A stretch of DNA of 64,000 nucleotides, taken from Isurus oxyrinchus (lineage: Eukaryota). The DNA is taken from NCBI GenBank assembly GCA_026770705.1, contig JANJGN010000017.1:18290001-18354000 (forward strand), written 5' to 3'. The notes under the pieces were generated by a model that saw only the letters and a list, made by a program, of their open reading frames with translations, made no database searches and was not told where the DNA came from. This document shows positions 1 to 64,000 of this stretch, one piece after another. The translations under genes and the position numbers were made by a program. Numbering within the stretch: position 1 is the first letter of the stretch; every line of letters begins with the position of its first letter.

Positions 1-1
1 G

Positions 2-161
2 AAAATGATGCTGAGCTTCCATGAAGAGCAACAAGGTTTGCCGGAAAGCTTCCTTGCCACCTTCCCCTCGCTAATTAAAGTGGATGTGCACTCGAAAGTG
101 ACGGATCCTAGTGTTGCTAAGAGTATGATGGGATGTTTGCTTTCATCGTTAAAAGCTAATG
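2..161 (+). CDS. OGA: O-GlcNAcase (OGA/MGEA5 or a close paralog), penultimate coding exon; gene begins upstream of the window
   Basis: Translates [53 protein letters not shown](G), closely matching the vertebrate OGA C-terminal pseudo-HAT domain. Donor G|gtaagt at 161/162. Base 1 is probably the G of the acceptor AG. Confidence 0.93.
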
Positions 162-2178
162 GTAAGTATAAATGTTTTGCCTCCTTATCTGAAGAGACAT
201 CATGGTGCTTGCTAATTATTGGAAGCAAGTGTTACACTGGATCAAGTGGAATAAATCAAATGATTACCTGCCAAAATATTAATTTTTTTTTTTGGTTTTC
301 CCTCATTCTCAGAAACCATACAAATGAATTGATTACTATTCAAACATGAAATTCTGGACAATGTCCTTTTTAAAAATATATCCCCCTCACAGCACTGTCT
401 CTAGGGTAAGGGGCTACAGTCATGAAGGAAAATTAGAGAAGTTAGGTTTTGTTTTCTCTTGAGCTTGGCATGGTTGAGGTGAGCCAGTAGAAGCCCTTGG
501 GGCTGTGATGAGAAGTAGTGACATTCTTTCCATTGGTTGGTATGATATGAAATCTTGTGCTCTAGGTTTTGGCAGCCAACTATATTTTACGAATGTGTGT
601 CTCTTCTGAAATAAGGTCCTTGGTCAGAACGAATGCTAGTTAGCTAGGAGATGATCCCTAGCCAGCTTACATTTGAAGTATGTGATGAACAGTGACTCTC
701 GGGGAGCTGAGAATAGAGCATAGTATTGGGCCAGGCCAACGATTGTGCAGCATTGTTATCTTGGCCGATCTCCCAATAACTTGTAGCTCTTTTCAAAGAT
801 CCTGAAGGCCAAGAAAACATTTGCAGCATCTAGGAGTGGTGCAAATATCACCTCGGTGCGGGGGTGGTGGCAGTGGAATTGCATAATTTTCCCACTGAAG
901 GACTTTCCACTAAGGAGAGGTGGATGACCCCTCTATTCAGTGATATCCTGTCCTACTTGGTTATTGCCCTGTTTCAATGGCAGCCTGTGGGTATGGCAAA
1001 TTGTATCCAAAACTGACGCATTTGTCACGAAACATTAGTACTGTGGACAGTGAATCACATCATATGTTGAATGTAAAAGTTGGTGCGATGTCTTTTTGTG
1101 CAGAATAACTTGCTATAGTCAGAGAGTGAACATTAATAAAATAATAAAGAAATTCATGATAACAGAAGCCAAGATTATGCAGTCTAAGTCAGCTGCTTTT
1201 TAAAAAATTCCTTCACAGCATGTGCTTGTCGCTGGCTAGGCTTGCATTTGTTGCCCATCCCTAATTGCCCTTGAGTGAGCTGCTGCCTTGAACCATGTTA
1301 TGCATGTTCATTCATCTGGAACACATTCAATGAAGAATAACGCCCTGAGATGTACAGATGACAGTTTGGTTTTGGTACATTTTTAATAAGCAACCAAGGC
1401 ATTGTTGCTGTAGCTTTGTTTCCTGTTTTTGGGCCCCATTTCTTCTCTTTGATTCGAACTGCTGGAAATAGTGTTTAGATATTTGCTTATCTAACTGATT
1501 GACATGTCTATAATTGAAAAGCTGTGTTTTAATAGTGCAGTATTTGCATAAACATACATGCAAGGACTGGAAACTATGTAGTGTCAAGCACTTAAACATC
1601 AGTGAGCCTAAGCAATATCTAGGGCCACTTTGAAACACTGCTCTTAATTCTATCTTGCAACACTGAACTTCTTAATCCTAAATTTGTTTGGTTCAAGGCC
1701 CATATTTCAGGAATGCTGGAATGTGCTCCTCTAGCAAGCAGTATGCCTAAGGTGCCTTGCAAATTCTGGATTTCACCTGAGATTGAATGTGTGGGGGAGG
1801 AATGGGGAAGAGGGAACTTGGTTGTACTGACACTTTCTTTGTACTGGGTAGCAATAGCAAGGGAATGTCACTGACTTACAGCTTCAACATAATAGCAACA
1901 TTTTTATAGCACTTTGAATTCAGTTAAACCTCCCAAGGCGCTTTACGAGTGATTATCAAACAAAATTTGACACCAAGCCACAAGATACTAAGATAAGTGA
2001 GCCAAAGCTTTTTCAAACAGGTAGGTTAGTCAGTTAAGTCACTGATGGAGTCTCACATTGACAGCGGATGGTGGCCTGTGATGGATCCGGGTATATTAAG
2101 ACTGCCCATTCCTCTGCATGTTGTTTGCAGTGGGTTTCGATAAGTTAACTCTACTTATTTCCATCCTTATTTTTTTAG

Positions 2179-2315
2179 GATCCCGGGGAGCATTCTGTGA
2201 AGTAAAACCCAACGATCGACGAGGTCTGGAATTCTACAGAAAGCTGGGCTTCTTGGAGTTAGCTAAAATGGAGGGATTCCCGAAAGAGATGTTGGTTCTG
2301 GGAAGGAACTTGTAA
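2179..2315 (+). CDS. OGA: O-GlcNAcase terminal coding exon
   Basis: Acceptor ccttatttttttag|GA at 2177-2178, phase-compatible with the previous exon. Translates (G)SRGAFCEVKPNDRRGLEFYRKLGFLELAKMEGFPKEMLVLGRNL*, matching the OGA C-terminus; TAA at 2313-2315. Confidence 0.93.
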
Positions 2316-4280
2316 CGGGCGCCCTGTGCAACGTAGTGTAATTAAAGGATGTGTATAATTAAATGTATCTAAATTTAGCCTTAAGCTGAATAACCTGTGT
2401 TTAATAATGTTTTATATTTTATCTTTTTTTATTTGCAATACATAATAAGGTGAACTTGATCTAGATGGCACTTTGTGAGATGGGTGGAGCTCCACTGATG
2501 CAGTAACAAAGCATTGTCTTCTCTCTTCTGTTTTTACCCTTTTCTATCCTTCCAATCTTCCCATCTTACATAAGAAATTCTCTGCTATAAGATGGGAAGG
2601 TGGTAACCAGTTTCTCTCATTTCTGATGCTACTCCCGAGCTGATGGTGTTTGCTTGCTGTGCAACCATTTAAACTATCATGTCATAATGTTGCTTTGTTT
2701 ATAACTGACCATCACACACACGTTTGGACTTGGTGGCTTGCGGTGACAAAATGAGCCCAGTTCAGTTTGATTGGGTGAGGTTTTGGGACTTTAATTGGTG
2801 CCTTGGAGTTTGCTTTCTGCAATTTTTATATTCTTTTGTGAAAGCTAATGGTCTTTTGGACTCTAAATTGATACCTCTCTTTAAAAAGGCACCTTATACA
2901 TGGTGATTCTTATAATCTCACTCGGCATTTTATAGAATTGTTTCTGGATAAAAGAGCAAACTGTAAATGTTGTAAATCTAAAATAAGTGCAGCAGTGCTA
3001 GGAATACACAGCTGGTTAGTCAACATCTGTATAGAGGAAAGGCAAACTAATATTTTGGGTACATACTTTCAGAACCTGATTAAGCTGTACATCCAAACCA
3101 TTTAATTTGGTGGGAGAGCTTCTTGTTTGTATAAAGAGTGCCTGAAGTGTAACTTGGAAGTGGTCCTGCACTGGGTTTCACCAGCAACAACATAGGGCTG
3201 TAATCACTTCTTTAATATAGTAAAATAGCCCAAGGTAATTTCAAGGCCTGTCCTATATGTGACTTTACCTTCCCATCGTGTTAGCATTGATGGCTCTTTA
3301 ATGAAGTGATGGATGTGGGAGATCCTCTTTTGTCTCTTCTTTCCCCCCTTCACACAGTCCACAGTAAACTTGAATAACCTCCTGGACATCTTTCCTAACT
3401 CCTGTGAATAATTGTTTACTCTGCCAAGAAGATCTCATTGCAGAAGTTGATACTTCTCTGGTTTCATGGCCTGGTTTGTTGTATGGACCAGCAATCATTT
3501 GCATTGTGACCCATTTTCTTACATTAGATTCCAGTATCTCTGTGTCCATGGTACATCTCCGGGCTGAGGGTGCACAACAGCCAAACTGATTCTCCCAGCC
3601 AGCCGCTGGGAGCAGTGTGGCCTTCCATTTGGTTGCCAAGACCAGTGTGCTAATGAGGTCACATCATGATCTGCTCCTACACCTGTTCAAGCAACCCTAC
3701 CTACCCCTGCATTGATTAGAAGAACCATGTCCAGGAATATATTCTTCAACTGTCTGTGACAAAACCATTATCATAGTCTGCTCCATTTTCACTTTCCAGT
3801 CCTATGACTCTTGTTTTATAAAATACTCTCTACACACTAAATTCTTTCTTTGTTAAACTTTTGCTTATATGCTTGAAACATTAAGTCATGGGGATAAATA
3901 ATGGCATGTTTTAAATATTCAGTTTGTATTGACGTCAGGAGAAAACACTGAACACTGCCCTGAGAGAAGCTGAAAAGAGATGAGATCCCCTGATGTGCAG
4001 CATTCTTGTTTTGCTTTATTCCACAATTCATAAGTGCTCATATCTGTTAATTGAGGTTAAGATTTCACTGAGGTCTCCTGGCTAGCTTTGTGCAAACTGG
4101 GGTGGAAGGATTGAACAAGAAGATGGGCACAAATACTTACTGACTGAGCCAGCTACTTTATCCTCATTTTATAGTTTGTAATGTTTCCAGTAGCTGGGAG
4201 TAAACAAATTTGTTTTTCTATCTGCACGATACTGACACCAGCATTCCTGCAACCACTACCTCTACTACTACCTCTCTCTT

Positions 4281-4378
4281 CAGTTCTGAAGAAGTGTCAT
4301 ATTGGACTGAAACATTAACTCTGTTTCTTTCTCCACAGATGCCGCCAGACCTGCTGGGTTTTTCCAGTATTTTCTGTT
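4281..4378 (+). mobile_element. Penelope-like element terminal fragment with a degenerate minimal hammerhead motif (4282-4320)
   Basis: AGTT-CTGAAGA-A-GTGTCATATTGGACT-GAAA-CATT-AACT followed by the ctccacagatgc..agacctgctg..ttttccag tail shared with the PLE copies at 26455 and 59503. Confidence 0.7.
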
Positions 4379-7300
4379 TAGTGTCTGTTGTCGCAACCTG
4401 TGTCCGGGATAGCTTTCTTTCCAATTCTCCATTCACTTGTCACACTCGGTTCCAGAATCTTGGATTGAGTGAGAATTAGCTGTAAGTCTTGTTAAGTTCC
4501 ATCCTCTCTTGCCTGAATATTTTTCCAAACACTTAGTAGTCTGCAACAAGATCTAGCTTTTCCATTTACTCCTACCTTTCCTGGCTTCATTAAACTGATC
4601 AATACGTTAAGAGTGCGGTCAAAGTTTTCAGATCTCCCACTACCCGCCCTAGCCATCTCTCTGAAAATAACTCATGCTGTATGTGCTATCCTCGCAGCTC
4701 CCCTCCAGTCAGATATAAAGGCTATCTCAATTGGGTACTGTGCACAGAATTGGACAGAAATAATGTTGCTATTTGAACGAATACATGAAAAAGATGGAAT
4801 ACAAAGTTATCCAGATACTGCTCCAGTCACATTCATGGATCTAGATGGATAGAAATCTGATTTTACAGACTTAAGGTCTATGGACCAAAACTGTTTGAAA
4901 ATCTGTTTTATAAAACCTGATTAATACTTTTTCTTTACGTCCCTTTCCGCCACGTTCCTTCCCTGCCCCATCTTGCTTCCCAAATACACCGGAACATACT
5001 TCTGTATTCTAACTGTTTCTTGACTGCATACTTAAGAACCGCTGCCGCTTGCCTGCTTCCTTTGAAAACCTACTGGTGTTTTCTGCACAGTCAATAGAAA
5101 TGGTTGTGGTAGAGTGGGGTTGCTTGAAGATATGAGGGCTGTGCTGAAGTATCACTATTTATAGAAAGTTTGTGGGACTATGGTTCCAGAAACTGAAAGC
5201 ATGACAAAGTGTGCACAAGACACTGCTGAAAATCTGAAATGGAACTAGGTACCTAACAAATTGGATAAAGTTGCCTGCCTGCTAGATAACTTTTTCTCTC
5301 TTTCAAACATCAAGCTGCTGTGTATTCTGGCGCACTTTTTTTTTTGCCCCGTCGACTAAAATGGCAATGGCACCTTGATGAACATTTCCCTCACTTAATT
5401 GCCTTTGAGAAGGTGGGGATGAGTCACCACCTTGAGTCATTACATGTAGTTCATGCAATGTAGGTACGCACAAATGCTGTAAGCTCCAGGATTTCGACCC
5501 ATTGACAATGATATATTCCAAGTCAGGATAGTGTATGACTGAGGGAAATCTGCAGGTGTTGGTGTTCCCATGTCCTTGTCTTAGGCAGTAGATGTTGAGA
5601 CTTTGGCTGGTGATTCTTGAGGCAGGTTTCAGTGCCTCCCCCTCCTCTAGGGATAAAAATCATTAAGTATTTTGTCACCAGGTAAAATGAGGAAGGGTGA
5701 TTTTCTTTTTTTACACTCTGGGCACCCAATGGTACAGTTAAAGATTCTAGTTTCCCAAAAGTACAGTGTGGCTGATGCAAATATTAAGCTGTATAACAAG
5801 GGATGAAAATACTAGTTTTACAGAACTACATTGGGGTTCCATTTTGTCTTGTCACACACTATAAAACATATTAACTCTGATCATTACTGTAATATTGCAA
5901 CACCTGACTCTGCAGGTGTCAACACTTCATTTATTTCTGTAACTCTAACATGGGAATTTAGCCATGCTTCTCCTTTACCTTCTGCAGCCCCCCTCGCCAA
6001 AACTTCTGACACTCATCAGTGGAGAGCAAGCCCAGACAAGGAAAGAACTGTGTACATATAAATCTTTTTAAAAGATCATCTTTTGTGTGTCTTTTGTTTT
6101 AAAATGTGTGGATGCAGGATAGAAGTAACTAAAGGTATGCTGCTGGTCTGTTTTCTGAATCATCTCCTGAAAGCAGTGAATTCAACAACTGTTGATATGG
6201 AAAAATTAAACCAATCCTGGGGTGAGGGAGGAGAGGCACCCCGAAGGCAAATGCTGAGAGGGATAAATTAAGTGAACATGAAGACTTGGAACTGAAAGTT
6301 CCCATGGTTAATTCCTGCTTTTGGGATATTGTTTGGGTAAAGCTCAATTCCCTCAAAGTGATTGTGGTTCGACATCATTGGTAGGGAGCTCTATCATCTC
6401 TGACCCCAAGGCTCTGGTTATTGTTTCCTGTTTGAACTGAATCTCGCTCCTGCAGGTGGCATTGCTGCTATTTTGGATTGGCTCAGTTTTAATTTAGTAG
6501 CAAAGTATTTATAGTTGGATTAGCCACATTGAAAGTCATTCCTGAGCAAAACCTTATATTACCAGAGTAGGCACTACTTTCACTTTATTCTGGCCAGAAC
6601 TGTGCTGCACCACTACTTTTATAATCACATCTCATCCCTGGGCTGTGCATGCACATATCATCTGGCTGAAATGGGAGTAATCTGACTGGTTACAGAATAT
6701 TCTACTTACTGTCTGTTTTGGGGGGGAGGGTGGTTCCTGATTTTTCTGTGTGCCCTTAATGTGATTCAATATTTTTGAACTATGGTACAATTGATGGGGA
6801 AGAACATTTAAACATCTTGCAAGCTATTTTGTAAAGAAAACGTATTTCCTAACCAGGTGAAGTTTATCTGAGACATGACTTGTGTTCCTAGTGAGCATCA
6901 GAGGGTGCCATCCTTTGTTGTTGCCAATAATTAAGAAAGCACGTGAATAGTTTCAACTTAACTGCTCCAAATTTAAAAACCATTCTTGTTTCAAAAAGTT
7001 TGATAATGTGAACTAAAGAGACAGAGATCAAAGGCAAGAAAAGAGCAGTGGAGTGGGACTAATTGAGTAGCTCTTTCAAAATGCTGGCAAAGACATGGGC
7101 CAAAATGCTTCCAATGCTGTATGGTTCTAAAGGATACAGAGCAGCTATAATCTAAGTGAGTGGCTGAATGGCCACCTGTTTTTCAATAATGATCTTGGCA
7201 TGTTGGTTCTGGTTTGTTGACCAGGAGTTACTGGCTCGGCCATGTAATGAAGAAGCTGTAGGGTATCTGTTGAATCTTGGGATGCACTGATACTCGGAAT

Positions 7301-7380
7301 GTTGCTGAGACTGTCATTTTCTGACTTTGGTAATGCACTGTTGTTCCCACTTATCCCTCCAAAGATGTCCCTTTGTTCCC

Positions 7381-7778
7381 TGTGAAGGGAGCGAGCTTTC
7401 ACTTGGTTCAAGTCCCAGTCAAACGCTTAAGCCAGGCTGGCACTCCGTATGCGGAGTTGGTGTGTTGTCTGAAGGTTACATCTTTGAAATGAGACATTAA
7501 ACCATGACCCCTCAGCTAGTTGTAAAAGATTGTGTATTTCAAAGCAAAGTTGGGGAGGTCTCCCAGTATGAAGACCCAACATCTTATCCCCTTAACCACT
7601 GTAAAATCAAATTAACTATCCATTTATCTTGCTGTTTGTGGAACCTTATTGCATGCAAATTGGTCCCTGTGTTTATCTCTCTGACAATAGTGACACGGTT
7701 CAAAAATATTTAATTGGCTGTGAAGTGTTTTCTGATATCCTGATGTGAAATATATGGATAAATGCAAGTTCTATCTTC
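7381..7778 (+). mobile_element. Degenerate tRNA-head, Deu-domain SINE (SacSINE1/AmnSINE1-related)
   Basis: B-box-like ggttcaagtccc, Deu-domain-like gagacattaaacc..aaagat, and L2-type tail ataaatgcaagtt; alignable by eye to the copy at 48183-48960. Confidence 0.6.
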
Positions 7779-8239
7779 TATGTCAGCCAAAGTAGCCTCT
7801 TGATTGCTGTTTGTTGAACCAGTGCTGAATGGAGTTGGGCTTGGGTTGTGATGCCTGTCATAGTGAAACATCTTGCTGTAGCCCACTGTCGATGAGAAAT
7901 GGCCCATTTGGCTGAGTTATCACCGAGACTGTCTTCAACTCCTCAAGAAAATTGGAGAAGGAGGAGGTCATTCAGCTCCTGGAGTCTATTCCACTATTTA
8001 GATCATGGCTAACCTGTATTTCAACTCCATTTACATAGTGCTCCAGTCATCATAAATGGGGTACATTGTAACCAGAGTGAAAGTGTGGGCATTTGATGCA
8101 GAAGGGGAAGGTGCTGCTGTTTTTTCTGGAATAGTTGCAGTGGCTTGTGTAAGTTGTAGGCTAAGTATTTTAAAATGTTTGGTGTTTTGGTGCTTAGTTC
8201 AAGTTAGAGTGCAAAAAAAAACTTAAGTAAATATATTAA

Positions 8240-10860
8240 GTAATAGTGGCAGAGCAGGCTGTGCATCTGGATTGAGAGAGCTTGTGGACATGAATGAACA
8301 ACATCTCTGGTTTGGAGTCAGTGAGCTGGACTGCGAGTTGGAGACCTAGGGAGGGAGAAAGCATCTGCAGTTTGTTTCAGACCGTCTTCACACCTCTTAG
8401 AGTTGAAGTATCAGAATGAGGTCAGTGTGACCAATGGTACATATGGTAACGGGAAATACAGATACGATAATGAGGATTCACAAACTGATCCTGTGGAACA
8501 ATGTATTGTTGAGCATAAAAACACTCAGAACAACAGCCAGACTGTAGACCATGGCATCTTGGAGCAGTAGGCTGTCTAAAGGAAGGAGAAGGTTGCAACA
8601 CAAGATGGCAGTCTGCAGGCGTGCATTGGTCTGCGTGTGCATGGAAATTAGTGACGTCTGTTGGGCCCAGTCTGCACATGTGCAGTTAAGGCCTACTTGA
8701 GTAGGGCTGCATAAGCATGCATGTGAGAATTTCAAAATCAGTTCTCAGGGAATATGTCATTAGGCACAGGGTGTTGTCGGCAGTGTTGGGCAGTATTTAC
8801 AGGGACCCCCATGTGAATTTGAAAATGTGAAGGTGTCAACGTTACAGATTTGAGCCCAGCAAGTCAACAAGGAAGAAATTTTAATTAACTGCTCACTGCA
8901 GGACTCAGCTGTCCAACTGTGATGTTTTGAGCAGTGCTTTGGTCCTGGATGCTGCGTACACCGGCCCCCTCAATGACAACTTGAGTAAAACAGTCAAACA
9001 ATGCATGCACCACGTGGGCAGCAAATGCAGCTATGTCTCAATTCTAGGGGATTGGATAATTAGAGGGGCTGATAGCATCAGATATTGGCTACCTAATTCC
9101 AGGGAGAGGGACAACTCTATCCAGTTTGAAAGGATATTGGGGGAGGATTGATTCTTTTCTGATCATAGGAGTAGGCTATTCAGCCCATCGCGCCTGTTCC
9201 ACAATTCAATATAATCATGGCTGATCACCCACTTAAGTGCCTTTTTCTCTCACTATCCCCATATCCCTTTACGCCATTGGTATTTAGAAATGTCAATCTC
9301 TACCTTAAACGTACTCAATGACTGAGCTTCCACACCCTCTGGCGTCAAGAATTCCAAAGATTCGTGACTGAATTGAAAAAAAAAAAATTCTCACCTCGAT
9401 ACTTATTTTGAAATTGTGTCCCTTGGTTCTAGGCTCCCCAAGCAAGGGGAACATCTTACCTGCATGTCCGTGTTGGGGCTGACAACATAGGAAAGAGTAG
9501 ACGGGCCCTGTTTGGAGAGTATCAGAAATTAGGGCCTCAAGGGTTCTAATTGCTGGATTATCACTTGAGCCAAGTACAAATTCATGTAGGGATAAGCAAA
9601 TTAGGGAGGTGAAAGTGAAGCTAACAGAATAATATACATAAATTGTGTATTAGGCACTACAAGTAAAGGGAAGGCTAAAAGTTATAATTTAAGCCAGGTG
9701 AGAAATAAATGTAAGTAAAGAACAGATATATTAGGGTGAATGAATAGCAAGCTCAAATTCTAACTGGAGAGTATGACACAACAGCCATTACTGAGATATG
9801 GCTGGAAGGCAGTCAGTGCTGGGAACCAGATTTTATAGTTGATAGGAAAGATGTGGAAAATGGTAGCGGGGAAGAATAACTGACTTAAGGATGTGATCAC
9901 TTCAATGATTTAGTTAAGCAGACAGTAGAGACTTTATGGGTAGAATTAATAAGTAGAAAAGATGATAAGACTATTTGGAGTTCTGTATAGCAACCCTCCC
10001 ACTGCCCCAAGCCTATCCCAGTAGCAGCTAAGTGGTAGAATGTATAAATATAGATTAGGCAACTATGTAACACAAGCAGAGTGGTTTCAATGGGATTTTA
10101 ACTTTCATATCGATTGGAATAATCAAACTAATTCCTGTTAGACAGATAGTGAATCTGATTATTTAGGATAGTTTTCTGAAACAAATTGTCTTAGAACTAT
10201 TGAGAGGGAAGACCATATTAGATTTAATAATGAATAATGAATCAGATTAGGCTAACACCTGAAAAATGTGAAAATTTATCTAAAAGCCGCCATAGCATTT
10301 GAAAGGAAAAAGCATGAAACAGCTACTAAGATTCCAGATTTGGGCAAAGCTGAATTCAATGTGATGTGACAGAGACTGTTCACAGTAAAATGGGCAAATC
10401 TGAATGAGGAAAATAGAAGATGACTGAAAGGGAAAGGAATAACATAAAACTGAAAGAAAACCACAGTTTTTAAAAAATGCAAAACCTGGAGATCCTGGTA
10501 ACTGGGAGAGATACAAAAAACATGAGAAAGCAATGACAAAAGTATGATAAACTAGCAAGGGATAATAAATAATCATCTTTACACTTAGTAAAAAGAGTAG
10601 CCAAGAGTAATGTGGCGCCCTTTGAAAACTGATGGGGAATTTGTCAAAAAATTAGTAAATGGTGAACATGTTGAGTAATTAGTTTCTCGGCATTTACAGT
10701 AGATGATTTACAATAGCACGTCAGGTGTCATCCCAGGGGGGAAAAAATACAGAATTGGATAGGAATACACCAAAATTAATGTTAGCAAAGTAACAGTCAT
10801 GGAAAAAGTAATGGCACCATACGGTGACAAAACCCTGGGACCAATGGTTTCCACCCCTGA
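8240..10860 (+). mobile_element. Highly decayed CR1 LINE (ORF1 and endonuclease region), interrupted by a CR1 3' fragment at ~9165-9466 (-)
   Basis: Similar to the CR1 copy at 16763-21494 (e.g. gccattactgagatatggctg = AITETWL; gggattttaacttt = GDFN); many stops and frameshifts. Confidence 0.6.
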
Positions 10861-10889
10861 TTTTATATTATGGCCCATCATGTCTGCAC

Positions 10890-11830
10890 CACCATTCAGT
10901 GTGATGGCTGATCTGCCACAATTCCGCTTTCCCGGCTACTCCCCATATCCCTTAGTTCCCAAGAGACCAAAAATATATCTTGGCCTTAAGTATATCCATA
11001 AGCATCCATAAACCTCTGGGTAGAAATTCCAAAGATACACAACGCTGAGTGAAATAATTTCTCTTCATCTCTGCCGCTTATCCTGAGATTGTGGCCTTGT
11101 GTTCTAGATTCCTGAGGCTGGAGAAAAAAATCTGTACCCTTCAGCATCTTGTATGTTTCAATGAGTTCACCTCATTTTTCTAAACTCCAGGGTCCAATTA
11201 CTCAGCCTCTCCTAGGCCAACCCCCTCAACCCAGGAACCAATCTAGTAATCCTTTGCTATACCGCCTCCTTCCTTAAAAGTGGAGATCAAAACTGCGTAA
11301 AGTATTCCAGGTGTGGTCTTGTCAAAACCCTGTACAATTGTAGCAGGACTTCCTTATTCTTGTACTCCAATCCTCTTCCAATAAAGAGCAACATGCAACT
11401 TGTCTTCCTAATTGTTTGCAGCACCTGCATACTAATTTATGGGTATACTCAAGTACCTCTGACTGTATACAGTTACAAGTTTCATGCTTTTAAAAAAAGT
11501 TCCGCTTTTCTATTACTATCAAAGTGAAACTTCCCCACAGCATGTTTCACCTGCCACCTAGTTGCCCATTAACTTAACCTGTCTATCTTGGCAGCCTCTG
11601 TATACTCCTTACAGCTTACATTCCTACCCAGCTCTGAGTTTATCAGCAAACTTCAATACATTATACTCATCAATATAGATTTGAAATAGATAAGGCCCCA
11701 GCACACATCCTTGCTGCACTTCACTCGGCCTGTCAACCTGAACATACCCATTTAACCCTACTCTCTGCTTGTCCACAACCAATCCTCTTTCAATGCTAAT
11801 ATACTACCCCCTTCTCCATTGTATTCTAAT
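10890..11830 (-). mobile_element. CR1 LINE 3' (RT) fragment
   Basis: Contains ctaaactcca, tattccaggtgtggtct, tcagcaaactt (KFAD on -), shared with the other CR1 copies. Confidence 0.7.
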
Positions 11831-13594
11831 CTTTTATTTATTGCTAATATATTCCCTAATATATTACATTCAGAGAATCCAGGGCTCGGGGACATTGTCT
11901 AACAGTTGAAAGGCCCACCTCTAACAGTGAAGTTAGGAAACACCTCTACATGGAACGAGTGGTACAGCTTGCAATTCTTCCACAAATGGCGACTGATACT
12001 ATGTTAATTTTGAATTTTTGTTAACCAGAGATATGAAAGGATATGGAGCAAAGGTGGCTGTATGAAGTTAGGTAACAGATCAACTATGGATCTTACTGCA
12101 TGGCAGAAAAGGCTCAAGGGGCTAGAAAACTTTCAGTCTCAGTCTTGAAAGTTGTAATTCTCACCCAGCCTTTTGGGAGAGTTCCAGGTTTTCTTTAAAA
12201 GTTAGTGTGAGGCTTTTACTTCTAAGATTATGGCTGTTTTTTTTTATTCCCCCTCTGAGGAAATCATTCTTTTGAATCTTTCAACATTCATACTTCAATC
12301 TCCTGTCCTGGTCGCAATACTGGGATTGAACCTGCAGTGTATGGCTTGTGACTTGCTGCAACAACTGCTATCTCCTCACACAATTTATGAAAACAGGTAC
12401 TGATATATAGTCTTACCACCCCCAACAGAAAGTTGGTAGCCATGTCGTTATCGATCAGAAGCTTCTCCTGCAGTTTCCAACACTCCTTGTACTGAGTGTT
12501 AATTAGCAAGTCCCTTTGGTCAAAGGTTTCTGATTCTCACGAGTGTGAATTATGTCTGTGAACTCATCAGGAATGTCCCTACACCAGACAGAGAGAGGAA
12601 ATCGGATCCTGGTGACTGTGAGGAGCTGGTGTTGCACCTGTTCATTAACCAATGGATATGATACATCAGCCTCACAATGTTTAAACTCATTCTAAGGAGA
12701 GTCAGTCAACTTCAGGGTGATCACAGACTGCTGGAGGAGGGAATTTAACCCTTTAAAAGGAGCACAGTAGTGAAGTGGCTACATAATTAGATGCAATCCT
12801 GACAAGAATTTGAATTAAGCTTAAAACAAATCGAGTGACTGTGAAGCTGGCATAAACCCAACTAGTTTACTAACGTCCTTTAGGGAAGGAAACCCGCTGT
12901 CTGTATCTGGTTTGACCAATATGAGGGGGAATGGAGATTCAGCCTGGTGTAGTCCAGGAGTTGGTGCTGCAGAGCAAACAGATGTGCAAAGATTTAATAT
13001 TACTTATTGCATTCCATGACATGTCAGTAAACTGATAACATCACAGCTTTGTCCAGCCATCTGGAGAACTGTACAGAATCACATCGACGTAAGCCTGGAG
13101 TGGAATTACCCTGTCATTCACTTGATTAGTGTGACTTTATTAAACATACAAACACATAGGTATACTGAGTTACAAATAAATATGGATTAAGTCATCAAAT
13201 CTTGCTAAAAGAAAACTTTTTTCTGTGTTCATCCACAGATCTGGAAAGAATTAAAATTGTGGAAGAGTCCATGTGTGGGAAACACAATTCACTCCCTTTG
13301 CCCTTTATTTTCTCTGCCTGACACAATGACTCCAATTGTTATAGGGTCACTCAGGTGATGGGTAGCCTCCCCCCCCCCCCAAGTCTGGATAGCAGTTATC
13401 AGCAGGTTATTCTACAGTGGAGGGTATCACAGCTGAGCCTGATGCTGCCTTTGATTAATGTCCACACACGCTTTCCATCAGAGGGTCACTGCAGAGTATC
13501 AGAAGGATCCTATATGATTTCTTATGTTGTTAAGAGCTAACTTAGTGTCTGACCGTTAGCTGACCTGGCTAAAATCAACCAACTCCAGTACAAA

Positions 13595-13745
13595 GTTAAA
13601 AACAAAAAACCTCGGATGCTGGAAATCCAAAACAAAAACAGAATTACCTTGAAAAACTCAGTAGGTCTGGCAGGTCAACTCTTTTCTTCTCCGCCGATGC
13701 TGCCAGACCTGCTGAGTTTTTCCAGGTAATTCTGTTTTTGTTTTG
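13595..13745. mobile_element. Short palindromic PLE-derived insertion with 15-bp TSD
   Basis: Two inverted copies of the PLE terminus; CAACTCCAGTACAAA duplicated at 13580-13594 and 13746-13760. Confidence 0.85.
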
Positions 13746-14039
13746 CAACTCCAGTACAAACCTGGGGTAGGCCCTTCCTGGACTTTCAGTTATGCACCCA
13801 CCAAATAAAGATTAGCTTCTAATTGTATGCCTGTCAAGTGACCCACATTCCTCTTGCAATGGTAATGATTTATTCTGTGCACAAGGTGGCAACAAATCTT
13901 GTTTCAGCTTCGACCGAACAGCAGCCATTCTGGGTAAAGTTGATCTACATTAATGCAGCTCTTCCCCACTCAACCCCAAGGGAACAGTGAGGCTACTTCT
14001 TAAAATACACCTCAATATTGATGGGGTTCATATACTTTA

Positions 14040-14356
14040 ATTGTACTTAAGATGATTAGAAGGGTTGACAAGGTAGAGAGAAACGGTCTCCTCTGGTGGG
14101 AAAATCTTGAAAAAGGGAGCATAACCTTAAAATTAAGAGCTAGACTGTTTAGGGATGATGTCAGGAAGTACATCGAACAAAAAATCTGGAACAATCTCCC
14201 CCAAAAAGCTGTTGAGGCTGGAGGTCATTTGCAGCTTTCAAAATTGACATTGATAGATTTTTGGTGGACAAGGATTTTCAAGGTTATGAAACCAAGGTGG
14301 ATAAATGGAGTTAAGACACAGATCACCCGATCTAATTGAATGGCAGTACAGGTTCA
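14040..14356 (+). mobile_element. CR1 3' fragment
   Basis: ORF 14052-14339 resembles the CR1 ORF2 C-terminus (LKLRARLFRDDVRK..WNNLPQKAVEA). Confidence 0.7.
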
Positions 14357-16762
14357 TAGGAACATAAGAAATAGAAGCAGGAGTTGGCCAGTTGGCCCCT
14401 CAAGCCTGCTCTGCCAGTCAGTAAGATCATGACTGATCTAATCTGCCTTAACTCCATTTTCCTATCTGTCCCTCAAAGCCCTGGACCCCCTTGTCAATCA
14501 AAAATGTGTCTAACTTAGCCTTGAATATTTTCAATGACTCAGCCTCCACTGCTCGCTGTGGGAGAGAATTCCAAAACACTAATGATCCTTTGAGAGAAGA
14601 AATGTCTCCTCATCTCCATCTTAAATGAGACCCCCTTTGTAAGCTGTGCCCCCAGTACTAGATTCCCCCATGAGAGAAAAAATCCTCCCAGCACCCACCC
14701 TGTCAAGTCTCTTCAGGATCTTAGATGTTTCAATAAGAACAACTCTCATTCTTCTAAACTCCAACCTTTCCTCATAAGACAACCCCCCTTCATCCCCGGA
14801 ATCAGTCAAATGAATTTTCTCTGAACTGCCTTCAGTGCAAGCATGTCCCTCCTTAATATGGTGACCAAAACTGTACACAGTATGCTAGGTATGGTCTCAC
14901 TAATGTACTGTATAGTTGTAGCAATTCTTCCATACTTTTATACTCTATCCCCTTTCAATAAAGGCCAATATTCCATTTGCCTTCCTAATTGCTTGCTGTA
15001 CCTGCATGTTAACTTTTTGTGACTCATGTACAAAGACACCCAGATCCCTCTGTACTGCAGCATTCTGGAGTACCCCAATTTAAATAATACTGTTTTTCTG
15101 TACTTCCTGCCAAAGTGGATAACCTCACATTTTCCCACATTATACCCCATCTGTCAAATTTTTGCCTGCTCACTTTAACCTATGAGGACATTGGAGCAGG
15201 AGTAGGCTATTCAGCCCCTCGAGCCCGCTCTGCCATTTAACTAGATCATGGCTGATCTACCTCAAAATCATCTTGCCGCACTATCCCCATATCCCTTGAT
15301 GTCATTAGTATCTAGAAATCTAAGAGTTTATGTTGTGTACATACTCAATATCTGATCCTCCACAGCCCTCTTGGGTTGAGAATTCCAAAGATTCACCACT
15401 CTCTGAGTGAATAAATTCCTGCTCATCTCAGCGCTAAATAGCCTGTCTCTTATTCTGAGACTGTGAACCCTGGTTCTAGACACCCTCAACCAAACCAGGG
15501 GAAACATCATTCCTACATCTACCCTGTCAAGCCCTGTAAGAATTTTATACATTTCAATGAGATCACCTCTGATCCTTCTAAACTCCAGTGAATACAGGCC
15601 CAGTCTCCCAATCTCTCCTCATTGGACAATGCTGCCATCCCAGGGATTAGTCCGGTGTACCTTTGTTGCACCCCCTCTGTGGCCAGTATATCCTTCCTTA
15701 GGTAAGAGACCAAAACTTTTTTATTCATTCATGGGATGTGGGCTTCGCTGGCTGGGCCAGCATTTATTACCCATCCCCAGTTGCTGTTGAGAAGGTGGTG
15801 GTGAGCTGCCTTCTTGAACCGCTGCAGTCCATGTGGTGTAAGTACACCCACGGTGCTGTTATGGAGGGAGTTCCAAGATCTTGACCCAGCGATAGTGAAG
15901 GAACAGCGATATATTTCCAAGTCAGGATGGTTAGTGACTTGGAGGGGAACTTCCAGCTGTGGTGTGCCCATCTATCTGCTGCCCTTGTCCTTCTAGATGG
16001 TAGTGGTTGTGGGTTTGCAAGGTGCTGTCGAAGGAGCCTTGGTGAATTCCTGCAGTGCACCTTGTAGATGGTACACACTTTTGCTCGTATGCGTCGGTGG
16101 TGGAGGGAGTGAATGTTTGTGGATGTGATGCCAATCAAGCGGGCTGCTTTGTCCTGGATGGTGTCAAGCTTTTGAGTGTTGTGGGAGCTGCACTCAACCA
16201 GGCAAGTGGGGAGTATTCCATCACACTCCTGACTTGTGCCTTGTAGATGGTAGACAGGCTTTGGGGAGTCAGGAGGTGAGTTACCTGTCACATGATTCCT
16301 AGCTCCTGACCTGCTCTTGTAGCCACAGTATTTATATGGCTAGTCTAGTTCAGTTTCTGGTCAATGGTAACCCCCAAGCTGTTGATAGTGGGGGATTCAG
16401 TAATGATAATGCCAGTGAACATTGAGGGGTGATTGTTGGATTCTCTCTTGTTGGAGATGGTCATTGCCTGACACTTGTGTGGTGAGAACGTTACTTGCCA
16501 CTTGTCAGCCTAAGCCTGGATTTTGTCCATGTCTTGCTGCATTTGGACATGGACTGCTTCAGTATCTGAGAAGTCGCAAATGGTGCTGAACGTTGTGCAA
16601 TCATCAGCGAACATCCCCACTTCCGATCTTATAATGGAAGGAAGGTCATTGATGAAGCAGTTAAATATGGGCTGAGGACACTACCCTGAGGAACTCCTGC
16701 AGTGATGTCCTGGAGCTCAGATGACTGACCTCCAACAACCACAACCATTTTCCTTTGTGCTA

Positions 16763-19700
16763 GTTTAAAAGGACATGTTTAAAAAGAATGTGGAGAGCAG
16801 GAGAGACTTCAGTTTAAAAAGGGCGCGGAGAGCGGCGGGGACTTCAGTTTGGGTATCTTAGGTACCTTGCTGGGAGGCGGAGCAGACCTGCGGGAGATAG
16901 TCGGGAGATGAGAAGCACACAGTTTCACTATTTGAGCTGCTGTGAGGCTACGGTCTGGGAAAAAGAAAAGAAGCAACTGTGATGTTACAAGAAGCTAGTA
17001 AGTCGATTGTCTGGTAAGTGCTCAGTCTAAGGGACAGTGTGTGAGAAACAGACAGGTGAGTTATGGTAGATCAATAAATAAAAAGAACAAAAACTTTAAA
17101 ATAATATACCAAAATTTGAAAACTTTAAACTTAAAATCAAAAGTAATTTAAGCAAACATCTAAAACATATACCTTGTAGTTAAGTATATAACCTTTAGCT
17201 GTCAGTGGTACTAGCATTCAATAAACACAGTAAATTGTAGCATACATAGGAAGAAAGTAATTAAAGTAAATTAACTAAATTACATAAGTTAGAATGGTGG
17301 GGCAGGTGTTATGTTGCAGCTGTGAAATGTGGGCACTTTTGGAGGCCAAGGCAATCCATGACAAACACGTCTGCAGGAACAGCTTGAGGAATTCCGGATC
17401 AGGATTATTGATCTGGAAGCCGAAATGCAGACACTGTGCAACATGAGGGGAGAAATACCTGGATATTTGTTCCAGAAGACAGTCACGCCTTTTGGAAGAG
17501 GGTCATCTGTTTTGGTCAGCAGTGAGGGACAGGAGGATGTGACTGTCAGTGAGGCAGGTAATGGGACTGAGCAGACAGTAGGGGAGGAGCCTCTGGCTTT
17601 GCAATTGTCAAATAGGTTTGAGGTGCTCACAACCCGTGTGAATGAAAGCGAGGTCTGAAAGATGGATGAGCTGGCTGGCTCTGTGGTATAGGAAGCCATT
17701 TAAGCCGGGGGAGCAAAAAGGAATGTAGTGGTAATAGGGAATAGTATAGTGAGGGGGATTGGCACTGTTCTCTGCAACAAAAAGTGGGAGTCCAGATGGC
17801 TATGTTGCCTGCCTGGTGCCAGAGTTTGGGACATCTGCTCAGGACTGGAGAGGAACTTGCAGTGAGAAGGGGAGGATCCAGTTGTCGTGGTCCATGTAGG
17901 TACCAATGACATAGGTAGAACTAGGAAAGAGATTCTGTAAAGTCAGTATGAGGAGCTAGGTACCAAATTAAGAAGCAAAACCTCAGGTAATAATCTCTGG
18001 ATTATTACCTGAGCCACGTGCAATTTGCATAGGGCAAATAAGATTAGAGAGACGAATGTGTGGCTCAAAGACTGGTGTGGGAGAAGTGGGTTCCGGTTTG
18101 TGGGGCACTGACATCAGTACTGGGGAAAGTGGGAGCTGTATTGTTGGGACAGTTTACACCTGAACTGTGCTGGGACAAATGTCCTCGCAAATCGCATAAC
18201 TAGGGAAGTGGAGAGGGCTTTAAGCTAAACAAGAGGGGTGAAGGATCGAGCTTGGGTAGGGGTAGCAATTCAAGGTATAATCAAGGCAGGAGAGCAAAAT
18301 AGTGATATGAGAAAGGAAGGTCAGAAAATGGCAGGAAGGGACAGAGAAAAGAAAAACTATGAATACATCAACAGTCAAGACTGGATGTTACAAAGGTATC
18401 AAAAAGACAAAACTGAAGGCTCTCTATCTGATTGCATGTAGCGTTCACAACAAAGTAAATGAATTGATGACCCACATTGAAGTAAATAAATATGATCTGA
18501 TAGCAATTACGGAGATGTGGCTGCAGGACGACAAAGATTGGGTCCTGAATATTGAAGGGCACATGACATTCAAGAAGAATAGGGAACTAGGTAAAGGTAG
18601 AGGGGTAACACTGTTAATCAAAGAGGGCATTGGTGCAATAGTTAGAGATGACCTCAGTTCAGGAGATCAGCTTGTAGAATCGGTTTGGGTGGAGATGAGG
18701 AATCGTAGGGGAAAAAAGTCATTACTGGCAGCGATCTACAAGTCCCAACAGTAGCTACAGTGTAGGACAAAGTATACAGGAGAAAATATCATGTGCTTGT
18801 GATGAAAGGATGGCAGTAATTGCACTGGAGGGCTTGTAGAGGAGATTCACCAGGATGTTGCCTAGGATGAAATATTTAAGTTATGAAGAGTGGTTGGATA
18901 GACTTGGGTTGTTTTCGTCGGAGCAGAGAAGACTGAGGGGCGACCTGATCGAGGTGTACAAGATTATGAGGGGCATGACAGGGTGGATAGGGAGCAGCTG
19001 TTCCCCTTACGAGGGGACACAAGTTCAAGGTGAGGGGCAGCGGGTTTAGGGAGGATCTGAGGAAAAACCATGGTGACGGTCTGGAATGCGCTGTCTGGGA
19101 GGATGGTGGAGGCAGGTTCGCTCACATCCTTTAAAAAGTACATGGATGAGCACTTGGCACGTCATAACATTCAAGGCTATGGCCAAGTGCTGGTAAATGG
19201 GATTAGGTAGGTAGGTCAAGTGTTTCTCAAGTGTCAATGCAGACTCAATGGGCCGAAGGGCCTCGTCTGCATTCTGTGATTCTGTAATCATGAGTGATTT
19301 TAATCTACGCATAAACTGGAAAAATTAGATTGGTAGTAGTAGCCTCGATGAGGAGTTCTTAGAATACTTTTGAGTTAGTTTCTTAGAGCAGTATGTTCTG
19401 GAACCAACCAGAGAGCAGATTATATTAGATTTGGTATTGTGTAACATGACAAGATTAATCAATGACCTCAGAGTAAAGGAACCCCTAGGTAGCAGCAACC
19501 ACAATATGATTGAATTTTACATCCAGTTTGAAAGGGAGAAGAGCGGGTCTAAGACTAGTATCTTAAAATTAAATAAGGGCAACTATGTGGGGATGAAAGC
19601 TGAGCAGGCTGGTGAACTGGGAAACTAGGCTAGAGGATAGATCAATAGAGAAGCAGTAGCAGACATTTAAGTGGATATTTCAGAGTATTCAGAATAAGTA

Positions 19701-21494
19701 CATTCCTACTATAAAGAAACATTCTAAGGGGAGGACCCAACATCCATGGTTAGGTAGAGATGTTAAGGAAAGCATCAAACTTAAGGATAAAGCATACAAC
19801 TCTGCAAAAATGGCAGAACAGACGATTCGTCAGAATACAAAGAATAGCAGAGAATAAAAGGTTAATCGGGAGAAGGAATTAAGAATATGAGAGGAAGCTA
19901 GTCAGAAATATAAAAATGGATAGCAAGAGTTTCTACAGGCGTCTAAAAAGGAAAAGAGTAAGTAAAGCGAATGTGAGTGACATGGGGGAATTAATAGTAG
20001 ATAATAAGGAAATGGCAGAAGAAATGAACAAATATTTTGCTTCTGTGTTCACTATAGAGGATACAAAAAACATTCCAGTAAAGCTGCAAATCAGGAGGTG
20101 AACAGGAGAAAGGAACTTGGTGAAATCGAAATCATTAGGGAAACTGTACTGAGCAAATTGATGGAGCTGCAAGCTGGCAAGTCTCCAGGTCCCAATGGAC
20201 TACATCCTAGGGTCTTAAAAGAGGTGGCTAATGAGGTAGTTGATGCGCTGGTGTTAATATTCCAAAATTTGCTAGATTCTGGAAAAGTTCCATCAGACGG
20301 GAAAGTAGCAAACATAACCCCTCTATTCAAGAAGGGAGGGACACAGAAAACAGGAAACTATAGGCCAGTTAGATTGACACCTGTTGTGGGGAAGTTATTA
20401 GAATTGATCATTAAGGAGGCTATAGCTGGGCACTTAGAAGAGCTCAAGGCAATTGGGAAGAGTCAACATGTTGCGTGAAAGGAAAATGTTTAACCGATTT
20501 ATTGGAGTTTTTTGAAGGAGTAACATGCGCAGTGGATTAAGGGGAACTTATAGATGTACTGTACTTGGATTTCCAGAAGGTATTTGGTAAGATGCCACAT
20601 CAAAGATTATTACGGAAAATTAAAGTGCATGGTGTAGTGGGTAACATATTAGTATGGATAGAAGATTGGATGACTGACAGAAAAGAGAGAGTATGCATAA
20701 ATTGGTCTTTTTCTGACTGCAGGATGTGATGAGTGAAGTCCCACAGGGGTCTGTACTGGGGCCTCAACTTTTTATGATATACATCAATGACTTAGATGAG
20801 GGGAGTGAAGGCATGGTAGCTAAATTTGCAGATGACGCAAAGATAGGTAGGAAAGTATGTTGTGAAGAGGACATGAGGTTGTAGATGGATATAGATTGGT
20901 TGAGTGAGTGGGCAAAGATTAGGCAAATGGAGCTTAATGTGAGAAAATGTGAAGCTGTTCACTTTGGCAGGAAGAACAAAAAAGCAGAGTATGACTTAAA
21001 TGACTTATGGTTGCATAATTCTGAGGTGCAGATGGATCTAGGTGTTCGAGTACGAGTCACAAAAAGTTAGTATATAGGTACAGCATGTAATTAAGAAGGC
21101 TAATGGAATGCTATCCTTTATTATGAGAGGTATTGAACATAAAATAAGGATGTCATGCTTCAATTATTCAGGGCATTGTGAGATCGCACCTCGAATACTG
21201 TGTGCATTTTGGTCTCCTTATTTAAGGAAGGATGTAAATGCATTGGAGCCGGTTCAAAAGAGGTTTACTAGATTGATACCTGGAATGAGTGGGTTGTCTT
21301 ATGAGGAAAGGTTGGTCAGATTGGGCTCATTTCCACTGGAGTTTAGGAGAGTGATGGGTGATATGATTGAAGTATACAAGATCCTGAACGGCCTTGACAA
21401 GGTGGACATCGAAAGGATGTTTCATCTTGTGGGTGAGTCCAGAACTAGGGGGCACTGTTTTAAAATTAAGGGTCGCCCTTTTAGGGCAAAGAGA
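16763..21494 (+). mobile_element. Near full-length CR1 LINE (5'UTR, ORF1 with SGNH esterase, ORF2 APE endonuclease + RT), disabled; 3' end deleted
   Basis: ORF1 remnants VVVIGNSIVRG, VVVHVGTNDIG, DSLHLN; ORF2 remnants [44 protein letters not shown]; repeated gtttaaaaag motifs in the 5'UTR. Confidence 0.9.
18821..19283 (+). mobile_element. CR1 3' fragment inserted in the endonuclease region of the 16763-21494 CR1
   Basis: Ends in an attctgtg-type repeat tail; GTAAT duplicated at 18816-18820 and 19284-19288; host reading AVI|M.DFN resumes. Confidence 0.85.
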
Positions 21495-24400
21495 CATCAG
21501 CCTTGCCTTTTGTGCTGATGTTCTGGGCTCCCCCATCATTGAGGATGGGGATATTTGTGGATCCTCCTCCTCCGGTGAGTTGTTTAATTGTCCACCACCA
21601 TTCATGACTGGAAGTGGCAGGACTGCAGAGCTTAGATCTGATCCGTTGGTTGTGGGATTGTTTAGCTCTATCACTTGCTGCTTATGCTGCTTGACGCACA
21701 AGTAGTCCTGTGTTATAGCTTCACCAGGTTGACACCTCATTTTTTTCGGTGTGCCTGATCCTGCTCCTGGCATGCCCTCCTGCACTCTTCATGGAATCAG
21801 AGCTGATCCCCAAGCTTGGTGGCAATGGTAGAGTGGGGGATATGCCGGGCCATGAGGTTACACATTGTGTTTTGAGTACACTTCTGCTGCTGATGGCCCA
21901 CAGTGCCTCATGGATGCCCAGTCTTCAGTTGCTAGATCTGTTCGAAATCTATCCCATTTAGCACGGTGGAAGTGCCACACAAAACGATGGAGGGTATCCT
22001 TAATGTGAAGGTGGGACTTCATCTCCACAATGACTGTGCGGTGGTCACTCCTACCGATACTGTCATGGACAGATGCAAGTGCGGCAGGCAGGTTGTTGAG
22101 GATGAGATCAAGTAATTTTTTTCCCTTTTGTTGGTTCCCTCCTGCTGCAGACCCAGTCTCGTAGCTATGTCATTTAGGACTTGGTCAGTAGTGGTGCTAC
22201 CGAGCCACTCTTGGTGGTGGACATTGAAGTCCCCCAACCAGTGTACATTCTGTGTCCTTGCCACCTCAGTGCTTCCTCCAAGTGGTGTTCAACATGGAGG
22301 AGCACTGATTCATCAGCTGAGGGAGGGCGGTACGTGGTAATCAGCAGGAAGTTTCCTTGCCCATGTTTGACCTGATGCTATGAGATTTCATGGGGTCCGG
22401 GGTCGATAATGAGGACTCCCAGGGCAACTCCCTCCCTACTGTATACCACTGTGCCCGCCACCTCTGCTGGGCCTGTCCTGCCAGTGGGACAGGACATACC
22501 CAGGGATAATGATGGTGGAATCTAGGACATTATCTGTCAGGTATGATTCTGTGAGGATGACTATGTCAGGCTATTGCTTAACTAGTCTGTGAGACAATTT
22601 TGGCACTAGCCCCTAGATGTTAGTAAGGAGGACTTTGCAGGGTTGACAGGGCTGAGTTTGCCAGTGTCATTTTTGGTGCCTGGGTTGATGCCAGGTGGTC
22701 CATCCAGTTACATTTTTTTTTGTCACTTTGTTGCAGTTTGTTACAACCTAGTGGCTTGCTAGGTCATTTCAGAGGGCATTTAAGAGTCAACCATATAGCT
22801 GTGGGTCTGGACTCAGACCAGGTAAGGATGACAGATTTCTTTCCCTAAAGGACATTAGTGAACCAGATGGGTTTTTACAACAATTGACAATGGTTCCATG
22901 GTTATCTATTCAAATTCAAATTCCACCATTTGCCATGGCAGGATTGGAACCTGGAATCCCAGGGCATTACCCTGGGTCTCTGGATTACTAGTCCAGTGAC
23001 AATACCACTGCGCCATCACTGCACACAATACTCCAGGTGCAGTTTCACCAAGGGTCTATTCAACTGCAGCAAGACTTCTTTACTCCTGCACTGAAATCCC
23101 GTTGCAGTAAATGCCAACACACCATTTGCCTTCCTAATTGCTTGTTTCATCTGCAAGTTAGCTTTCAGTGACTTATGAACAAGGACACCCAGGTCCCTTT
23201 GGATATCAGCACTTTCCAATTTCTCCCTATTTAAGAAATACTCCACATTTCTGTTTTTCCTACCAAAGTGGATAACTTCACTGCACCGCCACACACCCAC
23301 CACCCCCCCCAACAGCCCACCTGCCATGTTCTTGCTCACTCACTTAGCCTGTAGAAATCCGCTGGAAGCCTCTTTACAACCTCCTCACAACTCTCATTCC
23401 CACCAAATTTTGTGTCATCAGCAAACTTGGAAATATTACATTTGGTCCCCACATCCAAATCATTGAAGTAGATTGTGAATAGCTGGGGCCCAAGCACTGA
23501 TCCTTGTGGTACCCCACTAGTCACAGCCTGCCACTCTGAGAATGATCCATTTATCCCTACTCTCTTGTTTTCTGTCCGTTAACCAATCCTCAATCCATGT
23601 CAGTAAATTACTCCCTTATATTATCTATGTCACTTTGCAGAGTTTGTATCCTCCTCACGACTTGTTCTCCTACCTAGCTTGGTAACATCAGCAATTTGAC
23701 TACACTACAGTTGGCCCCTTAATCCAAATTATTGATATAGATCGTAAATAGTTGAGGGCCCAACACTGATCCTTGTGGCACTCCACTAGTTACAGTTTGC
23801 CAACCTGAAAATGATCCATTTATCCCGACTAGTTACAATCTGTTTCCTGTTAGTTAGCTAGTCTTCTATCCATGGTAATATATCACCACAACACCCTATG
23901 CTCTTACCTTGTGTAGTAATATTTTATGTGGTACCTTATGGAATGCCGTTTGGAAATTCACAGAATCACAGAATCTTTACAGTGCAGAAGGAGGCTATTC
24001 GACCCATCAAGTCTTCACTGACTTTCTGAATGACCGTTCTACCTAGTCCCTGCTCCCCTGCCTTATCCCTGTAATCTTGTACATTCTCTCTTTTCAGATA
24101 GCAATCCAAATCCCCCTTTGAATACCTCGATCGAACCTGCATCCACCATGCTCTCAGGAAATTTGTTCCAGACTCCAACCATCCGCTGGGTGAAAAATAT
24201 TTCCTCACATCACCTTTACTCCTTTTGCCAATTATTTTGAATCTGTGCCCTCTAGTTCATGATGTTCTCTTAAGGATCTTGAATATCTCTATCACGTCTC
24301 CCCTCAGCCTATCCAAATGTACCACATCTCTGGTTCCCCTTTATCCACCTTGTTTATTAAATCCACTTTAATAAATCAGTCAAATACCATTTCCCTTTTA

Positions 24401-25221
24401 CAAAACCATGCTGATTTGGATTGATTATTTTGTGATTTTCTAAATGTCCTGCTACTAGCTCTTTAAAAATGGATTCTTGCATTTTCACAATGATACATGT
24501 TAGACTAACCGGCCTATAGTTTTCTGCTTTCTGTCTCCCTCCTTTCTTGAACAGAGGTGTTACATATGCAGTTTTCCACTCCGCTGGGACCTTTACAGAA
24601 TCTAGGAAATTTTGGAAGAGTCAACGATTAAATGTATCCACTATCTCTTCTTTTAAGATCCTAGGATGCAGGCCATCAGGTCCCAGGGACCTGCCAGCCT
24701 TAAGTCCCATTAGTTTGCCCATTACTTCTTCTCAAGTGATAGTGATTGTTCTAAGTTCCTCCCTCCTTTTTGCCCATTGATTTTCAACTATTCTTGGATG
24801 CTTCTTGCGTCTTTTACTTTGAAGAATATAAAAGTCTTGTTCAAAGCCTCTGCCATTTCCTCATTTCCCATTAATTCCCCAGTCTCACCTTCTAATGGAC
24901 CAATACTCACTTTAGCTACTCTTTTTCTTTTTATATGCATGTAGAAGCTTATAATACCTGTTTTTGCAGGAAGAGCTTTCAAAGGGATGAATGGGTTCCT
25001 CCTGTTTTTAATTGTCAAATGCATGTGGGATAGTGGGTTGTTGTTGGTTCCTTGGGAGGTGGGAGTGTGGAGCGGAGATGGTGAGCCTGACTTGTCCAGT
25101 GACTGTGTGAGGTCCACAGCGCAGGGGCTGTAGAGATAGCTGCACTGTCGAGGGCAGAAAGTCACCCAGGATCTGAGGGATTCAACAGGCAAAAACGGAT
25201 GAGGTGAAGCAGATAGCAGAG

Positions 25222-25750
25222 CCATAGAATCGTACCACAAGGGAGGCCATTTGGCCCATTGTGCCTGGCCAGCTCTTCGAGAGAATGATTCAATTAATTT
25301 GCCTTCCCCTACTCTTTCCACTCTGCAATCTTGGAAGTTATTATCAAGTCTGCTTCCACTGATCAATCCAGATCATAGCTCATTGCGTAAAAAATCTCAT
25401 CTCCCTTCCAGTTTTTTGTTAATTACCTTAAATCTATGACCTCTAGTTACCAACCCTCCAGCCAGTGGAAAAATCGATTCACTCTAACCAAAACCCTAAT
25501 GATTTGAACACTTCTGTTAAATCTCTTATATTAAGCTTCTTGGCTCTAAGGAGAAAAATTCCTGCTTCTCCAGTATCTCAACATAACTTAAATCTCTCAT
25601 CCTTGGTACTACTCCAGCAAATCTCCTTTGCTCCCTCTCCAAGGCCTTGACATTTTACTTAGAAGTGGCCAGAACTGCGCACAGCTGAGGCCTACCCAGT
25701 GATTTACACAGATTTAGCATACCTTCCCTATGTTTGTACACTTTAGCCCT
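25222..25750 (-). mobile_element. CR1 3' fragment just downstream of the POLL stop codon
   Basis: catagaat..aggccatttggccc terminus and CR1 ORF2 C-terminal similarity. Confidence 0.6.
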
Positions 25751-25974
25751 GTTTGTAAAAAAATAGGCCACTTTCTTTTTTCAGACTGTAAAGCTCACCG
25801 AAGGTGAACTGTTATTTTGTGTTTTGGATGCATAAAAACCACTCAAAGTAGGCAGTTCAGCACAGACCAGGAGCTGAACCCTGCGTGTTCCTGGCAAGTG
25901 TGGTTCAGTGCCACACTGGGTGATGCATTCACAGCCACAGCCAAATAAGGCCTCTGCCATCCTGCAGCAGCACA

Positions 25975-26336
25975 TCACCAGTCCCTCTCACATGGCTCCC
26001 TATACGGCAGTCCCAGCTGCTCAAAGATGTCTTGCTCGGATGTCGTGGAGATGGTCACACCGGTGCTGATCTTGGCACACCCCATCCTTAGGACATGGCA
26101 GTTCAGCGAGTGCTCCGATAGGCTCATGCCCTTTGTCTTGGCCAATGCCCGCATGGACCGGTTAAAATGTGCAGAGCCGGTGAAGTACATCAGGGCGCAG
26201 GCAAACTCACTGTATGGCACCACGATGATGTCGAGCCGTCGGTGACGATGCCCAGGACCTGGAAGCCTGCAAACCCCCAGGTATTTCTTCTGGTTCCCAC
26301 TGTCCTCCTGACTGACCAAGTCATTGGTGAGAAACC
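25975..26336 (-). CDS. POLL: POLL terminal coding exon (palm/thumb)
   Basis: (G)[11 protein letters not shown]...[42 protein letters not shown]...[15 protein letters not shown]; acceptor ttgaaag. Confidence 0.97.
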
Positions 26337-29300
26337 CTTTCAACGGAAAATTCAGAAGTCAAACTTCAGTCAAAAAAATGTTGTGCTCGTGAAACTGAGA
26401 GATCTCTGTGTAAAATCTACTCAGGACAGTCTTAAGTCAGGTACACCAAGGTTAAACAAAAACAGAGAATGCTGGAAAAACTCAGCAGGTCTGATAGCAT
26501 CTATGGAGAGAAAGACAGAGTTAACGTTTCGAGTTCGTATGACTCTTCTTCAGAGCTCAAGAGAAGTAAAAATGTGATGAAATTTATACTGTTTGAGGGA
26601 GGTGGAGCAGATGAAGCTGGATTGAAGGCCAGCGATAGGTGGAGACAAAGGAGAGATTGACAAAGATGTCATGAACAAAAGGACAAAGGGGTGTTAATGG
26701 TAGTGATACTGGCTAAAGGAGGTGCTGATAGTGGCATTAAGGTAGAAAGCAGAATGTGGTAATAGCAGGACAAGGGTAAGCACTCTGGAAAGAACAACAC
26801 GAGCAAGTGACAGATGGCCCTAGTGGAGGTGGGGTGGGGGGAGGGGACAGTGGTGGAAAAAGATTGAAAATAGGATAAAAGGTGGGGATAAAACAATGAA
26901 TAAAAATGAAAATAAATAAAAATAAGTGGATAAAAATTTTAAAAAATGAATATTGAAAAAAGTGGATTAAAAGGAGTGGGGATGGAGGAGAGAGTTCATG
27001 ATCGAAGTTGTAGAATTCAATGTTAAATCCGGAAGGCTGTAAAGTGCCTGATCGGAAGATGAGGTGCTGTTCCTCCAGTTTGTGGTGGGCTTCACTGGAA
27101 CATTGCAGCAGGCCAAGGGCAGACATGTGGGCATGAGAGCAGGGTGGTGTGTTGAAATGGCAAGCGATAGAAAGGTCTGGGTCATGCTTTGCGGACAGAC
27201 TGAAGGCGGTCTCTCCAACGTAAAGGAGGCCACGTTGGGAGCAGCGAATGAGTAGACCAAATTGAGGGAAGTGCAAGTGAAGTGCTGCTTCATTTGAAAG
27301 GAGTGTTTGGGCCTTTGGACGGTGAGGAGGAAGGAAGTAAAGGGGCAGGTGTTGCAACTTCTGCGATTGCATGGCAAGGTGCCGTGGGAGGGGTTGAGGT
27401 ATTGGAGGAGTGGACCAGGCTGGCCCGGAGGGAACGGTCCCGACGAAATGCCGACAGGAGGGTGTCCTCATCTTCCGATTAGGCACTTTACAGCCTTCCG
27501 GACTTAACATTGAGTTCAACAACTTCAGACCATGAACTCTCTCCTCCATCCTCACCCCTTTTTTCAACATTCATTTTTATTTATTTTTATTTTTTATTTA
27601 TTTTCAGTTTTATTCATTGTTTTATCCCACCTTTTATCTTATTTTCGATCTTTTTCCCTCCACAGTCCCCTCCTCCGACCCCCACTCCGGCCATCTGTCA
27701 CTTGCTCATGTTGTTCTTCCCAGAGTGCTTACCCTTGTCCTGCTATTACCACATTCTGCTTTCTAACCTTAATGCCACCATCAGCACCTCCTTTAGCCAG
27801 TATCACTACCATTAACACCCCTTTGTCCTTTTGTTCATGACAATCTCTCCTTTGCCTCCACCTATCGCTGACCTTCCATCCAGCTTCACCTGCTCCACCC
27901 CCCTCAAACACATTTCATCACATTTTTACTTCTCTTTAGCTCTGAAGAAAAGTCATATGGACTCGAAAAGTTAACTCTCTTTCTCTCCACAGATGCTGTT
28001 AGACCTGTTGAGTTTTTCCAGCATTCTCTGTTTTTGTTTCAGATTTCCAGCATCTGCAGTATTTTGCTTTTTGCTTACACCAAGGTTAGATACAGAGTAA
28101 AGCTACCTCTACACTGTCGCCATCAAACACTCCCAGGATAGGTACAGCACGGGGTTAGATACAGAGTAAAGCTCCCTCAACACTGTGCCCATCAACTACC
28201 CTCAGGGCAGGTACAGCATGGGATTAGATACAGAGTAAAGCTCCCTCTACACTATCCCCATCAAACACCCCCAGGACAGGTACAGCACGGGGTTAGATAC
28301 AGAATAAAGCTCCCTCTACACTGATCCCATCAAATACCCCCAGGACAGGTACAGCACGGGGTTAGATACAGAGTAAAGCTCCCTCTACACTGTCCCCATC
28401 AAACACTCTCAGGACAGCTACAGCATGGGGTGAGATAGAGAGTAAAGCTCCCTCTACATTGTCCCCATCAAACACTCCTAGGGCAGGTTCTGCAGCGGTT
28501 TGTTATGGATGATTTACTCCAACAATGTATTTTAGTCCCAATCTCAGATAATTGCTTATACTGCACTAATTACAGCGGTCGTAGCAACCAGCAGACGCTA
28601 GCAGACCACCCAGTCACTGCACTGCCCCTCAGGCTCATCACTGGCAAATCCAAGGGGCCCCTGATGATCTGTTTATCACTGATTCCAAATTTAGGCCCAA
28701 AAGAAAAACTTGCATTATTTTGGCACCTTTCTCAGTCTCAAGACTTCATTGACTGTAAAATACTTTGGGAAGTCCTGGAGTGTAGTCACTGTAGTTGTAA
28801 TGTCAGAAACACAGCAGGCAATTTGCACACAGCCATTCCCACTAGCATTAATTGATCAGATAATCTGTTTTTGTGGTGTTGCTTGAGGGGTAAATTTTGA
28901 TCAGCAGCTCAGATATACCTTCGCTGGACTCCTCTGATAAGGTAGCAGTAGGATTTTTTATGTATACCTGAGAGGACAGATTGGTTTAACGTCTTATCCA
29001 AGATTTAAGCTCCAAAGGTGTAGTGCTCAGTAGCTCAGTATTCTCTTTTTTTTTATAATTCATTCATGGGATGTGGGCTTCGCTGGCTGGGCCAGCATTT
29101 TATTGCTCATCCCTAATTGCCCTTCAGAAGATGGTGGTGAACTGCCTTCTTGAACTGCTGTTAGTCCATGTGGTGTAGGTACACCCATAGTGCTGTTAGG
29201 AAGGGAGTTCCAGCAACAATGTAGGCACGTGATATATTTTCAAGGCAGGCTGGTGAGTGACTAGGAGGGGAACTTCCAGCTGGTGGTGTTCCCACCTATC

Positions 29301-32300
29301 TGCTGCCCTTGTCCTTCTAGATGGTAGTGGTCGTGGGTTTGGAAGGTGCTGTTGAAGGAGCCTTGGTGAATTCCTGCAGTGCATCTTGTAGATGTTACAC
29401 ACTACTGCTACTGTGCGTCGGCGGTGGAGAGAGTGAATGTTTGTGGATGTGATGCCAATCAAGTGGGCTGCTTTGTCCTGGATGGTGTCAAGCTTCTTGA
29501 GTGATGTGGGAGCTGCACTCATCCAGGCAAGTAGGGAGTATTCCATCACACTCCTGACTTGTGCCTTGTAGATGGTGGACAGGCTTTGGTGAGTAGGAAG
29601 TGAGTTAATCACCACAGGATTCCTCGCCTCTGACCTGCTCTTGTAGCCACAGTATTTATATGGCTAGTCCAGTTCGGTTCCTGGTCAATGATAACCAGGA
29701 TGTTGATAGTGGGGTATTCAGTGATGGTAATGCCATTGAATGTCAAGGGCCGATGGTTAGATTCCCTCTTGTTGGAGATGTTCATTGCCTGGTACTTGTG
29801 TGGCATGAATGTTACTTGCCACTTGTCAGCCCATATTATCCAGATCTTGCTGGATTTGGAGAAGGACTGTGTCAGTCCATGTCCAAGTGTACTGAAATGT
29901 CAGGCTGGATTAAGTGTTCAAGTCTCTGGAGTAAGGATTGAACCCTTGATCCCTCTAAGAGTGGTAAGAATGCTACCCACCAAGATCCTGCCTGGGGGCA
30001 TTGTGAGCTTCACCTCTAGTACCGGACACTGAGGAGGCCTATGCTTCATAGCTTGTACTTGTACCCTTACCACATTTATTTGTCACACTCACCTGTGTCC
30101 CTCAGCCCAGCAAGGATCTTATTGAAGACACCTTTGTGCGATTGTCCATCTGGATGTGTGATGAGAACGTCCACATCCCCACAGGTGGGCTTCCCGCGGC
30201 GATATGAACCACAGGCCATGGCAATCAGGGTTGGATTAATCGAGTGAGCCATATCACTCACCTGGACAGCACAGATAAGATTGATATGTACATACGAACA
30301 TACAGATTAGGAACTGGAGTAGCCTGCTCCACCATTCAATAAAATCATGGTTGATCAGATTTTAACCTCACTCCACATTCCTGCCTATCCTTATAACCTT
30401 TCACCCCTTGCGTATCAAGAATCTATCTACCTCTGCCTTAAAAATGTTCAAGGTCTTTACCTCAACCACCTTCTGAGGAAGAGAGTTCCAAAGTCTCACA
30501 AGACTATGAGAGAAAATTTTTTCCTCATGTCTTAAATGAGCGACTTCTTAATTTTAAACAGTGACCCATCGTTCTAGATTCTCCCACAAGAGGAAACATT
30601 CTCTCCACATCCACCCTGTCAAGTCCCCTCAGGATCTCATATGTTTCAATCAAGTCACCTCCTACTCTTCTAAACTCCAGTGGATACAAGTCTAGCCTGT
30701 CGAGCCTCTCTTCACAACACAACCTGCCCATTCCAGGTATTAATCTAGTAAACCTTCTCTGAACTGCTTGTAATGCATTTACATCTTTCCTTAAATAAGA
30801 TGACCAATACTGTACACAGTACTCCAGATGTGGTCTCACTCGTGCCCTGTACAACTGAAACATAACATCCCTATTCTTGCATTCAGCTCCTCTTGCAATA
30901 TACAATAACATGCTATTAGCTTTGCTAATTACTTGCTGCACCTGCATCCTAACCTTTTGCGATTCATGCACTAGGACACCCAGAATCCTCTGCATTGCAG
31001 AGCTCTGCAATCTTTCACTGTTTAAATAATATGCCTTTATTTTATTCGTCCCACCAAAATGGACAACCTCACATTTTCCCACATTATACTCCATTTGCCA
31101 GATCTTTGCCTACTCACCTAATCTATCTATATCCTTTTGTTACTTATTTTCCCACCTATCTTTGTGTCATCAGCAAATTTAGTAACCATATTATTGATTC
31201 CTTCATCCAAATCATTTATATAAATTATAAAGAGTTGAGGTCCCATCACCAATCCCTATGGCGCACTACTCGTCATATTCTGTCAACCAGAAAATGACCT
31301 ATTTATACCTACTCTCCTATTCCTGTTAGCTAACCAATCTTCTATCCATGCCAATGTTACCTAATACACCATGAGCTTTTATTTTCCACAATCTTTGATG
31401 AGGCTCCTCCTGAAAGTCTAAGTACTGTACATCCCTTTATTCACAGCACCTGTTACTTCTTCGAAGAATGATTGATAATGACCAACACTGGATTACAGCT
31501 CATCCCCCTCTCTACTCTGACACTGGGGAACTGTTCACCCCCTCTCCATTCCTCTGACATGGATTACTGTTGATCCCCCCTCTCTGCTCCTCCATCACTG
31601 GATTACAGCTCAACCCCTCTTCACTTCTCTGACACTGGATTACAGCTCAACTCCTCTCCACTCCTCTGACACTGGATTACAGCTCATCTTCCCCCCTCTA
31701 CTCCTTGGACACTGGATTACAGCTCATCCCCACCCCCCCCCCCACTCCTCGACTCTGGATTACTGTTCACCTCCCTCTCTACTGCTCCGACACTGGATTA
31801 CTGTTCAAACCCCCTCTCCACTCCTCTAACATTGGATTACAGTTCAACCCTCTCCACTCCTCCGACACTGGATTATTGTTCATCCCCCTCTCCCCTCCTC
31901 CGTCACTGGATTACAGCTCCTCCCCCTTTTCATTCTTGGTTATTTCTCCATTCCAATCTCTTTGGCACCATCTCTCTCCCCTCTGCCTCATTATCTTCCT
32001 TCCTTCAGTTAGAAAGTTCTTAACTCCTGCTGCCCTGATTGTGCTTTTCAATTTCTTGCGCCTCCTCCTGAATATATTAATGTATGGAGTTTGCAATGAA
32101 GCCATTGATGGTAACTGTATTGTCAGGCAGCTAAGCTGATAGAATCTTGACAGTTTCAGTCAAATCTAGCTAATTCGTTTGACATACAGATAGACAGTTT
32201 AATCCTGTTAATCCCTTTCTCAACGCCTTATAGCCTCACTAGGGTCCCAGTCATTGCTGTGAGTAATCCTATCACTGAACAATGGGCTTTGCTCCCCTCG

Positions 32301-35300
32301 AAATGACAACTGTTGGGTCTTCTGATTGATTTGAGAGCTGAAGCTGGTGTTCGCTCCCTCCAATCCAGGATAGGAGGCCCAATCCTTATTAATGCTGCAC
32401 AATGAAGTGGGAAAGGCAGACTGCATCCCCTCCTGCCCCCACCGAGTCACATTCCTTAGGTTTGACACTCCATGGCGGGTGCCACGGTTTTGAATTGCTC
32501 GTTGTTCCCGTGACAACTGTTGGGGGCAGCTGTGAATGTGCGGGCATGCTCAGCAGGACCTGCCAATCACTGTAGAGTGTACATCTCTATTACAGCGCAG
32601 CTTTTAACCGTGCAGATAGAATCCTTTATTTCTTCATCTGTGCAAAATACTCCTGGGTTCTCCAACAATTTCAATTAAAATGCTGGGAATTCTGAGCTGC
32701 CCTTGTTTGCCTTGGTATACCTGTTTTGAGGCAGGGATTGGTGCGTTTCCCTACACTTCAACAACAACAACACTGTGAACTTCTATAGCACTCTAACCTG
32801 GCAAAAGGTCCCCAGAGGCTTCACGGAAGCACTATCAAACAAAATTTGACACTGAGCCATACATTTGGACAGATGACCAACTGCTTGGTCGAAGAGGTAG
32901 GTTTTAAGGAATCTCTGGAGGAGTGGAGAGAGGTAGAGAGTGGAGAGATTTTGAGAGAGAATTCCAGGATGTGGGGCCCAGACAGCTGAAGGCATGGCCG
33001 CCAATGGTGGAGTGATTAAAATCAGAGATGCTCAAGAGGTCAGAATTGAAAGAGTGCCAAGATTTCAGAAGACTGTGGAACTGGAGGAGATTACAGAAAT
33101 AGGCCATGAAGGGATTTGAAAACAAGGGCGAAAATTTAAAATTAAGGCATGGCTGGATTGTGAGCACAAGGTTGAAGGGTGTTGATTCGAATATGGGCAG
33201 TAAAGTTTAGGATCACTTCAAACTTCTGTAGGATGGAGGACAGGAGGCCAGCTAGGAAAGCATTGGAAGAGTCAAGTATAGAGATAGCAAAGGCATGGAT
33301 AAGGGTTTCAGCAGCAGATGAGCTGAGACAGGGCAGAGCTGGGAGGTATTACAGAAGGCTTCATACTTCCCAATATTTATTTGGAGAAAATTTCCGCTCA
33401 TCCAGTGCTGGATGTTGTACAAACAGTCTGACATATCAGAGATGGTGAGGCTGACAGTTGTGGTGACGTAGAGCTGGGTGTTGTCAGTGTTCATGCAGAA
33501 GCTAACATTGTGTTTTTGGGTGATGTTACAGCATGTAGATGAGAAATAAGAAGGGGCCAACAATAGGTCCTTGAGGGACATCAGAGGTAACAGTGCGGGA
33601 GCAGGAAGCAAAGCCATTCAAAGTGATTCGCTGGCTGTAATTTAATAGGTAAAAATGGAACCAGGTGAGGACAGAGGAGAAGCATCAGTGGAGGATGATG
33701 TGGTCAACCATGTGAAAAGCTGCAAACAGGTTTTGAAGGATGAGGATGGAAAGTTTACCATGGCCACAGTAACATAGGATTTCATTTGTAATCTTCACAA
33801 GTGCTGTTTCAGTGATGTGTCAGGGCCAGAAACCTGATTGCAGGGTTCAAAATATGCTGGAAACCAGCTGGAAAAATTGGCACAGACTTCAAGTACTCCA
33901 TTGGTTGTGAAGCTCTTTGGGACATCCTGAGGTCATGAATGGTGCTATAGAAATGCAGGTTATATCTTTTTATTCAAGGCACAAACTGAAAAAAATAAAC
34001 ATGACCTCTACCATAAGGGAATGTCTGGGGGCAACCAAGATACATTCAGTTCAATAAAGTCACTACACTAGACACGCTGCAGTCTTTGAACTCAGCATGG
34101 TGTCAAAAATGGAACTGAGATTGAGTTTTGAAAAGCTGGAAGAGAAGCCACAGCTAAAAGCTGCTAAAAAAAAGCACAGGCAAGGAGAAGCTAACACAAA
34201 CTGAAGGCTTCAAGTAAAATAGTGGGTGAAACAAAAATGGCTGTAAATTTTTGACTCCCAGCTCCTACTAAATTAAAGGAGATACGTGGCAGAGCTGGCA
34301 ATTTTTCTATTTCCAATGACAAAATTATGAGATTGCAACAGATTTAATTCACAAGCTGTAGCCAATATGAGTATCAATACTTTTAACACCGCTGGGGAGA
34401 GACTGCTACAAATTGTATTCCACCCTAAATCTATCCGAAGAACAAAAATAACAGATGGCAGAGATTTTGAAAGCTTTGAAGACACTCTTTGAACCCCAAG
34501 CGAATGTAACTTATAAACGCTATATATTCAACACTAGGGCTCAAGTATGGTGACTGCAGTAACACAGAATCATGTGAATTTAGGCAACTAAAAGATGATC
34601 TCATTAAAGATAGAATTGTCTTAGGCATGAGATCTGACAGTGAGAGCAAGATTACTGAGAGAGGAGAAGCTTACTCTCAAGAAAGCGATAGACATGTGCA
34701 GAAACGTAGGGGTTGTAAAACATCAGCTAGAGCACATGTATAGCACAACAAACCTACGCTGAGAGACATTCCAGGCCGAAAGAGCAGAACAATTGCAGAC
34801 AAAAGGCTGGAAGCAAATAATACGGAGGACATCATACAAAAGAAAAGAAGGATTGTCCAGTGTGGGGAAAGCAGTGTTTTAACTGCAAGAGGCCAAATCA
34901 TTTTACACACAAGTGTTTGGCTAGAAAGAAGCAAAACAAACCTATGCAGATAGCCACTGGAGAGATATTAACCGAAGAGTCTGATACAACAGGCTGGCTC
35001 CGTCAAATTTATTGGTAATGACTTGTTTGTGACTGTTACAATGATGATCGCAGAAGGAGAACATCAAGTTAACAAGAAGTGTCAGATCCACACTGCTGCA
35101 TCATGCAACATCATGACCTTCACAGGCCTGTGTGAAGTAGCTCAATATGGCAATCCAAAAATGAAGCCCTTGAAAGTAAGGTTGAGGTTATATGATGGCA
35201 CGATACTCATACTGAGAGGACAAATTAGTTTGACAGCCCAATGCAATGGCAAGAATGAAGAGCTGGAGTTTCAGATCATAGACAGTATGCAACAGCCACT

Positions 35301-38300
35301 CTCTCAGCCAGAGCAAGTCTAAAGCTCTGACTGGTAACCCTAAACATGCCAGCAGAGATTTACAATGTGTCGCAGCACACTAAACCATTGACTACTAACA
35401 GATCCTAGAGGAGTACAAAGATGTGTTTATAGGATTGGGATGTCTACCTGGAGAATATCATCTAGAATAGATGAGACTGTAAGACCAATTCAGTATCTGC
35501 CGAGAAGAGTTCCAGCTGCCCTCAAGATGGTTGTGTGTGCCATTTAGCATTTCCATGGCTGCAGAAGAGTAACAACACAGAGAGCATGAGATAGTCAGTG
35601 ATCTTCCCGGAGTGGAAGCTATAGTAGATGATCTGCTATTCTATTGATGTGGAGACACAAAGGAAGAAGCCATGAATGACCATGATCAGAATTTAATATG
35701 ACTAGTAGAGAAAGCTTGCCAAATGAACCTGAAACTGAATGAGAAAAAATTGCAATTGAAGATGCGTGAAGTCAAATACATAGGTCATGTACTAACAGCA
35801 AAAGGTCTTCGCCCAGATCCTGACAAGGTGAGAGCTGTAGCAGTGATGCAGCAACCAACAGAAGTGAAAGCAGTGCAATAATTTGTTGGATTCATGAACT
35901 GTTTAGCAAAGTTTTTGCCTAATTTATCGTCGGAGTGTGAAGCATTATGCAAGCTCACAGCCAAGGATGTGCAGTGGTATTGGGGTACAGAACACGAATC
36001 AGCATTCAATAAAATCAACAACAAGTGACAACAACACCAGTGAAGTACTATGACTTTAATGAAGAAGTCGCCTTGCAGTCTGATGCCAGCGAAACAGGTC
36101 TTAGAGCAACCCTGATGCGCAAGGACCACCAGTCCCATTTGCACTGATGCGCAAGGACCACCAGTCCCATTTGCATCCAGGCCATTAATGCAAACTGAAC
36201 ATTAGGCTTAGATCGAGACACAGTGCCTGACTATTGCTTTTGATTGTGAGCGTTTTCATCAAAGCCTGCTTGGGAGAGACAACGTAACGGTGGATCCAAC
36301 CACAAGCCACTTCAAAGCATTCTCCTCAAACCACTACTGTCTGCTCCAAAGTATCTACAAAGAATGTTAATTCATTTACAGAGATATCGCTTTTTTATTA
36401 ATTCATGGGATGTGGACATTGTTGGCTAGGCCAGCATTTATTGCCCATCCCTTATTGCCCTTGAGAAGGTGGGGGTGAGCTGCCTTCTTGAACCCTGTAC
36501 TCCAGGTGCTGTAGGTACACCCACAGTGCTGTTAGGGAGGGAGTTCTAGGATCTTGACCCAGCGACAGGGAAATATATCGCGGTTCTTTCAAAGTCAGGA
36601 TGGTGAGTGGCTTGGAGGGAAACTTCCAGGTGGTGATGTTCCCATATCTCTGCTGCCCTTGTCCTTCTAGATGGTAGCCGTCATGGGTTTGGAAGGTGGT
36701 GTCTAAGGAGCCTTGCTTAGTTCCTGGCAGTGCATCTTGTGGATGGTACATACTGCTGCCACTGTGCATTAGTGGTGGAGGGAATGAATGTTTGTGGATG
36801 TGGTGTCAATCATCTGCACGTGATATAGAAGCAAAGGAAACATATGTACATTGCTGACATGCTGTTGAGAGCAGCACTCCCCATGAAGAAAGTTGAGGAT
36901 GTTCAACAGAATGTGAGATCTTCTAGATTCAAAGTGAAGCAGCAGCTTGACATGCTCTGGAATTCATCAACCTAGCAAAGATGATGAATCTGACAGACAA
37001 ACACCTTGCTCGAATCAAGCGATCTAACCAACAAGATACAATCTCCAAGTGTGCAAGAATGGCCTGAGAGCATCAAGGACACAACTGTGATCACAAGAGC
37101 ATATTGGGCATACTGAGGTGAACTGATAGCCCAAGATGGCATCTTGAACAAAGGAAATAAGAGTCATCATCCCTAAGGGAAGAAATGTTGAAGCACATCC
37201 ATGCAAGCCACCAAGTAAATGAATTGAGTCTGAGAAAAGCAAGAGAAATGCTCTACTGGCCAAACATGAGCAATGAAATTAAAGACCACATTGGCAAGTG
37301 CGGTGCTTGTAACGAGCACCAACCTAAATCATTCATGAGTGAAGAGCTCAGCCGTTTCACAGGATTGGAAAATTCAACACTATACATTATCTCTGCATTA
37401 TACACGGTTGAATGGAAAGACTGAGGTGGCAGTGAAAATTGCCAAATGAATTATCAAGAAATTGAGTAAATCTAGCACAGATACATACATGGCAATCCCC
37501 GAGTGGAGAAACACACCAACTGAAGTCCTGGAAAATAGTCCAGTCCAAAGACTAATGTCAAACTACTCTTCTAATATCAAAATGCTACTGAAGCCAGAAG
37601 TAGTAACAGGCATGTGTGAAAATATCAAGGAGAAACGGCAGAAAGCTAAATTTCATTTTGACAAGACTGCCAAACCATTGGTAACGTTGAGCATTGGAGA
37701 GCCAGTCAGGGTACAAATCTTCAATACTCTCAACAGGAGTCAGCCCACGTGGAAACTTAGGACGTACATAGAACAGTTGTCACCTCGATCGTACGCGGTA
37801 GACATGAACAACCAAATATACTGCAGACACATACAAACAACTAGAGAAGCTGTTCCTTCACTGCAGACACATACAAACAACTAGAGAAGCTGTTCCTTCA
37901 CTGCAGGCGGCCGGTCAGGAAGATGGGATCTCACCAGCTGCACAGAATACAGAACGGCCATCATTCCCAGTGGTCCACCAGTCCCCACCAACAGAAATGG
38001 AACAACAACAATCGTTACCACGGCAACAAGTGCCATGGGAACGTTGCCCCCATGCCAGAGAAGGAACATCACCCAGAAGAACAGCCAATGACGACATGCA
38101 CATGCACCATTAACAGACCTGCACGATTTAACAACTATGCGTGCAATGCATTTGCAGAGTCTAACTAGAATAACGAACAGCTTGTTAATGCATGATAACA
38201 GTTGTGGTCTAATGGGTAACGCACAGTTTCACATGATAGTGCATGCAAATTTGTCTTTGTTTGTTATGGAAAGGGGGATGTTTAGGTTTTGAAATGCAAT

Positions 38301-41300
38301 CATTACTAAGTGTCCTACCTGGCTTCATGTGACCGCTACCATAATGGAATGTCTGTTCAATAACACTAGACACATTGAAGTCTTTTGAACTCGTAACACA
38401 AATGACATAGAAATAAATGTTTCTACAGCACCTCCTTGCATTGTTAATGTGACTCAACACGTCAGACAACAGATTATTTTGAAGGAAGGACTGCTGTTAT
38501 GTTGCAAAATGTAATAGTCACCCTACTACCTGCAAAGAGGGGCGTTTGTTTTTATTATAATTTGCCCTGATGATCTGGTAAAGTTGGCAAGGCCATTTAT
38601 GACCAAATCTTGGTTGCTTTGAGGAGTTATTGATGGGCTTTCTTCCATTTTTATAGTCACTATCTGTACCATTGAAAGGTTTGTTGGGCCATTGCAAATT
38701 GGATTTTAAGGGAATGGACAGAGGTGAAAGGTTTCTTTCCTTGAAAAGATTACTGAACCACTTTGGATTTTAAAAAAAGCTTCCATGGTTACTGTTTCAG
38801 ATTTATTGAATCCAATTTCACAACTGGCCACAGTGGAATCTGAATTCACAAATCCTACCCTAAAACATTCCCTACCCCCACGAACGTCCCCAATCATGGC
38901 TTTGCATTTGCAATTCCGCTCCTGCAACCCAATACACTGCCTCCATACATCCATTACCCCTGGAAAATCCTCAATTCCTACCAGAACATTCCCAAATCCC
39001 ACCCTGCATTACCAAAGCCCACACATCATCAAATCCTGTCCCCACATCCACAGACCCCACTCCACATCCCCACATGCTCTTCATTCCCAAATCCCATACC
39101 CACGTCACCAAATCCTGTCCCCATATCCCTAAATCCTAGTCACGCCTGTCCACACACTCCCAAACACAGTCATGCAACTTTTCCACACTATGAGAGTGGG
39201 GATGATCAGAGGTTGCATTTGTTGAGGGGGGCATGGCAGGAAATGTGAACAGTTCTTTCAGAGAGCCAGCACAGATACAATGGGCTGAATGGGTAAGAGA
39301 ACGGAACTGAGGGGATAGCTCTCTCAGAGAGAGGGCACAGGGAAGATGGGCCTAATGGCCTCCTTCAGTGCTGTAAAATTCTATGATTCTCTCCAGAGGG
39401 TGCCTTCTCCCCTCTGTCTCCATTAGACTGAAATTACTATTGTGAAAGAGCAGTGTAAACAGAACCTCAAAGTACTCACAGTTTTTTCAATCTTTGCAGC
39501 CTCATCCCTGGGCATTCGGTCCAGGAAATCATGGTAGTGTTTGAGGCCAATGGTCTGCTGCTTAGTGAGACTAGCTTTTGTGTGAATGTCATCTAAAGTT
39601 CTGAATCCCTGTAAAACAGGTAAAAGTACTAAAGCTTCACAATGTAGTTTACAAAGCAATAATAGGAATTCTTTCTTTTTACCAGAAGAATGAGCACATG
39701 GAACAGTTTACATGCAAAGGGGTGGAATTGGATAGTCTCATCAACAAATGAGATTATTAGAGCTTCAGCAAGGGAATCCTATGGATAGGTGGATTGGCTG
39801 GCTGAAGGTTATCCAACTGCTTGCAGATTTTAAAGAAAGAACTTGCATTTCTGTAGCACCTTTCATGACTTCAGGATGTCCCAAAGTTCTTCACAGCCAA
39901 TGAGGTACTTCTCAATTGTCGTCGCTGTTGTTACTATGTAAACGTTAGCAAAGGCAATGGAGACTCACTCCTCTACGGTCTCCTCTACATTGGAGAGACT
40001 AAACGTAAACTGGGCGACTGCTTTGCAGAATACCTGCGGTCTGTCCACAAGAAAGACCCAAACCTCCCTGTCGCTTGCCATTTTAACACTCCACCTTGCT
40101 CTCTTGCCCACATGTCTGTCCTTGGCTTGCTGCATTGTTCCAGTGAAGCTCAACGCAAACTGGAGGAACAGCACCTCATCTTCCGACTAGGCACTTTACA
40201 GCCTTCCAGACTGAATATTGAGTTCAACAACTTTAGATCTTGAACTCCCTCCTCCATCCCCACCCCCTTTCCGTTTCTTCCCCCTTCCTTTTGTTTTTTC
40301 CAATAATTTATAAAGATTTTTCTTTTTCCACCTATTTCCATTATTTTTAAATCTTTTATGCCCTGCTAGTCTTTCCACCCCACCCCCACTAAAGCTGTAC
40401 CTTGAGTGCCCTGCCATCCATTTTTAATTAGCACATTCGTTTAGATAATATCAGCACCTTCAACACCTCTTTGTTCTTTTGTCTGTGACATCTTTTGATT
40501 ATCTGCTCCTATCACTGCTTACTTGTCCCTACAACCACACCACCCCTCCCACTTCTCCCCCCTGCCCCCCACCCCCACCTCAAACCAGCTTATATTTCAC
40601 CCCTCTCCTAATATTCACTCAGTTCTACTGAAGGGTCATGAGAACTCGAAACGTCAACTCTTTTCTTCTCCGCCGATGCTGCCAGACCGGCTGAGTTTTT
40701 CCACGTAATTCTGTTTTTGTAATGGAGACTCACAGTTGCCTTTGTCAACATCCAGAGGTTAGAGAGGAAATTCTTGGAGGGAAAAATCAACCAGGGTTCC
40801 TGCTCCTGATCCAGGATGAAATGGAAGCATGTGGATGAAGACAAGATTTGATGTGTGACTGTGAGCCAGTGATTCCTGTGCAGCTGAAGCCCAGCAGGAA
40901 CCAGTAACTTTGGGAAAGGATGAGGGAGGGGAAAAGGAGAAAAATCACATTTGGTTTGGTCTGGCGTACAGGAAAAAGGACAACTTTATTTCCTGCTGTA
41001 TCAGTGATGTTCTTGCTGGATTTCCCAATGTTCAATATCTCCCCACATTGGGAACTAAGCATGTGGGAATCACCACATCCAATCACTTCATGCTGCAGAG
41101 TGACAGACCAGCATTACTCCCCAACGAGGTCAAAGAATTGTACGAGCGTTTCAAATTGCCTCTAAAACAGGAATTCTCCAGGGATCCCAGCCAACATTTC
41201 CCCTCACTTTGGGAGTTCTCTATATATTTATATTACAGTCACCTCACTTCAAAGTAATCTAATTCTATATGAAGCACTGTGAGATGTTATGATCAGGTAG

Positions 41301-44300
41301 TATAGAAATATCAGGCTTTGGTATAACATGCTATAACTTGGGAGCCTGGTTTCTGTAGTCTACCGGCTGTAACTCTAACAAACAAGGTCCAGGAGAGCAT
41401 GAAGGCAACAACAGTAAACCCAAGCATCTGCTCAAAGAATAGAAAACGCTGCATAACCTGCATCCCACCTGTTGGTACCACATCTGAGCTGTCTTCACAC
41501 CAGCTCCCCAGATGTTCGAGAAGGTTTCTAGCACAGGGACGCTCTCACTGATGTAGTCAAGCTTGCGCAGGTGCCCGCTCTGTAGTATCTCTCTGATTTT
41601 CTCAGCCATGCGTTTGCCAATACCAGGGATCTTGCAGGCTTCCTGTGAGTGGCAAAGGGGAAATCAGCTCCAAAATAAGTTTACAAACACAAATCAAGCC
41701 AAGTCTTTAAGGTTGTTAAAAAAGTGAATGGAATCCTTGACTTAGAACATAAAATCAAGGAAGTTATGCTAAATCTAAAGACAACACTGATTGGGCTCCA
41801 GTGAAAGGTTTGTGGCCAATTCTGGGCACCATTCTTGGAAGGTTGTCAACCTTGTGGAGGGTGTAGAAGGGATTTGCTAGATTGATACCAGGGATGAGGA
41901 ACTTCACTTATGTGGAGAGTCTGGAGAAACTGGAATTTTTTTTTAATTATTTGTGGGCTTTGCTGGTTAGGCCAGGGTTTGCTGCCCATCTCTAATTGCC
42001 CTTGAGGAGGTGTTGGTGAGCTGCCTTTTTGAACTGCTGCAGTCCATGTGTTGTGGTAAAAGCCACAGTGTTATTAGGAAGGGAGTTCCAGGATTTTGAC
42101 TCAGTGACAATGAAGGAACGGTGATATAGTTCCAAGGCAGGATGGTGTGTGACTTGGTGGTGTTCCCATTCATCTGCTGCCCTTATTCTTCAAAGAGGTA
42201 AAGGTCACAGGTTTGGAAGGAGCTCTTGAAGGAGCCTTGGTGAGTTGCTGCAGTGCATCTTGTCGATGGTACACACTGCTTCCACTGTGCGTCAGTGCGG
42301 GAGGGAGTGAATGTTGAAGGTGGTGGGTGGGGTGCCAATCAAGTGGGCTGCTTTGTCCTGGATGGTGTCAAGTTTCTTGAGTGTTGTTGGAACTGCACTC
42401 ATCCAGGCAAGTGAACAGTATTCCATCACACTCCTGACTTATGCTTTGTAGATGGTGGACAGGCTTTGGGAAGTCAGGAAGTGAGTTACTCGCCACAGAA
42501 TTCCCAGCCTGTGACCTGCTCTTGTCACCACAGTACTTATATAACTGGTCCAGTTCAGTTTCTGGTCAATGGTAACCCCCAGGATGTTGATAGTGGGGGA
42601 TTCAGCAATGATAACACCATTGACTGCCAAGGGGAGATGATTAACTTCTCTCTTATTGGAGATGGTCATTGCCTGGCACTTATGCAGTGCAAATGTTACT
42701 TGCCACTTATCAGCCCAAGCCTGAATGTTGTGCAATCATTGTGCAATCATCTGTGAACATCCTACTTCTGACCTTATGATGGATGGAAGGTCATTGATGA
42801 AGCAGATGAAGATGGTTGGGCCGAGGACACTACCCTGAGGGACTCCTGCAGCGACGTCCCGGGACTGAGATGATTGGCCTCCAACAACCACAACCATCTT
42901 CCTTTGTGCTACGTATGACTTCAACCAGTGGAGAGCTTTACCCCTGCTTCCCATTGACGTCAGTTTTGCTAGGTCTCCTTGATGCCACACGAGGTCAAAT
43001 GCTGCCTTGATGTCAACGGCAGTCACTCTCACCTCGCCTCTTGAGTTCAGCTCTTTTGTCCATGTTTGGGCCAAGGATGTAATGAGGTCAGGAGCTGAGT
43101 GGCCCTGGCGGAACCCAAACTGAGCATCAGTGAGCAGATTATTGTTGAGTAAGTGCCGCCAAATAGCACTGTTGATGACCCCTTCCATTGCTTTACTGAT
43201 GCTGGAGAGTAGACTGATGGGGTGGTAATCGGCCGGGTTGGATTTGTCATGCTTTTTGTGTACAGGGCCTAGCTAGGCAATTTTCCACATCGATGAGTAG
43301 ATGCCAGTGCTGTAGCTGTACTGGAACAGCTTGGCTATGGGTGCGGCTAGTTCTAGATCACAGGTCTTCAGTACCATTGCAGGAATGTTGTTAGGGCCCA
43401 TAGCCTTTGCAGTATCCAGTGCTTTTAGCCATTTCTTGATATCGCATGGAGTGTATCAAATTGGTTGAAGACTGGTATCTGTGAAGCTGAGGGCCTCAGA
43501 AGAAGGCTGAGATGGATCATCCACTCGGCACTTCTGGCTGAAGATTGTTGCAAATGCTTCAGCCTTGTCTTTTGCACTGATGTGCTGGGCTTCCTCAATC
43601 ATTGGGGATGGGATATTTGTGGAGCCTCCTCCTTTAGTTAGTTGTTTAATTGTCTACTGCCATTCACGACTGAATCTGGCAGGACTGCAGAGCTTAAATC
43701 TGATCCATTGGTTGTGGAATCATTTAGTTCTGTATATCACTTGCTGCTTGTGCAATTTGGTATGCAGGTAGTCTTATGTTGTAGCCTCACTAGGTTGAGA
43801 TCTTATTTTTAGGTATGCCTGGTGCTGTTCCTGGCATGCCCTTCTGCATTCTTTATTGAACAAGGATTGATCCCTGGCTCGATGGTAATGGGAGAGTGGG
43901 AGATATGGCGGGCCACAAGGTTACAGATTATGGTTGTATACAATCCTGCAGCTGATGGCCCACAGTGCCTCATGGTTGCTCAGTCTTCAGTTGCTAGATC
44001 TGTTCTGGATTTAGCACGATGGTAGTGCCACACAACATGATGGAGGGTATCCTCAATGTGAAGATGGGACTTCATCCCTACAAGGACTAAACGATGGTCA
44101 CTCCCATCGATACTGTCATAGACAGATGTATCTTCAACAGGTAGATTGATAAGGATGAGATAGAGTATGTTTTTCCCTCTTTTTGGTTCCTTGAGCAACT
44201 GCCGCAGACCCAGTCCAGCAGCTATGTCCTTTAGGAGTTGGCCAGCTCGGTCAGTAGTGGTGCTACCGAACCACTCTTGGTGCTGGACATTGAAGTCCCC

Positions 44301-47300
44301 CAGCCAGGGTACATTCTGTGCCCTTGCAACCCTCAATGCTTCCTCCAAGTGGTGTTCAACATGGAGGAGTATCGGTTCATCAGCTGAGGGGGCTAGTAGA
44401 TGGTATCAGTAGGAGGTTTTCTTGCCCATGTTTGACCTGATGCCATTAGGTCTGGAGCTGATATTGTGAACTCCCAGAGGGCAACTCCCTCTCGCCTGTT
44501 TACCACTATGCTGCCACCTCTGTTGGGTCTGTCCTGTTGGTGGGATGCCAGTACTCCTCCATGTTAAACACCACTTGGAGGAAGCACTGAGGGTTGCAAG
44601 GACACAGAATATACCCTGGGTGGGGGACTTCAATGTCCAGCAGCAAGAGTGGTTCGGTAGCGCCACTACTGACCAAGCTGACCAGTGGATCCCAGGGACG
44701 GTGACAGTGGTGTCTGGACATTGTAAGGTATTGTTCTGTGAGTACGGCTATGTCAGGCTGTTGCTTGACTAGTCTGTGGGACTGATCTCCCAATTTTTGC
44801 ACAAGCCCCCAGGTGTTAGTAAGGACGACTTTGCAGGGTTGACAGGGCTGGGTGTGGCATTGTTTCTGGTAACTAGGTTGATGCCGGGTGGGCCGTCCGG
44901 TTTCATTCCTTTAAGGCTTTGTAGCAGTTTGAAAAAACTGAGTGATTTGCTTGACCATTTCAGGTGGCAGTTAAGATTCAACCACATTGCTGTGGGTCTG
45001 GAGTCACATGTAGGCCAGATTTTCTTCCCTAAAGGGCATTCGTGAACAAGGTAGGTTTTCATAATAATCAATAATCTTAGACTAGTTTTTAATTCCAGAT
45101 TAAATAACTAATTTAACTTCCACCAGCTGCTGAGGTGGGATTTGATCCAGATGTCCCCAGAGCATTAGCCTGGGCCCCTGGATTACTTGTCTAGTGATAT
45201 TACCACTGCTCCATCGCCTCTTTCTCCTTGGAGCAGAGAAGGCTAAGGTTAATGGAGGGGGTTCAAAATCATGAAGGGTTTTGGAAGAGTAAGTATGGCG
45301 AAAATGTTTCCACTGGCAGGTGTGTTAGTAACCAGAGGACACAGATTTAAGATAATCAGCAAAATAGCCAGGGAGTTGGCGGGGGAAAATAAGGAGAAAT
45401 TTTTTACATTGCAAGTTGTTGTGATCTGAAATGAGTTGTCTGAAAGGGAACTGGAAGCAGTTTCAATTATAACATAGTCATAGAATGCTTAGAGCACGGA
45501 ACGAGGCCATTTGGCCCATCATGTCTGTACCGGCTCTCTTCAAGAGCAATTCGCCTAGTGTCACTTCCTTGCCTTTTCTCTGTAGCCCTGCAAATCTTTC
45601 CTCTTCAGATAATTATCAAATTCTCTTTTGAAAACCTGCCTCCACCACACTCTTAGGCAGTGCATTCCAGATCCTAACCATTCCCTGTGTATAAAGATTT
45701 TTCCTCATGTCTCCATGGCTTCTTTTGCGAATCATCTTAAATCAATGACTCTGGTTCCCCATCCTTCCACCAATGGGAACAGTCCCTCCCCATGTACCTT
45801 AGTCCAGACCCCTCATGATTTTGAATACCTCTATCAAATCTCCTCTCTTTAAGGAGAACAATCCCAGCTTTTCCAATCTATCCACGTAACTGAAGCTCCT
45901 GAAACCACTCTCGTGAATCTTTTCTGCGTCCTCTCTAATACCGTCACATCCTTCCTAAAGTGCAGTGTCCAGAACTGGCGCAATACTCCAAAACTCTGTG
46001 CCCCTATTAATAAAGCCCAGCATCCCTTAAACTTTATTAACTGCTCTCTCGACCTGCCTTGCAACCTTCAATGATTTATGTACATATATCCCCAGCAACA
46101 TTTGCTTTAATTTTTTCCATCTATGTGTATTAAGAATTTTGTTACGTGCACCAATATCAAGGTAATGTGCGGATGAACGCTGCCAGGAGAAACAAAAAAC
46201 TCTCTATAATATATACTTTTTAAAAGTTACCACAGGTATGGAAGAAGAAAGAATACCAGCCCCAGCCATTGACACATTTGACACGTTAAAAACATAAGGG
46301 TATTTTTAGGGAGTTTGTGACCAGTTTTGGATTCCTAATTCTGATCTCCACAAAGGTTCTCATGGGACCATAAGGCCATAAGATGTAGGAGCAGAAGTAG
46401 GTCATTCAGCCCATCGAGTCTGCTCCACCATTCAATGAGATCTTGACTGATCTGATAATCCTCAACTCCACTTTCCTGCCTTTTTCCCATAACCCTTGAT
46501 TCCCTTACTGATTAAAAATCTGTCTATCTCAGCCTTGAATATACTTAACGACCCAGCTTCTACAGCCTTCTGCAGTAAAGAATTCCACAGATTTAGTACC
46601 CTCTGATAGAAGGAATTCCTCCTTATCTCTGTCTTAAATGGGTGACCCTTTACTCTGAGATTATATCCTCTGGTCCTAGACTCTCCCACAAGGGGAAACA
46701 ACCTCTCAGCATCTACCCTGTCAAGCCCCCTAAGATTCTTATATATTTCAATAAGGTCATCTCTCATTCTTCTAAACTCCAATGAGTACAGGCCCAACCT
46801 ACTCAACCTCTCCTCATAAGAAAATCCCTCCATTCCCAGGATCAACCTAGTGAACCTTCTCTGGATTACATCCAATGCCAGTTTATCTTTACTTAGATAA
46901 GGAGGCCAAAACTGTTCACTGTATTTTAGGTGTAGTCTAACTAGTGCCTCATATAGTTTTAGCAAGACTTCCCTATTTTTATATTCCATTCCCTTTGACA
47001 TAAAGGCCAACATTCCATTTGCCTTCCCTATTACCTGCTGAGCTTGTATGCTAGCATTTTGTGATTCATGCACAAGGACCCCCAAATCCCTGTGCTGCAG
47101 CTTTCTGCAGTCTTTCTCCAGTTAAATAATATTCAGCTCCTCTATTCTTCCTGCCAAAGTTCACAACCTCACATTTTCCCACACTATATTCCATCTGCCA
47201 AGTTTTTGCCCACTCACTTAATCTGTCTATATCCCTCTGTAGACTCTTTGTGTCATCCTCACCACTTGACTTTCCACCATTTGAAACCATATATACTTCC

Positions 47301-50300
47301 AAATACTACCTCCCCTCAACTCAATTTAAGATTACTGGTAATATTTCCACTGAAGGAGAGAGGGAAAAAAGCACATTTGATAGATTACATTCTGAAGAGT
47401 TTTTGATAGAGTATACATTTCCTATGGGAATTCAGTGATAAGAGGGGTGGAGTCACCAATTTAAAATCATCATTAAGAGAGTGATGGGAAAGGTTAGGAG
47501 AAATGTCTTTACGTTGTGTTATTGGAATGTTTTGGCACTGGGAACATTTGAGGCAGAGACACTAGCATTTCTTCAAGAGGGAATCGGTCAAAAAGCAAAC
47601 TATAACAATTGGGATCATTTTAACATGAGATCAAAGGACGGTAAAATCTGGCAAAGTGCAAAACGCTGGCACCAATCAGTTTCCTGGTGGGCGGTCAGGT
47701 TAAAATTACCCTCAGTGTAAATGGAAGTTCCTCTACTTGGGGAGAGAGGAAAAAAAGGCAGAGATTTTACCTGAAAGGAGGACACCGGCTTCTGGTAACT
47801 CTTCAGGGCGTTGATGGCCTTGGCGTATCCCAGCGCTCTCCACTTGTCACCTTGATGTGTGTATGCAGCTGCCAGCACCTCCAGCTTGTCTGTGATGGGC
47901 TTGTTGTGGTTTTGCTTCTTACTTTTGGACGATTGGGCACACACCCACTTGCCACTGACAACTGGTTCACTGGGATCAGACTCACTGGGCGAATGGCTGT
48001 TTCCGGACACCAAGGCTTGCAGGTCATGCTCGGAGACTCGGTCATCTTCAACATCACTTCTGTCTTCATCTTCAGATAACTAGGGAGACACCACAGTAAA
48101 AGGGGTGACTATTTCACCAACACATCACATTTAGAGATAGCTGCCTCCCAACACTCCTCATGGGTTCAGTTTGTAAATGTGTAAGAAAGACTTGCATTTC
48201 TATAGCACCTTTCACAACCTCAGGACACTCCAAAGCGCTTCACAGCAAAATAAGTACTTTTAAAGTATAGGAATTGTTGTCATGTAGGAAATATGGAAGC
48301 CAATTTGCACCCACAGCCAGATCCCATAAACAGCAAAATGATATTGACCAGAAAATCTGTTTTAGTGATGTACGTTGAGATAAAAGTTGCTCAGCATACC
48401 GAGAACTCATCTGCTCTTCTTCAAAACAGTGGCCATGGGGTCTTTTATGTCTATCTAACAGGGCAGAAGAGGCCTCAGTTTAATGTCTCAGCTCAAAGAT
48501 GGCACTCTCTCAGTATTGCCTCTTCGACAGTGCAATATTCTCTCAGTACTGACCCCCTGAGATTGCAGTGTTCCCTCAGGACTGCCCCTCCGACAGTGCA
48601 GTGCTCCCCTAGTACTGCGCTCCCTCAGTACTCCCTTTGACAGTGCATCACTTCCTCAGTACTGGCCTCCTAACAGTGCAGCGCTCCCTTAGTACTGACT
48701 TTCCAACAGTGCAGTGCTCTTTCAGTACTGACCTTCTGACAGTGTAGCCCTCCCTCAGCACTGACCCTCCGACAGTTCTAACCATTGGGAGTCGGAACCT
48801 TGGTTGATTCCCAAATAGCTCTCTCAATACTGCCACCTCCAACTGTGTAGTGTTCCCCCAGTACTGCAATGGAAGTGTCAAATTGGATTATATGATCAGA
48901 TTTCTGGAATGGGACTTAAAGCAATGTGACTCAGAATTGAAAGCGCTACCCACTGAGGCACAGCTAAAACTACATACCACACAGGGGACTGTTCCATCTC
49001 ATCATGCTTCAATGACGCATATAAAAGGGACAATAGGCAAGAGTTTTATTTAAAATCAATTTTCAAAAGGGGCTTGGAATGGGCAATCAGCATCCCTACC
49101 CGAGACAGGTTGTTATCAGTATTTCAGATGGGGTCCTATGTTGATCATAGAATCAATGCAATGTTTGAGTGCTAGCGGGAATGCTGGTTAGCCCCTTCTA
49201 AAAACTACAGAGGCAGCAGCCTGTGCCTTCTCATATCTGTGACCCCCTGCCCCTCCCCAGGGTTACCCTGCGACCCCACCCCCCAAACCCGATTGTGGCT
49301 GAGTTAAATGACCACTGCAGGGCAGTAGCTCTTGTGCTGCTGCAACTGGCCACAGTGGAGAAAGGGGTTTTGGAATCAACTAAGGTTCCCACTCCCGATG
49401 GTTAATTTCCCTTACGGAATATTGATTCCCACTCTGGATGGATGATCGTTTTCCAGATGGTTGGTTCTCTATCCGGAATCTGGCTCCCACTCCAGAAGGC
49501 TCTCTCCAATGACTCCTTTCAGAATATTTACTCACCTTGGCTCAGGATAGGGTTACCTCAGGTTAGGTGCCATGAAAAATGTACAGGTGGATACTTTGGA
49601 GAATCCTTCACAGAGTTGAAATAGACAACAACAATTTGCATTTATATAGTGCTTTTAATGTATAACTCATCCTAAAATGCCTCACAGAACCGTTATCAGA
49701 CACAATTTGACACCAACACCCTTAAGCAGACATGAGGACAGATGGCCAAAAGCTTGGTCAAAGAGATAAGTTTAAAGAGGTCTTAAAGGACGGGAAAGAG
49801 GTGGAAAGGTGGAGAGGTTTTGGGAGGGAATTCCAGAGCTTGGGGCCCAGTCAGCTGAAGGCATAGTCGCCAATGGTGGAGTGATTAAAATTGGGAATGC
49901 ACAAGAATGCACCGAATTTAGGGTTGCAGAGATCGAGGAGAATAGTAGGGCTGGAAAGCTTTGAAAAGGAGATGGGAGTTACTCTACCTGTGCTGCAGAG
50001 GCTTGTACTGTTTCACTGTTTTCCTCAGGTGTGGTCTCTCTTGGCTGATCAGCAACCGGTTTTTCTGCCTCCGTACAGTTCAACTTGGCCTTTGACTGTC
50101 TCCCTGATTGACAGCTGATCTCTGTATTCCCTTGCTGACCCTCGCATCCTGACCCTTGAGCCTTGACCCGCTGTTCAGGCTGCAAGTATCTGTCTGGGAT
50201 GAAGACACTGTAGCCCGCAGTGCTCAGAATTCTCTTCTCCGAGAGGCATAAACTGAGCCACGTAGATTGCACCAGCTGAATGTTGGGAGGCAGCACCTCC

Positions 50301-53300
50301 AGCTTCAGAAGGCGAAAGGCACGTTCACAATCCATCCCATCATTGATGATCACGTGGGTAATGGCAGGGGAGAAAACAAGGCTGACCTCTCCACCATGAC
50401 GTATAATCTGCTTCCGAAAGATTTCTGTCCGAGCCTTACCAATCCCTGCCTGGAGAATATACACTGTCAATCCACTCAACCAGGCCTCTGTTGAAATGAG
50501 ATAAAGAAAAGGAAAGATGAGCTAATGTCAAATGCCATGTGGCAGAATGTGTTCTTGACCTTTGAAGGGAGATGGGACCATCCGTTCTTGATGTTACTTT
50601 GTGTGGAGGAGGCAAAACTGAATCTGTGGTGGTCGGGAGGGGTGGGGAAACAGAGGTGCATTTGGGGTGGGGGCGGTAGCTTACATGATTAGTGAGTCGA
50701 TAACTAGAGGTCACAGATTTAAAATAATTAGCAAAAGAACTGGAAGGGAGATGAGGAGAGTGTTTTTCACACAGAGGATCATTACTATGTGGAATGTACA
50801 ACCTGAAAGTGAGGGGGAAGTAGATTCCACAGGAACTTTCAAAAGGCAATTGGATCTGTACTTGAAGAGTATATTGTACAGGGCTAAGGGGAAAAAGCTG
50901 TGGGACCAAATTGAACAGTTTTTTCAAGAGACAACACTGCATGATGGGCCGAATGGCCTCCATCTGTGCTGTAAGATTCTATGATAACAAAGTGAGGAAA
51001 CAGAAACATTCCTCTGACTTACCAGCAGAAACGTTTGGGGAGATCTGCAATTTAACATTTGCATTATGCCCAGTAACCAATTGTATGATACCACACAAGT
51101 TTTGTTTCTTTGCTATAATGGAGATTTTGAGAGTGTTTTGTAGCAGGGCTGTGGAGACTGTGTTGTCCACTGAACTCTTTCTGCATTGTTTCAAAAGGAA
51201 GGCTAAAATTGATTATTGAGTGTCACTGTTCAGCAGCAGGTCTGATCCCACTTCTTGACAGGATGGAATTCTGGATGGAATTGGGTGTAGGAGTTTGTGA
51301 AGAAAAGGAGAAGAACAGAACTCCAACGCTCCATCCTCAACCTCTCTCACTGCGAGGGTTATCCTATCCAGCAGCTTACTGCAATGCTGAGGGCACAGCA
51401 TTATTGGAAGTGCCATCTTCCAGATGAGATGTTAAATCAGAACCTGCTTGTGTAAATCAACAGACTGAGGAAAAGCAGGGAGTTCGCCTGGTATCCTGGT
51501 CAACATTTCTCACTCAGCTAAATTCTACCAAAAGACAAATTAATAGGCCAACCACTACAATACTCTTTGTTTGGGATTTTTTTTTTTATTCATTCACTGG
51601 ATGTGGGCATTGCTGGCTAGGGCAGCATTTATTGCCCATCCCTAAATGGGATACAGGGGAAGGTGGTGAGTTGGATCCAAAATTGGCTCAGTGACTGGAA
51701 ACAAAGGGTAATGGTCGATGGATGTTTTGGCGAATGGAAAGCGGTTTCCAGTGATGTTCCATAGGGCTCAGTGTTGGGGCCCTTGCAATCTGTTGTAGTA
51801 TTAATGGATGGACTTAAATGTAGGAGGCACGATAGGGAAATTTGCAGATGGCACAAAAAATGGCCGTGTAGTTGATAGTGAAAAGGATATCTGTTGTCTC
51901 CAGAATAATATCAATGGTTTGGTTGAGTGGGTGGAAAAGTGGCATATGGAATTCAATCCGGATAAGTGTGAGGTCATGCATTTGGAGAGGGCAAACAATG
52001 CAAACGGGAGGATATTGAGAGGAGTTGAGGAAGTGAGAGAGCTCAGAGTGCATGTCCAGAGGTCCTTGAAGGTGGCAGGACAAGTGGATAAGGTGGTAAA
52101 GAAAGCAATGCTTTCCTTTATGGGATGAAGTATTGAATACAAAAGCAGGGATGTAATGACAGCCTTTTACAATGCTGTTTAAGCCACAGCTGGAATTTTG
52201 TGTACAGTTCTGGTCACCATATTACACAAAGGACATAATTGCTCTGGTGGAAGAAGAGAGGAGATTTACAAGAATATTGCCAGAGCTTGAAAGTTGCAGC
52301 TATGTGAAAAGATTGGATAGGCTAGGGTTGTTTTCCTTAGAACAGAGGAGGCAGAGGGGTGACCTAATTGAGGTGTACAAGATTATGAGGGGCCTATATA
52401 GGGTAGACAGGAAAGATCTGTTTCCCCTAACTGAGGAGTCAATTACCAGGGGGCCCAGGTTTAAGGTGATTGGCGGAAGGATTAGAAGGGACATGAGGAT
52501 AAACTCTTTCACCCAGAGGGTGGTGGCATCTGGAATTCACTGCCTAAATTGGTGGTTGAGGCTGAAAAGCTCAACTTATTTAAAAGGTACCTGGATCTGC
52601 CCCTGAAGTGCTGTAACCTGCAAGGCTACAGACCAGGTGCTGGAAAGTGAGATTAAAAATGAGCTGCTAGTTTCTTTTATCTCTTTTTTGGCTAGCGCAG
52701 ACACAATGGACTGAAGGGCCTCTCTGCGCTGTAATTTCTCTACGGTTCTTGGGGTGGTGATGGTGAGCTGCTTTCTTGAACCACTGCAGTCCATGTGGTG
52801 TAGGTACACCCACAGTGCTGTTGAGGAGGGAGTTCCAGGATTTTGGCCCAGAGACAGTGAAGGAACTGAGATATAGTTCCAAGTCAGGATAGTGTGTTGC
52901 TTCTCATGCAGGTGGTGGTGTTCCCATACATCTGCTGCCCTTGTTCTTCTAGGTGGATCTTTCTGTGCAGAAAATGACTTGTGTTTGCCTGCTTGGTTTG
53001 CATTGTGCCTTGACACATTTCTGAAAGATATGTTAAAATGCTAAATAAATAAAGACTTGGAATTGTATAGTGCCTTTCATGATTTCAGGAAGACCAAAAG
53101 TGTTTTACAGTTAATGTATTGCTTTTGAGTGTAATCACTGTTGTAATGTAGGAAGCACAGCAGCCAACATGTGCACAGAAAGATCCAACAGCAATGTGAT
53201 AATGACCAGATAATCTATAATAAATACACATCCCTCTTTCATTATTCATCTCCAGATTCTGCTTAGTTTCCATCTGTTCCAACATCTGCACTACAAGGGC

Positions 53301-53436
53301 GAAGGTCACAACTTGTTCTACCTTTACAGACTTCATCCGGCTTTGCTTTCTTCTGGGACACTCCGGCAGCTGCTAGCGGGGCGTCCTGCGCTCGTTTCAC
53401 CTTCCGAAATGCCTTTACGATTCCCTGCAGCTCCAT
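25975..53436 (-). CDS. POLL: DNA polymerase lambda (X family), whole spliced CDS: join(53436-53322, 50487-49988, 48079-47771, 41642-41469, 39608-39480, 30261-30093, 26336-25975), 1758 nt, 585 aa
   Basis: All introns GT-AG and in phase. Encodes an N-terminal BRCT domain, 8-kDa lyase domain (GIGKRMAEK), catalytic GSYRRGK..CGDVD and RRLD motifs, YFTGS, and the C-terminal REP.ERDW. Confidence 0.97.
26519..26557 (-). ncRNA. Minimal (type I) hammerhead ribozyme motif
   Basis: AGCT-CTGAAGA-A-GAGTCATACGAACTC-GAAA-CG-TT-AACT: intact CUGANGA and GAAA boxes, stem II GAGT/ACTC, palindromic AACGTT in place of stem III. Confidence 0.65.
27938..27976 (+). ncRNA. Minimal hammerhead ribozyme motif (degenerate)
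   Basis: AGCT-CTGAAGA-A-AAGTCATATGGACTC-GAAA-AG-TT-AACT; cores intact, stem II closing pair and stem III palindrome mutated. Confidence 0.5.
28076..28488 (+). repeat. 69-bp minisatellite, ~6 copies
   Basis: Unit gttagatacagagtaaagctccctctacactgtccccatcaaacactcccaggacaggtacagcacggg starts at 28085, 28154, 28223, 28292, 28361 and 28430. Confidence 0.95.
28701..29040 (-). mobile_element. Deu-domain SINE fragment
   Basis: aacttgcatt tail, gcaatttgcaca and ggtttaacgtct segments shared with 48183-48960. Confidence 0.65.
29045..29832 (-). mobile_element. LINE-B 3' fragment
   Basis: Poly(T) on +; [31 protein letters not shown]; very similar to 15717-16510. Confidence 0.85.
30093..30261 (-). CDS. 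POLL: POLL exon (palm, catalytic DxD)
   Basis: [56 protein letters not shown](G); acceptor gtccag, donor CAG|gtgagt; 169 nt. Confidence 0.96.
30292..31460 (-). mobile_element. CR1 3' RT fragment
   Basis: ORF 30525-31094 ([14 protein letters not shown]...[12 protein letters not shown]...[10 protein letters not shown]). Confidence 0.9.
31484..31925 (+). repeat. ~39-bp degenerate minisatellite, ~11 copies
   Basis: Repeating gacactggattacagctcaWcccccctctcYactcctcY. Confidence 0.9.
32757..33845 (-). mobile_element. L2 LINE 3' fragment
   Basis: RT remnant (..NTDNTQLY, cf. YADDTQLY; SLKDLLLAP region), [22 protein letters not shown], (GTT)n tail. Shorter copies at ~1890-2030 and ~49625-49960. Confidence 0.8.
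34000..38398 (+). mobile_element. Decayed Gypsy (Mag/K02A2.6-like) LTR retrotransposon with short LTRs
   Basis: LTR remnants 34000-34097 and 38279-38398 share ctaccataaKggaatgtctg..cactagacac..gaactc; PBS-like tggtgtcaaaaatggaa 34098-34114; PPT ggaaaggggga 38268-38278; gag (LIKDRIVLG), protease (QIHTAASCN), RT (IVDDLL), RNase H (QSDASETG) and integrase (WRNTP..SPVQRLM) remnants. Confidence 0.85.
36390..36810 (-). mobile_element. LINE-B 3' fragment inserted in the Gypsy pol region
   Basis: Poly(T) plus attcatgggatgtgg terminus; Gypsy LQRY|..YIADML sequence resumes after it. Confidence 0.85.
38880..39170. repeat. C/A-rich low-complexity region (ccacatcc / aaatcc motifs)
   Basis: Short imperfect repeats, G-poor on +. 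Confidence 0.55.
39480..39608 (-). CDS. POLL: POLL exon (fingers)
   Basis: [43 protein letters not shown]; acceptor ttttacag, donor ACT|gtgagt; 129 nt. Confidence 0.96.
39969..40720 (+). mobile_element. 5'-truncated Penelope-like element with a 13-bp TSD and a degenerate hammerhead (40621-40659)
   Basis: GIY-YIG remnant ([25 protein letters not shown]); AATGGAGACTCAC at 39956-39968 and 40721-40733. Confidence 0.88.
41469..41642 (-). CDS. POLL: POLL exon (HhH motifs, dRP-lyase lysine)
   Basis: [29 protein letters not shown]...[18 protein letters not shown]; acceptor ctcacag, donor CAG|gtggga; 174 nt. Confidence 0.96.
41690..45470 (+). mobile_element. CR1 3' fragment (41690-41935 + 45221-45470) split by LINE-B copy 2
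   Basis: ...ctggagaaactggaa (41935) resumes as tttctccttggagcagagaagg (45221). Confidence 0.75.
41936..45220 (-). mobile_element. LINE-B copy 2, apparently full length (~3.3 kb): tRNA-like head, APE endonuclease, RT, poly(A)
   Basis: EN motifs WLGDFNVQH and GSDH; RT motifs [31 protein letters not shown]; frameshifted. Confidence 0.9.
45475..46090 (-). mobile_element. CR1 3' fragment
   Basis: catagaat..gaggccatttggccc terminus; [17 protein letters not shown]. Confidence 0.75.
46370..47280 (-). mobile_element. CR1 3' RT fragment (relatively young)
   Basis: 207-aa ORF 46462-47085 of the CR1 ORF2 C-terminus. Confidence 0.9.
47771..48079 (-). CDS. POLL: POLL exon (Ser/Pro-rich linker and start of the 8-kDa domain)
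   Basis: LSEDEDRSD...KWVCAQSS...[17 protein letters not shown]...[18 protein letters not shown]...SFQ; acceptor tctccctag, donor CAG|gtaaaa; 309 nt. Confidence 0.95.
48183..48960 (-). mobile_element. Deu-domain SINE with an internal ~33-bp tandem amplification (~48510-48780)
   Basis: On -: tRNA-like head (cagtgggtagcgc), Deu-domain-like gagacattaaactgaggcc..aaagaccccatggcc..gaagaagagcag, L2-type tail gctatagaaatgcaagtctttctt; unit cagtactgaccctccgacagtgcagcgctccct repeated ~8 times. Confidence 0.8.
49988..50487 (-). CDS. POLL: POLL BRCT-domain exon
   Basis: (E)[23 protein letters not shown]...THVII...[10 protein letters not shown]...ASAAQ; acceptor tttcaacag, donor CAG|gtagag; 500 nt. Confidence 0.92.
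50670..50985 (+). mobile_element. CR1 3' fragment
   Basis: [16 protein letters not shown]; gattctatgat tail. Confidence 0.75.
51646..52748 (+). mobile_element. CR1 RT 3' fragment nested in a LINE-B 3' fragment (51576-51645 + 52749-52955, -)
   Basis: [26 protein letters not shown]; LINE-B ttgcccatccctaa| ... |ggtggtgatggtgagctgc resumes. Confidence 0.8.
53322..53436 (-). CDS. POLL: POLL coding exon 1 (ATG); exon begins at 53480 with 44 nt of 5'UTR
   Basis: [38 protein letters not shown](E); acceptor aacag at 53481; donor G|gtagaa; 115 coding nt. Confidence 0.9.
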
Positions 53437-55188
53437 ACGCTGCACAACTGACTCACAGTCTGGCTGAACCGTGAACCAACCTGTTCCAACAATCAAGATT
53501 TTACTTCCACACAAGAAAAAACTCAAATACCCCATGCTCACCTCCATTTTCTCATCTCTTCACATCCTATTTAAAATGTGTCCAGAATTGGACAAAATAC
53601 TTCAGCTTAGGCCTAACCCATGGTAATTGGTTTAGTATAGCTTCCTAATGCTTCAGGATTAAGGCATTTCCTACTTGCCAGAACTATGTAACCACCCCCA
53701 GGAGAGGTTTAAAACAATATAAATATCCAACTAATTCCAGGAAAAGGAAATCTGGAAAATTCCTCTCCCAACTTCTTAAGGCAATCAAAATACACTAGGA
53801 GACCACACTGACCATGACACATGTTAGTTGGGTACCCGCCTGTTGTAAGACTTGATATCTGGTCTCATCTGATGATATTGAGCGAGTCAGCATTCACCAA
53901 ATGAGCCAGGAACTTCTTCCATAGGTCTCATTTTTCTCTGGGAATTGAACCATTTAACATGTAACGGCATTCTACTCTCGGGTTACTTACAGCGTGACCT
54001 TCGGTCCTTTGCAACATAACTAACTGAATTTAAAACGAAACCCTGCATTATTTTATAGAATGTGATTAAGTTTCCCCTATGTCTACATTTCTCAAAAGCA
54101 TACAGAGCCAGTTTTTTAAATCTATCTGGACTGCTAGGGTGTTTTAATCTGATGATCGCAGACAAATACTGACATGGACTTTTCAGCAGGAATCATAAAG
54201 ACAAGTATTGAAATTCCTGGATGACTTTTCCCTTCTTTCTTCTGGGCTGATTCGTTCACCAGGTCACTGTGGAGCAGTGACTGTTAATCCTTTGTGTGTG
54301 GCTTTGTATTCATTATGAATTATGTTAATATTGGGCAACAGAACACTTCCGTTCAAGTGCCTAGTGTCAGCAGCAAATGCGTTCAGATGATCTATAGTGT
54401 GATTCGACACAGGGTAATGCTCCCTCCACTCAGCCTCAGCTCAAAAAAATACTCTCTAATACACCAGTATACCTTTTTTGTCATTTCCCACAATGGAAAT
54501 CCCTCACACCCACTCTGAATGAGACTGGGAGCATTGGTATCCACTCACTTTGTGCTGTGGCTTCAGGTTCAACAACAACTGGATTTAACTTTTCTGAAAC
54601 TTTTTCATGCATTTATTCACTTTAGGTGGAAGCCATGGTTCAGTGGGTAGCACTCGCAACTGAGTCAGAAGGTTGTGGTTCCAAGCCCCAGTCCAGCGAC
54701 TTGATCACAAATCTAAGTCAACCCTCTCATGGCAGTATTTGAGGGCATGCTGAACTGTTGGAGGTGCCATTTTTCAGATGAGACATCAGAACTGTTCTGT
54801 CATGAGAAAAATACTGATTTAGTGTTCTGCTGAAAGGTCATTGACCTGAAACATTAACTCCGTTTCTTTCTTTGCAGATGATGTCTGATCTGCTATTTCT
54901 AGCTCATTCTGTTTTGATCTGAGAATTTTAAAACAAAGTTTTAGTCACTCTTGTTTGCAGTTATCTGATTTTAGCCTGACTCTTATTGGAAGGCATTAAT
55001 GAATTCCTTTGCAGAGCTAAGGGATGGAAAAAGCTAATAGCTTGATTCCCACTGAGGAAATAATGGGGAGGATGCACTGGCCAGTATGTGTAAAATTCAT
55101 AAACATTTCCTTGAGATACTGACCAGAGATCTTCATGAAACCATTTATAATCTTTCTGCAGTTGGTCTACAGGATAACTGTTCCTATT

Positions 55189-55393
55189 CAAAAACAGAAT
55201 TACCTGGAAATACTCAGCAGGTCTGGCAGCATCGGCGGAGAAGAAGAGTTGATGTTTCGAGTCCTCACAAGGGTCATGAGGACTCTAAACGTCAACTCTT
55301 TTCTTCTCCGCCGATGCTGCCAGACCTGCTGAGTTTTTCCAGGTAATTCTGTTTTTGTTTTGGATTTCCAGCATCCGCAGTTTTTTTGTTTTT
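55189..55393. mobile_element. Palindromic PLE-derived insertion with a 15-bp TSD
   Basis: ~80-bp inverted arms of the PLE terminus; ATAACTGTTCCTATT at 55174-55188 and 55394-55408. Confidence 0.88.
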
Positions 55394-55599
55394 ATAACTG
55401 TTCCTATTGTTAGGTGCAAGAAACAAACACAATTAAATAAGTGGTTAATGTAAATAGACAAATTTTCACCCACAAACGCTCTTCTATTAGACTTTAAATT
55501 AAGTGACAGGCCAATCCCCATTGAGAGAGAAGCAGCGAATCAGGACCGCAATCCCACCCAAATCCTATTAGATAGAATCCTCTTGGTGATTAATGAACA

Positions 55600-56080
55600 A
55601 AGGAGGAAAGATTCATGAGAATTGTTCCAGGGATGAGGAAATTATGATGAAGCTAGATTGGGGAAGTTGGGACTGTTTTCCTTGGACGGCTGAGAGGAGA
55701 TTAGATAGAGGTATTCAAAATCGTGAGGGGTCTGGACAGAGTAGACAGGGAGAAACTGTGAAAGGTTCGAGAACGAGAGGGTGCAGATTTAAAGTAATTG
55801 GTGAAAGAAGCAAAAGCGACTTGAGGAAAATCTTCCTGGCGCAGCGAGTGTTTTGGTGGGGGTGGGGGAGGGGGGGTGGTGCTCTGCAGTGCACTGCCTG
55901 AGAGGAGAGTGTGGTGGAAGCAGGTTCAACTGAGGCGTTCAGAAGAGAATTAGACGGTTCGGCGAAAAGGGAGATTGTGCAGGGTTGCGGGGGGAATAGC
56001 CCTGAGGAAATTACTCACACAGAGAGCCAGTACAGACGTGATGGGCTGAATGGCCTCCTGCGCTATAACGATTCTGTGAT
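55600..56080 (+). mobile_element. CR1 3' fragment
   Basis: SRTRGCRFKVIG; gggctgaatggcctcc..gattctgtgat tail. Confidence 0.7.
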
Positions 56081-56159
56081 AACGAAACGAGTTAATAACG
56101 GGAATTTTCCAGATTTTTAAACCCAGTTAAAGCGGCTGAAACTGTTTAAACATCAGGTC

Positions 56160-56454
56160 ACTCACCCCGCGCCGGAAATGGATTTAAATACAGCCTGTCA
56201 TTTCCGGCATGTTTTTTTAAAAAAAATCAATGAACAAAACTGATGGAATAATATTTATCATTATTATTGATAATAAAAGAATATTTATAATCACCGCCGA
56301 CACAAATAAAATCGAAGCAATTGGATTTCCATTAAAACTTTGATTAAATCAGTGCAGTGACATCACTGCGGCCGCGGGTCACAGGGTCGATGGGCGGGGA
56401 GAGTGACGTGTGGGCGGCCTACGGTTGCCATGGAGACCGGGCAGGTGCGGTAAG

Positions 56455-56465
<11 letters not shown>
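56160..56465. promoter_or_regulatory. Bidirectional CpG-island promoter shared by POLL and DPCD
   Basis: CpG-rich stretch between divergent genes. Inverted ETS/GABPA-type pair GCCGGAAATG (56171-56180) / CATTTCCGGC (56199-56208); palindrome GCAGTGA-CA-TCACTGC (56354-56369); GC box 56392-56399; TGACGT 56404-56409; X-box GTTGCCATGGAGAC 56424-56437; YY1 AAGATGGCGGC over the DPCD ATG. Confidence 0.8.
56166..56210 (-). other. POLL: Probable non-coding first exon of POLL (3' boundary 56166; 5' boundary/TSS uncertain)
   Basis: Consensus donor GGG|gtgagt on the minus strand at 56165-56160, inside the CpG-rich promoter. It is needed to join to the acceptor at 53481. Confidence 0.55.
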
Positions 56466-63440
<6,975 letters not shown>

Positions 63441-64000
63441 TAATTTGTTTTAAAGTTCGGATGAAAGTTCTGTGCTTAGGGCTTTGTGTCCTCTTTGAGA
63501 AACCTCTGAACCAGTCGTATGTTTCCACATTTTCTCTTTTTATTTTTAATTTTCCAATTTTTTTTTTTGTTTTCACTCAAGAGATTCCTTTCGTCAGTTC
63601 CTCCTCCTCCATCAAACCCTTGTTAGATGGTGCTGATCCTGATTGGTCACAGGTTCCACAGGCACAGGCTCCTTTCCAAAGCTCATCCAATAGCCTGTTC
63701 TTCTTGTGAGCCCATTTGTGGAATTACTTGGAATATATGACACAGAAACCTGCAATCTGACCCAACCAGTACTTGCCGATTATTTTTTGTTCCACTCAAG
63801 CCTCTTCCTGTTCTTCCTCGTATAACTCTACCAGAACAACCCTTCATTCCCTTCTCTCTTATGTGCTTTTATAGTTTGCCTTTAAATGCATCTACTATTT
63901 GTCCCAAATGTTCCCTGTGGTAGTGAGTTCCACATTCTCAGCAATCTCTCAGTAAAAATGTTTGTCCTGATGATTGTATTGATGGCCTCTAATTTTGTTC

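Follow-up and report, generated by a model that had tools for sequence, protein, structure and literature searches.

Within the window, that is, the whole stretch of 64,000 nucleotides of Isurus oxyrinchus DNA analysed here, two long copies of a LINE lie on the minus strand, each opening with a tRNA-like head. Copy 1 is a dead, decayed element that runs from 23017 down to 15717, head through A-tail, and covers nt 10-1590 and 2237-3289 of the family consensus, nt 1591-2236 being lost. Its head (22930..23017, minus strand), derived from tRNA-Thr(AGT) as judged with ARAGORN and an alignment to the tRNA-Thr genes of the same genome, is followed on that strand by a structured 5' leader (22741..22929) with several upstream AUGs and a conserved hairpin containing AUG-GCC-UAG. 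This leader is common to short derivatives of the element and recurs in five published consensuses. Then come the decayed 5' part of a single open reading frame, with a basic tract, an APE endonuclease and a linker (21497..22740; a conserved out-of-frame AUG at 22713-22711), the equally decayed 3' part with the RT and the C-terminus (15791..16763), and a 3' tail of AATAAA and an A-run (15717..15790), a piece also common to the short, SINE-like derivatives. The endonuclease motif starts about 390 nt downstream of 23017 with no ORF1 in between, in agreement with the earlier note, which had placed the head shortly before the endonuclease. The note had described copy 1 as a LINE capped by its head; the unit is confirmed, but it is interrupted by nested later insertions of antisense CR1 pieces and other DNA (16764..21496), which are not part of the element and replace the lost consensus stretch.

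On both sides copy 1 is bordered by a host CR1 on the minus strand (5' flank 23018..23281, 3' flank 15193..15716). From 23018 upwards and from 15716 downwards these flanks rejoin into a continuous CR1 with 2 bases extra, possibly a duplication or else the terminal bases of the head, so the head, ORF and tail were inserted here together; head, leader, endonuclease-RT frame and A-tail have moved as one unit. Copy 2, the second head-bearing copy that the note had mentioned, is near full length (41936..45222, minus strand, head through A-tail), with a head of the older type at about 45125-45222. Its flanks are CR1-like by eye and did not rejoin against the CR1 consensus built here. At 44549-44683, where part of copy 2 is deleted, 135 nt of its endonuclease region stand in inverted orientation instead. 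More 5'-truncated pieces of the same family lie at 1207-1275, 29052-29876, 36391-36812, 51582-51644, 52748-52956 and 62046-62833, the last on the plus strand.

Both long copies lie downstream of, and on the same strand as, two exon-like frames with HHH_8 and BRCT domains (47615-48079 and 49979-50521, minus strand). Together these look like a gene for a family X DNA polymerase, which I take to be polymerase lambda. Another repeat with long open frames, perhaps akin to Penelope-type elements, is found at 26454-28039, 39978-40351 and 59504-60561, with no Pfam match in the two frames tested. Tandem arrays of the minisatellite type occupy 28076-28494, 31482-31936 and 48502-48776.

The family and its 5' end

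The I. oxyrinchus genome (4.98 Gb) was searched with pieces of the element, which returned between 2259 and 8810 initial candidates, the best 40 being scored each time. The earlier note had proposed checking whether full-length copies begin at the head, and they do: the copies of the family share one start point about 8 nt 5' of 23017 (GGGGAGGC; these bases are missing in copy 1), and among 83 long copies the upstream flank is common to only one pair, which is 99.8% identical and belongs to a duplicated region. When only the endonuclease was used as query, the best alignment started inside the first 74 nt of the head at 13 of 29 non-self loci, and the remaining loci were truncated or broken within the leader. 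Of the 30 loci that searches with the head alone gave for each head type, the query copy counted in, the long, short and other elements numbered 15, 12 and 3 for type 1 and 13, 12 and 5 for type 2. An ORF1 upstream of the head was ruled out, as the 5' flanks are unrelated between copies, and so was a chance adjacency of a SINE, given the head searches, the rejoined CR1 flanks and the unshared flanks of the long copies. The 3.3-kb LINE with its single ORF truly begins at the head, and the linkage of the two is family-wide.

A consensus of 20 copies from this one genome, to which the copies are 88-94% identical, measures 3289 nt. It contains one frame from nt 320 to 3229 (about 970 codons, with two ambiguous stops at variable sites), preceded by only about 320 nt, and Pfam recognises Exo_endo_phos (APE endonuclease) and RVT_1 (RT) in it. 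The copies end with AATAAA and a short A-run. None of the copies fetched is intact, and no target-site duplications were seen by eye in eight full-length copies.

I identify this family as the known elasmobranch Zenon, abundant in sharks and rays. According to the available text of the paper that describes it, Zenon occurs in elasmobranchs, coelacanth and hagfish, never with an ORF1 and always with a poly-A tail, the latter unique to Zenon among CR1-group elements (PMC13343379). The supplement of that paper lists consensuses for five elasmobranch species (CarCar_, HypSab_, RhiTyp_, ScyCan_ and SquAca_Zenon; seven rows, 2886-3314 nt), and two exact motifs of the window family could be located in its rows. 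Compared by eye over the first 400 nt of those rows, the consensuses of all five species open with the same head and leader, A and B boxes included, and the consensus of the window family is near-identical to CarCar_Zenon-1 (total lengths 3289 and 3288 nt); within the same visible 400 nt, no such head appears in the three hagfish and coelacanth Zenon rows. The window family lacks ORF1, encodes its APE endonuclease and RT in one ORF and ends in AATAAA plus A-run, and in structure it does not differ from the elasmobranch Zenon as described in the available text, with its single ORF, missing ORF1 and A-tail (PMC13343379). The apparent lack of ORF1 that the earlier note had remarked upon is real, in that none lies between head and endonuclease, but it is not unusual, since all Zenon elements are without ORF1.

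The RT phylogeny that had been suggested for assigning the element to a clade places it in a group of 17 rows (98/97) whose other members include proteins of crustaceans and beetles, while vertebrate CR1 forms a separate clade (100/99); no row of the tree is a named Zenon reference. Its protein relatives are mostly endonuclease-RT proteins of 920-1090 aa on contigs of 3-4.6 kb; the closest one found (P0003, 983 aa on a contig of 3619 nt, 49% identity) also has an unusually low Phe content, 2.3%. At 56 of 80 metagenome LINE loci ARAGORN found one antisense tRNA-Ile and no sense head, and a B-box scan of 42 upstream regions of such loci gave one unconvincing match. As these loci are distant and mostly not Zenon, these scans say little on invertebrate Zenon.

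The family is thus not novel as such, being catalogued with the head in its published consensuses, though the head goes unremarked there as far as the available text extends (PMC13343379). In that text, "tRNA", "promoter" and "pol III" have 0 matches in the main part, and "tRNA" has 0 in the first 400 characters of the supplement cells, although figures may hide remarks; the head, the terminator avoidance, the missing AUG and the short derivatives were not found described in it. A whale shark preprint (10.1101/443036) mentions a CR1-Zenon-like LINE once and tRNA never in its available text. A literature search that covered papers turned up no autonomous LINE reported to carry a tRNA head or to be driven by Pol III. 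The Zenon family and its lack of ORF1 are thus already known, with the head in print as sequence letters only, as far as this search reaches; what appears to be new here is the tRNA-type 5' architecture of a known family, which carries a strong sequence signature of Pol III transcription.

The tRNA-Thr-like head

All head motifs named in the earlier note are present on the minus strand of copy 1 where it had placed them: the A box (23015-23005), the anticodon arm (22996-22980), an extra hairpin (22976-22958) and the T arm with the B box (22953-22939), the B box having C where the consensus has G. ARAGORN calls a tRNA-Thr(agt) at 22930-23023, the sole call in the 64-kb window. For comparison with tRNA-Thr(AGT), a search of the genome with the head pattern gave 49 matches, 15 of which were fetched, including two identical true genes (L281 and L285). 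The Zenon-family head agrees with these at 50 of 72 aligned bases and carries an additional 20-nt insert in the variable region, and the score of this alignment exceeds that of all 1000 shuffles. The comparison identifies the Zenon head as a derivative of tRNA-Thr(AGT) that has retained the A box, the anticodon arm and the B box.

The origin proposed in the earlier note therefore stands with the alignment and the ARAGORN call, but the cloverleaf was overstated. The Rfam tRNA model gives the head of copy 1 only 21 bits against a gathering score of 29, its fold has a z-score of -1.6 (-0.9 for the head of copy 2), no better than shuffles, and ARAGORN called a tRNA in 0 of 8 other family copies tested. 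By eye, the acceptor stem shows no pairing in the tRNA register. The head is best described as a promoter relic and not as a true or working cloverleaf; a functional tRNA gene was ruled out by the low Rfam score, the lack of calls in the other copies, the 20-nt insert and the unpaired acceptor register. Likewise, the idea that an intact tRNA fold serves RNA stability or translation is a weak one, since nothing of the tRNA beyond the A and B boxes and two arms has been retained.

The extra hairpin (22958-22976) has, by eye, a constant loop between species in the published consensuses, with a stem altered on both sides, and in the dogfish rows it resembles a duplicated anticodon arm. It is mostly missing in the stingray row and in the non-tRNA matches of the head pattern search, and hence appears dispensable. 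In the two decayed copies searched, Rfam gave no ribozyme match at E values up to 5, and no likeness of the region after the head to BivaMeta-SINE1, BivaMD-SINE1 or two UCON3 rows was seen by eye.

T-runs, codons and start sites

In vertebrates, Pol III stops at runs of four or more T, and the earlier note had advised examining the consensus for internal TTTT. The sense strand of 3289 nt has 0 T4 runs, versus 15 A4, 11 C4 and 9 G4. Depending on the null model, the probability of this absence is 0.012 (mononucleotide), 0.08 (synonymous shuffle) or 0.20 (first-order Markov); as it is marginal by itself, the case rests on TTT and on near-terminators. Over the whole consensus TTT is observed 6 times against 21.2 expected, a number as low as this being reached in 0 of 2000 shuffles, and in the ORF 4 times against 12.9 under a synonymous codon shuffle (0.31 of expectation). 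All four of the latter are Phe codons and none spans a codon junction, while AAA, CCC and GGG in the ORF are at 0.96-1.06 of expectation. The near-terminators TTTVT and TVTTT are absent (0 vs. 13 in CR1). The host CR1 consensus, also built from 20 copies of this genome, has TTT at 0.92 of expectation and five T4 runs. In 50 metagenome LINE ORFs (the ones among 80 loci whose frame reaches 600 codons; identity 25-37%, most of them richer in T) the TTT ratio ranges from 0.80 upward with a median of 0.99, and T4 occurs in 50 out of 50. The protein of the window family contains 1.9% Phe, below all 55 full-length homologues compared (mean 5.2%, lowest 2.3%). Judged from a consensus of 20 copies of one genome, with CR1 and distant, mostly T-richer LINEs as controls, the sense strand is specifically purged of T-runs. 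The earlier suggestion that the element may be Pol III-initiated gains support from this depletion.

The genome holds two head types, each with its own master sequence. The type-2 master is the majority of 16 loci projected on the type-1 consensus; two of these loci are short elements, with long matches that come from neighbouring fragments. As it differs little from the first, the second master is no independent test of the T-run depletion. Between the two masters, 24 synonymous and 8 non-synonymous differences are observed in non-CpG codons (3 and 5, respectively, in CpG-affected codons), and 27 of 33 changes fall on third codon positions, a pattern that indicates purifying selection on the protein of the head-bearing masters. 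Together with the 3289-nt consensus and the family-wide linkage of head and LINE, this bears out the autonomous-type SINE-LINE unit of about 3.3 kb that the earlier note had proposed.

It is less evident where translation of this protein would begin. Eleven AUGs occur in the first 350 nt, none of which opens a frame into the endonuclease in the majority sequence. The last in-frame AUG stands in a strong context and is followed by UAG in 59 scored copies and by GAG in 17, and a second stop (TAA) after it is kept in 57 copies and is TAT in 31 (counted in alignments of 148 loci, a few of them fetched twice). The UAG, which sits in a predicted hairpin, is also seen in the visible part of published shark and ray consensuses. 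A further AUG, out of the endonuclease frame, is retained in 88 copies and in the visible part of the published consensuses of all five species; its out-of-frame relation to the endonuclease holds in 80 of 112 copies and, by eye, in the stingray consensus as far as that row is visible. By eye, no -1 slippery heptamer could be made out in the stretch from this conserved AUG to the endonuclease. Ahead of the first motif, the endonuclease frame encodes a stretch rich in Arg that resembles the homologues at their N-termini; the Met that follows in this frame is residue 285. At nt 115 the leader contains an AATAAA. From these observations I infer that the protein could start by an internal non-AUG entry or by a frameshift, which would suit an uncapped RNA. 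Some masters may nevertheless have an ordinary AUG start, as the 17 copies with GAG for UAG and the 31 with TAT for TAA suggest.

Transcription and the short derivatives

LINEs and SINEs are set apart by their polymerases, coding elements being assigned to Pol II and short, non-coding ones to Pol III. My reading of the present family, which I consider probable, departs from this rule: the tRNA-Thr-derived head would be the internal Pol III promoter of the whole 3.3-kb protein-coding Zenon LINE, whose RNA would be translated cap-free and copied by its own protein, with deletions giving rise to SINEs. TFIIIC would bind the A and B boxes of the head, and Pol III would start at the first G and read through 3.3 kb, as no T4 terminator is encountered until the flank. 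Translation of the uncapped RNA would then start internally, from the structured leader, and probably at a non-AUG codon or with a frameshift; cap-dependent scanning is disfavoured by the eleven AUGs in the first 350 nt, none opening into the endonuclease. The encoded protein would copy its own RNA by target-primed reverse transcription, the mechanism by which LINEs are copied, and since this RNA contains its own promoter, the mere loss of an internal stretch would be enough to make a finished SINE of it. In its most complete version this reading makes the elasmobranch Zenon a self-mobilising "coding SINE", an autonomous LINE that is transcribed by Pol III end to end from a captured tRNA promoter, has had its codons and Phe residues rewritten against terminators, lacks a cap and a usable AUG, gives off SINEs by internal deletion and is shared by sharks and rays; to that full combination I would assign an even chance.

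The literature, in its available parts, describes LINEs and their bipartite derivatives as Pol II products (Kojima 2018, PMC5786205; Kojima 2024, PMC10886601) and Pol III elements as limited in length (Kojima 2024, PMC10886601). A Pol II transcript of the present element that starts in the leader or reads through from host genes would conform to this. The head would then be a captured relic that serves TFIIIC binding, chromatin insulation or RNA stability, and the loss of T-runs could reflect avoidance of U-rich decay or slippage of the RT. A capped RNA would be translated more easily, the tail has AATAAA before its A-run, and both copies in the window share the strand of the host gene with the BRCT and HHH_8 exons. 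However, the depletion is limited to T-runs of the sense strand and is absent from CR1 and the 50 other LINE ORFs, five species have preserved the A and B boxes but not the acceptor stem, and the leader contains eleven upstream AUGs and an AATAAA, so I consider this explanation unlikely. A division of labour, in which a Pol III RNA is the copied template while distinct, capped Pol II or read-through transcripts, from the same copy or from others, supply the protein, seems to me somewhat less probable again. It would explain terminator avoidance without translation of an uncapped RNA, and it agrees with the strong context of the in-frame AUG and with the loss of both following stops in some copies. 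On the other hand, the UAG is the majority state (59 scored copies) and is present in the visible published shark and ray consensuses, and purifying selection on the head-bearing masters themselves would fit best with action in cis.

That head and LINE came together by accident, or that an independent SINE recombined repeatedly with 5'-truncated LINEs, I regard as very improbable, even though a short form with the same head is abundant and an exchange of 5' ends could cause the grouping by head type described below. In five species the long form opens with a single constant 5' sequence that shows no junction, the short forms carry the LINE's own tail with breakpoints that differ per head type, and among 60 head matches, 7 of them unclassified, no head-bearing family with an unrelated tail was found.

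In the short forms of type 1, about 365 nt long, the first 292 nt are joined to the last 73 nt of the LINE (breakpoints 292 to 3217); in those of type 2, about 390 nt long, the first 315 nt are joined to the last 73 nt (315 to 3216). A third breakpoint was seen at one short-form locus. In a tree built from the part common to long and short forms, the copies separate according to head type (SH-aLRT 97) and not according to length, although the head types had already been selected by the queries; within each type, long and short copies show the same degree of divergence (0.91 and 0.92 in one type, 0.89 and 0.89 in the other). Contigs of four runs from four organisms, whose status as RNA is a guess, pass from leader to tail at the same junction, and their cover drops 5' of the head. 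The simplest reading of these data is that the short forms appear to be products of repeated internal deletion of the LINE, which would have happened at least twice; alternatively, an exchange of 5' ends between long and short forms may have caused the grouping by head type. Four further head-bearing loci (L043, L052, L249 and L259) have other, larger internal deletions, e.g. 468 to 1982, 406 to 3165 and 765 to 2925, which suggests that deletion during copying is frequent.

With a tRNA head, a non-coding body, the tail of a partner LINE, dispersed copies and a fixed structure, the short derivatives have the features of SINE2 elements; tRNA-derived SINE2s have exactly their build, in which a body stands between a head containing A and B boxes and the tail of a LINE. 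SINEs are described, in the available text, as non-coding and of 100-700 bp (PMC10886601). The long form shares the SINE2 head but is neither short nor non-coding, having 3.3 kb and an ORF under purifying selection, and the short forms here appear to be deletion products of their own partner LINE instead of fusions between separate parts. The Persaeus SIDE is likewise a short, internally deleted 5'-plus-3' derivative of a lepidopteran Zenon, but the available part of its description states that it has no tRNA homology or Pol III promoter (PMC6740152). ZenoSINE and Fritillar of Heliconiini are SINEs with Zenon 3' tails, as are the short forms here, but their heads are joined to that tail by fusion, and the available text does not report that the partner LINE itself begins with such a head (PMC6685494). 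The TRIMp3 elements Helenus, Ajax and Cassandra are, like Zenon here, non-SINE retroelements with a Pol III promoter derived from a small RNA, but are given in the available text as non-autonomous LTR elements of 311-1263 bp without a protein (PMC10886601). Finally, R2, RTE and Ingi elements with 5' HDV-like ribozymes are, in the descriptions available, single-ORF LINEs in which a structured 5' RNA sets the 5' end and which spawn bipartite derivatives, as here. They differ in that the 5' end of the present element is of the tRNA-promoter type, the two copies searched having no Rfam ribozyme match. R2 is translated independently of AUG, and some Ingi and Vingi entries in Repbase have 5' ends derived from small RNAs.

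If the Pol III reading of this element is true, a 3.3-kb coding LINE on a tRNA promoter would break the polymerase rule that separates LINEs from SINEs, and a Pol III RNA would act as a natural mRNA in a vertebrate. The 300-nt leader would then point to a new cap-independent start element, and internal deletion would be a one-step route to the birth of a SINE. As the element is abundant in sharks and rays, thousands of Zenon heads will inflate the tRNA gene counts in their genomes.
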